Shown here: positions 1-64,000 of the stretch, piece by piece
Numbering within the stretch: the first letter of the stretch is position 1
Layout of the letters: every line of letters starts with the position of its first letter
Origin: Dehalococcoidia bacterium
GTDB lineage: Bacteria; Chloroflexota; Dehalococcoidia; UBA6926
Reading direction: 5' to 3'
Assembly: GCA_965214725.1 (NCBI GenBank)
Contig: OZ243973.1
Span: 1,468,079 to 1,532,078, forward strand
DNA length: 64,000 bases
Program-made: the position numbers and the translations under genes
Notes under the pieces: generated by a model
The model's database searches: none
Seen by the model: only the letters and a program-made list of their open reading frames with translations
Told to the model about the DNA's origin: nothing

Positions 1-3000
1 CAGAGGGCGATGAGACGTTCGCGGTCACGCTAGCCTCGCCCACCAACGCCACGCTCGGTTCAACGACGACGGGCATCGGCACCATCACGGATGATGATGA
101 GGCGCCCACGACGGCGAGCCTGTCGGTCAGTCCGAGCAACGTGGGCGAGGAGGATGGCGCAACCACCGTCACCGTCACGGCCACGCTAGCGGGCAGCGTC
201 ACCTTTGATGCCGACACGACAGTCACGGTCAAGGTAGGCAAGGATGGCGACGCGGCCGAGTCTGACACGGACTACACAGGAGTCTCCGCCTTCGACATCA
301 CCATCACGGCGGGCCATTTGAGCGGGCAGCAGACGTTCACCCTCACGCCCACGAACGACACCCTCGACGAGCCCAATGAATCCATCACCATCCACGCGAC
401 CGCAACGGGCCTCTCCATCTCTGACGCAAGCGTCACCATCACGGATGACGATGCGGCGCCGACGGTCACCATCGCCAACACATCGGTCGCGGAAGGTGAC
501 AAGGCAGAGTTCACCGTGACGCTGTCGGCTGCCTCAGGCCGGGATGTGACAGTCCAATGGACAACGGGTGACGACGGCGCAGAGAACGCCAACCAGGCAA
601 CGGCGGACACTGACTACACCGCAGTGACGACGCCACAGACTCTGACCATCAAGAAGGGCAGCGCCACCGGCACCTTTGAGGTACAGACAACCCAGGACAC
701 CATCGCAGAGGGCGATGAGACGTTCGCGGTCACGCTAGGCTCGCCCACCAACGCCACGCTTTCCACCGTGGAGGGCGCGACCGAGGCCACCGGCACCATC
801 ACGGATGATGACACCGCGCCCAAGACGGCGACGCTGACCGTCAGCCCAAGCAGCGTGGGAGAGGGCGCCGGCGCGACGAAGGTCACCGTGACCGTCACGC
901 TCGATGACACGACGCATACCGTGCCGGACACATCAAAAGACCCGCCAGCGACGAAGGATGTCGACAAGGCCACCACGTTCAACGAAGACACGACGGTCAC
1001 GGTCAAGATCGGCAAGAGCGACGACACGGCCAAGTCGGGCGAGGACTACACCGGCGTCAGTGATGTCGCTATCACTATCTTGGCGGGCCAGTTGAGCGGA
1101 CAAGGGACGTTCTCGCTAGCGCCAATCCAAGACACCCGCGACGAGCCCAATGAGTCGCTCACCGTCCACGCGACGGCGACGGACCTTACCATCTCTGATG
1201 CGACAGTGAGCATCACGGATGATGATGACGCGCCGACGGTGACCATCGGCAACGCATCAGTCGCGGAAGGTGACAAGGCAGAGTTTACCGTGACGCTGTC
1301 GGCGGCCTCTGGCCGGGACGTCACGGTTGAGTGGACAACGGGCGACGACACCTCGGACGGCGCCAACCAGGCCACAGCCGATACCGACTACACGGCCCAA
1401 ACCACCGTCACAACCCTCACCATCGCCACTGGTGACACCACTGGAACCATTGAAGTACAGACCACAGAGGACACCCTCGCCGAGGGTGCCGAGACCTTCG
1501 CGGTCACAATCGCCGAGCCCACCAACGCCACGCTCGGCACGCCCAAGACCGCCACCGGCACCATCACGGACGATGACACCGCGCCCAAGACGGCGAGTCT
1601 GTCCGTCAGTCCGAGCAACGTGGGCGAGGAGGATGGCGCAACCACCGTCACCGTCACGGCCACGCTAGCGGGCAGCGTCACCTTTGATGCTGACAAGACG
1701 GTCAGGGTGACAGTCGGCAAGGACGGCGATACCGCAGTCTCAGACACGGATTACACCGGTGTCTCCGCCTTCGACATCACCATCACGGCGGGCCGATCGA
1801 GTGGTCAGCAGACGTTCTCGCTAGCGCCAATCCAGGACACCCGCGACGAGCCCAATGAATCGATCACCATCCACGCGACGGCAACAGGCCTCGCGATATC
1901 TGACGCTAGTGTCACCATCACGGATGACGATGCGGCGCCGACGGTTACCATCGCCAACGCATCAGTCGCGGAAGGTGGCAAGGCAGAGTTCACCGTGACG
2001 CTGTCGGCTGCCTCTGGCCGGGATGTGACAGTCCAGTGGACAACGGGTGATGACGGTTCCCAGGACGCCAACCAAGCCACCGCGAATGAGGACTACACCG
2101 CCCAAACCACCGCCGCGAAGCTCACCATTGCCGCTGGATCCGCCACCGGAACCATTGAAGTGCAGACAACCGAGGACACCCTCGTTGAGGGTAGTGAGAC
2201 CTTCGCGGTCACAATCGCCTCACCCAGCAACGCCACCCTCGGCGCAACGACGACGGGCATCGGCACCATCACGGACGATGATGAGGCGCCAACGACTGCG
2301 ACGCTGACCGTCAGCCCGAGCAGCGTCGGAGAAGAGGACAGCGCAACGACGGTCACAGTGACCGCCACCTTGGCTGGTAGCGTCACCTTTGATGCCGACA
2401 CGACGGTCACCGTCAAGATCGGCAAGGACGGCGACGCGGCCGAGTCGGGCGAGGACTACACCGGCGTCAATGACCTCACTATCACTATCTCAGCGGGAGA
2501 GTTGAGCGGTCAGCAGACGTTCTCGCTCGCACCGATTCAAGACACCCTCGACGAGCCCAATGAGTCGCTCACCATCCACGCGACGGCCACGGGCCTCACC
2601 ATCTCTGACGCAAGCGTCACCATCACGGACGACGATGCCCTGCCGGAGCTCACCATCGCGAACGCATCAGTCACCGAGGGCGGCAAGGCACAATTCACAG
2701 TCACGCTGACCCCAGTCTCAGGCCGTGACGTAACAGTCCAGTGGACAACGGGCGATGATGGCGCAGAGAACGCCAACCAGGCCACCGCAGACACCGATTA
2801 CACCGCCCAAACCACCGCCGCACCGCTCACCATCAAGGCTGGTACCAGGGCCGCCACCATTCAGGTGCAGACCACAGAGGACACCATCCACGAGGGCGAC
2901 GAGACGTTCACCGTCACGCTAGCCTCCCCCGAGAACGCCACGCTCGGCACGCCCAAGACCGCCACCGGCACCATCACGGATGATGACACCGCGCCCCAGA

Positions 3001-6000
3001 CGGCGACGCTGTCAGTCAGTCCGAGCAGCGTAACTGAGAACGCCGGTGCAACGACGGTCACCGTCACGGCCACACTGACGGGCAGCGTCACCTTTGATGC
3101 CGACACGGCGGTCAGGGTGACAGTCGGCAAGGACGGCGATACCGCCATCTCAGATACGGATTACACGGGAGTCTCCGCCTTCGATCTGACCATCTCGGCG
3201 GGCCAGTTGAGCGGTCAGCAGACGTTCTCGCTAGCGCCAATCCAGGACACCCGCGACGAGCCCAATGAATCGATCACCATCCACGCGACGGCAACGGCCC
3301 TCACCATCTCTGACGCGACAGTCACCATCACGGATGACGATGCCGCGCCGACGGTGTCCGTGTCCAACGCGACGGCCGTGACGGAGGGCGACGACCCGAA
3401 CGCCACGACAGACATGACGTTCACCGTGACACTCTCGGCGGCGAGTTCGCGGGAGATCACGGTCGACTATACGCTCGGTGGCACGGCGACGGCAGACAAG
3501 GACTACACGGATCCGGCAACCAAGACGATTGCCATTGCGGTGGGCGAAGAGACGGGCGAAATCGTCATCCCCGTGGTCGGCGACGTGGTAGATGAGCCGA
3601 ACGAGACCGTTACGGTCACAATCGCCTCCGCCACCAACGCCACGCCTTCCAGTGTGGAGGGCGAGACTGAGGCGACGGGCACCATCACGGACGACGATGA
3701 CACGCCCAAGACGGCGACGCTGTCCGTCAGCCCGAGCAGCGTCGGAGAAGAGGACAGCGCAACGACGGTCACGGTGACCGCCACCTTGGCTGGCAGCGTC
3801 ACCTTCGCCGCCGATACGACCGTCAGGGTGACAGTCGGCAAGGACGGCGACACGGCCAAGTCGGGCGAGGACTACTCCCAAGTCAGCAACGTCACGATCA
3901 CTATCTCAGCAGGAGAGTCGAGCGGGCAGAAGACATTCACCCTCACGCCAACGGACGACGAGCATGACGAGAACGATGAGTCGCTCACTGTCCACGCGAC
4001 GGCGACGGACCTTACCATCTCTGACGCTGAAGTAACCATCACAGACGACGATGCTGCGCCGACTGTCAGCATCGCGGATGCATCAGTCGCGGAAGGTGAC
4101 AAGGCGGAGTTCACGGTCACGCTGTCGGCGGCCTCGGGCCGTGACGTAACAGTCCAATGGACAACGGGCGACGATGCCACGGCGAACGCCAACCAAGCGA
4201 CCGCGGACACTGACTACACCGCGCAGACCACCGCCGCAACCGTCACCATCGCCGCCGGATCCGTCACCGGAACCATTGAAGTACAGACAACCGAGGACAC
4301 CATCGCAGAGGGCGATGAGACGTTCGCGGTCACGCTAGCCTCCCCCGAGAGCGCCACGCTCGGCGCAACGACGACGGGCATCGGCACCATCACGGACGAT
4401 GACACCGCACCAACGACGGCATCGCTGTCGGTCCGTCCCACGTCGGTGGCCGAAGGCGCGAGCGCGACTACAGTCACGGTGACCGCCACGCTCGCCGGCT
4501 CCACAACCTTCGCCGCCGATACGACGGTGACGGTCAAAGTAGGCAAGGACGGCGACACGGCCGAATCGGGGACGGACTACTCCCAGGTCAGCAACGTCAC
4601 GATCACTATCACAGCGGGCCGGTCGAGTGGTCAGCAGACGTTCTCGCTCGCGCCGATTCAGGACACCCTCGATGAGCCCAATGAGTCCTTGACCGTCCAC
4701 GCGACGGCGACGGACCTTACCATCTCTGATGCAAGCGTCACCATCACGGATGACGATGCGGAGCCGACGGTGTCAATCGCGAACGCCACTGCCGTGAAGG
4801 AGGGCAACGATCCCAACGCCGCCACGAACATGACCTTCGACGTTACGCTCTCGGCGGCCAGCGGTCGGGACATCACGGTCAACTACACGCTCGGCGGGAC
4901 GGCCACGGCGGGCAGCGACTACAAGGAGCCCGCGCCGAAGACGGTCAGCATCGCGGCCGGCGCCACGTCGGGCAGCATCATCATCCCCGTGATCGGCGAC
5001 GTGGTGGACGAGCCGAACGAGACGGTCATCGTCACGCTGTCGAACCCCAGCAACACCACGCTCGGCTCGCCATCGACTGCCACCGGCACGATCACCGACG
5101 ATGACGAGCCGCCGACCACCGGTACCATTGAGATTGAGTTGGAGCACCAGGTGGACCCCGAGGCGGATCTGGTGGTCGCCGAGAACGTGGAAACCGCGCC
5201 GACCTTCACCTTCGTGATGGAGCTCGATGGAACGACGTTCAGCGCCGACAAGACGGTCACCGTGAAGGTGGGCAAGAGTGACGATCCGGCCATTTCGGGC
5301 ACCGATTACACCGCCATCGAGGACTTCACGATCACGCTGACGGCCGGCAAGAGCAGCGCGAGCGGCACGTTTACGCTCGACCCGATTGACGACACGCTGG
5401 ACGAGATTGACGAGACGCTGACGGTGTATGCGGAGATTGACGGCGTCGAGATGGCGTCGTCCACTGTGACCATCACCGACGACGATGAACCACCGACGGT
5501 GTCGGTCAGTGATGCGGCTGCGGTGACAGAGGGCGACGATCCCAGCGCCGCCACGAACATGACCTTTAAGGTAGCCCTCTCGACGGAGAGCGGGCGGGAT
5601 ATCAGCGTCGACTACACGCTCGGCGGCACCGCCACGGCGGACGCAGACTACACCGATCCGGCAACCAAGACGATCACCATCGCGGCAGGCGCGGACTCTG
5701 CCAACATCGTCATCCCCGTTCTCGGCGACGTGGTGGATGAGCCGAACGAGACCGTCACCGTCACGCTAACCTCCGCCACCAACGTCACGCTTTCCAAGAC
5801 GGCAGGCGCGACCGAGGCCACCGGCACCATCACGGATGATGACACCGCGCCCCAGACGGCGACGCTGTCAGTCAGCCCCACGTCGGTCGCCGAGAACGCT
5901 GGTGCGACTACAGTCACGGTGACTGCCACGCTAGCGGGCAGCGTCACCTTTGATGCCGATACGACAGTCACGGTCAAGGTAGGCAAGGATGGTGACACGG

Positions 6001-9000
6001 CCGAGTCGGGCGAGGACTACACCGGCGTCAATGACGTCACTATCACTATCTCAGCGGGAGAGTCGAGCGGGGAAAAGACGTTCTCACTCGCACCGATTCA
6101 AGACACCCTCGATGAGCCTAATGAGTCCTTGACCGTCCACGCCACGGCGACAGGCCTCACGATATCTGACGCGACAGTGAGCATCACGGATGATGATGCG
6201 GAGCCGACTGTCACCATTGGAGATGCGTCCGTGACTGAGGGCGGCAAGGCGGAGTTCACCGTGACGCTGTCGGCGGCCTCTGGCCGGGACGTGACAGTCC
6301 AATGGACGACCGGCGACGACGGTTCGCAGGGCGCCAACCAGGCCACCGCGAACACTGACTACACAGCGGTGACAACGGCCACAACTCTGACCATCGACGC
6401 TGGTGACACGACCGGCGCCATCGAGGTGCAGACGACCGAGGACACCCTCGTTGAGGGTAGTGAGACGTTCGCGGTCACAATCGCCGCGCCCACCAACGCC
6501 ACGCTCGGCTCGACGACGACTGCCACAGGCACCATCACGGATGATGACACCGCGCCAACGACGGCGTCCCTGTCCGTCAGTCCCACGGCGGTCGCCGAAG
6601 GCGCGGGCGCAACGACAGTCACCGTCACGGCCACACTGACGGGCAGCGTCACCTTTGATGCCGACACGACAGTCACGGTCAAGGTAGGCAAGGACGGCGA
6701 CGCGGCCAAGTCGGGCGAGGACTACACCGGCGTCAATGACGTCACTATCACTATCTCAGCGGGAGAGTCGAGCGGTCAGCAGACGTTCTCGCTCGCACCA
6801 ATCCAGGACACCCGCGACGAGCCCAATGAATCGATCACCATCCACGCGACGGCAACGGCCCTCACCATCTCTGACGCGACAGTCACCATCACGGATGACG
6901 ATGCCGCGCCGACGGTGTCCGTGTCCAACGCGACGGCCGTGACGGAGGGCGACGACCCGAACGCCACGACAGACATGACGTTCACCGTGACACTCTCGGC
7001 GGCGAGTTCGCGGGAGATCACGGTCGACTATACGCTCGGTGGCACGGCGACGGCAGACAAGGACTACACGGATCCGGCAACCAAGACGATTGCCATTGCG
7101 GTGGGCGAAGAGACGGGCGAAATCGTCATCCCCGTGGTCGGCGACGTGGTAGATGAGCCGAACGAGACCGTTACGGTCACAATCGCCTCCGCCACCAACG
7201 CCACGCCTTCCAGTGTGGAGGGCGAGACTGAGGCGACGGGCACCATCACGGACGACGATGACACGCCCAAGACGGCGACGCTGTCCGTCAGCCCGAGCAG
7301 CGTCGGAGAAGAGGACAGCGCAACGACGGTCACGGTGACCGCCACCTTGGCTGGCAGCGTCACCTTTGATGCTGACACGACAGTCACGGTCAAGGTCGGC
7401 AAGGATGGCGACGCGGCCGAGTCCGGCAAGGACTACTCCCAGGTCAGCAACGTCACGATCACTATCACAGCGGGCCGGTCGAGTGGTCAGCAGACGTTCT
7501 CACTCGCACCGATTCAGGACACCCTCGATGAGCCCAGCGAGTCGCTCACGGTCCACGCCACGGCAGCAGGCCTCGCGATATCTGACGCAAGCGTCACCAT
7601 CACCGACGACGATGCTGCGCCGACTGTCGCCATTGGAGATGTGTCCGTGACTGAGGGCGGCAAGGCCGAGTTCACCGTGACGTTGTCGGCGGCCTCAGGC
7701 CGGAACGTAACAGTCGAATGGACAACGGGTGATGATGGCGCTGAGGGCGCGACTCAGGCCACGGCTGATACCGATTACACGGCGATGACTAGTGCCGCAA
7801 CACTCACCATCGCCGCCGGATCCGCCACCGGTACCATCCAGGTGCAGACGACTGAAGACACCCTCGTCGAGGGTAGTGAGACCTTCGCGGTCACAATCGC
7901 CTCGCCCACTAACGCCACGCTCGGCTCACCGACGACGGCCATCGGCACCATCACGGATGATGACACTGCACCAGAGACCGCATCTCTATCTGTAAGCCCA
8001 ACTTCGGTCGCCGAGGGCGCAGGCGCGACAACGGTCACTGTCACCGCCACGCTCGACGGCACAACAACGTTCAATGCTGACACGACGGTCAAGGTGACAG
8101 TAGGCGAGGACGGCGACACGGCCGTCTCAGACACGGATTACACCGGTGTCTCCGCCTTCGACATCACCATCACGGCAGGCCAGTTGAGCGGAAAGAATAC
8201 GTTCTCGCTAACGCCAACGAATGACACCCGCGACGAGCCCAACGAGTCGCTCACGGTCCACGCCACGGCAACAGGCCTCACCATCTCTGACGCAAGCGTC
8301 ACCATCACCGACGACGATGCGGCGCCGACGGTCACCATCGCGGACGCATCAGTCGCGGAAGGTGACAAGGCAGAGTTCACCGTGACGCTGTCGGCGGCCT
8401 CTGGCCGGGACGTGACGGTCCGATGGACAACGGGTGACGATGCCACCGATGGCGCGAATCAGGCGACCGCGGACACTGACTACACAGCGGTGACGGCGGC
8501 GCAGACTCTGACCATCGCCGCTGGATCCGCCACCGGCAGCATCGAGGTGCAGACGACCGATGACACCATCGTTGAGGTTAGTGAAACGTTCGCTGTCACA
8601 ATCGCCGCGCCCACCAACGCCACCCTCGGCGCAACGACGACGGGCATCGGCACCATCACGGACGATGACACCGCGCCCACGACGGCGAGCCTGTCTGTAA
8701 GCCCGAGCAACGTGGGCGAGGAGGATGGCGCAACGAATATCACCGTCACGGCCACCCTGGCGGGCTCGGTGACTTTCGCCACCGATACGACGGTCACCGT
8801 CAAGGTAGGCAAGGATGGTGACACGGCCGAATCCGGTAAGGACTACACCCAAGTCAGCGACGTCACGATCACCATCACGGCGGGCCAGTTGAGCGGGCAG
8901 CAGACGTTCTCGCTCGCACCGATTCAAGACAACATCGATGAGCCTAATGAGTCCTTGACCGTCCACGCCACGGCGGCGAATCTCACCATCTCTGATGCAA

Positions 9001-12000
9001 GCGTCACCATCACGGATGACGATCCCACGCCGACGGTGTCAATCGCGAACGCCACCGCCGTGAAGGAGGGCAACGATTCCAGCGCCGCCACGAACATGAC
9101 CTTCAACGTCACGCTCTCGGCGGCCAGCGGGCGGGAAATCAGCGTCGACTACACGCTCGGCGGCACCGCCACGGCGGGCAGCGACTACAAGGAGCCCGCG
9201 CCGAAGACGGTCACCATCGCGGCCGGCGCCACGTCGAGCAGCATCGTCATCCCCGTGATCGGCGACGTGGTGGACGAGCCGAACGAGACGGTCACTGTCA
9301 CGCTGTCGAATCCCAGCAACACCACGCTCGGCTCGCCATTGACTGCCACCGGAACGATCACGGACGATGACGAGGCGCCGACCACCGGTACCATTGAGAT
9401 TGAGTTGGAGCACCAGGTGGACCCCGAGGCGGATCTGGTGGTCGCTGAGAACGTGGAAACCGCGCCGACCTTCACCTTCGTGATGGAGCTCGATGGAACG
9501 ACGTTCAGCGCCGACAAGACGGTCACCGTGAAGGTGAGCAAGAGCGATGACCCCGCCATTTCGGGCACCGACTACACTGCCATCGAGGACTTCACCATCA
9601 CGCTCAAGGCCGGCAAGAGCAGCGCGAGCGGGACGTTCACGCTCGACCCGATCGACGACACGCTGGACGAGATTGACGAGACGCTGACGGTGTATGCGGA
9701 GATTGACGGTGTGGAGATGGCGTCGTCCACTGTGACCATCACCGACGACGATGAACCACCGACGGTGTCCGTGTCAGACGCGACGGCCGTGGCGGAGGGC
9801 GACGACCCGAACGCCACGACGGACATGATATTTAAGGTAGCCCTCTCGACGGAGAGCGGGCGAGATATCACCGTCGGCTACACGCTTGGCGGCACGGCTA
9901 CGGCGGACGCGGACTACACCGATCCGGTAACCAAGACCATCACCATCGCGGCGGGCGCGGACTCTGGCAACATCGTCATCCCGGTGTTGGGTGACCTGGT
10001 AGATGAGCCGAACGAGACCGTCACGGTCACGCTAACCTCCGCCACCAACGCCACGCTTTCCAAGACGGCAAGCGCGACCGAGGCCACCGGCACCATCACG
10101 GACGACGATGATACGCCGACGGCGGCGACGCTGACGGTGGACCCGGTGAGCGTGGGCGAGGGCGCCGGCGCGACGAAGGTCACCGTGACCGTCACGCTCG
10201 ATGACACGACGCATACCGTGCCGGACACATCAAAAGACCCGCCAGCGACGAAGGATGTCGACAAGGCCACCACGTTCAACGAGGACACAACTGTCACGGT
10301 GACGGTAGGCAAGGATGGCGACACGGCCGAGTCTGACGAAGACTATGACGGGGTCAGTGATGTCAGCATCACCATAGCGGCGGGAGAGTCGAGCGGCGAG
10401 GGAGAATTCACCCTCACGCCAACGAACGACACACTCGACGAGCCCAATGAATCGATCACCATCCACGCGACGGCAACAGGCCTCGCGATATCTGATGCAA
10501 GCGTCACCATCACGGATGACGATGCCCCGCCGACGGTTACCATCGCCAACGCATCAGTCGCGGAAGGTGACAAGGCAGAGTTCACGGTCACACTGTCGGC
10601 GGCCTCTGGCCGGGATGTGACAGTTGAGTGGACAACGGGCGACGATGCCACCGATGGCGCGAATCAGGCGACGGCTGATACCGATTACACGGCCCAAACC
10701 ACCGCCACAACTCTGACCATCGACGCTGGTGGCACCACAGGCGCCATCGAGGTTCAGACGACCGAGGACACCCTTGTCGAGGGTAGTGAGACCTTCACAG
10801 TGACAATCGCCGCGCCCACTAACGCCACGCTCGGCGCAACGACGACCACCACCGGCACCATCACGGACGATGACACCGCGCCAGAGACCGCATCTCTATC
10901 TGTAAGCCCCACCTCGGTGGCCGAGGGCGCTGGTGCGACTACAGTCACGGTCACGGCCACCCTCGCGGGCAGCGTCACCTTTGATGCTGACACGACGGTC
11001 AGGGTGACAGTCGGCAAGGGCGGCGACACGGCCGTCTCAGACACGGATTACACGGGAGTCTCCGCCTTCGACATCACCATCACGGCGGGCCAATTGAGCG
11101 GTCAGCAGGCGTTCTCGCTCGCACCGATTCAAGACACCCTCGATGAGCCCAACGAGTCGCTCACTGTCCATGCGATGGCGGCGGACCTGACCATCTCTGA
11201 CGCAAGCGTCACCATCACGGATGACGATGCGGCGCCGACGGTCACCATCGCCAACGCATCAGTCGCGGAAGGTGACAAGGCAGAGTTCACGGTCACGCTG
11301 TCGGCGGCCTCGGGCCGGGATGTGACGGTTGAGTGGACGACCGGCGACGATGCCACCGATGGCGCGAATCAGGCGACGGCGGATACCGATTACACGGCCC
11401 AAACCACCGCCACAACTCTGACCATCGACGCCGGTGACACGACCGGCGCCATCGAGGTGCAGACAACCGAGGACAGCATCGTTGAGGGTGCTGAGACCTT
11501 CACGGTGACAATCACCGCGCCCAGCAACGCCACGCTCGGCGCAACGACGACGGCCACGGGCACCATCACGGATGATGATGAGGCGCCCACGACGGCGAGC
11601 CTTTCGGTCAGTCCCACGTCGGTCGCCGAGGGCGCCGGTGCGACTACAGTCACGGTGACCGCCACGCTGTCCGGCTCCACGACGTTCAATACCGCCAAGA
11701 CGGTCACCGTCAAGATCGGGAAGTCGGGCGATACGGCCGAATCGGGGACGGACTACACCCAAGTCAGCGACGTCACGATCACTATTTCGGCGGGCCAGTT
11801 GAGCGGTCAGCAGACGTTCTCGCTAACGCCATTTGATGACACCCTCGACGAGCCCATTGAATCGATCACCATCCACGCGACGGCAACAGGCCTCGCGATC
11901 TCTGACGCTAGTGTCACCATCACGGATGACGATGCGGCGCCGACGGTTACCATCGCCAACGCATCAGTCGCGGAAGGTGACAAGGCAGAGTTCACCGTGA

Positions 12001-15000
12001 CGCTGTCGGCGGCCTCTGGCCGGAACGTAACAGTTGAGTGGACAACGGGTGATGATGGCACCGATGGCGCCAAACAGGCCACGGCCAATACCGACTACAC
12101 GGCCCAAACCACCGCCACGACTCTCACCATCGACGCTGGTGACACCACCGGAACCATTGAAGTACAGACGACTGAAGACACCATCGTTGAGGGTGCCGAG
12201 ACCTTCGCGGTCACAATCGCCTCGCCCACCAACGCCACGCTCGGCGCAACGACGACGGCCACCGGCACCATCACGGATGATGACACCGCGCCAACTACGG
12301 CGTCCCTGTCCGTCAGCCCAACGTCGGTCGCTGAGGGCGCAGGTGCGACTACAGTCACCGTCACGGCCACACTGACGGGCAGCGTCACCTTTGATGCCGA
12401 CACGGCGGTCAGGGTGACAGTCGGCAAGGACGGCGATACCGCAGTCTCGGACACGGATTACACGGCAGTCTCCGCCTTCGACATCACCATCACGGCGGGC
12501 CAGTTGAGCGGTCAGCAGACGTTCTCGCTGACGCCAACGAATGACACCCGCGACGAGCCTAATGAGTCCTTGACCGTCCACGCGACGGCCACGGGCCTCG
12601 CGATATCTGATGCAAGCGTCACCATCACAGATGACGATGCGGCGCCGACGGTCACCATCGCCAACTCATCAGTCGCGGAGGGTGACAAGGCAGAGTTCAC
12701 GGTGACGCTGTCGGCGGCCTCGGGCCGGGACGTAACAGTCCAATGGACAACGGGCGACGATGGCGCTGAGGGCGCGACTCAGGCGACGGCCGATACCGAC
12801 TACACGGCCCAAACCACCGCCACAACTCTGACCATCGACGCTGGTGACACCACCGGCGCCATCGAAGTGCAGACGACCGAGGACACCATCGTTGAGGGTG
12901 CTGAGACCTTCGCGGTCACAATCGCCTCGCCCACCAACGCCACGCTCGGCGCAACGACGACGGCCACCGGCACCATCACGGATGATGACACCGCGGCAAC
13001 GACGGCATCGCTGTCGGTCAGTCCCACGTCGGTGGCCGAGGGCGCAGGCGCAACCACCATCACTGTCACCGCCACGCTCGCCGGCTCGACAACGTTCAAC
13101 GCCGACACGACGGTCAGAGTAACCGTGGGCAAGGACGGCGATGCCGCCGTCTCAGACACGGATTACACCGGTGTCTCCGCCTTCGATCTGACCATCTCGG
13201 CGGGCCAGCTGAGTGGGGAAAAGACGTTCACCCTCACGCCAACGAATGACACCCGCGACGAGCCCAATGAATCGCTCACGGTCCACGCCACGGCAACGGG
13301 CCTCACCATCTCTGATGCAAGCGTCACCATCACCGACGACGATGCGGTGCCGACGGTTACCATCGCGGACGCGTCCGCCGCGGAAGGTGAAAAGGCAGAG
13401 TTCACCGTGACACTTTCGGCGGCCTCGGGCCGGGACGTCACGGTTGAGTGGACAACGGGAGACGATGGTTCGCAGGGCGCCAGCCAAGCGACCGCGGACA
13501 CTGACTACACAGCGGTGACGACCGCCACAACTCTGACCATCGACGCTGGTGACACGACCGGCGCCATCGAGGTGCAGACGACCGAGGACACCCTTGTTGA
13601 GGGTAGTGAGACCTTCGCGGTGACAATCGCCGCGCCCAGCAACGCCACGCTCGGCTCACCGACGACCGCCACCGGCACCATCACGGATGATGACAGCGCA
13701 GCAACGACGGCATCGCTGTCCGTCAGCCCGACGTCGGTCGCCGAGGGCGCAGGCGCAACCACCATCACTGTCACGGCCACGCTCGCCGGCTCCACGACGT
13801 TCAATGCGGACACGACGGTCAGAGTAACCGTGGGCAAGGACGGCGATACCGCAGTCTCAGACACGGATTACACGGGAGTCTCCGCCTTCGATCTGACCAT
13901 CACGGCGGGCCGGTCGAGTGGTCAGCAGACGTTCTCACTCGCACCGACTCAGGACACCCTCGATGAGCCCAACGAGTCGCTCACGGTCCACGCCACGGCA
14001 ACAGGCCTCACCATCTCTGACGCAAGCGTCACCATCACGGACGACGATGCTGCGCCGACTGTCACCATCGCGGACGCATCAGTCGCGGAGGGTGACAAGG
14101 CGGAGTTCACGGTCACGCTGTCGGCGGCCTCAGGCCGGGACGTGACGGTCCAATGGACGACCGGCGACGATGCCACCGATGGCGCGAATCAGGCGACGGC
14201 CGATACAGACTATACGGCCCAAACCACCGCCACAACCCTCACCATCGACGCCGGATCCTCCACCGGAACCATTGAAGTGCAGACAACCGAGGACACCCTC
14301 GTTGAGGGTAGTGAGACGTTCGCGGTCACAATCGCCTCGCCCACCAACGCCACGCTCGGCGCAACGACGACGGCCACCGGCACGATCACGGACGATGACA
14401 CCCCGCCCACGACGGCGTCCCTGTCCGTCAGCCCGACGTCGGTGGCCGAAGGCGCGAGCGCGACAACAGTCACAGTGACCGCCACGCTCACCGGCTCCAC
14501 GACGTTCAATGCGGACACGACGGTTAGGGTAACGGTGGGCAAGGACGGCGATACCGCAGTCTCAGACACGGATTACACGGGAGTCTCCGCCTTCGATCTG
14601 ACCATCACGGCGGGCCGGTCGAGTGGTCAGCAGACGTTCTCGCTCGCACCGATTCAGGACACCCTCGATGAGGACGACGAGAAACTCACCGTCCACGCGA
14701 CGGCGGCGGGCCTCGCGATATCTGATGCAAGCGTCACCATCACCGACGACGATGCCGCGCCGACGGTCACCATCGCCAACGTATCAGTCGCGGAAGGCGA
14801 CAAGGCAGAGTTCACGGTCACACTGTCGGCGGCCTCGGGCCGGGACGTAGCAGTCCAATGGACAACGGGCGACGATGCCACCGATGGCGCGAATCAGGCC
14901 ACGGCCAATACCGACTACACGGCGGTGACCACTGCCGCAACCCTCACGATTGCCGCTGGTGACACCACCGGCGCCATCGAAGTGCAGACCACAGAAGACA

Positions 15001-18000
15001 GCATCGTCGAGGATAGTGAGACCTTCGCGGTCACAATCGCCTCGCCCAGCAACGCCACCCTAGGCGCACCGACGACGGGCATCGGCACCATCACGGACGA
15101 TGACACCGCGCCCACGACGGCATCGCTGTCGGTCAGCCCCACCTCGGTCGCTGAGGGCGCCGGTGCAACGACAGTCACTGTCACGGCCACACTGACGGGC
15201 AGCGTCACCTTTGATGCAGACACGACAGTCAGGGTAACGGTCGGCAAGGACGGTGACACGGCCACCTCAGACAGGGATTACACAGGAGTGGCTGCTTTTG
15301 ACTTGACCATCACGGCGGGCCGATCGAGTGGGCAGCAGACGTTCTCGCTAGCGCCAACACAGGACACCATCGATGAACCTAATGAGTCCTTGACCGTCCA
15401 CGCCACAGCGACCGGCCTCACCATATCTGACGCGACAGTGAGTATCACGGATGACGATGCGGCGCCGACGGTCACCATCGCGGACGCATCGGTCGCGGAG
15501 GGTGACAAGGCGGAATTCACGGTCACACTGTCGGCGGCCTCAGGCCGGGACGTGACGGTCCAATGGACGACCGGCGACGATGCCACCGATGGCGCGAATC
15601 AGGCGACGGCTGATACCGATTACACGGCCCAAACCACCGCCACAACTCTGACCATCGACGCTGGTGACACGACCGGCACGATAGAGGTGCAGACCACAGA
15701 AGACACCCTCGTTGAGGGTAGTGAGACCTTCGCGGTCACAATCGCCTCCCCCAGCAACGCCACGCTCGGCTCACCGACGACAGCCACCGGCACCATCACG
15801 GATGATGACAGCGCGGCAACGACGGCGTCGCTGTCGGTCAGTCCCACGTCGGTCGCTGAGGGCGCGGGCGCAACCACCATCACTGTCACGGCCACGCTCG
15901 CCGGCTCCACAACGTTCAACGCCGATACGACAGTCAGGGTGACGGTGGGCAAGGACGGCGATACCGCCATCCCAGATACGGATTACACCGGTGTCTCCGC
16001 CTTCGATCTGACCATCACGGCGGGCCAGTTGAGCGGGCAGCAGACGTTTTCGCTCGCACCGATTCAGGACACCCTCGACGAGCCCAATGAGTCCTTGACC
16101 GTCCACGCGACCGCAACGGGCCTCTCCATCTCTGATGCAAGCGTCACCATCACGGACGACGATGCCACGCCGACGGTTACCATCGGCAACGCATCAGTCG
16201 CGGAAGGTGACAAGGCGGAGTTCACGGTCACGCTCTCGGCGGCCTCAGGCCGGGACGTGACGGTTGAGTGGACAACGGGCGACGATGGCGCTGAGGGCGC
16301 GACTCAGGCGACGGCTGATACCGATTACACGGCCCAAACCACCGCCACAACTCTGACCATCGACGCTGGTGACACGACCGGCGCGATAGAGGTGCAGACC
16401 ACAGAAGACACCCTCGCCGAGGGTGCCGAGACCTTCGCGGTCACAATCGCCGAGCCCACCAACGCCACGCTCGGCGCAACGACGACCGCCATCGGCACCA
16501 TCACGGACGATGACACCGCACCGACGACGGCGTCCCTGTCCGTCAGCCCCACGTCGGTGGCCGAGGGCGCGGGTGCAACGACAGTCACTGTCACGGCCAC
16601 ACTGACGGGCAGCGTCACCTTTGATGCTGACACGACGGTCACGGTCAAGGTAGGCAAGGACGGGGACGCGGCCAAGTCGGGCGAGGACTACACCGCGGTC
16701 AGCGACGTCACGATCACCATCACAGCGGGAGAGTCGAGCGGGCAGCAGACGTTCTCACTAACGCCATTTGATGACACCCTCGACGAGCCCAACGAGTCGC
16801 TCACCGTCCACGCGACGGCAACGGCCCTCACGATATCTGACGCTAGTGTCACCATCACGGATGACGATGCTGCGCCGACTGTCACCATCGCGGACGCATC
16901 AGTCGTGGAAGGTGGCAAGGCAGAGTTCACCGTGACGCTGTCGGCGGCCTCAGGCCGGGACGTCGCGGTTGAGTGGACGACAGGCGACGATGGGTCGCAG
17001 GGCGCCAACCAGGCCACGGCGGATACCGACTACACAGCGGTGACAACCGCCGCGACGCTCACCATTGCCGCGGGTGACTCCACCGGCACGATAGAGGTGC
17101 AGACCACAGAAGACACCATCGTTGAGGGTAGTGAGACCTTCGCGGTCACAATCGCCTCGCCTACCAACGCCACGCCCGGCTCAACGACGACAGCCATCGG
17201 CACCATCACGGATGATGACACCGCGCCCGCGACGGCGTCCCTGTCCGTCAGTCCCACGTCGGTGGCTGAGGGCGCGGGCGCGACAACAGTGACGGTGACG
17301 GCCACGCTTGACGGCTCCACAACGTTCAATGCCGACACGACGGTCAGAGTAACCGTGGGCAAGGACGGCGACACCGCCATCTCAGACACGGATTACACAG
17401 GCGTCTCCGCCTTCGACATCACTATCTCGGCGGGGCAGTTGAGCGGTCAGCAGACCTTCTCACTAACGCCATTTGATGACACCCTTGACGAGCCCAATGA
17501 ATCGCTCACGGTCCACGCGACGGCGACGGACCTCACCATATCTGACGCGACAGTGAGCATCACGGATGACGATGCGGCGCCGACGGTTACCATCGCCAAC
17601 GCATCAGTCGCGGAGGGTGACAAGGCAGAATTCACGGTCACGCTGTCGGCGGCCTCTGGCCGGGATGTGACAGTCCAGTGGACGACCGGCGACGATGCCA
17701 CCGATGGCGCGACTCAGGCGACGGCCGATACCGACTACACCGCCCACACCACCGCCGCGACGCTCACCATTGTCGCTGGTGACACCACAGGCGCCATCGA
17801 GGTGCAGACAACCGAGGACACCCTCGTTGAGGGTAGTGAGACCTTCGCGGTCACAATCGCCTCGCCCACCAACGCCACCCTCGGCGCAACGACGACAGCC
17901 ATCGGCACCATCACGGATGATGACACCGCGCCCAAGACGGCGACGCTGTCAGTCAACCCCACGTCGGTCGCCGAAGGCGCTGGCGCAACCACCATCACCG

Positions 18001-21000
18001 TCACGGCCACGCTCGCCGGCTCCACAAGGTTCAATACCGACACGACGGTCAGGGTAACGGTCGGCAAGGACGGCGACACCGCCATCTCAGACACGGATTA
18101 CACGGCAGTCTCCGCCTTCGATCTGACCATCTCGGCGGGCCAGTTGAGCGGGCAGCAGACGTTCTCGCTCGCACCGATTCAAGACACCCTCGACGAGCCC
18201 AATGAATCGATCACCATCCACGCGACGGCAACAGGCCTCGCGATATCTGATGCAAGCGTCACCATCACCGACGATGATGCCGCGCCGACTGTCACCATCG
18301 CGGACGCATCAGTCGCGGAAGGTGACAAGGCAGAGTTCACGGTCACGCTGTCGGCGGCCTCGGGCCGGAACATAACAGTCCGATGGACAACGGGTGACGA
18401 TGCCACCGATGGCGCGAATCAGGCGACGGCCGATACCGATTACACGGCCCAAACCACCGCCGCGAAGCTCACCATTGCCGCTGGATCCGCCACCGGCACC
18501 ATCGAGGTGCAGACCACAGAAGACAGCATCGTCGAGGGTAGTGAGACCTTCGCGGTCACAATCGCCTCGCCCAGCAACGCCACCCTAGGCGCACCGACGA
18601 CGGGCATCGGCACCATCACGGATGATGACAGCGCGCCCACGACGGCGTCCCTGTCCGTCAGTCCCACGTCGGTCGCCGAGGGCGCCGGCGCAACCACCAT
18701 CACCGTCACGGCCACCTTGGCGGGCAACGTCACCTTTGATGCTGACACGACGGTCAGGGTAACGGTGGGCAAGGACGGCGATACCGCAGTCTCAGACACG
18801 GATTACACGGGAGTCTCCGCCTTCGATCTGACCATCACGGCGGGCCGGTCGAGTGGTCAGCAGACGTTCTCGCTCGCGCCGATTCAGGACACCCTCGATG
18901 AGCCTAATGAGTCCTTGACCGTCCACGCGACGGCAACGGACCTTACCATCTCTGATGCGACAGTGAGCATCACGGATGATGATGACGCGCCGACGGTGAC
19001 CATCGGCAACGCATCAGTCGCGGAAGGTGACAAGGCAGAGTTTACCGTGACGCTGTCGGCGGCCTCAGGCCGGGACGTGACGGTCCAGTGGACGACCGGC
19101 GACGACGGTTCGCAGGGCGCAAACCAGGCGACGACCGATACCGACTACACGGCACAGACCACTGCCATAACCCTCACCATCGACGCTGGTGACACGACCG
19201 GCGCCATCGAAGTGCAGACAACCGAGGACACCCTCGTTGAGGGTAGTGAGACCTTCGCGGTCACAATCGCCTCGCCTACCAACGCCACGCTCGGCTCACC
19301 GACGACAGCCACCGGCACCATCACGGATGATGACACCGCGCCCAAGACGGCGACGCTGACCGTCAACCCGAGCAGCGTAGGTGAAGAGGACGGCGCGACA
19401 ACAGTCACGGTGACCGCCACGCTTGACGGCTCCACCACGTTCAATGCGGACACGACGGTCAGGGTAACGGTGGGCAAGGACGGCGACGCCGCCATCTCAG
19501 CCACGGATTACACAGGCGTCTCTGCCTTCGATCTGACCATCTCGGCGGGCCAGCTGAGTGGGGAAAAGACGTTCACCCTCACGCCAACGAATGACACCCG
19601 CGACGAGCCCAATGAATCGCTCACGGTCCACGCCACGGCAACGGGCCTCACCATCTCTGATGCAAGCGTCACCATCACGGATGACGATGCCCCGCCGACG
19701 GTTACCATCGGCAACGCATCAGTCGCGGAAGGTGGCAAGGCAGAGTTCACCGTGACGCTGTCGGCGGCCTCTGGCCGGGACGTGACAGTTGAGTGGACAA
19801 CAGGCGACGATGCCACCGATGGCGCGAATCAGGCGACGGCGGATACCGATTACACGGCCCAAGCCACCGCCACAACTCTGACCATCGACGCTGGTGACAC
19901 GACCGGCGCCATCGAGGTGCAGACGACCGAGGACACCCTTGTTGAGGGTAGTGAGACCTTCGCGGTCACAATCGCCTCACCCAGCAACGCCACGCTCGGC
20001 TCACCGACTACTGCCACAGGCACCATCACGGATGATGACACTGCCGCAACGACGGCATCGCTGTCGGTCAGTCCCACGTCGGTCGCTGAGGGCGCGGGCG
20101 CGACAACAGTGACGGTGACCGCCACACTCGCCGGCTCCACGACGTTCAATGCGGACACGACGGTCAGAGTAACCGTGGGCAAGGACGGCGATACCGCGGT
20201 CTCAGACACGGATTACACGGGAGTCTCCGCCTTCGATCTGACCATCTCGGCAGGCCAGTTGAGCGGACAGAAGACGCTCTCGCTCGCACCGATTCAAGAC
20301 ACCCTCGACGAGCCCAACGAGTCGCTCACGGTCCACGCGACGGCAACAGGCCTCGCCATATCTGACGCTAGTGTCACCATCACGGACGACGATGCTGCGC
20401 CGACGGTCACCATCGCGGACGCATCAGTCGCGGAGGGTGACAAGGCGGAATTCACGGTCACGCTGTCGGCGGCCTCTGGCCGGGACGTGACGGTTGAGTG
20501 GACGACCGGCGACGATGGTTCGCAGGGCGCCAACCAAGCGACCGCAGACACTGACTACACAGCGGTGACAACGGCCACAACTCTGACCATCGACGCTGGT
20601 GACACGACCGGCGCCATCGAGGTACAGACGATCGAGGACACCATCTACGAGGGTGACGAGACGTTCGCGGTCACAATCGCGTCCCCCACCAACGCGACGC
20701 TCGGCTCACCGACGACTGCCACTGGCACCATCACGGACGATGAGACCGCGGCTGCGGCGGCATCCCTGTCCGTCAGCCCCACATCAGTGGCTGAGGGCGC
20801 GGGCGCAACCACCGTCACGGTTACGGCCACGCTAGCCGGCTCCACAACGTTCAATACCGCCACGGCGGTCACCGTCAAGATCGGGAAGTCGGGTGATACG
20901 GCCGAATCGGGGACGGACTACACCCAAGTCAGCGACGTTACGATCACTATCTCGGCAGGCCAGTCGAGCGGACAGAATACCTTCTCGCTCGCACCAATTC

Positions 21001-22150
21001 AGGACACCCTCGACGAGCCTAACGAGTCGCTCACTGTCCACGCGACGGCAACGGACCTCAACATCTCTGACGCAAGCGTCACCATCACGGATGACGACGC
21101 GTCGCCGACTGTCACCATTGCGAACGCATCAGTCGCGGAAGGTGACAAGGCGGAGTTCACGGTCGCACTGTCGGCGGCTTCTGGCCGGGACGTGACGGTT
21201 GAGTGGACAACGGGCGACGATGGCGCTGAGGGCGCGACTCAGGCGACGGCTGATACCGATTACACGGCCCAAACCACCGCCACAACTCTGACCATCGCCG
21301 CTGGTGACACCACCGGCACCATTGAGGTACAGACAACCGAGGACACCCTTGTCGAGGGTAGTGAGACCTTCACGGTGACAATCGCCTCGCCCACCAACGC
21401 CACGCTCGGCGCGACGACGGCAACCGGCACCATCACGGATGATGACAGCGCAGCAACGACGGCATCGCTGTCCGTCAGCCCGACGTCGGTGGCCGAAGGC
21501 GCGAGCGCGACTACAGTCACGGTGACCGCCACGCTCGCCGGCTCCACAACGTTCAATACCGACACGACGGTCAGGGTAACGGTGGGCAAGGACGGCGACG
21601 CGGCCGTCTCAGACACGGATTACACAGGAGTCTCCGCCTTCGACATCACCATAGCCGCAGGCCAGTTGAACGGACAGAATACCTTCTCGCTCACGCCGCT
21701 CAATGACACCCTCGATGAGGACGATGAGTCGCTCACTGTCCATGCGACGGCGACGGGCCTCACCATATCTGACGCGACAGTGAGCATCACGGATGACGAT
21801 CCCACGCCGACGGCGTCCGTTGCCGACGCCACATCCGTGATCGAGGGAGATAGCGCCCAGGACGTCACAGATATGACCTTCATGGTGACCCTGAGCGCTG
21901 TGAGCAGCAAGAGCATCACCATCTCCTATGTACTTGGCGGGACGGCAACGGCGGGCAGCGACTACACAGCTCCGGATCCGCTCTCCGTCACCATTCCTGC
22001 CGGAGAGCAACAGCAAAGCATCATCATTCCAGTCCTCGGTGACACAATCGTTGAAGGAGACGAAACGGTTACCGTGACGCTGAATACCCCCACCACGCGG
22101 GTGCGGACTCGGCAGACCCCGGCATCCACGCAGGCATCCGGGACGATTGA
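1..22150 (+). repeat. Coding tandem repeat array. Units alternate between two Calx-beta subtypes with a period of about 705-710 nt per pair. There are sporadic insertions of two other subtypes. Some multi-hundred-nucleotide blocks are near-identical.
   Basis: The motif SLSVSP(S/T)...TITDDD recurs in frame at about 2300, 3010, 3720, 4430, 5870, 6570, 7270, 7990, 8690, then about every 705 nt from 10870 to 21460. The block around 3230-3815 is near-identical to 6790-7375. The blocks around 5100-5500 and 9370-9770 are near-identical to each other. Confidence 0.85.
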
Positions 22151-24776
22151 GGACGACGACAGGCGGCAACCGCAGGGTAGTATATCGTCGTCACTGGTGC
22201 TGAGCCCTGCCACCATCTCCGAGGGCGGTGGAGACAGAGGCGCAAGTTACATCACGGCACGATTGGACAAGGCTGTAAGCACTGACGTCACATTCACCGT
22301 CTTTACCACTCCGTTGACCGACACAACCACCGCGGACTACAGAGTCAGCACAAATCAGGTTCTGACCATCGAGGCAGGAGACCTTGAGAGCAAGGACTTC
22401 GTCACCATCAGCGCCGTCGACAACAGTCAGGTTGACGGGGACAAGACAGTGCAGGTCTCGGCGACCGTGACAGGGAGCACGGAGGTCCGGGTCCCCGATC
22501 CTGAAGATCTGAGCATCGTCGATGATGACTTGACGGGAACGCCGGACGCGACTGTCGCTTTCGAGCATTTGACCTACAGTCTCGACGAGGACGGCAAGTT
22601 GAATATCTCGGTTGACTTGAGCGTTGCGCTTCAATCAGCGGCAGAGGTGCACTACCTCCTGCACGCGTCCAACTCCGTTGTCGGCAGGGATGGCGACATC
22701 ATCACCCGGTCTGACGGCCCAGATGGATGGGTCAGCACCGGAGAGCTCATCTTTGCGGCCGGAGACACCCAGCGGATAATCAGCGTCCTCCCAGTCGACA
22801 ACAATGTCGTGGAACCGGACGAAGAGATCTCCATATCGCTTCTCGTCGTGAGTGGGCAGGTGGAGGCAGGCTCTCCAACCACGGTGACGCTCACAGATGA
22901 TGATCGGAGCGTTCTCTACGTAGAGCCGTCGTTCGATGAAGTGGAAGAAGGTGAGCAAAGCGGGTTCCGCCTGCGCATGAACAAGCCCCATCAAGAGGAC
23001 GTGACCGTTGACCTCATCGTGAGTGGAACCGCTGAGGAGGGTGACGATTTCGACGCCCTACCTGCGACACTGACCTTCCCGGCAGGCGAGAGAACTATCG
23101 GTGTCACGGTCACGACCTTTGAGGACGGGATTGCAGAAGGCATGGAGACCCTCATCGTCGATCTCAGCAACGTCGTTGGCCACCACGTTGCCATCGACCA
23201 ATCATCCGGTCAGTTCAACCTCCGGATGAGCGATACGCGCGACGTCAGCCCACCCACTAACGTGAGGCTCAGCGTTAGCCCCTCACGCGTGGTGGAGGAC
23301 GCCGGCGCGACAACGCTCACAGTGACGGCCGACTTTGTGGGTAATGGAACCTTCACGACGAATACGTCTGTGGTCGTTACCGTCGGCGCGACGGGCGACA
23401 CGGCAGTTGCAGGCACCGATTACGCAAATGTTGGCACGGTTACCGTTCCCATCACGGCGCAGCAGAGCAGCGGTCAGGCGACGTTCACACTAACGCTGAC
23501 GGATGATGCTGACGTGGAGGGACTGGAAACGATTACCCTGCATGGCACAGCAAGCGGCCTCACCGTCTCGGATACGACGTTGACCATCGTGGACGATGAC
23601 TCACCCACACCACCGCCGCCACCAACGGTGACACCAACGCCGACGCCAACGGTGACACCAACGCCCACGCCGACGCCGACACCAACGGCAACTCCGACAC
23701 CGACGCCCACCGCTGTGTCACTCAGCGTTAGCCCGGCGCGCGTGCCGGAGGACGCTGGCGCCACGACAATCACGGTCACGGCAGACTTCGTCGGCTCAGG
23801 AACCTTCAACACGGATACGTCTGTAACCGTGACAATCGGGCAGGGGAGTGATGCGGCGGTCTCAGGGACCGACTACACGTCTGACGGCACGGTCACCGTG
23901 ACATTCTCGGCGGGGCAGAGCAGCGGCCAGGCCTCGTTCACGCTCACGCCAACGGACGATGTCGAAGTGGAAGGATCGGAGTCGCTCACGCTGCACGGCT
24001 CGGCAAGCGGCCTAACCGTTTCTGACACGACGGTGACCATCACCGATGACGATAAACGGATTGTCGTTGCCAGCTTGGCGCTCGCGAGCTTTGGACGTTC
24101 CTCATACAAGCTGAATGAAGACGATTCACCGGTTGAGATTACCGTGGAGCTGAGCAGCGAGCAGACCGCAGATGTGGAGATCACATACTCGATGTCTTCA
24201 GCGACGGCGGACATTGGACGCAAGGGTGATGCGTGGTCGATAGGTGGTGAAGATGGGGATTGGCGCGATGATCAGCGTCTCATCTTTGCTCCGGGTGAGA
24301 CAGAGAAGATCATCAAGGTTTACCCGGTGGACAACAATGTGGTTGAGCCGGACGAGATGGTGACCATCTCGCTGAGCGTGGCCGATGGAAATGCAACCGC
24401 AGGGCGGTCCACAGAGCTCACCCTCCTCGACGACGATCTCACAACAGTCATGCTGGAGCCTGTCGCGTCGCAGGCCAACGAGGGCGAGAGAACGGAAATC
24501 GAGCTGATGCTTAGCAAGCCACACCAGGATGAGGTCACGATGGACTGCTCCGTGCGCGGCACAGCCACATCCGGCGACGACTACGCGTACCTACCCCACA
24601 CTGTGGTGATCCCCGCCGGCAGCACCTCCGTTACCATCCCCGTGGATCTGCTGAGCGACGAGATTGCGGAAGGACCCGAGACCCTCGTCTTCATCATTTC
24701 TAACCCGGACGGCCGCGGGGTCGACATCTCCAGCGACCACTCTGAGCACACGATCACGATTGTTGATGGGGAGTGA
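1..24776 (+). CDS. Giant Calx-beta repeat protein. It is 5'-partial: the reading frame is open from window position 3, so the true start lies upstream of the window. At least 8,258 aa are encoded here. It ends in a TGA at 24774-24776.
   Basis: Frame 3 is open from nt 3 and reads [19 protein letters not shown]... before the first Met at 141. The protein consists of about 70 tandem domains of roughly 110 aa. Each carries the Calx-beta hallmarks: ...[32 protein letters not shown]...DYTA...[32 protein letters not shown]...TGTITDDD. Two subtypes alternate. A Pro-Thr linker and divergent Calx-beta-like modules follow near the C-terminus. Confidence 0.9.
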
Positions 24777-24981
24777 TCGGTTAGTGGCAGGGCGAGGCGC
24801 AGATGTCGGCGCTGATAGCCTTCCTGCCCCCATGAGCGCTCAATTGAGACTGGGCGGCGAGCAGATAACGTAACTCCATGTGCTACATTAAGGGACGTCG
24901 GGCTGCACTCGAGTAGATAGGAAAATAGGTGGTGAGACCATCTCCGGGAGGGGACGTACCCGATAAGGACGTATCGCCCTT

Positions 24982-27453
24982 ATGAATGTGCTCTTTAAGG
25001 TTCTGAACCGTCTCGTCACCGCCCGGCCATACGCTACGCTCGCCTTTCTGTTGCTCATGACGGTTGTGCTGGTGTACGGAGTGACGCTGCGCGCGCCGCT
25101 CACAGAGGGTGTTGCAAGCACCGCCTTCCTCCCCGTTGGCCACCCGCTGGCTGAGGCGGAGGACACAATCAGTGAGAACTTCGGGGGCTCCGGAGAGACG
25201 AGTGTCTCCACCATCATCTTTCGCGGAGAGACGCTGACACCAATCTCTTTGACGGAGATGGACTCGCTCCTCACAGAAATGCTTGAGGACCCGGTTGTCC
25301 GCCCCGTTCTCGCCAAGGACATTCCCGTCATCTCCGCGCCCTACCTGGTTGGCTTTGCGACCGGGACACAGGAGTTCAGCTCACTGACGCAGGCAGAGAT
25401 TGATGCCGCCTTTGACGCGCCGCAGATTGGCGAGGGACTGGACGCAATCACGGGACAGGACACAGATAGCAGCCCAGTCACGGTCACCAATCTCACCCTC
25501 ATTGAGACGGCTGATGGCAGGACGGGAGACGCGGCGCGGCGCATCCATGAGATTGCTTTGGCGCATGAGGGGACTCTAACCGTCAGCACTGTCTCACCGA
25601 TTGTCTCAGAGGATGAATACACGGAGGCGGCACAGGAGGGCATGGCGCCTCTTATCATGCTTGCCCTGCTGCTGATAACCGGGCTGCTGCTGCTATTCAC
25701 GCGGTCCGTGGCGGACATGCTGCTCACCCTGGCCGGCCTGGTTCTGGCGATTATGTGGACACTCGGGGCTGAAGGATGGCTTGGACCGAAAGGGCTGGGG
25801 TTCATCGGCCCGCCAAATGCGCTCACAACGCTCGTCCCTGTCATCATCATCAGCTTGACGGTCGACTACGCCATCCAAACGATCTCCCATTACCGAGAGG
25901 AACGCCGGGAAGGCTTTACCGTGCGTGATGCCACGCGTATCGGGTTGGGGAAAGTCGCCGTCCCGCTGACGCTGGCCGCTGTGACAACGATTGTGAGCCT
26001 GTTTGCGGCGCGCTTTTCGCCGATTACTGTTGTTGCGGATTTCGGCATCGTCGCCGGTGTTGGTGTTGCCCTTGCCCTCTTCGTGATGCTCACACTGCTT
26101 CCTGCCGGACGCGCAATCATCGATGGCCGTCGAGAGCGCCGAGGCAGCCTGTCTGAACCGCGCCCCATCTCCGGCGCGCTGCCCGGCGTCGCCCAGCTTG
26201 CTGAACTCCTTGGGCGAGAAGTCACACGACGTCCTATCCCGTACATCCTCGGCGTTCTCGCGGTAACGGCCCTGCTCGGATACGCGGCAGCCCAGCTGGA
26301 ATCACGCTTTGATTTCCGAGATTCTCTCCCGCAGAACGGCACAGCGGTCCGCAACCTGGAAACGCTTGATTCAGCCGTCGGCGGATCGACCGAGGTCGCG
26401 AGCATCATCATTGTGGCGGAGGCAACAGAAACGCGCACCCTCCTGAACGTACATGAATTGACAGAGACGTTCGCGGACCCGGTGGCGCGGCCGGACACCA
26501 TCGCCAGCCCCGTTCAGAACTCCTATGAGGTTCTGTTGCATGATTGGGCAGTCGACAGCGGTCTGCCGGGCGACAATTATGATGCCGAGATTGAGGCTAT
26601 CTATGAGGAAGCGCAGCGAGGGTTGCAGCTTGATCCAATCTTGATGCAGCGGATTCTGGATCGACTCGATGAGCTCGATCCCGCAATGGCACGCGTTCTT
26701 GTGAACAATCCTGACGGCATCGATACGATGCTGCTCCAGTTCCAGGCCTACAACGATGATTCGTCTCGTTCACAGCGCCTCCAGGGAGACATCGAAGCCA
26801 ACTGGTATGGGGAGGATGATCAGGTGACGGTCACGTCCCTGGGTGTCATCGCCTCAGCAGTGTCAGATGAGATAACCGCCGGCCAGACCCAGTCGCTCGG
26901 CACGACGGTGGCGGCGGCCTTGATTGTGCTTTCACTCTTCTTCTGGGCAACACTGCGGCAACCGGTGCTCGCCTTCATCGCCGTCATCCCAATTGTGCTT
27001 GTTCTCATCGCCGTCTTCGGCACGATGTCACTCATCGGGATACCGTACACGATGATTACGTCCATCATTTCCGCGCTCTCAATCGGTATCGGCGTGGATT
27101 ACACCATTCACATTATCCACCGCTACCGTGATGAGTACGCGGGCCTTCGTAATCCTGAACAGGCGGCAATCAAGACACTGTCAACCACGGGTTCTGCCCT
27201 GCTTGGCTCCGCGCTGACAACCGCCCTCGGCTTTGGCGTCCTGATCTTTTCACCGCTTCTTGGATCACAACACTTTGGCATCACCGCCACCATCACCATC
27301 GTCTATTCGCTGATTGCCGCAGTCCTCTTGGTGCTCCCGGCGATGGTCGTGTGGGGCGCCTATCAGAACGTGCGCCTCCGCTCAGCAGCGCTCATCTGGG
27401 CGCAGGAATTGGATCTGGAGATCGACGCAACGCTTCGCCGATCTCAACAGTGA
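24982..27453 (+). CDS. MMPL/RND-superfamily membrane transporter (putative lipid exporter).
   Basis: 823 aa. Two hydrophobic 6-TM bundles (around LLLITGLLLLFTRSVADMLLTLAGLVLAIMWTLG and IAVIPIVLVLIAVFGTMSLIGIPYTMITSIISALSIGIGVDYTIH) are separated by large soluble domains. This is the typical MMPL/RND architecture. Confidence 0.7.
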   Translation: MNVLFKVLNRLVTARPYATLAFLLLMTVVLVYGVTLRAPLTEGVASTAFLPVGHPLAEAEDTISENFGGSGETSVSTIIFRGETLTPISLTEMDSLLTEMLEDPVVRPVLAKDIPVISAPYLVGFATGTQEFSSLTQAEIDAAFDAPQIGEGLDAITGQDTDSSPVTVTNLTLIETADGRTGDAARRIHEIALAHEGTLTVSTVSPIVSEDEYTEAAQEGMAPLIMLALLLITGLLLLFTRSVADMLLTLAGLVLAIMWTLGAEGWLGPKGLGFIGPPNALTTLVPVIIISLTVDYAIQTISHYREERREGFTVRDATRIGLGKVAVPLTLAAVTTIVSLFAARFSPITVVADFGIVAGVGVALALFVMLTLLPAGRAIIDGRRERRGSLSEPRPISGALPGVAQLAELLGREVTRRPIPYILGVLAVTALLGYAAAQLESRFDFRDSLPQNGTAVRNLETLDSAVGGSTEVASIIIVAEATETRTLLNVHELTETFADPVARPDTIASPVQNSYEVLLHDWAVDSGLPGDNYDAEIEAIYEEAQRGLQLDPILMQRILDRLDELDPAMARVLVNNPDGIDTMLLQFQAYNDDSSRSQRLQGDIEANWYGEDDQVTVTSLGVIASAVSDEITAGQTQSLGTTVAAALIVLSLFFWATLRQPVLAFIAVIPIVLVLIAVFGTMSLIGIPYTMITSIISALSIGIGVDYTIHIIHRYRDEYAGLRNPEQAAIKTLSTTGSALLGSALTTALGFGVLIFSPLLGSQHFGITATITIVYSLIAAVLLVLPAMVVWGAYQNVRLRSAALIWAQELDLEIDATLRRSQQ

Positions 27454-27457
27454 CCAT

Positions 27458-28177
27458 ATGCGCGCCGCACTGGCCGCCGTCATGCTCTCGGCATTTATCC
27501 TGCCCCTTGTGGGCGCGTGCGGGGTTGAACCGACGCCAACGCCTGAGCCGGAATTGGCATATGAGGACATCCTGGAGGAGACGGACGCGCATCTGCTCTC
27601 GTTTCAGACTGCGCGCTTTCGCCTGATCGACGAGATGGAGTCCGGCGCCCCATTCTTTGGACAGACGCTGCAGAGCGTTGACGGACAAGTCGTGACGCCT
27701 GACCGGGCGCAGATCACAGCGAGCGTTGAGTCGATACTCGGATTCTTGGAGATTGGCATCATAACCATCGGTGACGATGCATTCATGCAGTTGACATCAG
27801 GCGCAGCCTGGAGGCCGCTGCCACCAGATCAGCTGCCGTTCAATCTCTCCAACGTTGGCCGGACGCTCAGTGACATGTTGCCCAAGATTCAGGGCGGTGA
27901 GGTCATCGGGCGGGAAATCGCCAACGACGCCGAATCCATCAAGATTGAAGGCGATATCGTCTCAGACGACCTCACGGGTCTGATACCTGCCGCAGACCCG
28001 GGCCATCCAATCGATCTCACCCTGTGGGTGAGCCCCGCAGACCGGAGCCTGCACCAGATCAGGATCGTTGGCGCCGTTTTTGACGAGGACGCGCCGGGCA
28101 CGAGCCGACTTATCATCCTCTCCGACTATGACCAGCCCGTTGAGATTGACGCGCCGCCTATAGCCACTGAACCGTGA
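27458..28177 (+). CDS. LprG/LppX-family lipoprotein.
   Basis: Starts MRAALAAVMLSAFILPLVGAC with a lipobox (VGAC). The C-terminal region (TLWVSPADRSLHQIRI...LSDYDQPVEIDAPP) resembles the M. tuberculosis LprG C-terminus (TVWIQETGDHQLAQAQL...LSKWGEKVQVTKPP). The ATG at 27458 lies 5 nt after the MMPL stop. The ORF-track start at 27314 overlaps the MMPL gene out of frame and is rejected. Confidence 0.6.
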   Translation: MRAALAAVMLSAFILPLVGACGVEPTPTPEPELAYEDILEETDAHLLSFQTARFRLIDEMESGAPFFGQTLQSVDGQVVTPDRAQITASVESILGFLEIGIITIGDDAFMQLTSGAAWRPLPPDQLPFNLSNVGRTLSDMLPKIQGGEVIGREIANDAESIKIEGDIVSDDLTGLIPAADPGHPIDLTLWVSPADRSLHQIRIVGAVFDEDAPGTSRLIILSDYDQPVEIDAPPIATEP

Positions 28178-29628
28178 ACAGCGTCCGGTCCCGCCTCGCG
28201 CCGCTTGGCTCATCCCGAGCGGCCATCCTGGCGATTGTCTGCTTAAGCGTCTTCTCGACGGCGCTTGATCAGACGGTGGTGTTGGCGGCGCTGCCGACAG
28301 TCATGCTGGACCTCAAGCTCTCACTCTCTGACCTTGATACGGCCGCCTGGATCGTCACCGGGTATCTGATTGGCTACACGGTGGTCATGCCGCTTGCGGG
28401 GCGGCTGTCAGACATCCATGGCCGCGTGAGGGTGTTCCAGGCCGCGCTGCTCATCTTTGCGATTGGCTCCGCATTCGTCGCTGTCGCACCCAATTTCGGC
28501 TGGATTGTTGCCGCCCGTGTCGTACAGGCCATCGGCGGTGGCGCAACGCTGCCGATTGGGCTGGCAATGGCCATGGCGGTGGTTGCGCCCGGGCAGCGGG
28601 GCATGGCGCTCGGACTGGTGGCCGCATCGGCGGAGGCGGGCGCCGTTCTCGGCCCGATCTACGGAGGAGCGTTGATTGAGTGGGTGGGCTGGCGGCTCAT
28701 CTTCTGGCTGGACATCCCGCAGAGCCTGCTGCTCATCGCCGTGCTGGCCATTCTCCGGAATCACGCCACGCCCGGGGCGCGTATGGACTACGCAGGCACG
28801 GCGCTGCTTGGCGCGACGCTCACCGTTGTGACAATCGGCCTATCACAACGCGCGATTTTCTCATTGGATTCCGCCTTCCCCTACATCATGCTCGCGCTGG
28901 GCGCCGTGTTGGCCATCGCATTCGTCTTCATTGAGCGACGTTCAGCGCAGCCCCTCATCGCCCCCTTTCTCTACAAATCGGGAGCCTTTGTGTCTGCCAA
29001 CATGACCCAACTGATGGCGGGGATGTCTCTCATCATTGCGCTGGTCGGCGTCCCGCTTATGGCCAATACAATCATGGAGAAAGGGGACTGGGAGAGCGCC
29101 CTGCACCTGGCACGACTGATGGTGGCCATTCCGGTGGGCGCGGCGGTGGGCGGATATATCCTGCGGTGGACGCCCGCCCGTCCCATAGTCATAACGGGAT
29201 TGGTCCTTATCGGAATCGGACTGCTGTTTATGAGCGGGTGGGAGAGAGATGTTGACGAGCTCCGGTTAACCGCGCCCCTCTTGATGGCCGGGCTCGGTTT
29301 CGGGCTCATCTTGCCGCCAATCAGCGTCACAGCCCTCAGCGCCGCGCCAAGCGACTACTGGGGCACGGCCGCGTCATTGGTCACCGCTGCGCGAATGGTC
29401 GGCATGGCCATTGGGCTTGCCGCGCTCTCCGCCTGGGGCATTGAGCGGTTCTATAACCTGACGGCGGGCATGTCGATTGGGCCGTCATTGGACGAGGCGG
29501 AGGGGGCGCTTATCGGGGCAGGGGTGAGTGTCTTTCAAGACCTGTTCATGATTGCCGGACTCATCTCGCTTCTCGCCATTCTGCCCGCCTTGTTCATGAG
29601 GATGGAGCCTGTAACCGCCGACTCTTAG
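28174..29628 (+). CDS. MFS transporter, 14-TM DHA2-like (P55-like efflux pump).
   Basis: 484 aa and hydrophobic throughout. MFS motif region around GRLSDIHGRVRVF. The GTG start overlaps the lipoprotein stop (GTGA at 28174-28177). Confidence 0.7.
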   Translation: MNSVRSRLAPLGSSRAAILAIVCLSVFSTALDQTVVLAALPTVMLDLKLSLSDLDTAAWIVTGYLIGYTVVMPLAGRLSDIHGRVRVFQAALLIFAIGSAFVAVAPNFGWIVAARVVQAIGGGATLPIGLAMAMAVVAPGQRGMALGLVAASAEAGAVLGPIYGGALIEWVGWRLIFWLDIPQSLLLIAVLAILRNHATPGARMDYAGTALLGATLTVVTIGLSQRAIFSLDSAFPYIMLALGAVLAIAFVFIERRSAQPLIAPFLYKSGAFVSANMTQLMAGMSLIIALVGVPLMANTIMEKGDWESALHLARLMVAIPVGAAVGGYILRWTPARPIVITGLVLIGIGLLFMSGWERDVDELRLTAPLLMAGLGFGLILPPISVTALSAAPSDYWGTAASLVTAARMVGMAIGLAALSAWGIERFYNLTAGMSIGPSLDEAEGALIGAGVSVFQDLFMIAGLISLLAILPALFMRMEPVTADS

Positions 29629-30320
29629 GTTGAGCGGGGTGTCCATGCGCGCATGCGTTTACCGTGGAAGAATTTTCCGGTCACGCCCGGTGGGCGAGTC
29701 ACAATAGAGAGCGCGCCCTCAGCAGACCAGCGTGGATCGCCCGGCGCAGTCGGTGACATATCCGTTCGCACCCACCCCGGTGACATCGCGTTCACCGCAA
29801 CCGTGCCGCGCAGCTCGTTGGCCGTTGCGAGAGTAAGGGCGTGGAGCGCCGCCTTTGAGACACCATACGAGTTCCGGAGTCCCGGGCCGAGAATGCCCAT
29901 CGTTGATCCGATGTTGAGGACGCGCGGATGATTTGAGCGACGCAAAAGCGGCAGGAGCCGCTTCGTGCAGAAATAGGCACCATGCACATTGACCTGAAAC
30001 GTCGTCAGGAAGGCGTCATCCGGGCCTGACGTTAGCCCGGAATCGCTGTTGTCGAGAACGCCCGCATTGTTCACCAGAATGTCGACGGCGCCCCATTCGC
30101 GCTGTGCCCACGCGGCGATACGGTCGACATCCATCGGATCAGACACATCCGCCTTGAGGGTGAGCAAGGCGGGGAGATGCTCCTTCGCTTCATCGAGCTT
30201 TGCGGCGCTCCGGGACACGGCCAGGACATGCGCCCCCTCTGCCAGAAACAGCTCAGAGATCTGGTAGCCGATGCCGCGGCTGCCGCCTGTGATAATGACC
30301 CGTTGTCCTTTGAGTTTCAT
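29625..30320 (-). CDS. Short-chain dehydrogenase/reductase (SDR) family oxidoreductase.
   Basis: N-terminal Rossmann motif ITGGSRGIG, an NNAG motif (VNNAGV) and a Y...K catalytic pair (YGVSKAAL). Confidence 0.8.
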   Translation of the reverse strand: MKLKGQRVIITGGSRGIGYQISELFLAEGAHVLAVSRSAAKLDEAKEHLPALLTLKADVSDPMDVDRIAAWAQREWGAVDILVNNAGVLDNSDSGLTSGPDDAFLTTFQVNVHGAYFCTKRLLPLLRRSNHPRVLNIGSTMGILGPGLRNSYGVSKAALHALTLATANELRGTVAVNAMSPGWVRTDMSPTAPGDPRWSAEGALSIVTRPPGVTGKFFHGKRMRAWTPRST

Positions 30321-30448
30321 GCGGGATCCCCCTCTTATTCAGTGCGTCAATTGTGCGCAATTTCGGCGCAGTATGCACCCACCATTCAGTATTCATGGTC
30401 AGAGGCCGCGATCGCGCTATTGTACAATTCGCATCAAGACGGGAGGGC

Positions 30449-31387
30449 TTACGAGCTGAGGTTTGTCGGCACGCGGGTTATACGCAAGACAAAGTGCTCG
30501 GGGGTCGGGTCGATTCTTGCCGCCCGATCAGTGACCATGCCGAGCGCGTAGCCGATGGCGCTGGGGCCCCACTCAGGAAGGGAAACGGACAGGCCTTTTT
30601 CATAGGGCGACAAGGACAGCATAAACGGCCATTTTCCCCCTAAGCCTCTGGGGGCATACTTCTTAGGCAGATCAACCATCGGCCCGAGCCGGAATTGTCC
30701 GGTCTTTAGCGTCAGGCGCTCGGTAATCGTCAAGGGGTCAGCATGGAGTCCGAACAGCCCTGCGTCGAATGCGATGATCGCCTCTGTTCGCTGCGTCGAG
30801 CTGGTGTTGAACCAATTGGGAGCGGCTGTAAAGCGCTCCTTACGTGGGTCAAAGCCGGTGCCTAAGACCTGGATACCCGTCAGTTCCACTTTGCCGAATC
30901 GGCTCAACGAATCATAGAAACACTGAATGAGCGCCGGCAGGACAGGAGCCGGATCCCAAGACCGTTGATGCCATCCCGCATTGACGTAATGCTTGCCGCC
31001 GGGCGGGGGAGGAGGTGTAGGTTCGGAGGGCACAAGTGGCCCGAAGCCCACATTGACATTTATAAATCCGATGCGGTCATCGCCGTCCCCGGCAGTAGTC
31101 AACTCAGCCTCATGCATCTCCCACAGCGGCTCAGGTCTACTGCCGGCCTTGTTAGACCACCCCGTTGACCATCCCAATATTTCGGCCTGTTCTTCGAAGA
31201 CACCAAAGAAGAGATCTTCCCTTCCATCCTCCAGAATGCGGCCAGCCAAGTCATCGTCTTTCTCCAGTTTCCCAAAGGCCTCAACGTAGAGCAGGCCGGA
31301 CATAAGGAATCTACGGCCTGGGGCGACAGTTAAGCTGCGCCGCATTCGTGACTTTGAAGGGCAGGTCCCACGTATCAACAAGATCAA
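30449..31387 (-). CDS. Hypothetical protein. Start is uncertain; the internal Met at about 31303 is possible.
   Basis: Long ORF with ordinary amino-acid composition. Contains a PTPPPPPGG tract. No family was recognised. Confidence 0.4.
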   Translation of the reverse strand: MILLIRGTCPSKSRMRRSLTVAPGRRFLMSGLLYVEAFGKLEKDDDLAGRILEDGREDLFFGVFEEQAEILGWSTGWSNKAGSRPEPLWEMHEAELTTAGDGDDRIGFINVNVGFGPLVPSEPTPPPPPGGKHYVNAGWHQRSWDPAPVLPALIQCFYDSLSRFGKVELTGIQVLGTGFDPRKERFTAAPNWFNTSSTQRTEAIIAFDAGLFGLHADPLTITERLTLKTGQFRLGPMVDLPKKYAPRGLGGKWPFMLSLSPYEKGLSVSLPEWGPSAIGYALGMVTDRAARIDPTPEHFVLRITRVPTNLSS

Positions 31388-31488
31388 CGTTTACGATACT
31401 TCGGGTTTGCATTACCATCGCCTCCTCTCAGCAACTCTCCTGCATCTGTTTGGTGTGAACTCTACGCGGAACTTTTCTGCTGTCAAGC

Positions 31489-33291
31489 TTGGGAATGGCC
31501 ACAGACCGCGCTATTGTACAATTCACATCAAGACGGGAGGCTGCCCGAGCCTTGACTTCACGCGGCGAGGAACTACCGATTCAGCATGAGCCGGATGAGC
31601 CGACATCCCTTCGGGTTACGCTGGTGGTGGGCGCGCAAGGCGCCATGCTCATCATCGCCCCCACCGTGCTCAACACAACGGTGGCGATTCAGGCGTCTGC
31701 ACTCGATGACGCCTACCTCGCATGGGGAGTCTTTGCCGCTCTGGTGATTGCCGCAGCCGTGACCGGGCTGCAGGCAGTACAGTTCTGGCGATTTGGCGGG
31801 GGACACATCGTTCTCACGTCCCCGGCCGCGCTCTTTATCGCTGTCATGGCCGCCGCCGTCTCCTCCGGCGGCCCGTCGCTCTTTGCGACGCTCCTGATTA
31901 TCTCCTGCATCGTCCAGATTGGCCTCGCATTCTGGCTGCCACTCCTACGCAGGATATTCACACCCGTCGTCATCGGCACGGTGACGATGCTTATTGCCGT
32001 CAGCGTGCTGCCGATCGCATTCAGCAGCATGCAGAACCTGCCGGACGACGCGCCGACCATCTCCGGCCCGCTCATGGTGGCGGCGACGCTGAGTGTCTCG
32101 GTCATCATGACGCTGCGAGCCAGAGGGAGATGGCGCCTTGCGGGACCCGTCATCAGTATTGTGGCCGGCTACATGGTGGCAGCCGCGTTCGGTTTGGTTG
32201 AAACGGAACGTATTGGCCTCGCCCCCTGGTTTGGCATCCCGGAGGTGCCGCACATTGGCCTCGATCTGACATTCGGCACAGAGTTCTGGGCGCTCCTACC
32301 CTCATTCGCCATCCTGACCCTTGTGCTTGGCATCAAGACGATCAGTGATGGTGTTGCAATCCAACAGGGGTCGAGGCGGCGGCAGCGCGCAATCGATTTC
32401 AGACAGATTCAGGGCATGGTCAGCGTGAACGGGATCGGCATGCTGCTGGGCGGCATCTCAGGCACGCTTCCGCCCATGTCCTATTCCTCGTTCAGCCTCT
32501 CACTGATTAGCCTCACGGGAATCGCCGCCCGTCGTGTGGGAATCAGTGTTGCGATCGTGATTCTTCTCTTCGCCCTTTTTTCAAAGGTCACCGCCTTGCT
32601 GTTAACCATTCCAGGCCCGGTGCTTGGGGCATATCTCATGCTCGCCATGGGCATGCTCTTCGTCAGCGGCATGCAAACCATTCTCCGTGAGGGCCTGAAT
32701 CAGAAGCGCGTCCTCATTGTCGCGATTGCCGGAGGCATGGGCATTGGCCTGCACAACCACCCCATCATGGTGGACCTGTTTGGCAATGTCATGGGCAATC
32801 TGCTCGGCAACGGGGCAACCATCAGCGCGATCGTCGCGATTGGCCTGACATTCGTGTTGGAATCACTCGGATCACGCCTATCCCGTCTTGAGGTCACGCT
32901 GCAGACATCCTCACTGCCTGCAATCGACGAATTTCTCACGGGCCTGGCAAGCGAGTTGGGGTGGAGCGAGGCATCCACGGCACGGCTGCGTGCCGCAGGG
33001 GAGGAGGCGCTCGCCAGCCTGCAGGCGTTGGGCGACTCCTCAGAGAGCGCAACGCCACCCCGGCTCATCATCAAAGCACGGCCACAGGGGCGGGCTGTGG
33101 AGCTGGAGTTTGTCGCCACGACGAGGCAAGAGAACATTGAGGATCAGCTGGCGTATCTGACGGATGAGGGCGCCATTCCGACAACAGAAGACCTGCCGCT
33201 CCGGCTCTTGCGGTATCACTCCTCCGCCGTGCGCCACGAGAGATTCTTCGGCGTGGACATCGTCACCGTCCTGGTGGAGGGCGGAGCCTAA
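31489..33291 (+). CDS. NCS2 (xanthine/uracil permease family) nucleobase transporter with an extra ~150-aa C-terminal soluble domain. Start is uncertain; the likely start lies around 31607-31648.
   Basis: Multi-TM region. The segment VNGIGMLLGGISGTLPPMSYSSFSLSLISLTGIAARRVGISVAIVILLF aligns with the NCS2 signature region (DGLxxxLAGLFGGxPxTTFxQNxGVIxLTGVASRYVG). The C-terminal domain (RLIIKARPQGRAVELEFVATT...) was not identified. Confidence 0.55.
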   Translation: MGMATDRAIVQFTSRREAARALTSRGEELPIQHEPDEPTSLRVTLVVGAQGAMLIIAPTVLNTTVAIQASALDDAYLAWGVFAALVIAAAVTGLQAVQFWRFGGGHIVLTSPAALFIAVMAAAVSSGGPSLFATLLIISCIVQIGLAFWLPLLRRIFTPVVIGTVTMLIAVSVLPIAFSSMQNLPDDAPTISGPLMVAATLSVSVIMTLRARGRWRLAGPVISIVAGYMVAAAFGLVETERIGLAPWFGIPEVPHIGLDLTFGTEFWALLPSFAILTLVLGIKTISDGVAIQQGSRRRQRAIDFRQIQGMVSVNGIGMLLGGISGTLPPMSYSSFSLSLISLTGIAARRVGISVAIVILLFALFSKVTALLLTIPGPVLGAYLMLAMGMLFVSGMQTILREGLNQKRVLIVAIAGGMGIGLHNHPIMVDLFGNVMGNLLGNGATISAIVAIGLTFVLESLGSRLSRLEVTLQTSSLPAIDEFLTGLASELGWSEASTARLRAAGEEALASLQALGDSSESATPPRLIIKARPQGRAVELEFVATTRQENIEDQLAYLTDEGAIPTTEDLPLRLLRYHSSAVRHERFFGVDIVTVLVEGGA

Positions 33292-33597
33292 CCCGTGATC
33301 GTGCCGGGCTGCCGTCCACGCCCGGGATCACGCGGTACATCGCCGAGCGCGATCGTGTTTGAGGTGACGATCTCGTGCAATGACCGTGCGAATCCAGATT
33401 TGCTCAGCTTGGTATAATAAATTGAACAATGTTTTGAACCATGTTCGAAACAGGGAGCGCGGAAGACAGACATGCTCGTCGGCAAGACGACAGTCCGGAT
33501 TGGAGACCACATAGGGGACAAGCCCACCTAGGAGATAATTGGCATGCACCAAGAGCATACCGCCCACTCCAACTCTTGGAGACTCGGCACGAGAAGC

Positions 33598-36500
33598 ATG
33601 AATGGTTTCAGCTGGAGACTCTCCGTGGTCACGCTGGCCGTCTTGGCCCTGGTGATCACGGCGTCAGCCGGGCTGTGGCTGGTTAACCCGCCACAGGACG
33701 CTGCCGCGCAAACCGCGCTGCCGGAACTCAAGATCGCCGCCGCCACTGCCACCGTGGCCGAGGGCGGCGAGCTGAGATTCACCATCTCCGCCAGCGATCC
33801 GACGCTGGACCGCGACCTCACCGTGAACCTGCAGGTCACCGAGGACACCAGTCAGGGCCGAACCTACCTCGCCGCCTCGGAGCGCGGCTCCAAACGGGCC
33901 GTCCTCTACGCCGGCATGGAGACCGGAACCTTCACGGTCAAAACCGTCGACGACAATAACGACGAGCACGACGGCGCTGTTACCGTGACGCTGCGCCCCG
34001 GGAACGGCTACACCGTGGGCGCCACCAACGCCGCCACCGGCACGGTGACCGACAAAGACGGCACCCATGTGACTCTGACTATTGGCAAAAGCATTATTCC
34101 GGAGAACGGCGGCAAGACCGACATCACGTACCGACTCCGGGGGCCGCTGAAAGCGGGTCAAACCATCGCGTTCAAGGCTGGGACCGGACGTGATTCTAAT
34201 GGAAGACAAGGCGTCGACTGGACCCTCCAGAAGAAGCCGGGCGCCGACAACACTGGCGTGACGCTATCCGCCAGCGGGACTGTCAACGGGGTTACCGCCA
34301 CCGCGCGGAACCCGATTGTGACCATGACCGGCGCCGGCGTACGGGAAGCCAAGCTCGAGCTGACCGCCGTTGACGATACTGCGACCAGCAATCGGCGAAT
34401 CACTTGGTTTGTTGGCAGTAACGGTGGCATCAGCAACATCTTTGTGCAGACCCTCGGTGGCGCCCAGGGTAGCTTCAGGGTCAGCGGGCGCAATCACATC
34501 TATCTCATAGACGACGATAACCCTCCCGCACCCGTAATCGGCTTTTCGAGAAATGCTTTCAGCGGCAACGAGAATGGGGGCCTTGTTCAGCCGGTTGTCA
34601 ACTTTTCCAGAGTCGCCACGCCGGAATTCGAGCTGCCGCTGACCTTCACTGCCGGCACTGCAACGGAAGGCGCGGACTACCATGAGCCTGGTCCGCAAAT
34701 TGTAGATCTGTCAAGCAGTTCTAGTACTGGATTGAGTTTTGACATCCACCTAATCGATGACAAGCATAAGGAGGGCGCCGAAACCCTCACGGTCGCCATC
34801 GACATGGACGCCCTGCCGGACCTCAATGGCAATAGCGAAGGCAATGGCTGGGTTGCCGGGGATCACACGACCGCAACCATCACCATCAATGATAACGACA
34901 GCGATGTTCACGCCTCGATCAGCGCCCTCGATAACATCGCAACCGAGGGCAGCTCCAGCGACAAGGCCACCTTCCGAGTCAGCCTCGACTCCGTGCGGGG
35001 CGCGGCGGGACCGTTGACCGACGGCGACAGCGCCAGGATCAACTTTGCCTTCCTCGGCGGCGCTCATGGTAAGGACTTCGATGTCAATCTGTTGACCAAC
35101 CACCCCACGCTGTCATCCGACGGCGCTTCCGTGAAATTCAACCCCAACGCCGTCAGTCCGGCGCAGGACACGCCACTATTCGCCGACTTCGAGTTGATCG
35201 CCCGGCAGGACCTGGACGCCATCGACGATCTGGTGAGGGTGCAGCTGGCCGTAATCGTGGCCGGCGCCGGCACTCCCACGGGCTCGGCGAGCGGCGAAGC
35301 CCGCATCACCCTGCGGGACGATGACCAGAAAGCGACGGGTCTGCGCATGCGCGGAGAGCTGGATGGTCCCATTGCTGACGACGACGGCGCTTTCAGGATC
35401 GGCGAGGGCAGCGGCGAAACCTTGGTGTTCGGCCTTACGCAGGCGCCAACTGCTGCCGTGAACGCGGATGCGTCCATCATCTCCGGCAGCCACGCTGCCT
35501 CCATCACGTCCGGCGCCACCAACCAGGTGGTGGTGGGCAATAGCTTCTGCTACTCGCGCTGTCCCTGGCGAGTGTGGTTCGACTACAACTACGGCGATCC
35601 GCAGAACAGTACATTGAACGGGTATCGGATTGACATCGCCGGCACGGAGGACATCGCCACCGTGCTCACCGACGACGTGACGCTGCGGATCGCCCTCCGC
35701 TCGGCCGACAAGAACTACGACGGCGCCGTGTATGAATACCCCATCAAGGTGATTGACAACGATCAGCCCATCAGCGTGGAGCTCGTGAGCACCAGCGCGG
35801 TCGACCTGCCGGAAAGCCGCAACGGCCGCATCAGGCTGGGGGTGCGGGCATCGCGTCCGGTTCACACCGGGTTGACGCCGCAGCTGACCTGGCCCGACCC
35901 GTCGGACACCGGCCACTTCACCCCGGCCCAGGACATCGACATCGCCGTGGAACCGATACCGGTGGGCGGCGACATGGCTTACATCTACCTCGACTCCAAC
36001 GACGACAACGTCGCTGAGGCGGAAGCGTCAGCAACGGCTACCATGTCCCTGGAGGAAACGGTTGCAGGCGTAACCGTGGACCAGACGCGCAACACCTTCC
36101 TGCTCCGGCACAGCGATGATGACAATCTGAACATCCGGCTGATCAAACGCTACGCCTCGGACAACACAGTCAGCTACGCGGTGTACTTCACCCGTCCGGT
36201 GGACTATGCCATTGAGCTGGTCCTGAAGGGCAAGAACAGCAACAATGACCGCATCCTGGGCATGCCCAGCACGGTGACTCAGAATAACCCCAACCTCACC
36301 AGCCCGCACGAGTACACCATCTTCGATCCGGATCGGTACACTGCCATCATCGCGCGCACCCTAGGGGACTACACGTTCTTCGACAGCCAGGCCATCGTGG
36401 TGTCCGACGGTATTCAGCTGATCGACCACGATGACCCGGTTCCGACGACAGGTCCCCCACTGATGGCGCAAAGCAGCGAGGTGTCGCCACAGGGCACGGT

Positions 36501-37479
36501 GCGTGATTCCCTGACATCAGGCATGGGCAACGGCGGCGGCAGCCTCAATGACCGGGTAAACGCGATCAGCGTGTCCAACCTAACGGCAGACGGGTTCACC
36601 CTGGGATGGTCAGCAGCCAACGGCGCTGACAGCTACCGGGTGCGCTACTGGCAGGACGAAGACGCGGTGAGCGTCTTCCCCGTCACGGGTACGACCCACA
36701 CGGTAACCGGCCTGGATCCGGAGACGGAGTACTCGGTGCAGATCATGGCGGTGGTCAACGGCAACGTGGTCACGAGCAAGTCGAGTTCAGTGTTCACCGT
36801 AACCACTGCCGCTGCTGCTGCACCGGCGCCGACGGCCACGCCCACGCCAATACCCACAGCAACACCCACGCCGGCGCCAATACCTACGGCAACACCGACA
36901 CCGGCGCCGCTCACATCGGCGCCTCCTACGGCAACACCGGCGCCGCAAGTCTGCAATCTGCCCTCGGACGCCATCACGGTGGCCGAGGTAACCGGCTGGC
37001 GGGACGCCCTCGACCCCATCAAGGCGGCCGCGGGCGTCAAACGCTGGAACCGGGTGCTGGCCACGCTGGGCGAGGACACGGGCGCTGCGCCGATGCCGGC
37101 GGAGCTGGCCCGGCAGGTCGCCAACTGGCTCGGCAACACCCGCTGGGATCGCACAGCCCGCACCCTAGAGGCTATGGCGCAGTGCGACAACCCTTTGCCC
37201 ACACCCGCGGCAGCGCCGACGCCGACGCCGCAGGCCTGCACTCTGCCGGCTGACGCCATCACGGTGGCCGAGGTAACCGGCTGGCGGGACGCCCTCGACC
37301 CCATCAAGGCGGCCCCGGGCATCAAACGCTGGAACCGGGTGCTGGCCACGCTGGGTGAGGACACTGGCCTTACGCCGATGCCGGCGGAGCTGGCCTGGGA
37401 GGTCGCCAACTGGCTCGGGAATACCCGCTGGGACCGCACGGCGCGCACGCTGGAGGCTATGGCGCAGTGCGACAACTGA
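33598..37479 (+). CDS. Secreted multidomain protein. From N to C: Calx-beta-like domains, an FN3 domain, a Pro/Thr/Ala linker, and a tandemly duplicated ~80-aa Cys-bounded domain.
   Basis: Signal-peptide-like N-terminus MNGFSWRLSVVTLAVLALVITASAGLW, with the ATG at 33598. The FN3-like segment is VSNLTADGFTLGWSAANGADSYRVRYWQ...TEYSVQIMAV. The linker is ATPTPIPTATPTPAP. The duplicated domain runs from C(N/T)LP to AMAQCDN. Confidence 0.75.
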   Translation: MNGFSWRLSVVTLAVLALVITASAGLWLVNPPQDAAAQTALPELKIAAATATVAEGGELRFTISASDPTLDRDLTVNLQVTEDTSQGRTYLAASERGSKRAVLYAGMETGTFTVKTVDDNNDEHDGAVTVTLRPGNGYTVGATNAATGTVTDKDGTHVTLTIGKSIIPENGGKTDITYRLRGPLKAGQTIAFKAGTGRDSNGRQGVDWTLQKKPGADNTGVTLSASGTVNGVTATARNPIVTMTGAGVREAKLELTAVDDTATSNRRITWFVGSNGGISNIFVQTLGGAQGSFRVSGRNHIYLIDDDNPPAPVIGFSRNAFSGNENGGLVQPVVNFSRVATPEFELPLTFTAGTATEGADYHEPGPQIVDLSSSSSTGLSFDIHLIDDKHKEGAETLTVAIDMDALPDLNGNSEGNGWVAGDHTTATITINDNDSDVHASISALDNIATEGSSSDKATFRVSLDSVRGAAGPLTDGDSARINFAFLGGAHGKDFDVNLLTNHPTLSSDGASVKFNPNAVSPAQDTPLFADFELIARQDLDAIDDLVRVQLAVIVAGAGTPTGSASGEARITLRDDDQKATGLRMRGELDGPIADDDGAFRIGEGSGETLVFGLTQAPTAAVNADASIISGSHAASITSGATNQVVVGNSFCYSRCPWRVWFDYNYGDPQNSTLNGYRIDIAGTEDIATVLTDDVTLRIALRSADKNYDGAVYEYPIKVIDNDQPISVELVSTSAVDLPESRNGRIRLGVRASRPVHTGLTPQLTWPDPSDTGHFTPAQDIDIAVEPIPVGGDMAYIYLDSNDDNVAEAEASATATMSLEETVAGVTVDQTRNTFLLRHSDDDNLNIRLIKRYASDNTVSYAVYFTRPVDYAIELVLKGKNSNNDRILGMPSTVTQNNPNLTSPHEYTIFDPDRYTAIIARTLGDYTFFDSQAIVVSDGIQLIDHDDPVPTTGPPLMAQSSEVSPQGTVRDSLTSGMGNGGGSLNDRVNAISVSNLTADGFTLGWSAANGADSYRVRYWQDEDAVSVFPVTGTTHTVTGLDPETEYSVQIMAVVNGNVVTSKSSSVFTVTTAAAAAPAPTATPTPIPTATPTPAPIPTATPTPAPLTSAPPTATPAPQVCNLPSDAITVAEVTGWRDALDPIKAAAGVKRWNRVLATLGEDTGAAPMPAELARQVANWLGNTRWDRTARTLEAMAQCDNPLPTPAAAPTPTPQACTLPADAITVAEVTGWRDALDPIKAAPGIKRWNRVLATLGEDTGLTPMPAELAWEVANWLGNTRWDRTARTLEAMAQCDN
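36952..37476 (+). repeat. Tandem in-frame duplication of 285 nt (95 aa) encoding the C-terminal Cys-bounded domain. Copies are at 36952-37191 and 37237-37476.
   Basis: Copy 1 reads CNLPSDAITVAEVTGWRDALDPIKAAAGVKRWNRVLATLGEDTGAAPMPAELARQVANWLGNTRWDRTARTLEAMAQCDN. Copy 2 reads CTLPADAITVAEVTGWRDALDPIKAAPGIKRWNRVLATLGEDTGLTPMPAELAWEVANWLGNTRWDRTARTLEAMAQCDN. Confidence 0.85.
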
Positions 37480-37866
37480 CGTTGCTACCCAACAGCGGCG
37501 ACAGGGAGTAGTCCACGCCCGCGTCGACCTGCCATGCCTGATCTCGCACCGCGCCCTGCGTGAGTACGAGGGAACACTGGGAGCAGCTGGTCGCCGTTGT
37601 GGGAGGCCGAGTTCCGCAACGCCCGGGCGGGAAATCCCGTCCGAAGCCCGCTTACTCATCGTGGTGCACCACGTAAAAGAGATCGTCGAAGTTCGCACGG
37701 AGCACGTATAGCATCCGCCCGTGCAGCGAAGCCGAGGAGCGGCTCGAGGTCCTCCACGACGTAGGCGGCAATCCCCATGCCCGACGACAGCCACATACCG
37801 GGGGGAGATGTCGAAGACGTGGCGCTAAACGGCTCAGTTCTGTCTACCGTCAAGCTTGGTGGAGCT

Positions 37867-37942
<76 letters not shown>

Positions 37943-37996
37943 GCCCTCAATTGTAGCGCACCATGGGCGTTCGCGTGGGCAGGAAACGGGTGTTGG

Positions 37997-38527
37997 TTAG
38001 CCGCCATAGCCTCCGGCGGGCCGGCCGGCGGTGGCAGCGGCCGCATCACCCTCTGCTGCCTCTGCGCCGGGCGGCTCATCTTCTGGGATCGGTTCCCATT
38101 TCACGAGAGTGACGTCATCCGTCACATCATCAAAGACGGCCTGAACGCGCTGGCCGACGGCAAGCGAGCCAGGGTCCTCCATCAGCTGTTCCTGTGGGAT
38201 GAGGACGTTGCCGGTCATGCGGGCGCCCTCATCAAGCTGAATGGTGGCGTGCACGTACGGCGCCTCCTCCGTGAACGCGGGGAAGGAGGATTGATAGACG
38301 GTTGTGTAGGAATAGACGCGGCCCCTTCCACTCACCCGTGTCCAGACGAGTTTATCTATGGGGGAGAGATCATAGGGGCAGACCTCACGCGGGAAGAAGA
38401 CGAACGTATTGCAGACGGTGCAGTACTGCACCCACAGCTCATGCTTCTTGGCGCCTTCCCAGAACGGTCGTGACACCTCCGGGTTGAGCGTCGCCTTCGG
38501 AAGCGGCTTGTTGTATTCGCTCGTCAT
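37997..38527 (-). CDS. DUF35-family Zn-ribbon/OB-fold protein (thiolase partner subunit).
   Basis: MTSEYNKPLPKATLNPEVSRPFWEGAKKHELWVQYCTVCNTFVFFPREVCPYD. The C-x2-C...C-P Zn-ribbon followed by an OB-fold is typical of DUF35. The ATG is at 38527. Confidence 0.7.
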   Translation of the reverse strand: MTSEYNKPLPKATLNPEVSRPFWEGAKKHELWVQYCTVCNTFVFFPREVCPYDLSPIDKLVWTRVSGRGRVYSYTTVYQSSFPAFTEEAPYVHATIQLDEGARMTGNVLIPQEQLMEDPGSLAVGQRVQAVFDDVTDDVTLVKWEPIPEDEPPGAEAAEGDAAAATAGRPAGGYGG

Positions 38528-38561
38528 GACTCTCTTGTCCCTCAGCGTTCCTCTGCTTGCT

Positions 38562-39719
38562 CTAGAGTGCGTTCTCGGACCCGAGAACCAGCGTGCACAT
38601 GACGCTTGCCATGCCACCGTTACCATTGACGAGTCCCAGGTCATTGCGCTCGATCTGCCTCACACCGGCCTTGCCCATGATCTGGCGGGCTGCCTCAACG
38701 ACGTGACGGAGGCCACCCGCTGAACCGGGCTGTCCGCCGGACAACTGGCCACCGTCCGTGTTGATGGGGAAGGTCCCGTTGTAGGTGGTGTCCGTCTCCG
38801 CAAAGAACGGTCCAATCTCACCCTTCGGCACGATCCCTGCGTCTTCCAGGGAGACTGCATGGATGATTGTGTATGCATCATAGAATTGAGCGAACTGGAT
38901 GTCACTCGGGGCGTAACCGGACATGGCGAGCGCGGTTGGCGCAGAGCGCGCAACCGGCGTGGTGGTGAGCTCCGGTCGCATCATCCCGCTTAAGCCGTCC
39001 ACCGCTGTCGCGCCGCCAAGCATGTAGGCGGGCTTGTTGAGGCTGGCCTTTGCGCGCTCTTTCGTTGTGACAATGACAGCCGCCGCGCCGGCGCACGGCA
39101 TCACACATTCCAGCAAGCGCAGCGGATAATTCACGTAGCGAGAGCTGATAACATCCTCATACGTAATCGGCTGGCCATTGAATACGGCGTTCTCATTGCC
39201 CTGAGCGTTGGCGCGTTCATTCACCGCAATGTGCGCTAACTGCTCTTGCGTTGTGCCGTAGCGATCCATGTGGCGCATGTAGACCTGTGCATAGCCGGAA
39301 TTCGCGCCGGCGGCGGGACCATACGGGAAATCGAACTCGGACGCGGGGCCGTGGGATCCCTCGGGACCATCGGGGATTGCAGGATTACGTGCCTGTCCCA
39401 TGACGACGAGGACGTAGTTTGCGAGGCCGTTCTGGACAGCCATGGAGGCAAGCAAGACAGCGGTCGCGCCGCTGGCGCCCATCATGGAGGTGCCGGTGCC
39501 GAATCGCGGGCGGATTCCAAGGTATTCCGATACGAATCCAGGGAAGATTGCTTCTCCCTCAGTAACCAGCCCGTCTATGTCATCCTTTGAGATGTGCGCA
39601 TCCTCGATGGCGAGACGGGCCGCCTGTGCCAGCAGGCCGCCCGTGCTCAGGCCGCGAACCGTTCGGCGCGACGGGAGCTCGCCGATACCGACAATTGCGG
39701 CTTCTCCTCGGAAACTCAC
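38562..39719 (-). CDS. Thiolase-like protein (SCP-x/nonspecific lipid-transfer-protein-type thiolase).
   Basis: 385 aa. N-terminus MSFRGEAAIVGIGELP. The thiolase fold is conserved to the C-terminus (...GQPGSAGGLRHVVEAARQIMGKAG...). Confidence 0.75.
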   Translation of the reverse strand: MSFRGEAAIVGIGELPSRRTVRGLSTGGLLAQAARLAIEDAHISKDDIDGLVTEGEAIFPGFVSEYLGIRPRFGTGTSMMGASGATAVLLASMAVQNGLANYVLVVMGQARNPAIPDGPEGSHGPASEFDFPYGPAAGANSGYAQVYMRHMDRYGTTQEQLAHIAVNERANAQGNENAVFNGQPITYEDVISSRYVNYPLRLLECVMPCAGAAAVIVTTKERAKASLNKPAYMLGGATAVDGLSGMMRPELTTTPVARSAPTALAMSGYAPSDIQFAQFYDAYTIIHAVSLEDAGIVPKGEIGPFFAETDTTYNGTFPINTDGGQLSGGQPGSAGGLRHVVEAARQIMGKAGVRQIERNDLGLVNGNGGMASVMCTLVLGSENAL

Positions 39720-39758
39720 GTCTCTGTCCTCCTGTTGGTGTCCGTTTCACTGATGAGA

Positions 39759-40277
39759 TCAGTTATACCTGGGGTCGTTCGCCCATGGATTCTCGGTCGG
39801 CTCCGACTCCGACCCCGGCACGGGGCCGTCTTCAATCCGCCGCCACTTGATGATTGTCCATTCAGGAGTGACGTCCTCAAAGACAGCCTCGACGCGCTGA
39901 CTCACTAAGAGCAGCGCGGGATCTTCACGGTACTCCTCCGGCGTGACATCGGCCATGTTTCCGATCATTCGAACGCCCTCATCCAGTTCGATAAGGACTT
40001 GTGCCATGGGCATAGCCTCACCAAACGTAGGGACGGCCGGCTGATAGACCGTTGTGTACGAGTGGATGCGGCCCTTGCCGCTTGCCTTCGTCCAGACCAG
40101 GTCATCGCCGTGCCCCCAACATGTGGGACACGCGTCACGCGGATAGAAGATGAAATTGTTGCAGCGCGTGCAGTTCTGGAGCCAGAGTTCATGACGCTTC
40201 GTCCCCGCCCAGAACGTGGAGGTCAACTCCGGGTTCATGGTGGGGCGTGGTACCGGCCTTCTGTATTCGCTCGTCAT
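39759..40277 (-). CDS. DUF35-family Zn-ribbon/OB-fold protein (second copy).
   Basis: MTSEYRRPVPRPTMNPELTSTFWAGTKRHELWLQNCTRCNNFIFYPRDACPTC. It is a paralog of the protein encoded at 37997..38527. Confidence 0.7.
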   Translation of the reverse strand: MTSEYRRPVPRPTMNPELTSTFWAGTKRHELWLQNCTRCNNFIFYPRDACPTCWGHGDDLVWTKASGKGRIHSYTTVYQPAVPTFGEAMPMAQVLIELDEGVRMIGNMADVTPEEYREDPALLLVSQRVEAVFEDVTPEWTIIKWRRIEDGPVPGSESEPTENPWANDPRYN

Positions 40278-40320
40278 GGCTGCCTAACTCCTAGCGGCGC
40301 TGCTCGTCCGGCTTTTTCCT

Positions 40321-41478
40321 CTAGAGTGCGTTCTCGGAACCGAGAACCAGCGTGCACATTGTGCTCGCGGTGCCGCCTCAACCATTCACCAGGCCGAGGT
40401 CATTGCGGGCGATCTGTCTCACACCCGCCTTGCCCATGATCTGGCGCGCGCCCTCGATAACGTGTCTGAACCCACCGGCGAGGCCGGGCTGTCCGCTGGA
40501 CAGCTGGCCGCCGTCTGTGTTGATGGGAAACTCGCCGTTGTAGCGCGTATCGGTTGATTCAAAGAACGGCCCAACCTCGCCCTTGGGCATCAACCCCGCA
40601 TCCTCCAGGCACACGGCATGGAGAATGGTGTATCAATCATAGAACTGGGCAAACTGCATGTCCCGCGGCGTGTAGCCGGACATGGTGAACGCCGTGGGCG
40701 CAGACCGCGCGACTGGCGTCTCGGTCAGCTTGTCACGTTGCCAGCCGGTCAAAGGATCGGTCGCGATGCCCGCGCCAAGGACGTACACCGGGCGATTCAG
40801 GCTATGCTTGGCGCGCTCTGCGGTTGTGACAATAACGGCGGCGGCGCCGGCACACGGCATCACCGTTTCAAGCAGCTTGATGGGGTAATTGATAAAACGG
40901 GAATTCATCACATCGTCATGTGTGATGGGCTGCCCCTGGAAGACGGAGTTGGGGTTCTCCAGTGTGTTGAATCGCTCGTTGACGGCTATTTGGGCCATCT
41001 GCTCTTCAGTCGTGCCGTATTCCTCCATGTGTCGGACGTACATCATGCCGTAGCCGGTATTCGCGCCGGCTGCCATACCATACGGTTCCTCAAACTCTGA
41101 CCTCGCGCTGGGAGGCCCGCCACCCTCCGGCGGAATGACCGGGTTGCGCGCCGTGGCAATGACGACGAGCACGTAGTTGGCGAGTCCGTTCTGGACGGCC
41201 ATGGAGGCGAGCGTGACGCCCGTCGCGCCACTGGCGCCCATCATGCTGGCGCCGGTCGCGAATCGTGGGCTGATTCCGAGGTACTCGGACGCAAAGGCCG
41301 GGGACACAGTCCCGCCCTCCGTAACAAGTCCGTCTATATCCGTGAAGCGCAAATGGGCGTCATGGATAGCGATGCGGGCCACGTCACCCATGAGGCCAAC
41401 CATTGAGCGGCCAAACGTGGAGCGGGTCGTCGGCAACTCCCCGATTCCGATGATCGCTGCTTCACCACGAAGACTCAT
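40321..41478 (-). pseudogene. Thiolase-like paralog with two in-frame TGA codons (40633-40635 and 40378-40380). There is no frameshift and the frame ends at a TAG at 40321-40323. It is a probable pseudogene, or a sequence error.
   Basis: The translation runs MSLRGEAAIIGIGELP...QFAQFYD*YTILHAVCLEDAGLMPKGE...LGLVNG*GGTASTMCTLVLGSENAL. It aligns with the intact paralog end to end (...FYDAYTIIHAV... / ...LVNGNGGMASVMCTLVLGSENAL). Confidence 0.6.
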
Positions 41479-41720
41479 ACGTCCACCTCTCGGGCACGGC
41501 TCACTCTACCGATTATCTGATGTACACACGATACCACCGAGCGCCCACAATGGCAACAACATATACGGATTCGTTAGTGATTCTGTGGTCCCCATGCCCG
41601 CTCCACTCCCCTCATTCCCTGCCTGTCATTCCGAGCGCAGCCGAGGAATCCAAAGACTGAGGAGAGCAGGGAAATGAATGTCCCAGCCGACTCGCCCTGA
41701 GCGTGCCAAAGGGCGAGCCG

Positions 41721-42191
41721 CTACCCCTCCGCGGGTGGGTTCTCGAAGTGCACCTGCCAGTTGATGCCGAACCGATCCGTGCACGCCCCAAAGTAATCGC
41801 CCCAGAACATATCCTGCTGCTCCATCGTCACCTCACCGCCCGCGGCGAGCGCCGCAAAGACGCGATCCGCCTCCGCGCGGGTCGGCGCCGCGTAGCTGAC
41901 GGAGAAATTGGAGCCGACGCTGAGCGGCGGCCCGAACCCGGGCGGCACATCACTCCCCATGAGAATGCTGTTCCCGATGGACAGTGACACGTGCATGATC
42001 CAGTCCGTCATCTCCGACGGTATCGGCGGCATATCCTCAGAGGGCGGCAGGTCCGCAAAGGTCATCGTGTTGTCGAACTCCCCGCCAAAGACAGCGCGAT
42101 ACGCCTCAAACGCCTCCCGGCACGATCCATCATCAAAATTGATGTAGATAGAGAGCGTAGGAAAGGGCTGCTGCTGGTCCTGGGTTGTCAT
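41721..42191 (-). CDS. VOC (glyoxalase/bleomycin-resistance/PhnB-like) family protein.
   Basis: 156 aa. The pattern ...SIYINFDDG...EAF.FY..VFGGE...MHV.L.IG...LMG.D..P.... matches PhnB-like VOC proteins. Confidence 0.6.
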   Translation of the reverse strand: MTTQDQQQPFPTLSIYINFDDGSCREAFEAYRAVFGGEFDNTMTFADLPPSEDMPPIPSEMTDWIMHVSLSIGNSILMGSDVPPGFGPPLSVGSNFSVSYAAPTRAEADRVFAALAAGGEVTMEQQDMFWGDYFGACTDRFGINWQVHFENPPAEG

Positions 42192-42225
42192 GGTGTTGGG
42201 GGTCTCCTTTCGGTTGTGGGCTTCA

Positions 42226-42241
42226 GGGGGGGGGGGGGGGG
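42226..42241. repeat. Homopolymeric G16 tract (C16 on the minus strand). It lies between the RapA-like gene stop and the VOC gene start.
   Basis: Direct reading: cttca-gggggggggggggggg-tgaggg. Confidence 0.95.
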
Positions 42242-42248
42242 TGAGGGA

Positions 42249-45227
42249 CTATGACCGTTGCTCTTCCTTCACTATATCCGCTGCAGCCAAGAGGACGATA
42301 TCGTTGGGGTGCCGGAACTTGGTGCACTGGTCCGCTAGCTCGGTCTCGGCCGCCACCTGGAGTAGTTGGACGGTTTCCCTACGCTCTGCAGGGTCTCCAG
42401 CCCCCATCGACGGTTGCAGTCCCCGTGCCTCGTTGCCAAGCAACGACCCGAAGAAAGTGGGGCGTGCTTCTGCTTGATCTGACCCGTCCTTGATGAATAC
42501 TGGCAAGACATCGTCTCGGTTAGGTACACCTTGATCGTTTTGCCACCGCAATCGATAAAGGCCAAGCGCGCCGTTATCAGGGCCGCGAATAGATGCGTAT
42601 TCTCCACCGAAGTCCGGGGATTGCGCACACTCAATGATGTCCGTGAAGAAACGGCTCTTGAAATCCATCAGGTGAATGCTGCCGCTGCCCTGAGCTATCT
42701 GTCTATCTGCAGTAATGCGGACGACGGTTGCACCGGCAGGGAAGTCGGAGTACTGCCCGCGCAGGAGGTCCGGTAGCCTAATGACCAGAACCCGACCGTC
42801 GTATTGACTTTCCCTAATCTCGATGCCACGGAAGTATGGGAGCATAATCTCGAGGAAGAGGTGAACATCTTCCTGCGTAAACCTGTGGCTCGCGACAAGA
42901 GAATTTGGATCGTAGCCCTCAATGCTCGAAAATAATATGTCCTGCTGATTCTTTGCCTCGTGGGCTCGCTTTAAGGCTTCCTCAGCGTCCTGTTGAGTAC
43001 GGTCCACAGACATTTCTGAGGCATCAGCCAATATCTTTGCAATGTCAAGCCGTTCCAGTATTTCGCCCAAAATTTCGGTCTTGAGAGCACTCGGGTCGCC
43101 ATATTCACCACTGACCTCTGCCAGATCTTGGGCAATCGAGTCTACTCTCTCTAGCGTTCGCGCAAGAATCTGGTTGTCGAAGCCTTGTGTACTCATCATG
43201 TTGAACACAACAACGCGCTCTGTCTGCCCGTAACGATATAGGCGGCCCGCCCTCTGGATGAGTCGGGCCGGATTCCAAGGAATGTCATAGTTCACCATGA
43301 CGTGGCACTCTCGGTGCAAGTTGATGCCCTCTCCTCCTGCCTCTGTGGAAATGAGGAAGGGACCAGATTCATTGAATTTCGCGATGTTCGCCTTCTTCTC
43401 GTTGAGAGACATGCCTCCGTGAATCTGGAGTATCTCGCGCCCTGGATACGCAATCTTCAGCTGGTCGGCAATGTATTCCTGCGTAGCCCTGTACTCCGTG
43501 AAGACAAGGAGCTTGTCACTGGCTTCCCTGACGGGTTTCACAACCTTCTCCAAGAACAACTGCATCTTAGGGTCCTTCACATTGGCATCTTCCGCCAAAG
43601 CGATTAGGCGCTCCAATTCTTGGGCTTCCCCCTGAAAGAATGGCTGCCCTGCCTTAACCTCGACTCCCACAACATCCGCGAGTGCTTCCAGGTTATCGTT
43701 TCCATCACTCCCATCGATGAAAGCATCTATATTTCCTGTCATGACATCACCCGCATCATCATCAGCTACATCATCATTGATATCGGATTGTTCACCAGTC
43801 TGCAGACGAGCAAGACGTTTCAGCAGGGCCGTCTCGACTGCGGTGATACTAGACGAGGCAAGTTTTCTGTACGTGGTCATAACGAAGCCAACTGCCCGCA
43901 ATCCACCCCCTTCTTCCGCAACCTTATAACCTTTTCTGAGATATTCCTTAAGCTGCTTGTCAAATGTGTCCAATTTGTCCGTGCTGGGGACATCCACCGC
44001 GTGGCTATCTTGGCCACGGAATATGGGCTCTCCGTTCATGTCCGTTGCGGCGCTCTTTCTGTTGCGCAGAACCATCTCTGCGACGACGGAGGGATTCGTA
44101 AAGATCTGTCCCAGTTCTCGGGCGCGGTCTGGGCGCAAAAGCGTCAACATGTTGACAAACTGCGCGTTATCGCCTTGATGCGGAGTTCCTGTAAGAAAAA
44201 TAAAGGAATCTGTGAATTTTCTCACGTGCTGGGCCAGTCGATACCTCTGGGTTGTTTCCCTCCCCGGAACCTTGCTCAGATGATGCGCCTCATCAAAGAT
44301 GATGATGTCCCACTCCCCAGCATCGGCCAATTTCGCGAGGTTCTCATCTGATTTCCCCCGGTCAATCGACACGATAACCTTGTCCTGCCCAAACCAGTGT
44401 GACGGCTGATTTATATTGAAGTCGACTCCGAAAATCCTGAAGTCTTCGTTGAACTTGTAGCTCATCTCATCCTGCCATTGACGGACAACTGCAGCAGGGC
44501 AAACGACCAAGACACGCCTCGCCTGACGTCTGCGACGCAGTGCCGCCAGAAGGAGTCCCACCTCAATTGTCTTCCCCAAGCCAACATCGTCGGCGATGAG
44601 CCAATTCGTCTGGTCGGAAGTCAGAATCCTGTGAACCAGATCGATCTGGTGTGGCAGAGGGTCAACGTCGAGCCGATCAAGGGCTCCTGTAACTTGATTC
44701 CAGGAATCTAACGCGTAAGCGAAAGCTTTTAGCCGAAACCGTTCATGGCTATCGTCCTCGAGTTCGGCACGCACATATCTTGTCTCGGGGCCACGGAGCC
44801 TAACCAGATTCTCAAAGGGTATCCAAGCACTTTCCCCGGTCTTGTGCCATTGTACGAGTACCATATCACGTGCCGCGATGTGCCGTTCCGCTTGAACAAT
44901 TCCAGTGCCCACCGTCCTCCTGATGTTCGACAATGGGCTATCCTGCACAAGATCACCAGGCCTAAAGCCGTTGCGCAACTCCGAAGATTTGTGCCGCGAA
45001 TCAGGAATTGCCAGCCCCCACCTCACTTGAACTTCTTCCCTATTCTCGTCTGTGGCGACGACCTGGCCGCGATGTATCGGCCCTCCAGCTATTCGTTCCG
45101 CATTCAAAGTCACCCAGCAATTCACAGCTGGTATCAATCGATGTGGCGATTCATTTCTGTTCATGCCATCTCTCATACTCATGAAAGTCATCATCTCCAT
45201 ACCATTCAGTAAGCGCTTTCCATTCAT
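42249..45227 (-). CDS. SNF2-family ATPase with a RapA/HepA-like architecture: two N-terminal Tudor-like subdomains followed by the Snf2 ATPase and helicase-C domains. Start is uncertain; Met codons occur at 45227 through 45164.
   Basis: Walker A ADDVGLGKT. DEAH box IIFDEAHHL. Helicase-C motifs around LVFTEYRATQ...IHGGMS...FLISTEAGGEGINL...YDIPWNPARLIQRAGRLYRYGQ. The N-terminal segments VNCWVTLNAERIAGG...VQVRW and FRPGDLV...VLVQW resemble the paired RapA N-terminal domains (GQRWIS..., FNPGDTI...). Confidence 0.7.
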   Translation of the reverse strand: MNGKRLLNGMEMMTFMSMRDGMNRNESPHRLIPAVNCWVTLNAERIAGGPIHRGQVVATDENREEVQVRWGLAIPDSRHKSSELRNGFRPGDLVQDSPLSNIRRTVGTGIVQAERHIAARDMVLVQWHKTGESAWIPFENLVRLRGPETRYVRAELEDDSHERFRLKAFAYALDSWNQVTGALDRLDVDPLPHQIDLVHRILTSDQTNWLIADDVGLGKTIEVGLLLAALRRRRQARRVLVVCPAAVVRQWQDEMSYKFNEDFRIFGVDFNINQPSHWFGQDKVIVSIDRGKSDENLAKLADAGEWDIIIFDEAHHLSKVPGRETTQRYRLAQHVRKFTDSFIFLTGTPHQGDNAQFVNMLTLLRPDRARELGQIFTNPSVVAEMVLRNRKSAATDMNGEPIFRGQDSHAVDVPSTDKLDTFDKQLKEYLRKGYKVAEEGGGLRAVGFVMTTYRKLASSSITAVETALLKRLARLQTGEQSDINDDVADDDAGDVMTGNIDAFIDGSDGNDNLEALADVVGVEVKAGQPFFQGEAQELERLIALAEDANVKDPKMQLFLEKVVKPVREASDKLLVFTEYRATQEYIADQLKIAYPGREILQIHGGMSLNEKKANIAKFNESGPFLISTEAGGEGINLHRECHVMVNYDIPWNPARLIQRAGRLYRYGQTERVVVFNMMSTQGFDNQILARTLERVDSIAQDLAEVSGEYGDPSALKTEILGEILERLDIAKILADASEMSVDRTQQDAEEALKRAHEAKNQQDILFSSIEGYDPNSLVASHRFTQEDVHLFLEIMLPYFRGIEIRESQYDGRVLVIRLPDLLRGQYSDFPAGATVVRITADRQIAQGSGSIHLMDFKSRFFTDIIECAQSPDFGGEYASIRGPDNGALGLYRLRWQNDQGVPNRDDVLPVFIKDGSDQAEARPTFFGSLLGNEARGLQPSMGAGDPAERRETVQLLQVAAETELADQCTKFRHPNDIVLLAAADIVKEEQRS

Positions 45228-46116
45228 CTTGGGTTACCCAGTTGCGCACGTGCCGCATTGCTGTTGTATTCCAGGGTTCTACCCCTTGCCATTCAGCCAT
45301 GTACAAAGCGAATTGGGCTAGTGAAAAGATCCCTCTCTCCATCAAATCTTGTGGCAACTTGTACCGCCAATCCTCAATCCAGCTTTCCTCAATGACATCT
45401 TCTGGAGCACAGTCAATTCGCAGTTTTGCGAGTTCCAAAGCCATCTCCCTGGACATTGTATGCCGCTGATGCCGCTCAATCCACCTGCCTTTGCCCCTGG
45501 GTATCCGCACTGCCCAGAGTTCCCAATTCGCGTCCCAATACGCTTGGAACCGCAAGAATGCCAGCAGTACACGCCCATCCCAGTTCTGGCTCCTTAGCCA
45601 AGGGAACCAACTGCCGAATCGAGCGGGCACTAGCCATCTGGTCCAGACGGCCACCTCTTCCCTTTCCTCCGCCGAAATATCCCGAAGACTATCCTGAAGA
45701 CTGGCAAGCCATTCATCCACCTGAAGCGTCCGCTTGATAGAAACGTCGTTTTCGGGTAAAACGAATATGGGGCGAGTTAGAGTGCCCTCATAATCGGCTC
45801 CGTCGAGATCCGGATACTCAACCCACTCTTCAAAGGGCGCCTCGATGGGCTCTTCAGCATCGAGCAATTTGTTCTCGACAAATGCAACGTAGGCATCCGG
45901 TTCAGAGGGCCCCAATTCTTCAGGCGCGCCTTCGGCCGTGATTGCTTCAGCGTCCGGTTCAGCAATATCATCTGGCAGTTCGACGGGCAGTGAATCAAGC
46001 TTGGGCTGACTAGTTTGCTCGTTCCCAAGCTTGACTTCAATCTGCTGACTGGAAGCAAAGACAAAGTCCTCATCAATCCATCCGTCAGAGTCACCAAAGG
46101 GTTGCTGCTGGATCAT
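45151..46116 (-). CDS. Hypothetical acidic, Trp-rich protein. Its 3' end overlaps the start of the RapA-like gene.
   Basis: 321 aa. D/E-rich N-terminal half. C-terminal half rich in W/R (WLVPARFGSWFPWLRSQNWDGR...WIEDWRYKLPQD...EWQGVEPWN). An AGAGGG RBS lies 9 nt upstream of the ATG at 46116. No family was recognised. Confidence 0.5.
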   Translation of the reverse strand: MIQQQPFGDSDGWIDEDFVFASSQQIEVKLGNEQTSQPKLDSLPVELPDDIAEPDAEAITAEGAPEELGPSEPDAYVAFVENKLLDAEEPIEAPFEEWVEYPDLDGADYEGTLTRPIFVLPENDVSIKRTLQVDEWLASLQDSLRDISAEEREEVAVWTRWLVPARFGSWFPWLRSQNWDGRVLLAFLRFQAYWDANWELWAVRIPRGKGRWIERHQRHTMSREMALELAKLRIDCAPEDVIEESWIEDWRYKLPQDLMERGIFSLAQFALYMAEWQGVEPWNTTAMRHVRNWVTQDEWKALTEWYGDDDFHEYERWHEQK

Positions 46117-46144
46117 TCGGGGTGCCCTCTAGCTGTGCGTTAGG

Positions 46145-46150
46145 ATTATG
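46145..46150 (-). promoter_or_regulatory. Candidate -10 element (CATAAT on the minus strand) within a short AT-rich patch upstream of the 321-aa gene.
   Basis: An AT-rich island (gcacatatattctgagatttacac) in otherwise GC-rich DNA. CATAAT lies about 30 nt upstream of the ATG. Confidence 0.2.
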
Positions 46151-46171
46151 CTAGCACATATATTCTGAGAT

Positions 46172-46573
46172 TTACACCCGCCCTGCGCCCTCTGCTGCGC
46201 ACTCCTCGTCTTGTTCTCCTGTGCCGCCGCCTACGCCTACGGCGCCGATGACCTCGCCGTCTTTCTCGATGGGCACTGCGCCTAGGTCCAGGATCATGTG
46301 GTCGCCCTCGCCCGCCTTGATGCCCTGGAAGATTGGCCTGTCCGCCATCGCCTGAAAGACACCGCTCGGGCGCTTGAACGCCGCGGATGCGATGGCCTTG
46401 CCGTGCGAGCCGTACACGCCCGCCCAGATCGCGTCATCCATCCTCGCGAACGCGACGAGCCGGCCGCCCGCGTCAACGACGGCGATGCTCATCTTCGTTC
46501 CCTGCTCATTCGCTTTCTCGATGGCGCCCTCGATGACCCTGTTCGCCTCCTCCAACGTGATTGCGCGTGCCAT
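46172..46573 (-). CDS. GlcG/DUF336-family (putative heme-binding) protein.
   Basis: 133 aa: MARAITLEEANRVIEGAIEKANEQGTKMSIAVVDAGGRLVAFARMDDA...GVGGGTGEQDE. GGAGG lies upstream of the ATG at 46573. The longer ORF-track version (to 47488) runs antisense through surE and is rejected. Confidence 0.6.
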   Translation of the reverse strand: MARAITLEEANRVIEGAIEKANEQGTKMSIAVVDAGGRLVAFARMDDAIWAGVYGSHGKAIASAAFKRPSGVFQAMADRPIFQGIKAGEGDHMILDLGAVPIEKDGEVIGAVGVGGGTGEQDEECAAEGAGRV

Positions 46574-46726
46574 TGTTCTTCCTCCTTGTCTGCCTTGCCT
46601 GCCGATGCTGCGTTTATGGTAGCGTACTGCGCAGCCCCGATAGATGCCCGCATGCGTGTGATCTGCGGATGAGGCGAGAGGGGGCAATCTGTTCGCGAGA
46701 GTGACCGAATAGGGTAGACTTGCGGC

Positions 46727-47515
46727 GTGCGAATCCTGTTGACGAACGATGATGGCATCCACGCGCCCGGCATTCTCGCGTTGGCGAGAGCGATGCGCGG
46801 GCTCGGCGAGGTCACCATCGTCGCGCCGGACCGCGAGCAGAGCGGCATGGGCGCGAGTTTCACGATGCATCGGCCGGTGCGGGTACGCCGCCTGCGGACG
46901 CGCGGCACGCGCCAGTATGCCATCGATGGGACGCCGGGAGATGCAGTCATCGTCGCGCTTGGCCACATCATGACGGATGAGAAGCCGGACCTGGTTATCT
47001 CCGGCATCAATCACGGGACAAACCTGGGCGCGGACGTGTTTCTGTCCGGGACGGTGGGCGCCGCGCTCCATGCGCATATCCGCGGCATCCCCGCCATGGC
47101 CATCTCCATGCCGCTGCGCAAACGCACGCGGTACCGGACAGGGGCGACGGTGGCGCGCGCGCTGGCGGAACGCATCCTGAGTGAACAGGAGCGATACGCA
47201 GGCCTCCTCTTTAACGTGACGGTGCCAAACCTGGGGCTGGACGCGCTGCGCGGAGTCGAAATCACCAACCTCGTTCCGCGCGCCGTCAATTTTGAGGTGA
47301 CGCACGGGAATGATGGGCGGCGGGACTACTACTGGATCGGTATCGAACGGACAACGCGGCCGCGCGGCGGAATCGACATTCAGGAGGGGACGGACGTGTG
47401 GGCGCTGCGCGAGAAAAAGGTTTCCATTACGCCGGTGCAGATGGACGCGACGGCATATGGCGCAATAGAGAGGCTGGACGGGCTGCAAGCAGCGGTGTCA
47501 AAGCTGACGGAGTGA
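46727..47515 (+). CDS. surE: 5'/3'-nucleotidase SurE.
   Basis: MRILLTNDDGIHAPGILALA...SGINHGTNLG. This is the SurE signature. Confidence 0.85.
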   Translation: MRILLTNDDGIHAPGILALARAMRGLGEVTIVAPDREQSGMGASFTMHRPVRVRRLRTRGTRQYAIDGTPGDAVIVALGHIMTDEKPDLVISGINHGTNLGADVFLSGTVGAALHAHIRGIPAMAISMPLRKRTRYRTGATVARALAERILSEQERYAGLLFNVTVPNLGLDALRGVEITNLVPRAVNFEVTHGNDGRRDYYWIGIERTTRPRGGIDIQEGTDVWALREKKVSITPVQMDATAYGAIERLDGLQAAVSKLTE

Positions 47516-47601
47516 TTTGACGCGGGGGGCGCCAAGCCGGATTGACGCCGGGACAGCAAGCGGTTAGGATTAACGCATAACAAGCCCTCTGGATTTCGAT
47601 C

Positions 47602-47641
47602 CTTGGGTGCGGGGTTGCCTAGAGGCAACCCCAGCTTTTTT
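47602..47641 (+). terminator. Rho-independent terminator hairpin.
   Basis: gcGGGGTTGCC-taga-GGCAACCCCagc followed by TTTTTTTT. Confidence 0.7.
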
Positions 47642-47653
47642 TGGGGACGCATA

Positions 47654-48283
47654 ATGGCTCGGTTGTACGCGTACGTCGATGGTTTCAATTTCTATTATGG
47701 CGCCGTCAAAAACACTCCGTACAAATGGCTGGACTTCGGGGAGCTTTGCCGCACGTTGTTTCCGCGTCACGAGATTGGTCAAATCCGTTACTTCACATCA
47801 CTCGTCGCGGTACGTGAGAAAGACCCTCAGCAGAGACTCCGCCAAGAGGTCTATCTCCGCGCACTTCAGACCGTTCCAAAGCTAAGCATCCACTACGGCC
47901 AGTTTCAGGACAATACGATTTACCGTCCGCTCGCAAATGCCTCGCCGGACTTCGACAATCTGGTCGCCGTTCTCGATACGCGAGAAAAGGCCTCTGATGT
48001 GAATTTGGCCTCATATCTGCTCATGGATGCGTTCAAGGGTTCTTTCGATGTGGCGGTCGTTTTCTCCAATGATTCTGACCTCGCCACACCCATACGTTTG
48101 GCGGTGACAGAACTCGGCAAAGAGATTGGCGTCTATGGAACACGCCGGCGCGTAACGCATCGGCTTTCTGAATTCGCCGCCTGGACCAGGAGCCTGCGGC
48201 AGGGCCCTCTTCGCGCCAGCCAATTCCCTGACCGGATTATTGATGCGGATGGCAGGACTATCACAAAGCCCGCCTCGTGGTGA
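47654..48283 (+). CDS. NYN-domain (LabA-like, PIN-like RNase fold) protein.
   Basis: MARLYAYVDGFNFYYG...FTSLVAV...DVNLASYLLMDA...VVFSNDSDL. This is the NYN domain signature. The ATG at 47654 lies directly after the terminator T-tract. Confidence 0.7.
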   Translation: MARLYAYVDGFNFYYGAVKNTPYKWLDFGELCRTLFPRHEIGQIRYFTSLVAVREKDPQQRLRQEVYLRALQTVPKLSIHYGQFQDNTIYRPLANASPDFDNLVAVLDTREKASDVNLASYLLMDAFKGSFDVAVVFSNDSDLATPIRLAVTELGKEIGVYGTRRRVTHRLSEFAAWTRSLRQGPLRASQFPDRIIDADGRTITKPASW

Positions 48284-48359
48284 CATAGCGCCCGTCTTGA
48301 GTGGATGCCCCCCGGCCGCATTGACGGAATAGGGCTTTCAGTGCTATTTTCCTATCTGA

Positions 48360-48390
48360 GACGGGTGTAAACCCGTCATTTTTTACGAAA
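48360..48390 (+). terminator. Rho-independent terminator-like hairpin.
   Basis: GACGGGT-gtaa-ACCCGTC followed by ATTTTTTA. Confidence 0.55.
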
Positions 48391-48415
48391 AGCGTAGGAG
48401 GGCAAACCAACCATC

Positions 48416-50485
48416 ATGGCAGTTCCCGCGTCCCTAGGCGCCGGAGTTTTGGCGCTGATCTTTGCAGGCATCCTCATCATCCGCGTAATGCGGGTTGATC
48501 AGGGGAACGAGACGATGCAGCGCATCGCTGTCGCAATTCAGCAGGGCGCGATGGCTTTCCTGCGCCGCGAATACACATACCTCGCCGCCTTCGTTATTGT
48601 TGTGGCCATCATCGTCGCCCTTCTTGTTGAGCCGCGCACGGCGGTCGCCTATATCCTCGGCGCCTTGGTGTCCGCAGCCACGGGTTTGCTGGGCATGCTC
48701 GTCGCGACGCGAGCAAACGTGCGGACCGCTGCGGCGGCCATGCATGGCCTCAACCCGGCGTTGCGCGTCGCATTCTCAAGCGGCGCAGTCATGGGGATGT
48801 CCGTTGTGGGGCTTGGACTGCTCGGCGTTGGACTCATGTATGTGGTCTACTCCAACATCTATCCTGACATTGACGCCGCCGAGATCATGAAGTGGGTGGC
48901 CGGTTTCAGCTTTGGCGCATCCTCCATTGCGCTGTTCGCCCGCGTGGGCGGTGGCATCTATACGAAGGCGGCGGACGTGGGCGCAGACCTGGTCGGAAAG
49001 GTGGAGCAGGGCATCCCGGAGGATGATCCGCGCAACCCCGCCACCATCGCCGATAACGTCGGTGATAACGTGGGCGACGTCGCAGGCATGGGCGCTGATC
49101 TCTTTGAATCCTACGTCGGCTCCATCATCGCCGCCATGGCCATTGCAGCGACGGCGTACGCCATCGCAGATTATGACGCCTCATTCATGGTGCTCCCCAT
49201 GGCCATTGCCGGGGCGGGCATCGCGAGCTCCATCGTCGGGACATTCCTTGTTCGCTCGGGCGAGCAAGCCTCATTCGCAAGCCTCCTGTGGTCGATTCGC
49301 CGCGGTATATTCGCCGCCGCCATCCTCGTTGGCATCGCCACATACGCGGTTGTCAACGTTCTGGAGTTCACTGATGTTGAGGTGGGCGGCAGCATGGTTG
49401 CGGCCGAGGATGTGGGGATTCGGTTGTTTGGCGCCGTGCTGGCCGGCCTCATCGGCGGTGTCATCATCGGTCTCGTCACGGAGTATTACACCTCGTATGA
49501 TTACGGCCCCACGCAGCGGGTCTCACAAGCCGGCGAGACCGGCCCAGCCACTGTCATCATCAGCGGATTCGCCACCGCCATGCAGAGCACGGTTGTGCCG
49601 GTCCTGGTGGTTGGCGCGGCAATCTGGATCGCCTTTGAACTGTTTGAGTTCTATGGCGTAGCCATCGCCGCCGTGGGGATGCTCTCCACACTGGGCATCA
49701 CACTCGCGACGGACGCGTACGGCCCTGTCGCGGACAATGCTGGCGGCATTGCTGAACAATCCCATCTTGATCCGGAGGTTCGTGAGCGGACAGACGCGCT
49801 CGACTCATTGGGCAATACGACGGCCGCAACCGGCAAAGGCTTCGCCATCGGCTCCGCGGCGCTAACAGCCCTAGCCTTGATGGCGGCCTACGCGCAGGCA
49901 GTTGACCTGACAGTGATCAGCCTGCTCGACTCCAAGACCTTGGTCGGCCTATTCATCGGCGCGATGCTCCCATTCCTCTTCTCCGCGTTCACCATGGCGG
50001 CCGTTGGCCGCGCGGCGAATGCAATGGTCAATGAGGTGCGGCGCCAATTCCGCGAGATCCCCGGCATCATGGAGGGGACGGCAGAGCCGGAGTATGCACG
50101 GTGCGTGGACATCAGCACGCGGGGCGCGCTCCGAGAGATGATTGTTCCGGGTATCCTGGCAGTCGTCGCGCCGGTTCTGGTCGGCGTCCTCATGGGTAAA
50201 GAGGCCCTGGGCGGCCTGCTCATCGGCTCCATCGCGGCCGGTTTCATGATTGCGATTACGATGGCCAACGCGGGCGGCACCTGGGACAACGCCAAGAAAT
50301 TCGTTGAGACGGGCAATTTCGGCGGCAAGGGAACGAGCCATCACGAGGCGACCGTCGTGGGTGACACCGTTGGCGATCCATTCAAGGACACAAGCGGGCC
50401 ATCCCTCAACATCCTGCTCAAACTCATGTCCATCGTGGCGCTGGTCTTCGCCCCCTTCTTCCTCGACTACGGCCCGATCCTGTAG
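48416..50485 (+). CDS. hppA: Membrane-bound H+-translocating pyrophosphatase.
   Basis: 689 aa. Motifs GGIYTKAADVGADLVGKVE, DNVGDNVGD and GNTTAATGKG. Confidence 0.9.
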   Translation: MAVPASLGAGVLALIFAGILIIRVMRVDQGNETMQRIAVAIQQGAMAFLRREYTYLAAFVIVVAIIVALLVEPRTAVAYILGALVSAATGLLGMLVATRANVRTAAAAMHGLNPALRVAFSSGAVMGMSVVGLGLLGVGLMYVVYSNIYPDIDAAEIMKWVAGFSFGASSIALFARVGGGIYTKAADVGADLVGKVEQGIPEDDPRNPATIADNVGDNVGDVAGMGADLFESYVGSIIAAMAIAATAYAIADYDASFMVLPMAIAGAGIASSIVGTFLVRSGEQASFASLLWSIRRGIFAAAILVGIATYAVVNVLEFTDVEVGGSMVAAEDVGIRLFGAVLAGLIGGVIIGLVTEYYTSYDYGPTQRVSQAGETGPATVIISGFATAMQSTVVPVLVVGAAIWIAFELFEFYGVAIAAVGMLSTLGITLATDAYGPVADNAGGIAEQSHLDPEVRERTDALDSLGNTTAATGKGFAIGSAALTALALMAAYAQAVDLTVISLLDSKTLVGLFIGAMLPFLFSAFTMAAVGRAANAMVNEVRRQFREIPGIMEGTAEPEYARCVDISTRGALREMIVPGILAVVAPVLVGVLMGKEALGGLLIGSIAAGFMIAITMANAGGTWDNAKKFVETGNFGGKGTSHHEATVVGDTVGDPFKDTSGPSLNILLKLMSIVALVFAPFFLDYGPIL

Positions 50486-50632
50486 TAGGACTCCGATTTC
50501 AGATACGCGGGCGCAGCAGCCGCTGCGTCCGCATATGCTGCTGAATGGAGCCGGACGCATCGCGTATCTGATAGGGGTTTGTGGTTCCTTAACTCCGCCG
50601 CCCCTCACCGTCTCGTCTACAATAGAAAGACT

Positions 50633-52159
50633 ATGACCACTACTGCCGCTATCACGGAGGTTGCGCTTGAGCCCGTCATCGGGCTTGAGGTGCACGCGCA
50701 GCTGTTGACCAATAGCAAGATGTTCTGTGGCTGTTCCACTGACTACACGGGCTCGGAGCCCAATACGCGTGTCTGCCCGGTTTGCATGGGCCTGCCGGGA
50801 ACTCTGCCCGTCATCAATCAGCAAGCTATTGCAGCGACTATCATGACCGCCCTCGCCCTTAACTGTGAGATTGCGACCGATACTAAGTTTGATCGCAAGA
50901 ACTACCCGTATCCGGACCTGATGAAGGGCTACCAAATCTCGCAGTATGACCTGCCGTTGACACGCAACGGCTGGCTGGGGATTGAGACAGAGGCGGGCGA
51001 GGCGCGCCGGATCGGAATCACCCGCGTTCACCTTGAAGAGGACACTGCGCGACTGACCCATCGCATCGACGTTACGGGGGAGACATACTCTCTTGTTGAC
51101 ATCAACCGCTCCGGCGTCCCCCTCATGGAGGTGGTGGGCGAGCCTGACTTGCGATCCGCAGAGGAGGCGCGGCTCTACCTCACAAAGCTGCGTTCTATCC
51201 TCCAATACCTCGGCGTGTCTACCGGCAACATGGAAGAGGGGAGTTTCCGGTGTGACGCGAATATTTCTATGCGCAAGCCCGGCGATCCACTCCCCAATTG
51301 GAAGGTCGAAGTCAAGAACATGAACTCGTTCCGCGCCGTCTTTCGCGCATTGGAGTTTGAGGTTGAGCGGCAGACAGACCTCTTGCAGCGAGGGGAGCGC
51401 ATCCCACAAGAGACACGCGGATGGTCAGAGGAGGCGGGCGCGACACTCTCACAACGCTCAAAGGAGTACGCGCAGGACTATCGCTATTTCCCTGAGCCCG
51501 ATCTGCCGCCCCTCCTCATCAACGCTGATTGGGTCAATGAGATTCAGCAGGCCTTGCCGGAACTGCCGGATGCGCGTCGTGCCAGGTTCATGCACAGCTT
51601 TGGCTTGTCCTCGTATGATGCGGAACAGCTGACCGCCAGCCGTTCCACTGCCGACTACTTTGAGCAAGTCCTTGCGGCGTCCCCTCCCGCCAACGATGAC
51701 GAGGCACGTGCGCGGGCAAAGGCGGCGGCGAACTGGATCATGGGAGACCTGACGCACCTGCTGAATGAGGCGGATGCAGATGCCGCGCAATCACCTGTCC
51801 CGGCCGCATCCCTCGCCGCCCTGCTGGATCTGATGGATAGCGGCGCCATAAGCGTGCGCATGGCGAAGGATGTCTTTCCGGAGATGTTCAACACGGGCAA
51901 GGGCCCGCAGGAGATTGTCTCGGAACAGGGACTGACACAGATCAACGACCAAGGTGCGCTTGAGGCTGCCGTGCGCGAGGCTATCGAATCGAACCCCAAG
52001 GCCGTTGCCGATTATCAGAAGGGCAAGCAGAACGCCGTCGGCTTTCTCGTTGGGCAGGTCATGCGGGCAACCCGTGGGCAGGCGAACCCACAGGTGGCGA
52101 ACACGCTTGTCGTCCAACATTTGGCGGATAGCGCCCCCGCGGAGGAAACACCATCATGA
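50633..52159 (+). CDS. gatB: Asp-tRNA(Asn)/Glu-tRNA(Gln) amidotransferase subunit B.
   Basis: [23 protein letters not shown]...RCDANISMR...NMNSFRAV. The ATG is at 50633. Confidence 0.9.
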
Positions 52160-52380
52160 TCACGATTGTCATCCACGTACTGCAGATTCTTATCGCCGTT
52201 TTGCTGGTAGGCGCCATCCTGCTGCAGGTGCGGACACAGGATTTGGGGGGTGTTTTCGGCGCAGGCACGTCCGTGTTTCGCGCCCGGCGCGGCTTTGAGA
52301 AGACGCTCTTTCAGGCGACAATCGGTCTGGCGGTCATCTTCGTCGTGCTGGCAATCGCCAGCTCGCGCTTTACCGGCTAG
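52156..52380 (+). CDS. secG: Preprotein translocase subunit SecG.
   Basis: 74 aa with two TM segments. LLQ...GGVFGAGTS matches the SecG motif (MLQQGKGADMGASFGAG). It overlaps the gatB stop (ATGA). Confidence 0.6.
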
Positions 52381-52828
52381 GCTCAGCAGACCCGTTCGCC
52401 TGCAGGGCGTGCTCGGCTAGGCGCCGCGCGGCCTCGGCCAAGATTGGCTCATCATCACCCTGCGATGGGTTGATATCCGCAAGAAACTCATCGCTCATCT
52501 CAGGCGACGGGAACTGGTCAGGCCAGAAAAAGACGAACCCTGCCCCTCGCGCAGTCTGCTGATCCAGCGGGCGATCCCCAACGTGCCAGTAGGTGACCAG
52601 GTCCGGGTAGCGCTCCTTCAGTGTTGGCATATGGTGCTTGAGGATAGCGAAATCCGGTTCCAGCCCATACCCTCGCCACATGATCCACTGCGAGCTCTCC
52701 GGCCGGTCTGATGCGCTGCCGATGATCGCACCCTTTGACCGAAAGTACTCAACATGCTCATTTGTGAGGATGCCGTTGGGATCCCCAAACTCCATTGTCC
52801 CGTCGATGTCGAACGTGATTAACCACAT
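52370..52828 (-). CDS. HAD-superfamily hydrolase (small).
   Basis: MWLITFDIDGTMEF (HAD motif I, DxDGT) ...HVGDRPLD. The ATG is at 52828. The upstream extension in the ORF track overlaps cysS and is rejected. Confidence 0.5.
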   Translation of the reverse strand: MWLITFDIDGTMEFGDPNGILTNEHVEYFRSKGAIIGSASDRPESSQWIMWRGYGLEPDFAILKHHMPTLKERYPDLVTYWHVGDRPLDQQTARGAGFVFFWPDQFPSPEMSDEFLADINPSQGDDEPILAEAARRLAEHALQANGSAEPSR

Positions 52829-52853
52829 AGGCGCAACCAAGCCTCCCGCATGT

Positions 52854-54221
52854 TCAGCGTTCCAGCCGCCACTCCGTGCCGCGCGGCGTGTCCTCCAGCA
52901 CAACCCCCAGCCCGGCGAGCCGGTCACGCAGATCATCCGCCAACGCGAACTGCTTTTCAACGCGCAGCGCAGCCCGCGTGTCAACGAGAAGCTGGACAAA
53001 GGGGGCAATATCACCCGTTCCACCGGATTCTGCCTGCTCCAGCCTGAGGCCCAGCACCCCGCCAAGTTCGCGCAGGAGGGCGCACGCCTCTGACACATTG
53101 GCCCCCTCACCGGCAAGGCGGTTGATCTCCCGCGCCATATCAAACAGGGCGGCCAGCGCTTGCGGCGTATTCAGATCATCATCCATGGCCTCATGGAACC
53201 GCTCCCTGAAAACATCGACGTTTGGCGAATCACCCGTCCCGCCCGTTGCCCACGCGGCCCTGCTCAGCCGCTCAGCCGCGCGAGCGGAGGCTGCCATCCC
53301 CTCATCTGTCCAGGTCAGTGGCATACGGTAATGAGATGTCAGCACAAAGACGCGAAAGGCATCCGCGCCGTGCCGCTCAATGACATCCCGGATGGACACG
53401 AGATTGCCGAGCGATTTGCTCATCTTTTCCGCGCCCATTTGCAGGAGGCCGTTATGGAGCCAGTATTGTGCAAACGGCTCAGCCTGCGTAAAAGCCTCCG
53501 TTTGGGCGATCTCATTCTCATGGTGCGGGAAGATGAGGTCCGCGCCGCCGCCATGGATATCGATACGTTCATTCAGATAGCGCAGGGACATTGCTGAGCA
53601 CTCAATGTGCCAGCCGGGTCGGCCGGGACCCCAGGGACTGTCCCAGGACGGCTCGCCCTCCTTCGCCCCCTTCCAGAGCGTGAAATCCAGCGGAGACTCC
53701 TTGCTCTCATTGGGCGCAATACGCGCGCCCGCCATCAGGCCGTCGAGAGTGCGGTGAGACAGCTTGCCGTAATCCGTGAAAGACCCGACACGGAAATACA
53801 CATCACCGTCAGCGGCATACGCATGACCGCGGTCGATCAAGCCCTCGATCATCTGAACCATAGACGGCACCTCGGCCGTGGCGAGTGGGTACGCGTCCGC
53901 GGGCAGCACGTTCAGGAGCCGCATATCCTCCTGAAAGAGGTCCATGTAGCGTCCCGCAAGATCAGAGGCCGCCTCGCCCGTCTCCTGAGACCGCGCGATG
54001 ATCTTATCGTCAATGTCCGTGAAGTTCTGAACGGCGCGCACGGTATAGCCGGTGTGGGTCAGATAACGCCTGACGACGTCAAAGATGACGTAGCTCATTC
54101 CGTGTCCGACGTGTGAATCCGAGTACGGGGTCACGCCGCAGACATACATCAAGACATTGGGGGGATCATGCGGGGTGAAATCCGTCTTCACGCCCGTCAT
54201 CGTGCTTGTCAGACGCAGCAT
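52854..54221 (-). CDS. cysS: Cysteine--tRNA ligase.
   Basis: HVGHGMSY (HIGH motif) and KMSKSLGN. The start may be the internal Met (MTGVKTDF, about 54200). Confidence 0.9.
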   Translation of the reverse strand: MLRLTSTMTGVKTDFTPHDPPNVLMYVCGVTPYSDSHVGHGMSYVIFDVVRRYLTHTGYTVRAVQNFTDIDDKIIARSQETGEAASDLAGRYMDLFQEDMRLLNVLPADAYPLATAEVPSMVQMIEGLIDRGHAYAADGDVYFRVGSFTDYGKLSHRTLDGLMAGARIAPNESKESPLDFTLWKGAKEGEPSWDSPWGPGRPGWHIECSAMSLRYLNERIDIHGGGADLIFPHHENEIAQTEAFTQAEPFAQYWLHNGLLQMGAEKMSKSLGNLVSIRDVIERHGADAFRVFVLTSHYRMPLTWTDEGMAASARAAERLSRAAWATGGTGDSPNVDVFRERFHEAMDDDLNTPQALAALFDMAREINRLAGEGANVSEACALLRELGGVLGLRLEQAESGGTGDIAPFVQLLVDTRAALRVEKQFALADDLRDRLAGLGVVLEDTPRGTEWRLER

Positions 54222-54715
54222 CAGGCCTCGGCCTCAAGCGCAACAATCACGTGAGCGGCAATGACGGGCGCCGCGGACGCGCTCCCAAACGGCAGCCCCT
54301 CAAGGGTCTTGAATTTCAGGTTTACTCTCTCCGGTTCAACAGCGAGAACAGATATGACGGATTGAATCATGGCATCACGGTATGGGCTGAGACGCGGCTC
54401 ATCTGCATAAAGCGTAGCATCCGCATTTCCGAGCCGCAATTGTTGCTCCGCCACCATCTGCCCTGCCTGCCGCAGCAGCATCATGCTGTCCGCGTCCTTG
54501 AACACGGGATCCGTGCTGGGAAAATGCAGGCCGATATCACCCAGCCCGGCCGCGCCCAGCAACGCGTCAATCAGCGCATGCACAAGCACATCGGCATCCG
54601 AATGGCCGTGCAGGCCACGTGAGTGGTCGATCCGCACACCGCCAATGATGAGGTCTCTGCCCTCCACGAGCGGGTGGCTGTCGAACCCGAGCCCGACACG
54701 TATAGCTGCCATCAC
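54221..54715 (-). CDS. ispF: 2-C-methyl-D-erythritol 2,4-cyclodiphosphate synthase.
   Basis: IRVGLGFDSHPL...GHSDADVLVHALIDALLGAAGLGDIG. Confidence 0.9.
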   Translation of the reverse strand: MMAAIRVGLGFDSHPLVEGRDLIIGGVRIDHSRGLHGHSDADVLVHALIDALLGAAGLGDIGLHFPSTDPVFKDADSMMLLRQAGQMVAEQQLRLGNADATLYADEPRLSPYRDAMIQSVISVLAVEPERVNLKFKTLEGLPFGSASAAPVIAAHVIVALEAEA

Positions 54716-55446
54716 GCCGACTGTCCCGGGTCGTGCGGCTCTGAGATGCCGCGACGGCGGAGCACAGCCTCCGCGTAGGCGAGATCAATCGGTGTCGTGA
54801 CCTTGATATTGGCCGGATCGCCGTCAAATGTATGCACCGGCAGGCCTAGCGCCTCAACAAGAGAGGCGTCATCAAGCACCAGGTCCGGGGGTGTCTCATC
54901 ATGGGCGCGGCGCAGGAGCGCGCCGTGGAAGACCTGCGGCGTCTGCGCGGCATAGAGACGCGACCTGTCCGGCGTCGCCAACACCGTTCCATCTGGAGCA
55001 ATCTCCTTGATGGTGTCCTGCGCAGGGATGACAGGGATTGCGGCGCCCGTTTCACGCGCCAGCGCGACGCCACGAGTGATGAGGTCTGTCGTTATGCATG
55101 GCCGTGCGCCGTCATGCACGACAATCAGGTTGCTCTCATCCGTGGAACGGACCGCTCCCTCCACCGATTCCCGGCGTGTGCGCCCACCCCCCATGATTGA
55201 GCGTACCTTGCTGAAGCCCATGACCTCACACAGTTTCGTGGCCGTCTCTATGCCGTTTGGTGGGACGACGAGCATCACGCGGTCGATCTCCTCAGATTCC
55301 TCCATGACGCGCAATGAATAGGCGACCATCTCCCGGCCGAGCAACGGTTGAAATGCCTTCTCGACTCCACCCATGCGGACGCCGGATCCGGCAGCGACAA
55401 TGACGCCGATGACGGCTGAAATTGGTGTGTCTGTGGAGGCGTTCAC
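54712..55446 (-). CDS. ispD: 2-C-methyl-D-erythritol 4-phosphate cytidylyltransferase.
   Basis: AVIVAAGSGVRMGG...VVHDGARP. It overlaps ispF by 4 nt. Confidence 0.85.
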   Translation of the reverse strand: MNASTDTPISAVIGVIVAAGSGVRMGGVEKAFQPLLGREMVAYSLRVMEESEEIDRVMLVVPPNGIETATKLCEVMGFSKVRSIMGGGRTRRESVEGAVRSTDESNLIVVHDGARPCITTDLITRGVALARETGAAIPVIPAQDTIKEIAPDGTVLATPDRSRLYAAQTPQVFHGALLRRAHDETPPDLVLDDASLVEALGLPVHTFDGDPANIKVTTPIDLAYAEAVLRRRGISEPHDPGQSA

Positions 55447-55535
55447 AGATGATAGTGTACCGCGTGGCGCAGCGTCTCCGTGCTACGATTTGCCGCAAGA
55501 CAAGCAGACTGCATACGTGGACGGAGGTTGGAACG

Positions 55536-55967
55536 ATGGCTCAACTCCACAAACCGATAGCAGCCAGTCTCTGGCTCGCTGCCGCCGTCATAGTGTTCTG
55601 GTCCATTTTCAGCCCGTTGCTGGACGAGTGGTTTGGCGATTCAATCGATGTTCACGTTGTCTGGACGTACCTGGAACCACTGACCGCTATTGGCGCGGTT
55701 ATCGTCCTCATCTATACGTGGCGGCGTGGAGTAGGCGACGTCGGCGCCGGCAATCAGGCCGTGACGCGCGGCTGGCTGGCGCACACCACCCTTTTCTTCG
55801 TTGTGGCGTTCCTTCTGCTGCTGCTTGCCGGCAACTACGTGGTTGACAGCATACTCGGCACTATGGATAGTGGCGGGTACCGCAGCCTGATCTGGGTCAT
55901 CATCAACGCCGGCATCCCACTCTCATTCCTCGCCGTTGGCACGCTGATGTGGGGGGACGAGGGCTAG
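55536..55967 (+). CDS. Hypothetical small membrane protein (4 predicted TM segments).
   Basis: MAQLHKPIAASLWLAAAVIVFWSIF... GGAGG lies upstream of the ATG at 55536. Confidence 0.45.
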   Translation: MAQLHKPIAASLWLAAAVIVFWSIFSPLLDEWFGDSIDVHVVWTYLEPLTAIGAVIVLIYTWRRGVGDVGAGNQAVTRGWLAHTTLFFVVAFLLLLLAGNYVVDSILGTMDSGGYRSLIWVIINAGIPLSFLAVGTLMWGDEG

Positions 55968-55995
55968 CGAACGCAGCACACGCCTGAAAGCGTGA

Positions 55996-58491
55996 TCAGC
56001 GGGTAACCAGATTGAGCAGGCGTCCGGGGACGTAGATGACGCGCGCCGGCTCCGAGCCGTTCAGCGCAGTCTGAATCTTCTCGCTAGACAGCGCGGCCTC
56101 TCGCGCGGCCTCCTCGCCAAGCCCTGCGGCAACCATCAGGCGGTCACGCAGCTTGCCGTCCACCTGCACAATCAGCGTCACCTCGTCCGCGTGCGTAAGT
56201 GATTCATCATACGTGGGCCATGGCTGACGATGGATGGAATACGGATTGCCGATCATCTCCCACAACTCCTCCGTGATATGGGGCGCAATGGGCGCGAGCA
56301 ACAGCAGCAACGTGTCATAGGCATCACGCCATTCCGCGCTGCGCGTCACGTCCGGCTGATCAGACTCGACGCGTGACAGCGTGTTCGTGAACGTCATCAG
56401 CGCGGCAATCATCGTGTTGAACTGAAAGCCCTCGATATCCTCACTGGCTTTCTGGATTGTCCGGTGCTTTTCTCGTGTCAGCTCAGTGGCGATGTTAGCG
56501 GGAGCGGCATGGCCCTCATCCTGGCGGCGCGCTGAGGACAGCTCCCAGACGCGATTGAACCACCGAGGAATGCCACGGATTCCCTGCGTGCTCCACGCCC
56601 CGCCCTGGTCCCACGGGCCCACAAACATCAGATACGCCCGCACCGCATCCGCGCCGAGCACTGCCGTTTGCTCATCCGGATTCACGACGTTGCCACGGCT
56701 CTTGGACATCTTCTCGTGATCCTCACCGAGAATGATGCCCTGATTGAAGAGCCGCTTGAATGGCTCATCAAACGTCAGCAGTCCAAGGTCGCGCAGGGCC
56801 TTGGTGAAGAACCTCGCATAAAGGAGGTGCATGACGGCATGCTCCGCGCCGCCGGTATAGAGATCAACGGGCCCCCATCGCGCCATCTCTGACGGGTCAA
56901 ACGCCATGCCGGTCCCCGCCTCAGGGCTTGTATACCTGAATTGGTACCACGCGGAATCGACGAACGTGTCCATCGTGTCCGTCTCGCGCTCAGCGTCCTC
57001 ATTCCCGCAGTGCGGGCACGCGACATGGCGGAACTGATCGTGATTCTTGAGGGGTGACTCGCCTGTCGGCAGAAACTCAGCATCATCCGGCAAGAGGACG
57101 GGAAGCTGATCCTCCGGCACCGGGACACTGCCGCAGTCCGGGCAATAGATGATCGGGATCGGCGTGCCCCAATAGCGCTGCCTGGAAACCAGCCAGTCAC
57201 GCATCCGATACGAGACCGTTGGACCACCCCAGCCGTTCTCCTCAAGATGCTGGGCGATGGCCGCCTTGCCCTCCTCATTCGGGAGCCCGGTAAAGGGGCC
57301 GGAATTGACCATGACACCGGGATCGATATACGCCTCCGTCAGCGGCTCGCCGTCATAGCCCTCCGGAGCGATAACAACCTCAACCGGGATTCCATACGTG
57401 GACGCGAACGCAAAGTCGCGTTCATCATGTGCCGGAACACCCATCACCGCGCCCGTCCCGTACGTCGCCAGAGCGTAATCGGCAATCCACAGCGCGACCC
57501 TTTGCCCGTTGAGGCGATTGATGCAATACGTTCCGAGGGGGACGCCCGTCTTTTCCTTATCGGCGGCAAGCCGCTCAATCTCGGTGAGGCGGCGCGCCTG
57601 CGCCACATATGCCTCAACCTCCGCGCGCTGCTCAGACGTGGTAAGGGCGGGGACGAGGGGATGCTCCGGCGCGAGCACCATGAAGGTCACGCCATAGGAC
57701 GTGTCGGGCCGCGTCGTGAAGACGCGCAGTTCATCAACATCCAGACCCGGCACATCCAGCCCAAAGGAGATCTCTGCGCCCTCAGAGCGGCCGATCCAGT
57801 TGGTCTGCATCAAATTGATGCGTTCCGGCCAATCAATCCGTGAGTTATCCAGCAGCTCATCCGCGTAGTCCGTAATGCGGAAGAACCACTGCTCCAGGTC
57901 TCGCTGATAGACGACGGTGCCGCAGCGTTCACATGTGCCGTCCGCCATGACCTGTTCACGGGCAAGGGTGGTCTGGTCTTTTTCACACCAATTGACGGGG
58001 GCCATTGCGCGATATGCAATGCCGCTCTCATACATCTTGAGGAAAAAATACTGATTCCACGTGTAGTACTCGGGCAGGCAGGTTATGACTTCGCGCCGCC
58101 AGTCATAGGACGCGCCGATGGTCTTGAGCTGGGCGCGCATCCGGTCAACGTTATCGAGAGTCCATTTTTGCGGGTGGATATCACGCTGAATTGCCGCGTT
58201 CTCTGCCGGCAGCCCAAATGCGTCAAAACCCATCGGATGCAGCACGTTGTAGCCGCGCATGCGCATGTATCGCGCATGCGCATCCGCCGGCGCCTCCGCA
58301 TACCAGTGGCCAACGTGGAGATCGCCGGACGTATACGGGAACATCGTCAAGGCATACCACTTGGGGCGGGAATCATCAGGGTTGGCCTCATGCAGGCCAT
58401 CCGCCTCCCATCGCTCCTGCCATTTCCGATCAAGGGCGATGGGGTCATACCGAAGGTTGTAGGGATTGCGCGCGCCCCGCTCCGCTGCCAT
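55996..58491 (-). CDS. leuS: Leucine--tRNA ligase.
   Basis: 831 aa. FPYTSGDLHVGHWYAEAPAD and KMSKSRGN. Confidence 0.9.
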   Translation of the reverse strand: MAAERGARNPYNLRYDPIALDRKWQERWEADGLHEANPDDSRPKWYALTMFPYTSGDLHVGHWYAEAPADAHARYMRMRGYNVLHPMGFDAFGLPAENAAIQRDIHPQKWTLDNVDRMRAQLKTIGASYDWRREVITCLPEYYTWNQYFFLKMYESGIAYRAMAPVNWCEKDQTTLAREQVMADGTCERCGTVVYQRDLEQWFFRITDYADELLDNSRIDWPERINLMQTNWIGRSEGAEISFGLDVPGLDVDELRVFTTRPDTSYGVTFMVLAPEHPLVPALTTSEQRAEVEAYVAQARRLTEIERLAADKEKTGVPLGTYCINRLNGQRVALWIADYALATYGTGAVMGVPAHDERDFAFASTYGIPVEVVIAPEGYDGEPLTEAYIDPGVMVNSGPFTGLPNEEGKAAIAQHLEENGWGGPTVSYRMRDWLVSRQRYWGTPIPIIYCPDCGSVPVPEDQLPVLLPDDAEFLPTGESPLKNHDQFRHVACPHCGNEDAERETDTMDTFVDSAWYQFRYTSPEAGTGMAFDPSEMARWGPVDLYTGGAEHAVMHLLYARFFTKALRDLGLLTFDEPFKRLFNQGIILGEDHEKMSKSRGNVVNPDEQTAVLGADAVRAYLMFVGPWDQGGAWSTQGIRGIPRWFNRVWELSSARRQDEGHAAPANIATELTREKHRTIQKASEDIEGFQFNTMIAALMTFTNTLSRVESDQPDVTRSAEWRDAYDTLLLLLAPIAPHITEELWEMIGNPYSIHRQPWPTYDESLTHADEVTLIVQVDGKLRDRLMVAAGLGEEAAREAALSSEKIQTALNGSEPARVIYVPGRLLNLVTR

Positions 58492-58602
58492 TGAGTATCC
58501 GTCTCCTGCACGTTTCCTTCTGTGCTGCCACTGCCTGTTCAGTATACAGGGCTGCCCCCGGCCACTGGCGCGCGGCGCATATACTGAGACAGCTCAGGGG
58601 GG

Positions 58603-59088
58603 ATGATGGACTACCTGATTGAACGCGTGTCTGAGGACGCCGAGACCCGGCACGATGTGCTCATCCTCCGCAGCGTAGAAGGCGCGGACCGAGTGGCGCT
58701 GAACGTCGCGGAGAAAGAGTCCATTGTCCTGCGGAGCCTGCTGTCTGAGGACGGTATGCCGGGCAGGAATGTCCTCGATCACCTGAAGAACACGGCGTCT
58801 CGCGGCGCCGGTGTCGTTATCAGGATCAAGCTGATTATGAGTGACACCAGGGACGGCGCCGCCCTCATGCCCGTGCTTGTGATGCGCACGGTCGATTCAG
58901 ACGCTGAACAGGACGTGCCCGCCTCCCTCGCGCACGCGGCAGCGTGGTCGATCGCTCTGGGGCTCCCCCTCGAGATCGATGATGCTGTGATTCCGGCGCT
59001 CCAATCTGCGGTCACGGTGATCCCCGGTGAGGCGCCCAGCGGCTTTCGTGATTTCCTCGCCGGCCTTGAGGACATTGATAGGGTGTGA
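58603..59088 (+). CDS. Bifunctional-nuclease (BFN/DUF151) family protein.
   Basis: ESIVLRSLLSEDGMPGRNVLDHLKN...DGAALMPVLVMRT...ASLAHAAAWSIALGLPL parallels the BFN pattern (...RPMTHDLLKN...FALIEI...PSDAIALALR..API). Confidence 0.5.
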   Translation: MMDYLIERVSEDAETRHDVLILRSVEGADRVALNVAEKESIVLRSLLSEDGMPGRNVLDHLKNTASRGAGVVIRIKLIMSDTRDGAALMPVLVMRTVDSDAEQDVPASLAHAAAWSIALGLPLEIDDAVIPALQSAVTVIPGEAPSGFRDFLAGLEDIDRV

Positions 59089-59251
59089 CGGCAGAAGGGC
59101 ATCGGTCGGGACACGTATTTGACACCCTTGCAACGCATAGGTATCTTGGTTTTGGACCCTTGACAGGGGCTATTTTTATTTGCGGCGTACGTGAGTGACC
59201 GGGTGAGGGGCGTACCGTCTACACAGGACGCGGGGGATTGTCACGCTGTCA

Positions 59252-60337
59252 ATGAATGACCATCACATCCGTTTACGCCTTGAGCAGCTGGAAGAGCAGA
59301 CGCTCTCTCCCTTCGCTCAACTCAGCCGTGACACGCAGGGGCGGCGCATACCTGAAGAGCCATCCTTCATGCGGACTGAGTATCAGCGTGATCGGGACCG
59401 TGTTATCCACGCAAAGGCATTCCGCCGCCTCAAGCACAAGACACAGGTATTCATTGCCCCGCTCGGAGATCATTTCTCCACACGCCTCTCACACACCCTT
59501 GAGGTTGCGCAGATTGCCCGCTCCATCGCCCGCGCACTCCGCCTCAACGAGGACCTCGCTGAGGCCATCGCCCTTGCGCATGACCTTGGTCACACGCCCT
59601 TTGGCCACCTTGGCGAGGAGTTCTTTGATGCGCGAATTCCCGGCGGCTATCGCCATGCCGAGCAGAGCCTCCGCGTTGTTGATTCCCTCGAGAAGGATGG
59701 CAGGGGACTCAACCTGACATGGGAGGTGAGGCAGGGCGTCCTCAATCACTCCAAGGGACGCGGGAATCTGCAGCCAATCCGCCGGAGCGATGGCGACATC
59801 ACCCTTGAAGCTGAGATCTGCCGTCTCAGTGACGCCATCGCCTACATCAACCATGACTTGGGCGATGCATTGCGCGCTCGCGTCCTTGAGCCGGCTGACA
59901 TCCCCGCGCATGTCAGCGCGACCCTCGGCAGCCGCCACGCTGAGCGCATCAATACCATTATCACGGACCTTGTGCAGACATCATGGCCTGTTACGGGTGA
60001 GGGCGCCGTCCCTGCGGAAAGCCGCCCCGTCATTACGATGAGCCAACCGGTGCTGCGCGCCGTGATTGATCTCCGTGAATACCTCTTCGACAACGTCTAT
60101 CTGCCCGCCGCGCGTTCCCAGAACGAGGAGCCACTCCGAATCCTTGAAACCCTGTGGGATACCTTTTCACGGAACCCGGACCTGATACCGGAAGGGTATG
60201 CGCAGCCCGGTGATGACCCTCTGCGCCGCGCAGTCGACTATATCTCCGGCATGACAGATCACTACGCCGCACGGGCCGCTGCTGATTTGCAGGCAGGGCG
60301 GCGCCCCATTGCGCCAATGGCGGAGATGGCGCTATGA
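59252..60337 (+). CDS. HD-domain deoxyguanosinetriphosphate triphosphohydrolase-like protein.
   Basis: RDRDRVIHAKAFRRLKHKTQVF...THSLEVAQIARSIARAL...HDLGHTPFGH. Confidence 0.8.
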   Translation: MNDHHIRLRLEQLEEQTLSPFAQLSRDTQGRRIPEEPSFMRTEYQRDRDRVIHAKAFRRLKHKTQVFIAPLGDHFSTRLSHTLEVAQIARSIARALRLNEDLAEAIALAHDLGHTPFGHLGEEFFDARIPGGYRHAEQSLRVVDSLEKDGRGLNLTWEVRQGVLNHSKGRGNLQPIRRSDGDITLEAEICRLSDAIAYINHDLGDALRARVLEPADIPAHVSATLGSRHAERINTIITDLVQTSWPVTGEGAVPAESRPVITMSQPVLRAVIDLREYLFDNVYLPAARSQNEEPLRILETLWDTFSRNPDLIPEGYAQPGDDPLRRAVDYISGMTDHYAARAAADLQAGRRPIAPMAEMAL

Positions 60338-62250
60338 CCCTCGTCGATGACGTCAAGGCACGCACGGACATCGTTGAACTTGTACAGTCGCGCGTTCAAC
60401 TCATGAAGGCAGGGCGCAATTTCAAGGCGAATTGCCCGTTCCACAATGAGAAAACCCCCTCATTCTTTGTCTTTCCGGAACGCGGCACGTGGCACTGCTT
60501 TGGCGCATGCGGCACCGGCGGAGATGCCTTCTCATTCATTCAGCGCGCTGACAACCTCACCTTCTCTGAATCGCTGTCCAGGTTGGCGGAGAGGGCAGGC
60601 GTGCCAATCCCTGAGACCCGTACACAGCAGGATGAGACGACCCGGCAGCGAAATGAGTCGCTCTACACGATCCTGCAGAACACTGCCGATTATTTTCATC
60701 GAATTCTCATGTATTCTCCTGCCGGCGAGCAGGCGCTGCGCTACCTGCATGAGCGTGGCATCAGTGACGGGACGATTCAGGATTTCCAGCTCGGCATGGC
60801 TCCCAAGGGCTGGGAAGTCCTGACGGGCCATCTGGCCGACCTCGGCCACAGCAAGGAGCAGATGCTCGCTGCAGGCCTCATCATTGAGCGGGACGGTGAC
60901 GCGGAGGGCTCGTATGATCGTTTCCGCGAACGGCTCATGTTTCCGATTCGAGACGGAAAAGGCCGCGTCATCGGTTTCGGCGCCCGCGCGCTTGATGACT
61001 CGCAGCCGAAATACCTCAATTCGCCGCAAACGCCGCTCTTTGACAAGAGCGGCGCTCTTTTTGCGCTCGATCGCGCAGAGAAATCCATCCGTGACGAGGG
61101 TGAGGTGATCCTGGTTGAGGGATACATGGACGCGCTGCAGGCCCATCAAGCCGGGTTCAGCAACGTCGTTGCCATCATGGGCACCGCTCTGACGGAGCGT
61201 CAGGTTGGCCTTGTGCGGAGCATGGCGCGCCGCTATGCCCTCGCTCTTGACCCGGACACGGCCGGTGAGGAGGCGACGCGCCGCAGCCTGGAGGGCGCGT
61301 TTGATATCTTCAGGCGGGAAAATGTCCGCGCCTCCAACGCGTCCGTCCCCATGGGTGTCCGTCGTGAACTGCCCAAGCTCCGCATCATTGCCCTGCCGCC
61401 GGACCGTGATCCGGATGATGTCATCCGTGATGACCCTGACGAATGGCGCAGGCGGGTTGCTGAGGCAACCCCCATCCTTGAGTACCTCATCCGGCGGGAG
61501 GCCGCTCACCCGGACGCGGCCACACCGGAGGGGCGGCTTGAGGCCGTCAACCGCATCTTCCCGCTCATTACTGCCCTGGCGAACCCCTTTGAGCAACAGC
61601 AGGCCTTCAGCAGCCTTGCCGCCGCGCTCAAGATTGATGAACGGAGCCTAGAGGCGGCCGTCGGGCGTCCTGAACGGCTGCAGCGGGGTGGCCGACGTGA
61701 TAACGCCGGCGCCGGCCGGCAGTCTGCCAATCGGATCACGGACGCTGCCTCAATCGGCGCGGACGCCCTCAAGGAGGATCGCGGTGATGTCGTAGAGGAG
61801 CATCTGCTCGGACTTGTCTTTACGCACGATAATGAGATATTCGAGGCGTGGAAGCGTCTCGAGCTGCTTGAGGTACCCGAATCATTCTTCTGGAACCCGG
61901 AGAACCGCGAGCACTGGCGTGTGCTGATGACGGCAGACCCGGTGCGCCGTGCTGAGGCCATGATCAGTCCGGATGCTGAACGCTTTCGCTCCGCGCTCCC
62001 GGTACAGCTTGATCGGCGTGGCATCAGCAAGGCGCTCAGCGATCTTGTGCGCCGTATGTGGGAACGGCAGCTCAAGCACGACGAGGTGGAGGCGGCGGAG
62101 GCCGTTGCCTCACTTTCGGAGGACGATGGCGCGGCGGCGGAATCTCTCCGCGCAATGACTGATGAGATGAAAACGCAATTTGAAGACCGCATTCAGCAAC
62201 TGCGCGCCGTTCAAAACAGCGCGTGGACCAGAAACAGTTACAGAGCGTAG
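60334..62250 (+). CDS. dnaG: DNA primase.
   Basis: [13 protein letters not shown]...[15 protein letters not shown] (CHC2 zinc finger) and TOPRIM EGYMDAL. It overlaps the preceding gene by 4 nt. Confidence 0.9.
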
Positions 62251-62264
62251 AACGGAGGACACAC

Positions 62265-63782
62265 ATGACCTGGCAATCCGGCGTTATCAGCATCAGCGAC
62301 GATGAGTCCGGCTCCCTGGCACAGAGGGTCGCCAACGGCGTGGTTACACTGGATCCGACGTCATCCGCAGAGTTTCTGCGGGCGTTGCCCAACGCCACCA
62401 AACCTGAGGAGGAGTGGCCGGCATCCCGAGAGGAATGGAGGGAAGCGCAGCGCCTTGCCGCGGAAGCGGAAGCAGAGGCTGCGGCCGAACAGTCCGATGC
62501 TGAAGCGTTGGATGACCCTGTCCGCATGTACTTGCGGGAGATCGGTCGTGTCGGCCTGCTGGATGCGCGAAAAGAGAAGGACCTTGCACGCAAGGCGGAG
62601 GGATGGCGGCAACTCCTGGAACTTGAGCACCAGATTCGCAAGTCAACCGGCCGCAACGCCTCAATCGCAGATGTCTCCATCAACTTACTCAACAAACTGG
62701 CGACACATACGGAATTGGCCACCATCCTGATTGAGCATCTTGAATTTGAGACGCCCTGCACGCTCCTCACTCTCAAGGAATCCCCCGAGCTCCAGAAGGT
62801 TATTGATGTTGAGATGCATCATGAGCTCGCTGAGGAATTTGCCCTCAAGATGAATCGTGAGCCGGAGGATGTTGAGCGCGAGATCATCGAGTTCTCGTTG
62901 CAGCGGTGGCTCCTCCCCACACCCCTCCTGCGCGTCTTTGCGCCCTCGCTCACCCTGGAGACGATTCCCTTCTTCCTCTCCACACATGACATCCATGAGG
63001 CTGTCGACATGGCGCAAGACGAATGTCGCGACTACCTGGATGAGATCAGGCGGGCCGGTGAGGCGGCGCAGCAGAGCATGACGGAGGCTAATCTGCGTCT
63101 CGTCGTGAGCGTTGCCAAGAAATACATCGGGCGAGGCATGAACCTGCTGGATCTTGTTCAGGAGGGCAACATCGGCCTCATCCGTGCCGTGGAGAAGTTT
63201 GATTACCGCAAGGGCTTCAAATTCTCTACGTACGCGACGTGGTGGATACGGCAGGCCATCACCCGTTCAATCGCTGATCAGGCGCGCACCATCCGCATCC
63301 CCGTCCACATGGTGGAGACCATCAACAAACTTCTGCGAGAGAACCGGCGCCTCGTGCAGGAGCTGGGCCGTGAGCCCACAACCGAGGAGATTGCGGAGCA
63401 GATGGAGATCACACCGGACCGCGTCCGGGAGATCCTCAAGATTTCGCAGGAACCGGTATCGCTTGAGACTCCCATCGGCGAAGAGGAAGACTCCCATCTT
63501 GGCGATTTCATCGAGGACAAGGCCGCGCTTGCCCCGGCCGATGCCGCCTCCTATCAGCTCCTCAAGGAACAGATAGGGAGTGTGCTTGATACGCTCAGCG
63601 GGCGCGAGCGGCGTGTCCTGCAGCTGCGCTTTGGGTTGGATGACGGGCGCAGCCGGACCTTGGAAGAGGTGGGGCGTGAGTTCAGCGTCACACGTGAGCG
63701 CATACGTCAGATTGAAGCCAAGGCGCTCCGCAAGCTCCGCCACCCCACCCGCAGCCGTCGCCTGCGTGATTTCCTCGCCTGA
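62265..63782 (+). CDS. rpoD: RNA polymerase sigma factor, sigma-70 family (primary sigma). The start could alternatively be 62223.
   Basis: [54 protein letters not shown]...[27 protein letters not shown]. Confidence 0.9.
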
Positions 63783-64000
63783 CTAACGGTTCCCGCCCAA
63801 CGCGCGTACACGCCGGACAATGTCCGGCAATAGGCCTAGAACGCGGTCGATGTCACCGTCCGTGTTGTCACGCCCGAGTGTGAGGCGCAGGCTGTTGCGT
63901 GCCAGGTCATGCGGTTTACCCATCGCAGTCAGAACGTGTGAGGGCTCAATGGAGCCGGACGTGCATGCGCTGCCGGACGATGCGGCGATTCCGGCGATAT
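63783..64000 (-). CDS. Cysteine desulfurase (NifS/IscS-like), 3' end only. The gene continues beyond the window.
   Basis: The minus-strand translation is ...[71 protein letters not shown]. This matches the conserved C-terminus of class-V aminotransferase desulfurases. Confidence 0.65.

What the first reader, a model, noticed from the sequence alone, without database searches (positions are those of the whole stretch)
40321..41478. Second thiolase paralog interrupted only by two in-frame TGA codons
The 1.16-kb frame has no indels relative to its intact paralog and retains conserved motifs to the very end (...MCTLVLGSENAL-TAG). Two TGA codons (minus-strand codons at 40633-40635 and 40378-40380) fall at positions that are Ala and Asn in the paralog. 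Other genes in the window terminate with TGA, so TGA is a stop in this genome. Options: a young pseudogene; a sequencing or assembly error in a paralogous region; or, least likely, programmed read-through. The downstream DUF35 partner is intact.
Basis: seen in the sequence. Interest (0 to 1): 0.5.

Follow-up and report, generated by a model that had tools for sequence, protein, structure and literature searches.

The report
Two-selenocysteine thiolase-fold aldolase gene
The "broken" thiolase gene is most likely intact: its two in-frame TGA codons are conserved across about 100 related marine Dehalococcoidia genes and probably encode selenocysteine in the active site, which would make it a selenoprotein family missing from current catalogues.

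Summary
The minus-strand ORF 41478..40321 has exactly two in-frame TGA codons, at codons 282 and 367.

The pseudogene and sequencing-error readings are refuted:
- All 76 related loci from other Dehalococcoidia/SAR202 genomes carry TGA at codon 367. It is followed by exactly 18 conserved codons and a TAA or TAG terminator.
- Codon 282 alternates between TGA (36 genes) and Cys codons (41 genes), with at least 6 independent switches.
- Both downstream segments evolve as coding sequence.
- TGA is otherwise the commonest stop codon in the window.

Evidence for selenocysteine:
- Codon 282 is the essential catalytic Cys of the YDCY motif of the closest solved homologue, the retro-aldolase CtSal (PDB 9MYR).
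- A hairpin 17 nt after UGA282 is kept, with compensatory changes, only in the TGA-bearing genes.
- Genomes holding close orthologues also carry a known selenoprotein type, an Ogt/MGMT gene with TGA at its active-site Cys.
- Codon 367 lies two residues before the oxyanion-hole glycine and has almost no Cys counterpart (1 of 150 representatives).

The "intact" paralogue (Ala282/Asn367) is the derived form that lost both selenocysteines. No thiolase-fold family appears in a 2026 catalogue of 119 prokaryotic selenoprotein families or has a model of its own in NCBIfam. The Sec machinery was not seen directly.

The parts
40321..41478 (-). Gene A. A Sal-like protein of the thiolase superfamily that lacks the thiolase nucleophile: 385 codons plus a TAG terminator, with predicted Sec at positions 282 and 367.
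   Evidence: E = 1.9e-77 to PDB 9MYR (CtSal). Pfam Thiolase_C_1.
40633..40635 (-). UGA codon 282, predicted Sec, in the motif F-Y-D-U-Y. It corresponds to the catalytic Cys304 of CtSal and to the Cys of the HDCF motif of SCP2-thiolases.
   Evidence: Across 77 orthologues the codon is TGA in 36, TGC in 35 and TGT in 6. At least 6 independent switches.
40599..40627 (-). SECIS-like hairpin after UGA282: CAUUCUCCA(U)GC-CGUGU-GC(C)UGGAGGAUG. The apical loop starts 17 nt after the UGA. 11 bp plus one mismatch, -13.2 kcal/mol.
   Evidence: 81% of cells are paired, against 38-47% in slid registers. Pair 16-30 swaps between CG, GC and GU. Pairs 15-31 and 16-30 are 94-100% paired in TGA genes and 23-30% in Cys genes.
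40378..40380 (-). UGA codon 367, predicted Sec, in the motif V-N-G-U-G-G. It lies two residues before Gly369, which corresponds to the oxyanion-hole Gly391 of CtSal.
   Evidence: TGA in 95 of 102 family genes in the loci held; Asn in the other 7.
40346..40371 (-). Hairpin 1 after UGA367: CCGCG(A)GCAC-AAU-GUGC(A)CGC(U)GG. The apex is 19-25 nt from the U of the UGA.
   Evidence: 66 of 73 distinct sequences form at least 7 pairs here, in three different sequence solutions. The loop has no G in the window's own version.
40330..40347 (-). Hairpin 2 after UGA367: GUUCUCG-GUUC-CGAGAAC. 7 bp, with the loop G[G/U]UC starting 37 nt after the UGA.
   Evidence: 95-100% paired. Pair 36-49 is UA in 41, CG in 28 and UG in 4 sequences, never CA. 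It fits the bSECIS consensus, but it also occurs in Asn367 genes, so its role is uncertain.
40321..40323 (-). True terminator TAG, 18 codons after UGA367.
   Evidence: The terminator is TAA or TAG in 77 of 77 orthologues and never TGA.
39759..40277 (-). DUF35 partner 1: a four-Cys zinc ribbon plus an OB fold. It ends in TGA.
38562..39719 (-). Paralogue B, the derived form without Sec (Y-D-A-Y and N-G-N-G-G). It is predicted to be catalytically inactive as an aldolase.
   Evidence: The CtSal C304A variant is inactive (PMC12329534).
37997..38527 (-). DUF35 partner 2, probably starting at MTSEYNKPLP. Its zinc ribbon has only three Cys (C..C...CPYD).

Best explanation
Gene A is a functional selenoprotein gene, not a pseudogene. 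Both in-frame UGA codons are read as selenocysteine by the bacterial SelB/tRNA-Sec system, guided by stem-loops just downstream of each UGA. The product is a 385-residue thiolase-fold enzyme of the Sal/SCP2-like branch that works with a DUF35 zinc-ribbon/OB partner.

It is not a thiolase, because Gly replaces the nucleophilic Cys and Gln replaces the GHP histidine. It keeps the whole catalytic set of the retro-aldolase CtSal:
- Tyr280 corresponds to Tyr302.
- Residue 282 corresponds to the essential catalytic Cys304.
- Gln325 and Gln330 correspond to Gln347 and Gln352.
- Gly369 corresponds to the oxyanion-hole Gly391.

The likely reaction is therefore cleavage or formation of a C-C bond in a beta-hydroxyacyl-CoA. 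Sec282 would do the proton transfer to the acyl-CoA enolate that Cys304 does in CtSal. Sec367 sits in the same active-site turn, at the position that by inference corresponds to the CxG cysteine of classical thiolases. It probably pairs with residue 282 as a selenolate/selenol relay or a reversible Se-S or Se-Se bond.

Shown: conservation of the UGAs, coding constraint downstream, the Cys/UGA alternation, the hairpins, and the homology. Inferred: Sec identity, the role of Sec367, the substrate, and the inactivity of paralogue B.
For: 1. Conservation of the UGAs. TGA at codon 367 occurs in all 76 related loci plus the window. It is always followed by 18 conserved codons and a TAA or TAG terminator. 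Across 102 family genes the codon is TGA in 95 and AAC in 7. Public gene calls are truncated accordingly: 108 of the 120 closest database proteins end before residue 367, and 11 of those end at FYD, residue 281.

2. Cys/UGA alternation at codon 282. The codon is TGA in 36 genes and TGC or TGT in 41. A neighbour-joining tree requires at least 6 independent switches. The closest Sec/Cys pair of proteins is 98.2% identical.

3. Both downstream segments are translated. pN/pS is 0.157 between the two UGAs and 0.354 after UGA367. Entropy by codon position in the tail is 0.41, 0.26 and 0.82, and jumps to 1.78 just after the terminator.

4. UGA is not generally reassigned. 15 of 29 window ORFs end in TGA, including housekeeping genes.

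5. The hairpin after UGA282 is specific to the TGA genes.
- Pairs 15-31 and 16-30 are 94-100% paired in TGA genes and 23-30% paired in Cys genes.
- 81.3% of cells are paired, against 38-47% in slid registers. The covariation score is 0.152 against 0.076 for shuffles, and 0 of 500 shuffles reach it.
- Synonymous-shuffle z-scores are -0.62 for TGA genes and +0.27 for Cys genes, p = 1.4e-4.
- L021 (Sec) folds at -13.1 kcal/mol, against -8.7 for L020 (Cys).

6. An independent selenoprotein in the same lineage. 16 loci from the same MAGs that hold 89-96% identical orthologues carry an Ogt/MGMT gene with TGA at the Cys of PCHRV. A GGGCGC-GGACG-GCGCCC hairpin follows it, with the loop starting 17 nt after the UGA. 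The protein scores 116 bits against TIGR00589. This family is listed as a predicted selenoprotein in PMC13188914.

7. Literature on the lineage. Dehalococcoidia MAGs are among the bacteria richest in selenoproteins, with 46-49 each (PMC13326102).

8. Active-site mapping. Codon 282 aligns with Cys304 of CtSal. The C304A, C304S and C304H variants are inactive (PMC12329534).
Against: - No selA, selB, selD or tRNA-Sec was seen in the window or in the 1.4 Mb of related loci held. The machinery is therefore inferred only from the Sec-type MGMT gene and from the literature.
- Codon 367 has no Cys counterpart. Relatives carry Asn, Thr, Ser, Gln or hydrophobic residues there, and only 1 of 150 representatives has Cys. 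This is unusual for a Sec site.
- The hairpins after UGA367 are not clearly Sec-specific. Hairpin 1 has no G in its loop in the window's own version. Hairpin 2 sits at the 37-nt limit of the consensus and also occurs in Asn367 genes.
- Only 11-31% of the UGA282 hairpins pass a strict reading of the bSECIS consensus.
- Whole-sequence folding z-scores for the window alone are unremarkable, at -0.21 and -1.31.
- Rfam finds no SECIS family here.
- There is no protein-level evidence.
Confidence: 0.85

Rival explanations
1. A young pseudogene: two recent nonsense mutations inactivated one copy of a duplicated thiolase gene.
For: There are two premature stops and an uninterrupted paralogue next door. 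UGA is a normal stop codon in this genome.
Against: The same two TGA positions are present in dozens of genomes at 60-96% identity. No frameshifts occur, the 18-codon tail is kept exactly, and pN/pS after each TGA is 0.16-0.35. In most relatives the second paralogue also carries both TGAs.
Confidence: 0.02
2. A sequencing or assembly error in a paralogous region.
For: None beyond the fact that the region is duplicated.
Against: Independent assemblies all show the same TGAs. These include chromosome-level MAGs and short-read NODE_ and k141_ contigs from different projects. Many independent gene calls in public databases are truncated at the same two points.
Confidence: 0.01
3. Site-specific read-through of UGA by an ordinary near-cognate tRNA (Trp, Cys or Arg) without selenocysteine. 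Alternatively, UGA367 acts as a leaky or true stop, giving a 366-residue product alongside a full-length one.
For: Codon 367 has no Cys counterpart in relatives. The hairpins after UGA367 are not clearly Sec-specific. The Sec machinery was not observed directly.
Against: The Cys/UGA alternation at a catalytic Cys is the classical signature of Sec. The hairpin after UGA282 has the geometry of the lineage's Sec-type MGMT SECIS and is kept only when the codon is UGA. A 366-residue product would lack the last predicted beta-strand (370-380 in a low-confidence model), which also aligns with the C-terminus of CtSal. The tail is under purifying selection.
Confidence: 0.1
4. Genome-wide reassignment of UGA to a sense codon, as in Mycoplasma, SR1 or Gracilibacteria.
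For: In-frame UGAs occur in a conserved gene.
Against: 15 of 29 ORFs in the window end in TGA at normal lengths, including LeuRS, CysRS, IspD, IspF, GatB and RpoD. The window is about 60% G+C.
Confidence: 0.01

Closest known systems
[quoted passage not shown]
   Same: It is the best solved homologue, with E = 1.9e-77 over residues 1-379. It shares Gly at the thiolase nucleophile position, the Y-D-C-Y motif with catalytic Tyr and Cys, both Gln residues that activate the Cys, the oxyanion-hole Gly, and a DUF35 partner.
   Different: Here the catalytic Cys is encoded by UGA (Sec). A second UGA replaces Thr389. The DUF35 protein stands alone and is not fused to a hydratase. The only conserved neighbour is DUF35, and no steroid-degradation cluster is present. 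The substrate is unknown.
SCP2-type thiolases with the HDCF motif, and the trypanosomal thiolase-like protein TbSLP with YDCF (PDB 6HSJ, 5AB4)
   Same: The acid/base cysteine sits in the loop that replaces the NEAF fingerprint (PMC7682436, PMC12329534). Codon 282 is at that residue.
   Different: SCP2-thiolases keep the nucleophilic Cys and the GHP His. This protein has Gly and Gln at those positions, so it is not a thiolase.
TcLtp2-ChsH2(DUF35) steroid aldolase (PDB 6OK1)
   Same: A thiolase-fold aldolase with a DUF35 partner (E = 1.3e-34).
   Different: Ltp2 uses a pair of Tyr residues and a YDHF motif. This protein is of the Tyr/Cys (Sal) type.
Predicted selenoprotein form of methylated-DNA-protein-cysteine methyltransferase (Ogt/MGMT), listed in the 2026 catalogue PMC13188914
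   Same: Sec replaces a catalytic Cys in an enzyme that is not an oxidoreductase. It occurs in the same Dehalococcoidia genomes, and its SECIS loop starts at the same 17-nt distance from the UGA as the hairpin after UGA282.
   Different: An unrelated fold with a single Sec.
Thiolase-like protein of Sphaerobacter thermophilus (PDB 4U4E)
   Same: The second-best solved homologue (E = 8.6e-65). It also lacks the nucleophilic Cys.
   Different: It has Ser at position 282 and Thr at position 367, and no Sec.

Membership tests
Bacterial selenoprotein gene (Sec-UGA plus bSECIS) | In-frame UGA conserved among orthologues, with a conserved and selected reading frame downstream | tested here: met
   Codon 367 is TGA in 77 of 77 orthologues. 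pN/pS is 0.157 and 0.354 after the two UGAs.
Bacterial selenoprotein gene (Sec-UGA plus bSECIS) | Homologues with Cys at the UGA position | tested here: inconclusive
   Met at codon 282: 41 Cys against 36 TGA, with at least 6 switches. Not met at codon 367: Asn, Thr, Ser, Gln or hydrophobic residues, and Cys in 1 of 150 representatives.
Bacterial selenoprotein gene (Sec-UGA plus bSECIS) | Stem-loop downstream with a 3-9 nt loop, G in the first two loop positions, 16-37 nt spacing from the UGA, and energy of -7.5 kcal/mol or lower (consensus as given in PMC13188914) | tested here: inconclusive
   The window's UGA282 hairpin meets it if one internal mismatch is allowed: -13.2 kcal/mol, 17-nt spacing, loop CGUGU. 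It shows covariation and is specific to TGA genes. For UGA367, hairpin 2 meets it at the 37-nt limit in 79-84% of genes, but hairpin 2 is also found in Asn367 genes.
Bacterial selenoprotein gene (Sec-UGA plus bSECIS) | selA, selB, selC (tRNA-Sec) and selD in the same genome | not testable with these tools
   None were found in the 64-kb window or in the 1.4 Mb of loci held. Indirect support: a Sec-type MGMT gene in genomes holding close orthologues, and the literature (PMC13326102, PMC5649159).
Bacterial selenoprotein gene (Sec-UGA plus bSECIS) | Selenium shown in the protein | not testable with these tools
   Needs 75Se labelling or mass spectrometry.
Sal-type beta-hydroxyacyl-CoA retro-aldolase (thiolase superfamily) | YDCY motif with catalytic Tyr and Cys; Gly at the thiolase nucleophile position; two Gln residues next to the Cys; oxyanion-hole Gly | tested here: met
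   Y280, U/C282, G81, Q325, Q330 and G369 are present in every one of the 120 closest homologues that reaches the position. Position 282 is encoded as Sec here.
Sal-type beta-hydroxyacyl-CoA retro-aldolase (thiolase superfamily) | DUF35 partner protein | tested here: met
   The partner is standalone and is not fused to a hydratase as in CtShy.
Sal-type beta-hydroxyacyl-CoA retro-aldolase (thiolase superfamily) | Retro-aldol activity on hydroxylated acyl-CoA (bile-acid side chains in CtSal) | not testable with these tools
   No steroid-degradation context is conserved.
True thiolase (acetyl-CoA acetyltransferase), as publicly annotated | Nucleophilic Cys of the CxS fingerprint and His of the GHP fingerprint | tested here: not met
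   Gly81 and Gln330 occupy these positions. Every NCBIfam hit scores below its cut-off; the best is 269 bits against a cut-off of 421.
Pseudogene | Lineage-restricted disabling mutations, frameshifts, and relaxed selection downstream | tested here: not met

The most novel reading that the evidence does not exclude
This is the first selenoenzyme of the thiolase fold. It belongs to a family widespread in marine SAR202/Dehalococcoidia in which selenocysteine occupies both alternative acid/base positions of the superfamily, the HDCF/YDCY loop and the CxG turn. That would give a Cys-Sec or Sec-Sec catalytic pair. Sec367 has no cysteine counterpart in any relative, so it may confer chemistry that the sulfur enzymes lack. 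Possibilities are a selenium nucleophile standing in for the missing Cys89, or a diselenide redox gate on C-C bond cleavage of recalcitrant organic matter.
Probability: 0.3. Interest if true: 0.85.

Novelty: new variant of a known kind. Interest (0 to 1): 0.68.

Why it matters
- **Mis-annotation.** Hundreds of public gene models for this family are truncated at 366 or 281 residues and named 'thiolase family protein' or 'acetyl-CoA acetyltransferase'. They are probably neither truncated nor thiolases.
- **Scope of selenoproteins.** If selenium incorporation is confirmed, the family adds a C-C lyase of the thiolase fold to a selenoproteome dominated by thiol oxidoreductases. It would be a rare case of two Sec residues in one active site, one of them with no Cys homologue. 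That makes the question of what selenium does that sulfur cannot directly testable with U-to-C and U-to-N variants.
- **Ecology.** The gene is multi-copy in Dehalococcoidia/SAR202 genomes from marine and sponge samples. SAR202 is regarded, from general knowledge, as an important degrader of refractory dissolved organic matter. The family could therefore tie selenium availability to that carbon turnover.
- **Method.** A neighbouring 'intact' paralogue can be the degenerate copy rather than the reference.

Tried and rejected
- **Rfam.** A scan of 37.5-42.5 kb at E up to 10 found only the tRNA and noise, and no SECIS family.
- **tRNA-Sec.** ARAGORN found none in the window or in L001-L076.
- **SelD and SelA.** This does not bear on whole genomes.
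- **Screen for other UGA/Cys pairs.** The screen across the loci was swamped by wrong-frame conservation in high-G+C DNA. After a codon-usage filter it gave one convincing extra case, the Sec-type MGMT gene.
- **Alignment to a classical thiolase.** The equivalence of U367 with the CxG cysteine therefore stays an inference, drawn through Gly391 of CtSal.
- **Structure prediction.** The AlphaFold2 model of paralogue B, built from a 13-sequence alignment, had a mean pLDDT of 57.7. It was used only for secondary structure and not for a fold search. The tool gives no coordinates, so the distance between residues 282 and 367 could not be measured.
- **Hairpin 2 as a Sec-specific element.** Rejected, because the hairpin also occurs in Asn367 genes.
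- **Degenerate DUF35-2 zinc ribbon as a sign of decay of module B.** Rejected, because the three-Cys ribbon is also present where paralogue B keeps both Sec codons.
- **Gene neighbourhood.** It gave no conserved pathway beyond DUF35.
Full report
**1. The observation**

On the minus strand, 41478..40321 translates to 385 codons plus a TAG terminator, with exactly two internal stops. Both are TGA: codon 282 (40635-40633) and codon 367 (40380-40378).

The layout on the minus strand is:
- gene A, 41478-40321;
- a DUF35 gene, 40277-39759;
- paralogue B, 39719-38562, which is 71% identical and has Ala282 and Asn367;
- a second DUF35 gene, about 38527-37997;
- tRNA-Ala.

TGA is also the commonest stop codon in the window, ending 15 of 29 long ORFs. 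These include LeuRS, CysRS, IspD, IspF, GatB, RpoD and the DUF35 partner itself. UGA is therefore not generally reassigned.

**2. The two TGAs are conserved, not accidental**

*Database proteins.* Of the 120 closest proteins in a homologue search, 108 stop before residue 367. Most of these end at '...VNG', about 366 residues long, and 11 end at '...FYD', 281 residues long. All come from Chloroflexota, Dehalococcoidia or SAR202.

*DNA of 76 related loci.* These came from GTDB species-representative genomes.
- Every locus has TGA at the codon equivalent to 367.
- That TGA is always followed by exactly 18 conserved codons (GG-T/Y/S-A/V/M/G-S-...-LVLGSE..L).
- The terminator is always TAA or TAG and never TGA.
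- Codon 282 is TGA in 36 genes, TGC in 35 and TGT in 6.

*All family copies in those loci.* Counting all 102 copies, codon 367 is TGA in 95 and AAC in 7. Those 7 are paralogue B of the window and of its six closest relatives. In the other relatives, paralogue B carries both TGAs as well. The 'intact' paralogue is therefore the derived copy.

*Selection.* Mean pN/pS is 0.157 for the 84 codons between the TGAs and 0.354 for the 18 codons after TGA367. It is 0.333 for the 60 codons upstream. Entropy by codon position in the tail is 0.41, 0.26 and 0.82, and rises to 1.78 immediately after the terminator. Both downstream segments are therefore translated.

This excludes a young pseudogene and a sequencing error.

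**3. Why selenocysteine**

*The Cys/UGA alternation.* At codon 282 it requires at least 6 independent switches on a neighbour-joining tree. The closest Sec/Cys pair of proteins, L021 and L020, is 98.2% identical.

*The hairpin after UGA282.* It starts 6-8 nt after the UGA, and its 5-nt loop (CGUGU in the window) begins 17 nt after the UGA. In the window it has 11 bp plus one mismatch, at -13.2 kcal/mol.
- Across the TGA-bearing genes, the core pairs 14-32, 15-31, 16-30, 19-27 and 20-26 are 94-100% paired. Pair 16-30 swaps between CG, GC and GU.
- In the Cys-bearing genes, pairs 15-31 and 16-30 are paired in only 23-30%.
- The pair-counting tool gives 81.3% paired against 38-47% in slid registers. 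The covariation score is 0.152 against 0.076 for shuffles, and 0 of 500 shuffles reach it.
- z-scores against synonymous-codon shuffles differ between the groups: -0.62 against +0.27, p = 1.4e-4, not corrected for phylogeny.
- In the near-identical pair, two synonymous Leu-codon differences make the stem continuous only in the TGA gene: -13.1 against -8.7 kcal/mol.

*An independent selenoprotein in the lineage.* A codon-usage-filtered screen for other UGA sites turned up an Ogt/MGMT gene in 16 loci. These loci come from the same MAGs that hold the 89-96% identical orthologues. The gene has TGA exactly at the active-site Cys of PCHRV. With Cys substituted for the TGA it scores 116 bits against TIGR00589. 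It is followed by GGGCGC-GGACG-GCGCCC, whose loop starts 17 nt after the UGA. That is the same distance as the hairpin after UGA282. Sec-type MGMT is a listed predicted selenoprotein family (PMC13188914, Table 1).

*Literature on the lineage.* Dehalococcoidia MAGs, including one from what looks like the same UUID-named project, are reported among the bacteria richest in selenoproteins, with 46-49 each (PMC13326102). SelA and SelB are reported as enriched in sponge-symbiont bins (PMC5649159).

**4. The weaker points**

- *Sec machinery.* No sel genes or tRNA-Sec lie in the window or in the 1.4 Mb of loci held. That sample is far too small to be informative.
- *Hairpin 1 after UGA367.* Its apex is 19-25 nt from the U of the UGA. 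66 of 73 distinct sequences form at least 7 pairs there, in three different sequence solutions. The loop of the window's version contains no G.
- *Hairpin 2 after UGA367.* It has 7 bp that are 95-100% paired, with pair 36-49 as UA in 41, CG in 28 and UG in 4 sequences, and never CA. Its loop G[G/U]UC fits the published bSECIS consensus, but only at the 37-nt limit of spacing. Hairpin 2 also occurs in Asn367 genes, including a 54%-identical homologue. It cannot be claimed as Sec-specific.
- *No Cys counterpart at codon 367.* Among 150 representatives clustered at 50% identity, the residue is Asn in 29, Thr in 14, Ser in 10, Gln in 10 and Phe in 10, with other residues in smaller numbers, and Cys in only 1.
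- *Overall weighting.* I rate Sec at position 282 as very likely and Sec at position 367 as likely.

**5. What the protein is**

The closest solved structure is 9MYR (E = 1.9e-77). This is CtSal, the bile-acid side-chain retro-aldolase, solved in complex with a DUF35 domain (PMC12329534). In CtSal:
- Tyr302 and Cys304 of the YDCY motif are the catalytic residues;
- the C304A, C304S and C304H variants are inactive;
- Gln347 and Gln352 contact the thiolate;
- Gly391 N and Gln161 form the oxyanion hole;
- Gly89 replaces the thiolase nucleophile.

The ungapped alignment maps these residues as follows:

| CtSal | Gene A |
|---|---|
| Tyr302 | Y280 |
| Cys304 | U282 |
| Gln347 | Q325 |
| Gln352 | Q330 |
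| Thr389 | U367 |
| Gly391 | G369 |
| Gly89 | G81 |

All of these positions are invariant in the subfamily. [quoted passage not shown] It is therefore not a thiolase, whatever the public names say. NCBIfam has no model that it passes.

[quoted passage not shown] Codon 367 is two residues before the oxyanion-hole glycine, at the turn between the last two predicted strands (361-368 and 370-380 in a low-confidence model). In classical thiolases the oxyanion-hole glycine is the G of CxG. By position, U367 therefore corresponds to the CxG cysteine.

As I recall Harijan et al. 2013 (cited in PMC7682436, not read here), the HDCF cysteine is spatially equivalent to the CxG cysteine. If so, residues 282 and 367 should lie side by side. 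This step is an inference and was not verified by superposition.

A plausible mechanism is a retro-aldol or aldol reaction in which Tyr280 handles the beta-hydroxyl and Sec282 handles the alpha-carbon proton. Sec367 would act as a partner, either as a proton relay or through a reversible Se-S or Se-Se bond that protects or gates the site.

Paralogue B (YDAY, NGNGG) should be catalytically inactive by analogy with the C304A variant. It may serve as a structural partner.

The only conserved neighbour of the Sec-type genes is DUF35, so the substrate is unknown.

**6. Novelty**

- A 2026 catalogue of 119 prokaryotic selenoprotein families and subfamilies contains no family of the thiolase fold.
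- NCBIfam release 20 has no dedicated model.
- Full-text searches pairing selenocysteine or selenoprotein with thiolase terms found nothing relevant.
- Public gene calls are truncated and named 'thiolase family protein' or 'acetyl-CoA acetyltransferase'.

The recoding mechanism and the enzyme fold are both known. The combination is not: a selenoenzyme of the thiolase fold with one or two Sec residues in the active site, one of which has no Cys counterpart. Absence from the literature held here is not proof of absence.

**7. Verdict**

The finding is real. Confidence that gene A is a functional, recoded gene is about 0.95. Confidence that both UGAs encode Sec is about 0.8-0.85.

Noticed in passing
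window 141..24776 (+): A single giant ORF of 8,211 codons that ends in TGA. It is made largely of Calx-beta repeats with AlgX, Ig and LapA-like stretches, and shows a strong AT skew of +0.21 to +0.30 over 22 kb. It is probably a giant adhesin, which would fit a host-associated (sponge) Dehalococcoidia. A second Calx-beta/fn3 protein of 1,311 aa lies at 33544..37479.
   Followed up: partly
L033 6988..7590 (+), and the equivalent positions in L029-L046: An Ogt/MGMT gene with TGA at the active-site Cys (P-U-HRV). It is followed by a GGGCGC-GGACG-GCGCCC hairpin that begins after an 11-nt spacer, with its loop starting 17 nt after the UGA. It is conserved in 16 genomes, about 2.6 kb upstream of their second thiolase-like copy. 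Public gene calls probably truncate it at 137 aa.
   Followed up: yes
window 40330..40347 (-), the same position in paralogue B (about 38571..38588), and L077: A 7-8 bp hairpin over the codons for V-L-G-S-E-N, just before the terminator. It is kept with covariation in Sec-type genes. It is also present in genes without Sec, through different codon and amino-acid solutions, so its function is unexplained and not obviously linked to Sec insertion.
   Followed up: partly
window 37997..38527 (-); L001-L025 at about 12930-12980: The second DUF35 protein has a three-Cys zinc ribbon (C..C...CPYD or CPYG) in place of the usual four Cys. This is conserved whether or not paralogue B keeps its Sec codons. 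It recalls the Cys3His1 variant described for CtShy.
   Followed up: partly
window about 42000..46200: A stretch of lower G+C (0.53 against about 0.61). It holds a 992-aa SNF2/ResIII helicase (42249..45227, minus strand) and a 321-aa ORF with no Pfam match (45151..46116, minus strand). It may be an acquired island or a defence-related insertion next to the thiolase-like operon.
   Followed up: no
window 24982..29628 (+): An MMPL/sterol-sensing-domain transporter, an LppX/LprAFG-like lipoprotein and an MFS transporter in a row. This cluster has the look of lipid export.
   Followed up: no
L029-L046, about 3.3-3.4 kb into each locus: A conserved TGA lies between '...PVPGAVPRGWLRN' and 'GNTVRSRRVYLGALILMALFLTLG...', with coding-like sequence on both sides, in about 17 genomes. 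It could be two adjacent genes in one frame or another recoded gene.
   Followed up: no

What the first reader, a model, noticed from the sequence alone, without database searches (positions are those of the whole stretch)
42249..46116. Unknown acidic/Trp-rich protein translationally coupled to a RapA-like SNF2 ATPase
The 321-aa ORF (45151..46116) overlaps the start region of the 992-aa SNF2 gene by at least 14 nt, whichever Met is used. The helicase carries a RapA/HepA-like N-terminus (two Tudor-like subdomains) in addition to Walker A/DEAH and helicase-C motifs. RapA is normally a stand-alone RNAP-recycling factor. A dedicated, co-translated partner rich in W/D/E (WFPWLRSQNWDGR, WIEDWRYKLPQD, EWQGVEPWN) is not part of the described RapA system. 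The pair could be an uncharacterised two-component module, for example a regulator or anti-factor of a RapA-like remodeler, or a helicase-based defence pair. A small AT-rich patch with CATAAT lies immediately upstream of the 321-aa gene.
Basis: inference. Interest (0 to 1): 0.55.

Follow-up and report, generated by a model that had tools for sequence, protein, structure and literature searches.

The report
Conserved Snf2 motor with unknown partner
A RapA/BrxHII-style Snf2 motor gene is always preceded by a gene for an acidic, tryptophan-rich protein of unrecognised fold, and this two-gene unit has moved between at least six bacterial phyla, so it is probably an undescribed two-subunit DNA-remodelling (possibly anti-invader) machine.

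Summary
The 321-aa ORF (45151..46116, -) is a real gene. Its TGA overlaps by 14 nt the family-consensus ATG (45164) of a 971-aa Swi2/Snf2 ATPase (42249..45164, -).

The pairing is not a local accident. In all 86 related loci fetched, a homologue of the small protein sits directly upstream on the same strand, usually overlapping or less than 45 nt away. These loci come from Chloroflexota, Alpha- and Gammaproteobacteria, Acidobacteriota, Latescibacterota, Gemmatimonadota and Desulfobacterota. No third gene is conserved. The two proteins co-diverge (r = 0.73).

The motor has two N-terminal beta-barrel subdomains, an intact Snf2 core and C-terminal alpha+beta domains. RapA is the best solved match, but the core scores higher with DrmD and BrxH models, and no curated cut-off is reached.

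The pair is poorer in GC than its flanks in 68 of 71 loci, and in several loci it sits beside known defence genes.

Best reading: a mobile two-subunit Snf2 module whose partner regulates or targets the motor. Its function has not been tested.

The parts
45151..46116 (-). Gene for the acidic, Trp-rich partner protein (321 aa, stop TGA)
   Evidence: ORF and translation. 111 cluster representatives with E<=1e-3. A homologue lies upstream of the Snf2 gene in 86/86 loci. No Pfam, NCBIfam, PADLOC or PHROGs hit.
45742..46116 (-). Partner residues 1-125: acidic, mostly disordered arm with short conserved aromatic-acidic motifs (FGDSDGW-DEDF; DPW in relatives; DEPEP-AEYD)
   Evidence: 33 acidic against 4 basic residues. 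pLDDT is below 50 for residues 1-10 and 30-68 and mostly 42-72 up to about residue 120. Motifs are visible in alignment A3. W13 and the D of DPW are conserved in at least 70% of sequences.
45262..45741 (-). Partner residues 126-285: conserved Trp-rich helical core with one beta-hairpin
45154..45261 (-). Partner residues 286-321: variable tail carrying the (Q)DWY-x-(E)WHD-type motif of the Chloroflexi branch; its last codons overlap the Snf2 start
   Evidence: Alignment A3. The tail is absent in the closest relatives P0002 and P0003.
45151..45164 (-). 14-nt stop/start overlap ATGAACAGAAATGA, preceded by a purine-rich GAGAGA stretch
   Evidence: Sequence. The family N-terminus maps to this ATG. 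Overlaps of -1, -4, -8, -11 or -14 nt, or short spacers, occur in most relatives.
42249..45164 (-). Gene for the Swi2/Snf2 ATPase (971 aa from ATG 45164; stop TAG)
   Evidence: Pfam SNF2-rel_dom, ResIII and Helicase_C. More than 4000 database relatives, the best 120 at 54-68% identity over about 96% of the length.
44796..45116 (-). Snf2 residues 17-123: two small all-beta (Tudor/SH3-like) subdomains
   Evidence: AF2 strands 17-65 and 72-123 at pLDDT of about 84-92. Full-length Foldseek alignment to RapA spans 1122 columns against about 1000 for N-terminally truncated RapA. Weak profile match of residues 79-113 to RapA 11-41, E 0.004.
42915..44738 (-). Snf2 residues about 143-750: ATPase core with intact motifs (DDVGLGKT, DEAH, TGTP, QRAGRLYRYGQ) and a low-confidence insertion at about 458-505
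   Evidence: hhalign to E. coli RapA 128-602, E 7e-29. PADLOC BrxHI|BrxHII 311 bits, DrmD 293, HmaA 253. NCBIfam DrmD 326, RapA 171.
42267..42827 (-). Snf2 residues 780-966: two C-terminal alpha+beta domains. The last is a five-stranded antiparallel sheet with helices inserted between strands 4 and 5.
   Evidence: AF2 secondary structure at pLDDT of about 80-94. It fits the description of the RapA/BrxHII C-terminal domains in PMC12839542. No sequence similarity to the RapA C-terminus. No conserved D...(D/E)xK motif is visible in the family consensus (inference).
46117..46171 (-). 55-nt spacer upstream of the partner gene, with CATAAT (46145-46150) and a GAGGG Shine-Dalgarno-like site
   Evidence: Sequence. 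The consensus scan scored no full promoter.

Best explanation
The two genes form one self-contained, horizontally mobile operon that encodes a two-subunit Snf2 machine.

The downstream protein is an active dsDNA-translocating Swi2/Snf2 ATPase. It is built like RapA and BrxHII: two N-terminal Tudor-like barrels, the motor, and two C-terminal alpha+beta domains. It carries no nuclease.

The upstream protein is a non-catalytic subunit made in step with the motor through stop/start overlap. Its Trp-rich helical core probably docks on the motor. Its long acidic arm, studded with aromatic motifs, probably acts as a nucleic-acid mimic or tether that keeps the motor off DNA, or directs it to a target, until a signal arrives. 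This would be analogous to the way RapA's own N-terminal domain auto-inhibits it until RNA polymerase binds.

The most likely biological role is in conflict with invading DNA, by displacing protein-DNA complexes rather than cutting DNA.

Shown: the gene pair, its conservation, co-divergence, compositional foreignness and domain architecture. Inferred: physical complex, regulation by the acidic arm, and the defence role.
For: - Pairing: 85/86 loci by iterated HMM, and the 86th by profile comparison, probability 94.7%, E 6e-8. As a negative control, the same HMM found 0 hits in 8553 ORFs around 80 viral Snf2 genes.
- Only these two genes are conserved across the loci.
- Junctions are overlapping or shorter than about 45 nt in most loci.
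- Co-divergence: r = 0.73, Mantel p = 0.001. The partner evolves about twice as fast (mean identity 23% against 51%).
- The partner has no conserved catalytic-type residues, an acidic disordered arm and a confident core with no known fold.
- The motor has intact motifs. RapA is the best full-length structural match, E 1e-31 against 1e-17 for the next. The architecture matches the published RapA/BrxHII scheme.
- Mobility: GC is lower than the flanks in 68/71 loci, median -8 points. In the window, GC3 is 0.54-0.58 against 0.71-0.81 in neighbouring genes. The Chloroflexi-type clade also occurs in closed chromosomes labelled as gammaproteobacterial sponge symbionts, at 70-78% identity. Genomic contexts vary.
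- Defence neighbours: DrmD at 1003 bits (L052), type I REase (L057), HKD+Snf2 (L067), PglZ (L085), and methylase/HNH/UvrD/GmrSD (L077).
- The ATPase core scores higher with DrmD and BrxH models than with RapA.
Against: - No effector domain (nuclease, toxin) is recognisable in either protein.
- Most neighbours in the 28 non-Chloroflexi loci scanned are metabolic or housekeeping genes. In the window and its closest relatives the pair sits in a conserved housekeeping synteny, HbpS-like / pair / glyoxalase / thiolases. That pattern looks more like stable inheritance than a shuffling defence island.
- No copy was found on plasmids or phages.
- A physical complex and the role of the acidic arm were not tested, because no multimer prediction was available.
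- Taxon labels of MAGs may be wrong for some cross-phylum cases.
Confidence: 0.45

Rival explanations
1. Housekeeping RapA analogue. The motor recycles or dislodges the host's own RNA polymerase, or resolves transcription-replication conflicts, as RapA does. The Trp-rich acidic protein is its lineage-specific accessory or adaptor subunit.
For: - Two N-terminal Tudor-like barrels as in RapA, whereas BrxHII has one.
- RapA is the best solved structural and sequence match.
- No nuclease or other effector is present.
- The pair sits in conserved housekeeping synteny in the window's closest relatives.
- The motor is slowly evolving, at 54-68% identity across many Dehalococcoidia.
- Neighbours are mostly metabolic.
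Against: - It is not a RapA orthologue: 171 bits against a cut-off of 576, and the core is closer to DrmD/BrxH.
- The N- and C-terminal domains show no significant sequence similarity to RapA.
- The pair is markedly GC-poor and uses atypical codons relative to its host in 68/71 genomes.
- The distribution is patchy across phyla, with close cross-phylum relatives.
- Defence genes lie alongside in several loci.
Confidence: 0.27
2. Toxin-antitoxin-like or abortive module. The upstream acidic, partly disordered protein is a labile antitoxin that neutralises a motor toxic to the cell (for example by stripping RNA polymerase or replisomes). Loss of the partner on infection or stress unleashes the motor.
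For: - The gene order and overlap are typical of type II TA pairs: a small acidic gene first, with translational coupling.
- The partner has a disordered acidic arm and evolves fast.
- The pair has a mobile, GC-poor signature.
Against: - The partner gene is split or interrupted in several genomes that keep an intact motor gene (L005, L014, L015, L023, L031). That would be lethal if the motor were a toxin, unless these are assembly errors or decaying copies.
- No Snf2 toxin is known (from my own knowledge).
Confidence: 0.12
3. Remnant of a larger known system. The motor is an orphaned BrxHII, DrmD or HmaA helicase left after decay of a BREX, DISARM or Hma locus, and the upstream ORF is incidental.
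For: The best PADLOC hits are BrxHI|BrxHII, DrmD and HmaA. PglZ or DrmD genes lie nearby in L085 and L052.
Against: - None of the partner genes of those systems is conserved around 80 loci.
- The curated cut-off for DrmD is not reached (326 against 610).
- The upstream gene is conserved in 86/86 loci and co-diverges with the motor.
Confidence: 0.04
4. Artefact. The 321-aa ORF is a spurious reading frame in a GC-rich genome, and the overlap is chance.
For: Many long spurious ORFs exist in this window.
Against: - Homologues occur in 111 clusters and at the same position in 86 loci.
- The core has a confident AF2 model.
Confidence: 0.01

Closest known systems
RapA (HepA), the RNA-polymerase-associated Swi2/Snf2 ATPase of E. 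coli
   Same: It is the best solved match by sequence (E 3e-32) and by fold over the full length (E 1e-31). The ATPase cores are homologous (residues 143-647 to RapA 128-602). Both have two small beta-barrel subdomains at the N-terminus and alpha+beta domains at the C-terminus.
   Different: It is not an orthologue (NCBIfam 171 bits against a cut-off of 576). The terminal domains have no significant sequence similarity to RapA. RapA has no dedicated partner gene; in E. coli K-12 it is followed by rluA. This motor always has the Trp-rich partner. The pair is compositionally foreign in its hosts.
BrxHII, the Swi2/Snf2 helicase of type 3 BREX and of the BREX-related (BR) systems (Rakesh and Krishnan, NAR 2026, PMC12839542)
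   Same: The domain scheme is the same: Tudor, Snf2, alpha+beta (inactive REase-like), C-terminal alpha+beta. The top PADLOC model is BrxHI|BrxHII at 311 bits.
   Different: BrxHII has a single Tudor domain; here there are two barrels. BrxHII works with BrxC, PglXI methyltransferase and PglZ. None of these is conserved here. The Trp-rich partner is not described in that paper's sections on helicases.
DrmD, the Snf2 helicase of DISARM
   Same: It is the highest NCBIfam score (326 bits over residues 185-757). PADLOC DrmD scores 293 bits.
   Different: The score is below the cut-off of 610. The match covers the motor only. No DrmA, DrmB, DrmC or methylase is present. In L052 a true DrmD (1003 bits) lies next to the pair as a separate gene.
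Type II toxin-antitoxin pairs and acidic DNA-mimic regulators (an analogy of layout only)
   Same: A small acidic gene comes first, overlaps the larger gene, and encodes a partly disordered protein.
   Different: There is no homology to any known antitoxin or DNA mimic. The second gene is a 971-aa motor, not a small toxin.

Membership tests
RapA (NCBIfam NF003426 / PRK04914) | Whole-protein score at or above the curated cut-off (576 bits) | tested here: not met
   170.8 bits, in two stretches covering the motor only.
RapA (NCBIfam NF003426 / PRK04914) | Tandem Tudor-like N-terminal domain | tested here: inconclusive
   The AF2 model gives two five-stranded beta subdomains (residues 17-65 and 72-123) at high pLDDT. 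The Foldseek alignment to full-length RapA is about 120 columns longer than to N-truncated RapA. The profile match is only weak, E 0.004. No domain-level superposition could be run.
RapA (NCBIfam NF003426 / PRK04914) | Swi2/Snf2 ATPase core with intact motifs | tested here: met
   Pfam SNF2-rel_dom and Helicase_C. hhalign to RapA 128-602, E 7e-29. Motifs are invariant in 64 sequences.
RapA (NCBIfam NF003426 / PRK04914) | Binds RNA polymerase and is activated by it | not testable with these tools
   Needs biochemistry or multimer prediction with the host RNAP.
BrxHII (type 3 BREX / BR helicase) | Encoded with BrxC/DUF499 ATPase, PglXI-type methyltransferase and (for BREX) PglZ | tested here: not met
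   The window flanks are glyoxalase, thiolases, HbpS-like, H+-PPase and GatB. No such gene is conserved in 80 loci. PglZ is seen only in L085.
BrxHII (type 3 BREX / BR helicase) | Architecture: single Tudor, Snf2, inactive REase, C-terminal alpha+beta domain | tested here: inconclusive
   The motor and C-terminal secondary structure fit, but the N-terminus has two barrels rather than one. PADLOC gives 311 and 242 bits, with no curated cut-off.
DrmD (DISARM; NCBIfam NF038317) | Score at or above the cut-off of 610 bits | tested here: not met
   325.9 bits.
DrmD (DISARM; NCBIfam NF038317) | DISARM neighbours DrmA, DrmB, DrmC/E and DrmMI/II | tested here: not met
   Absent from the window and not conserved in related loci.
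HmaA (Hma: helicase, methylase, ATPase) | Adjacent methylase and ATPase genes | tested here: not met
   The PADLOC HmaA hit is 253 bits, but no methylase or ATPase is adjacent.
Any described family for the 321-aa partner | Significant match to a curated profile or a solved structure | tested here: not met

The most novel reading that the evidence does not exclude
The pair is a new kind of nuclease-free immune or conflict machine. A novel-fold, Trp-rich acidic protein gates a RapA-like tandem-Tudor Snf2 motor. When released, the motor strips RNA polymerase or other invader protein-DNA complexes from DNA. The cassette is being exchanged among phyla that share the sponge-symbiont niche.
Probability: 0.15. 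Interest if true: 0.8.

Novelty: new variant of a known kind. Interest (0 to 1): 0.6.

Why it matters
Bacterial Snf2 motors are known in two settings. RapA is a solitary RNA-polymerase recycling factor. DrmD, BrxHII and ZorD are parts of large multi-gene defence systems.

This is a third arrangement: a minimal two-gene unit in which a RapA/BrxHII-style motor is strictly coupled to a protein family that no database describes and whose confidently modelled core has no known fold. It occurs in up to about 300 species-level genomes from at least six phyla, including cultivable strains (Rhodopseudomonas pseudopalustris DSM 123, Marinicauda salina, Benzoatithermus flavus), so it can be tested directly.

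If the partner gates the motor, it would give a simple model for how Snf2 remodelers are switched on. If the pair is defensive, it would add a nuclease-free mechanism and a new protein family to defence catalogues.

Tried and rejected
- A word-indexed homology search with the partner found only 4 proteins, and 7 with a 36-sequence profile. This reflects the index; the exhaustive HMM search found 111 clusters.
- The first genome scan with partner patterns found nothing. The scan with Snf2 patterns worked.
The scan with the Snf2 alignment gave only distant motor-only relatives (31% identity or less) without the partner.
- tblastn of partners against plasmids and phages gave no match.
- Longer family members (P0143, P0147, P0233 and others) were checked for informative domain fusions; none reached a Pfam cut-off.
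- The promoter scan found no sigma-70-type site upstream of the partner.
- Flanking repeats were examined as signs of insertion. The only candidate is a 16-nt direct repeat at the 5' ends of the partner and glyoxalase genes. It encodes QQQPF in both and is not repeated in relatives, so it is probably chance.
- The window's own record could not be looked up.
- Literature searches found no description of this pair. The nearest is the BREX/BR survey.


Full report
**1. What is in the window**

On the minus strand there are two long ORFs: 45151..46116 (321 aa, ATG, stop TGA) and 42249..45227 (992 aa).

The long ORF has seven in-frame ATGs between 45227 and 45164. The last gives ATGAACAGAAATGA, a 14-nt overlap with the upstream stop. 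Alignments of 15 and 64 relatives begin at exactly that Met (consensus M-8x-L-x-P-x3-C-x-V). The real gene is therefore 42249..45164 (971 aa), and the 21 upstream codons are not conserved.

The 55-nt spacer upstream of the small gene holds CATAAT (46145-46150) and a GAGGG site. No complete sigma-70-type promoter was scored.

The flanks are ordinary genes. On one side are a glyoxalase-fold protein and thiolase/DUF35-type pairs. On the other are an HbpS-like protein, H+-pyrophosphatase and GatB. The pair is compositionally distinct: GC 0.53 against 0.61-0.62 in the flanks, and GC3 0.54-0.58 against 0.71-0.81 in six neighbouring genes.

**2. The small protein is real and belongs to an undescribed family**

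It has no hit in Pfam, NCBIfam, PADLOC (E<=1) or PHROGs. Sequence profiles find nothing in the PDB.

An exhaustive HMM search of 1.8 billion cluster representatives found 111 with E<=1e-3 and 86 with E<=1e-10. The word-indexed search saw only 4-7, which reflects its index.

The protein has pI 4.3 and 20 Trp (6.2%). Residues 1-125 carry 33 acidic and 4 basic residues.

Across 71 family members the columns conserved in at least 70% of sequences are W13, the D of a DPW motif, L174, L184, W194, W201, R233, I242, D243, W246, W250, S265 and F266. This pattern suggests a packing or binding surface, not an active site (inference).

The family layout is: short aromatic-acidic motifs (W-x2-ED-F, DPW, DEPEP-AEYD) set in a variable acidic linker, then the Trp-rich core, then a variable tail. 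In the Chloroflexi branch the tail carries a QDWYD-x2-EWHDNLGW motif.

**3. The large protein**

Pfam finds SNF2-rel_dom, ResIII and Helicase_C. Motifs I, II, III and VI are invariant in 64 relatives.

By profile score the motor resembles the defence-type Snf2 proteins most closely:
- PADLOC: BrxHI|BrxHII 311 bits, DrmD 293, HmaA 253.
- NCBIfam: DrmD 326 bits (cut-off 610), DpdE 186, RapA 171 (cut-off 576).

No curated cut-off is reached, and all matches cover only residues about 127-757.

Among solved structures, RapA is the best match by sequence (E 3e-32). It is also the best by fold over the whole length (Foldseek E 1e-31, 1122 alignment columns; the next family scores 1e-17).

The AF2 model (64 sequences, mean pLDDT 72) shows two five-stranded all-beta subdomains at residues 17-65 and 72-123 (pLDDT about 84-92). 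These are followed by the two RecA-like lobes with a low-confidence insertion. At residues 780-966 there are two alpha+beta domains, the last a five-stranded antiparallel sheet with helices inserted between strands 4 and 5.

That is the scheme a recent survey describes for RapA (tandem Tudor) and for BrxHII and the BR helicases (single Tudor): Tudor, Snf2, inactive REase-like domain, unique C-terminal alpha+beta domain (PMC12839542).

At sequence level only the motor is demonstrably homologous to RapA (E 7e-29). The N-terminus gives a weak hit (E 0.004) and the C-terminus gives none. 'RapA-like' is therefore justified for the architecture, not for orthology.

**4. The pairing is conserved**

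The three closest partner homologues lie in the same synteny (HbpS-like, partner, Snf2, glyoxalase, thiolases), directly upstream of a Snf2 gene. More distant Snf2 relatives in other genomic contexts also have an unannotated gene directly upstream, and its sequence shares the motifs.

A scan of one genome per species (GTDB r232) with two Snf2 peptide patterns found 314 loci that encode a relative, of which the best 80 were kept. An HMM iterated on the ORFs of the 86 loci then in hand found the partner directly upstream on the same strand in 85. The 86th (L085) has a divergent 405-aa upstream ORF that matches the family profile at 94.7% probability, E 6e-8.

As a control, the same HMMs found nothing among 8553 ORFs around 80 distant viral Snf2 genes.

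All-against-all clustering of the ORFs shows that only these two genes are conserved. The remaining clusters are shadow frames of the Snf2 gene or neighbours shared by at most about 13 loci.

The distance from partner stop to motor start is an overlap of 1-14 nt or a spacer under about 45 nt in most loci. Pairwise identities of partner and motor correlate (r = 0.73, Mantel p = 0.001; r = 0.68 within the Chloroflexi-type clade). The partner diverges about twice as fast.

**5. Distribution and mobility**

Hosts, by record title, are mostly Dehalococcoidia. Others are Caldilineaceae, Alphaproteobacteria, Gammaproteobacteria, Thermoanaerobaculia and other Acidobacteriota, Latescibacterota, Gemmatimonadota, Desulfobacterota, and records labelled Binatia and Entotheonella.
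- The Alphaproteobacteria include the cultured Rhodopseudomonas pseudopalustris DSM 123, Marinicauda salina and Benzoatithermus flavus.
- The Gammaproteobacteria include closed chromosomes of Ca. Azophilus and Ca. Poriferihabitaceae.

Many of these are lineages I recognise from memory as typical sponge symbionts. This was not verified here.

Motors from the gammaproteobacterial, Binatia- and Entotheonella-labelled records are 70-78% identical to Dehalococcoidia ones. Alphaproteobacterial motors are only 41-46% identical to the window's. A Gemmatimonadota-labelled motor is 88% identical to Latescibacteria ones. If the labels are right, this pattern implies transfer between phyla.

In 68 of 71 loci the pair is poorer in GC than its flanks (median -8 points, up to -19; for example 0.51 against 0.67 in R. 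pseudopalustris).

No copy was found in the plasmid or phage collections. NCBI names the motor only 'DEAD/DEAH box helicase'.

**6. Neighbours**

In 28 non-Chloroflexi loci the 132 neighbouring ORFs scanned are mainly metabolic: short-chain dehydrogenases, FAD oxidoreductases, glycoside hydrolases, acyl-CoA dehydrogenases and ABC transporters.

Known defence genes are adjacent in several loci:
- a full DrmD (1003 bits) in L052;
- a type I restriction subunit (807 bits) in L057, an HKD+Snf2 protein in L067 and PglZ (1057 bits) in L085;
- a DNA methylase, an HNH/DUF4357 protein, a UvrD-like helicase and GmrSD in L077;
- WYL, PLD and mad3 hits elsewhere.

This is suggestive but not a formal enrichment test.

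**7. Interpretation**

Firmly shown: a strictly conserved, co-diverging, tightly coupled two-gene unit. It consists of an intact RapA/BrxHII-architecture Snf2 motor and a non-enzymatic-looking protein of unknown fold, and it is compositionally foreign in nearly every host.

From this I infer a two-subunit machine in which the partner regulates or targets the motor. By analogy with RapA, whose N-terminal domain auto-inhibits the ATPase until RNA polymerase binds (abstract of PMC8501970, listed), I propose the following. The acidic arm with its aromatic motifs occupies the DNA-binding cleft or the Tudor barrels, and the Trp-rich core anchors the partner on the motor.

The biological role is open.
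- For a conflict or defence role: foreign composition, spread across phyla, a fast-evolving partner, a motor closest to DrmD/BrxH, and some defence-island neighbours.
- For a housekeeping RapA-like role: the tandem barrels, the lack of any effector, stable synteny among the window's nearest relatives, and mostly metabolic neighbours.
- A toxin-antitoxin-like reading fits the layout. It is weakened by genomes in which the partner gene is split or interrupted while the motor is intact (L005, L014, L015, L023, L031).
- 'Remnant of BREX/DISARM' and 'spurious ORF' are contradicted by the conservation data.

**8. Novelty**

I found no description of the partner family or of this pair in the curated libraries or the searchable literature. 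The closest published frame is the RapA/BrxHII architectural comparison. I rate the pair as a new variant of a known kind: an Snf2-based module with a new obligatory partner.

**9. Limits**

- Loci were retrieved through two exact peptide patterns, so '86 of 86' applies to this Snf2 subfamily only.
- The iterated HMM was built and tested on the same small set, although position, strand and the negative control argue for specificity.
- MAG taxon labels are unverified.
- No multimer prediction, domain-level structural superposition or genome-wide defence score could be run.

Noticed in passing
window 40330..41478 (-); also L002:4544-5700, L002:6301-7140, L003:7773-8930, L003:9559-10720, L004:9511-10670, L004:11265-12420: A thiolase-like gene has two in-frame TGA codons: codon 282 (FAQFYD*YTILHAV, at 40633-40635) and codon 367 (GLVNG*GGTAS). 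The conserved protein sequence runs on to a TAG stop at codon 386. The codon-282 TGA recurs in all six thiolase paralogues of three relatives, and the codon-367 TGA in five of them; the sixth (L002:6301) loses the frame after about codon 355. The window's second paralogue (38562..39719) has Ala and Asn at those positions. TGA is the commonest ordinary stop here (14 of 25 genes), so this is site-specific recoding: a selenocysteine or read-through candidate. From memory, the first site aligns with the Cys of the HDCF motif of SCP2-type thiolases. A hairpin follows the first UGA, but its z-scores are not significant.
   Followed up: partly
window 141..24776 (+): A giant 8211-aa ORF with a strong AT skew. 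The two sampled thirds contain at least 17 Calx-beta repeats plus Ig-like and LapA-like matches, so it is a giant adhesin-type surface protein. A second Calx-beta/fn3 protein lies at 33544..37479.
   Followed up: partly
window 42162-42177 and 46096-46111: A 16-nt direct repeat (15/16 identical) lies at the 5' ends of the glyoxalase gene and the partner gene, 3934 nt apart, so it brackets the GC-poor pair. It encodes QQQPF in both proteins. Relatives have similar MT-Q-rich N-termini but no exact repeat, so it is probably chance.
   Followed up: partly
L005:4827-5965; L014:2457-4940; L015:1904-3064; L023:443-1413; L031:2607-4977: In several genomes the partner gene is split into two ORFs (L005, L015, L023) or interrupted by about 0.7-1.2 kb (L014, L031), while the Snf2 gene looks intact. 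The cause could be frameshifts, insertions or decay.
   Followed up: no
L052:388-3843 (-); L057:100-2241; L067:365-3739; L077:17-3008 and 7646-12203; L085:109-3078 (-): Known defence genes lie directly beside the pair in some non-Chloroflexi genomes: a full-length DrmD, a type I restriction subunit, an HKD+Snf2 protein, methylase + HNH/DUF4357 + UvrD-like helicase + GmrSD, and PglZ.
   Followed up: partly
window 46172..47488 (-): This ORF is listed as 438 aa, but only its last roughly 130 residues match the HbpS-like domain, and relatives call a 133-135-aa gene. The real gene is probably about 46172..46580 and the rest is an open frame of the GC-rich sequence.
   Followed up: no
loci L007-L086 (record titles): The hosts of the pair read like a list of sponge-symbiont lineages: Dehalococcoidia, Ca. 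Poriferihabitaceae, Ca. Azophilus, Entotheonella, Latescibacterota, Thermoanaerobaculia, Gemmatimonadota, Binatia, and bins named SB06xx, RHO and IRC. This suggests exchange within one habitat. Habitat metadata were not available here.
   Followed up: no
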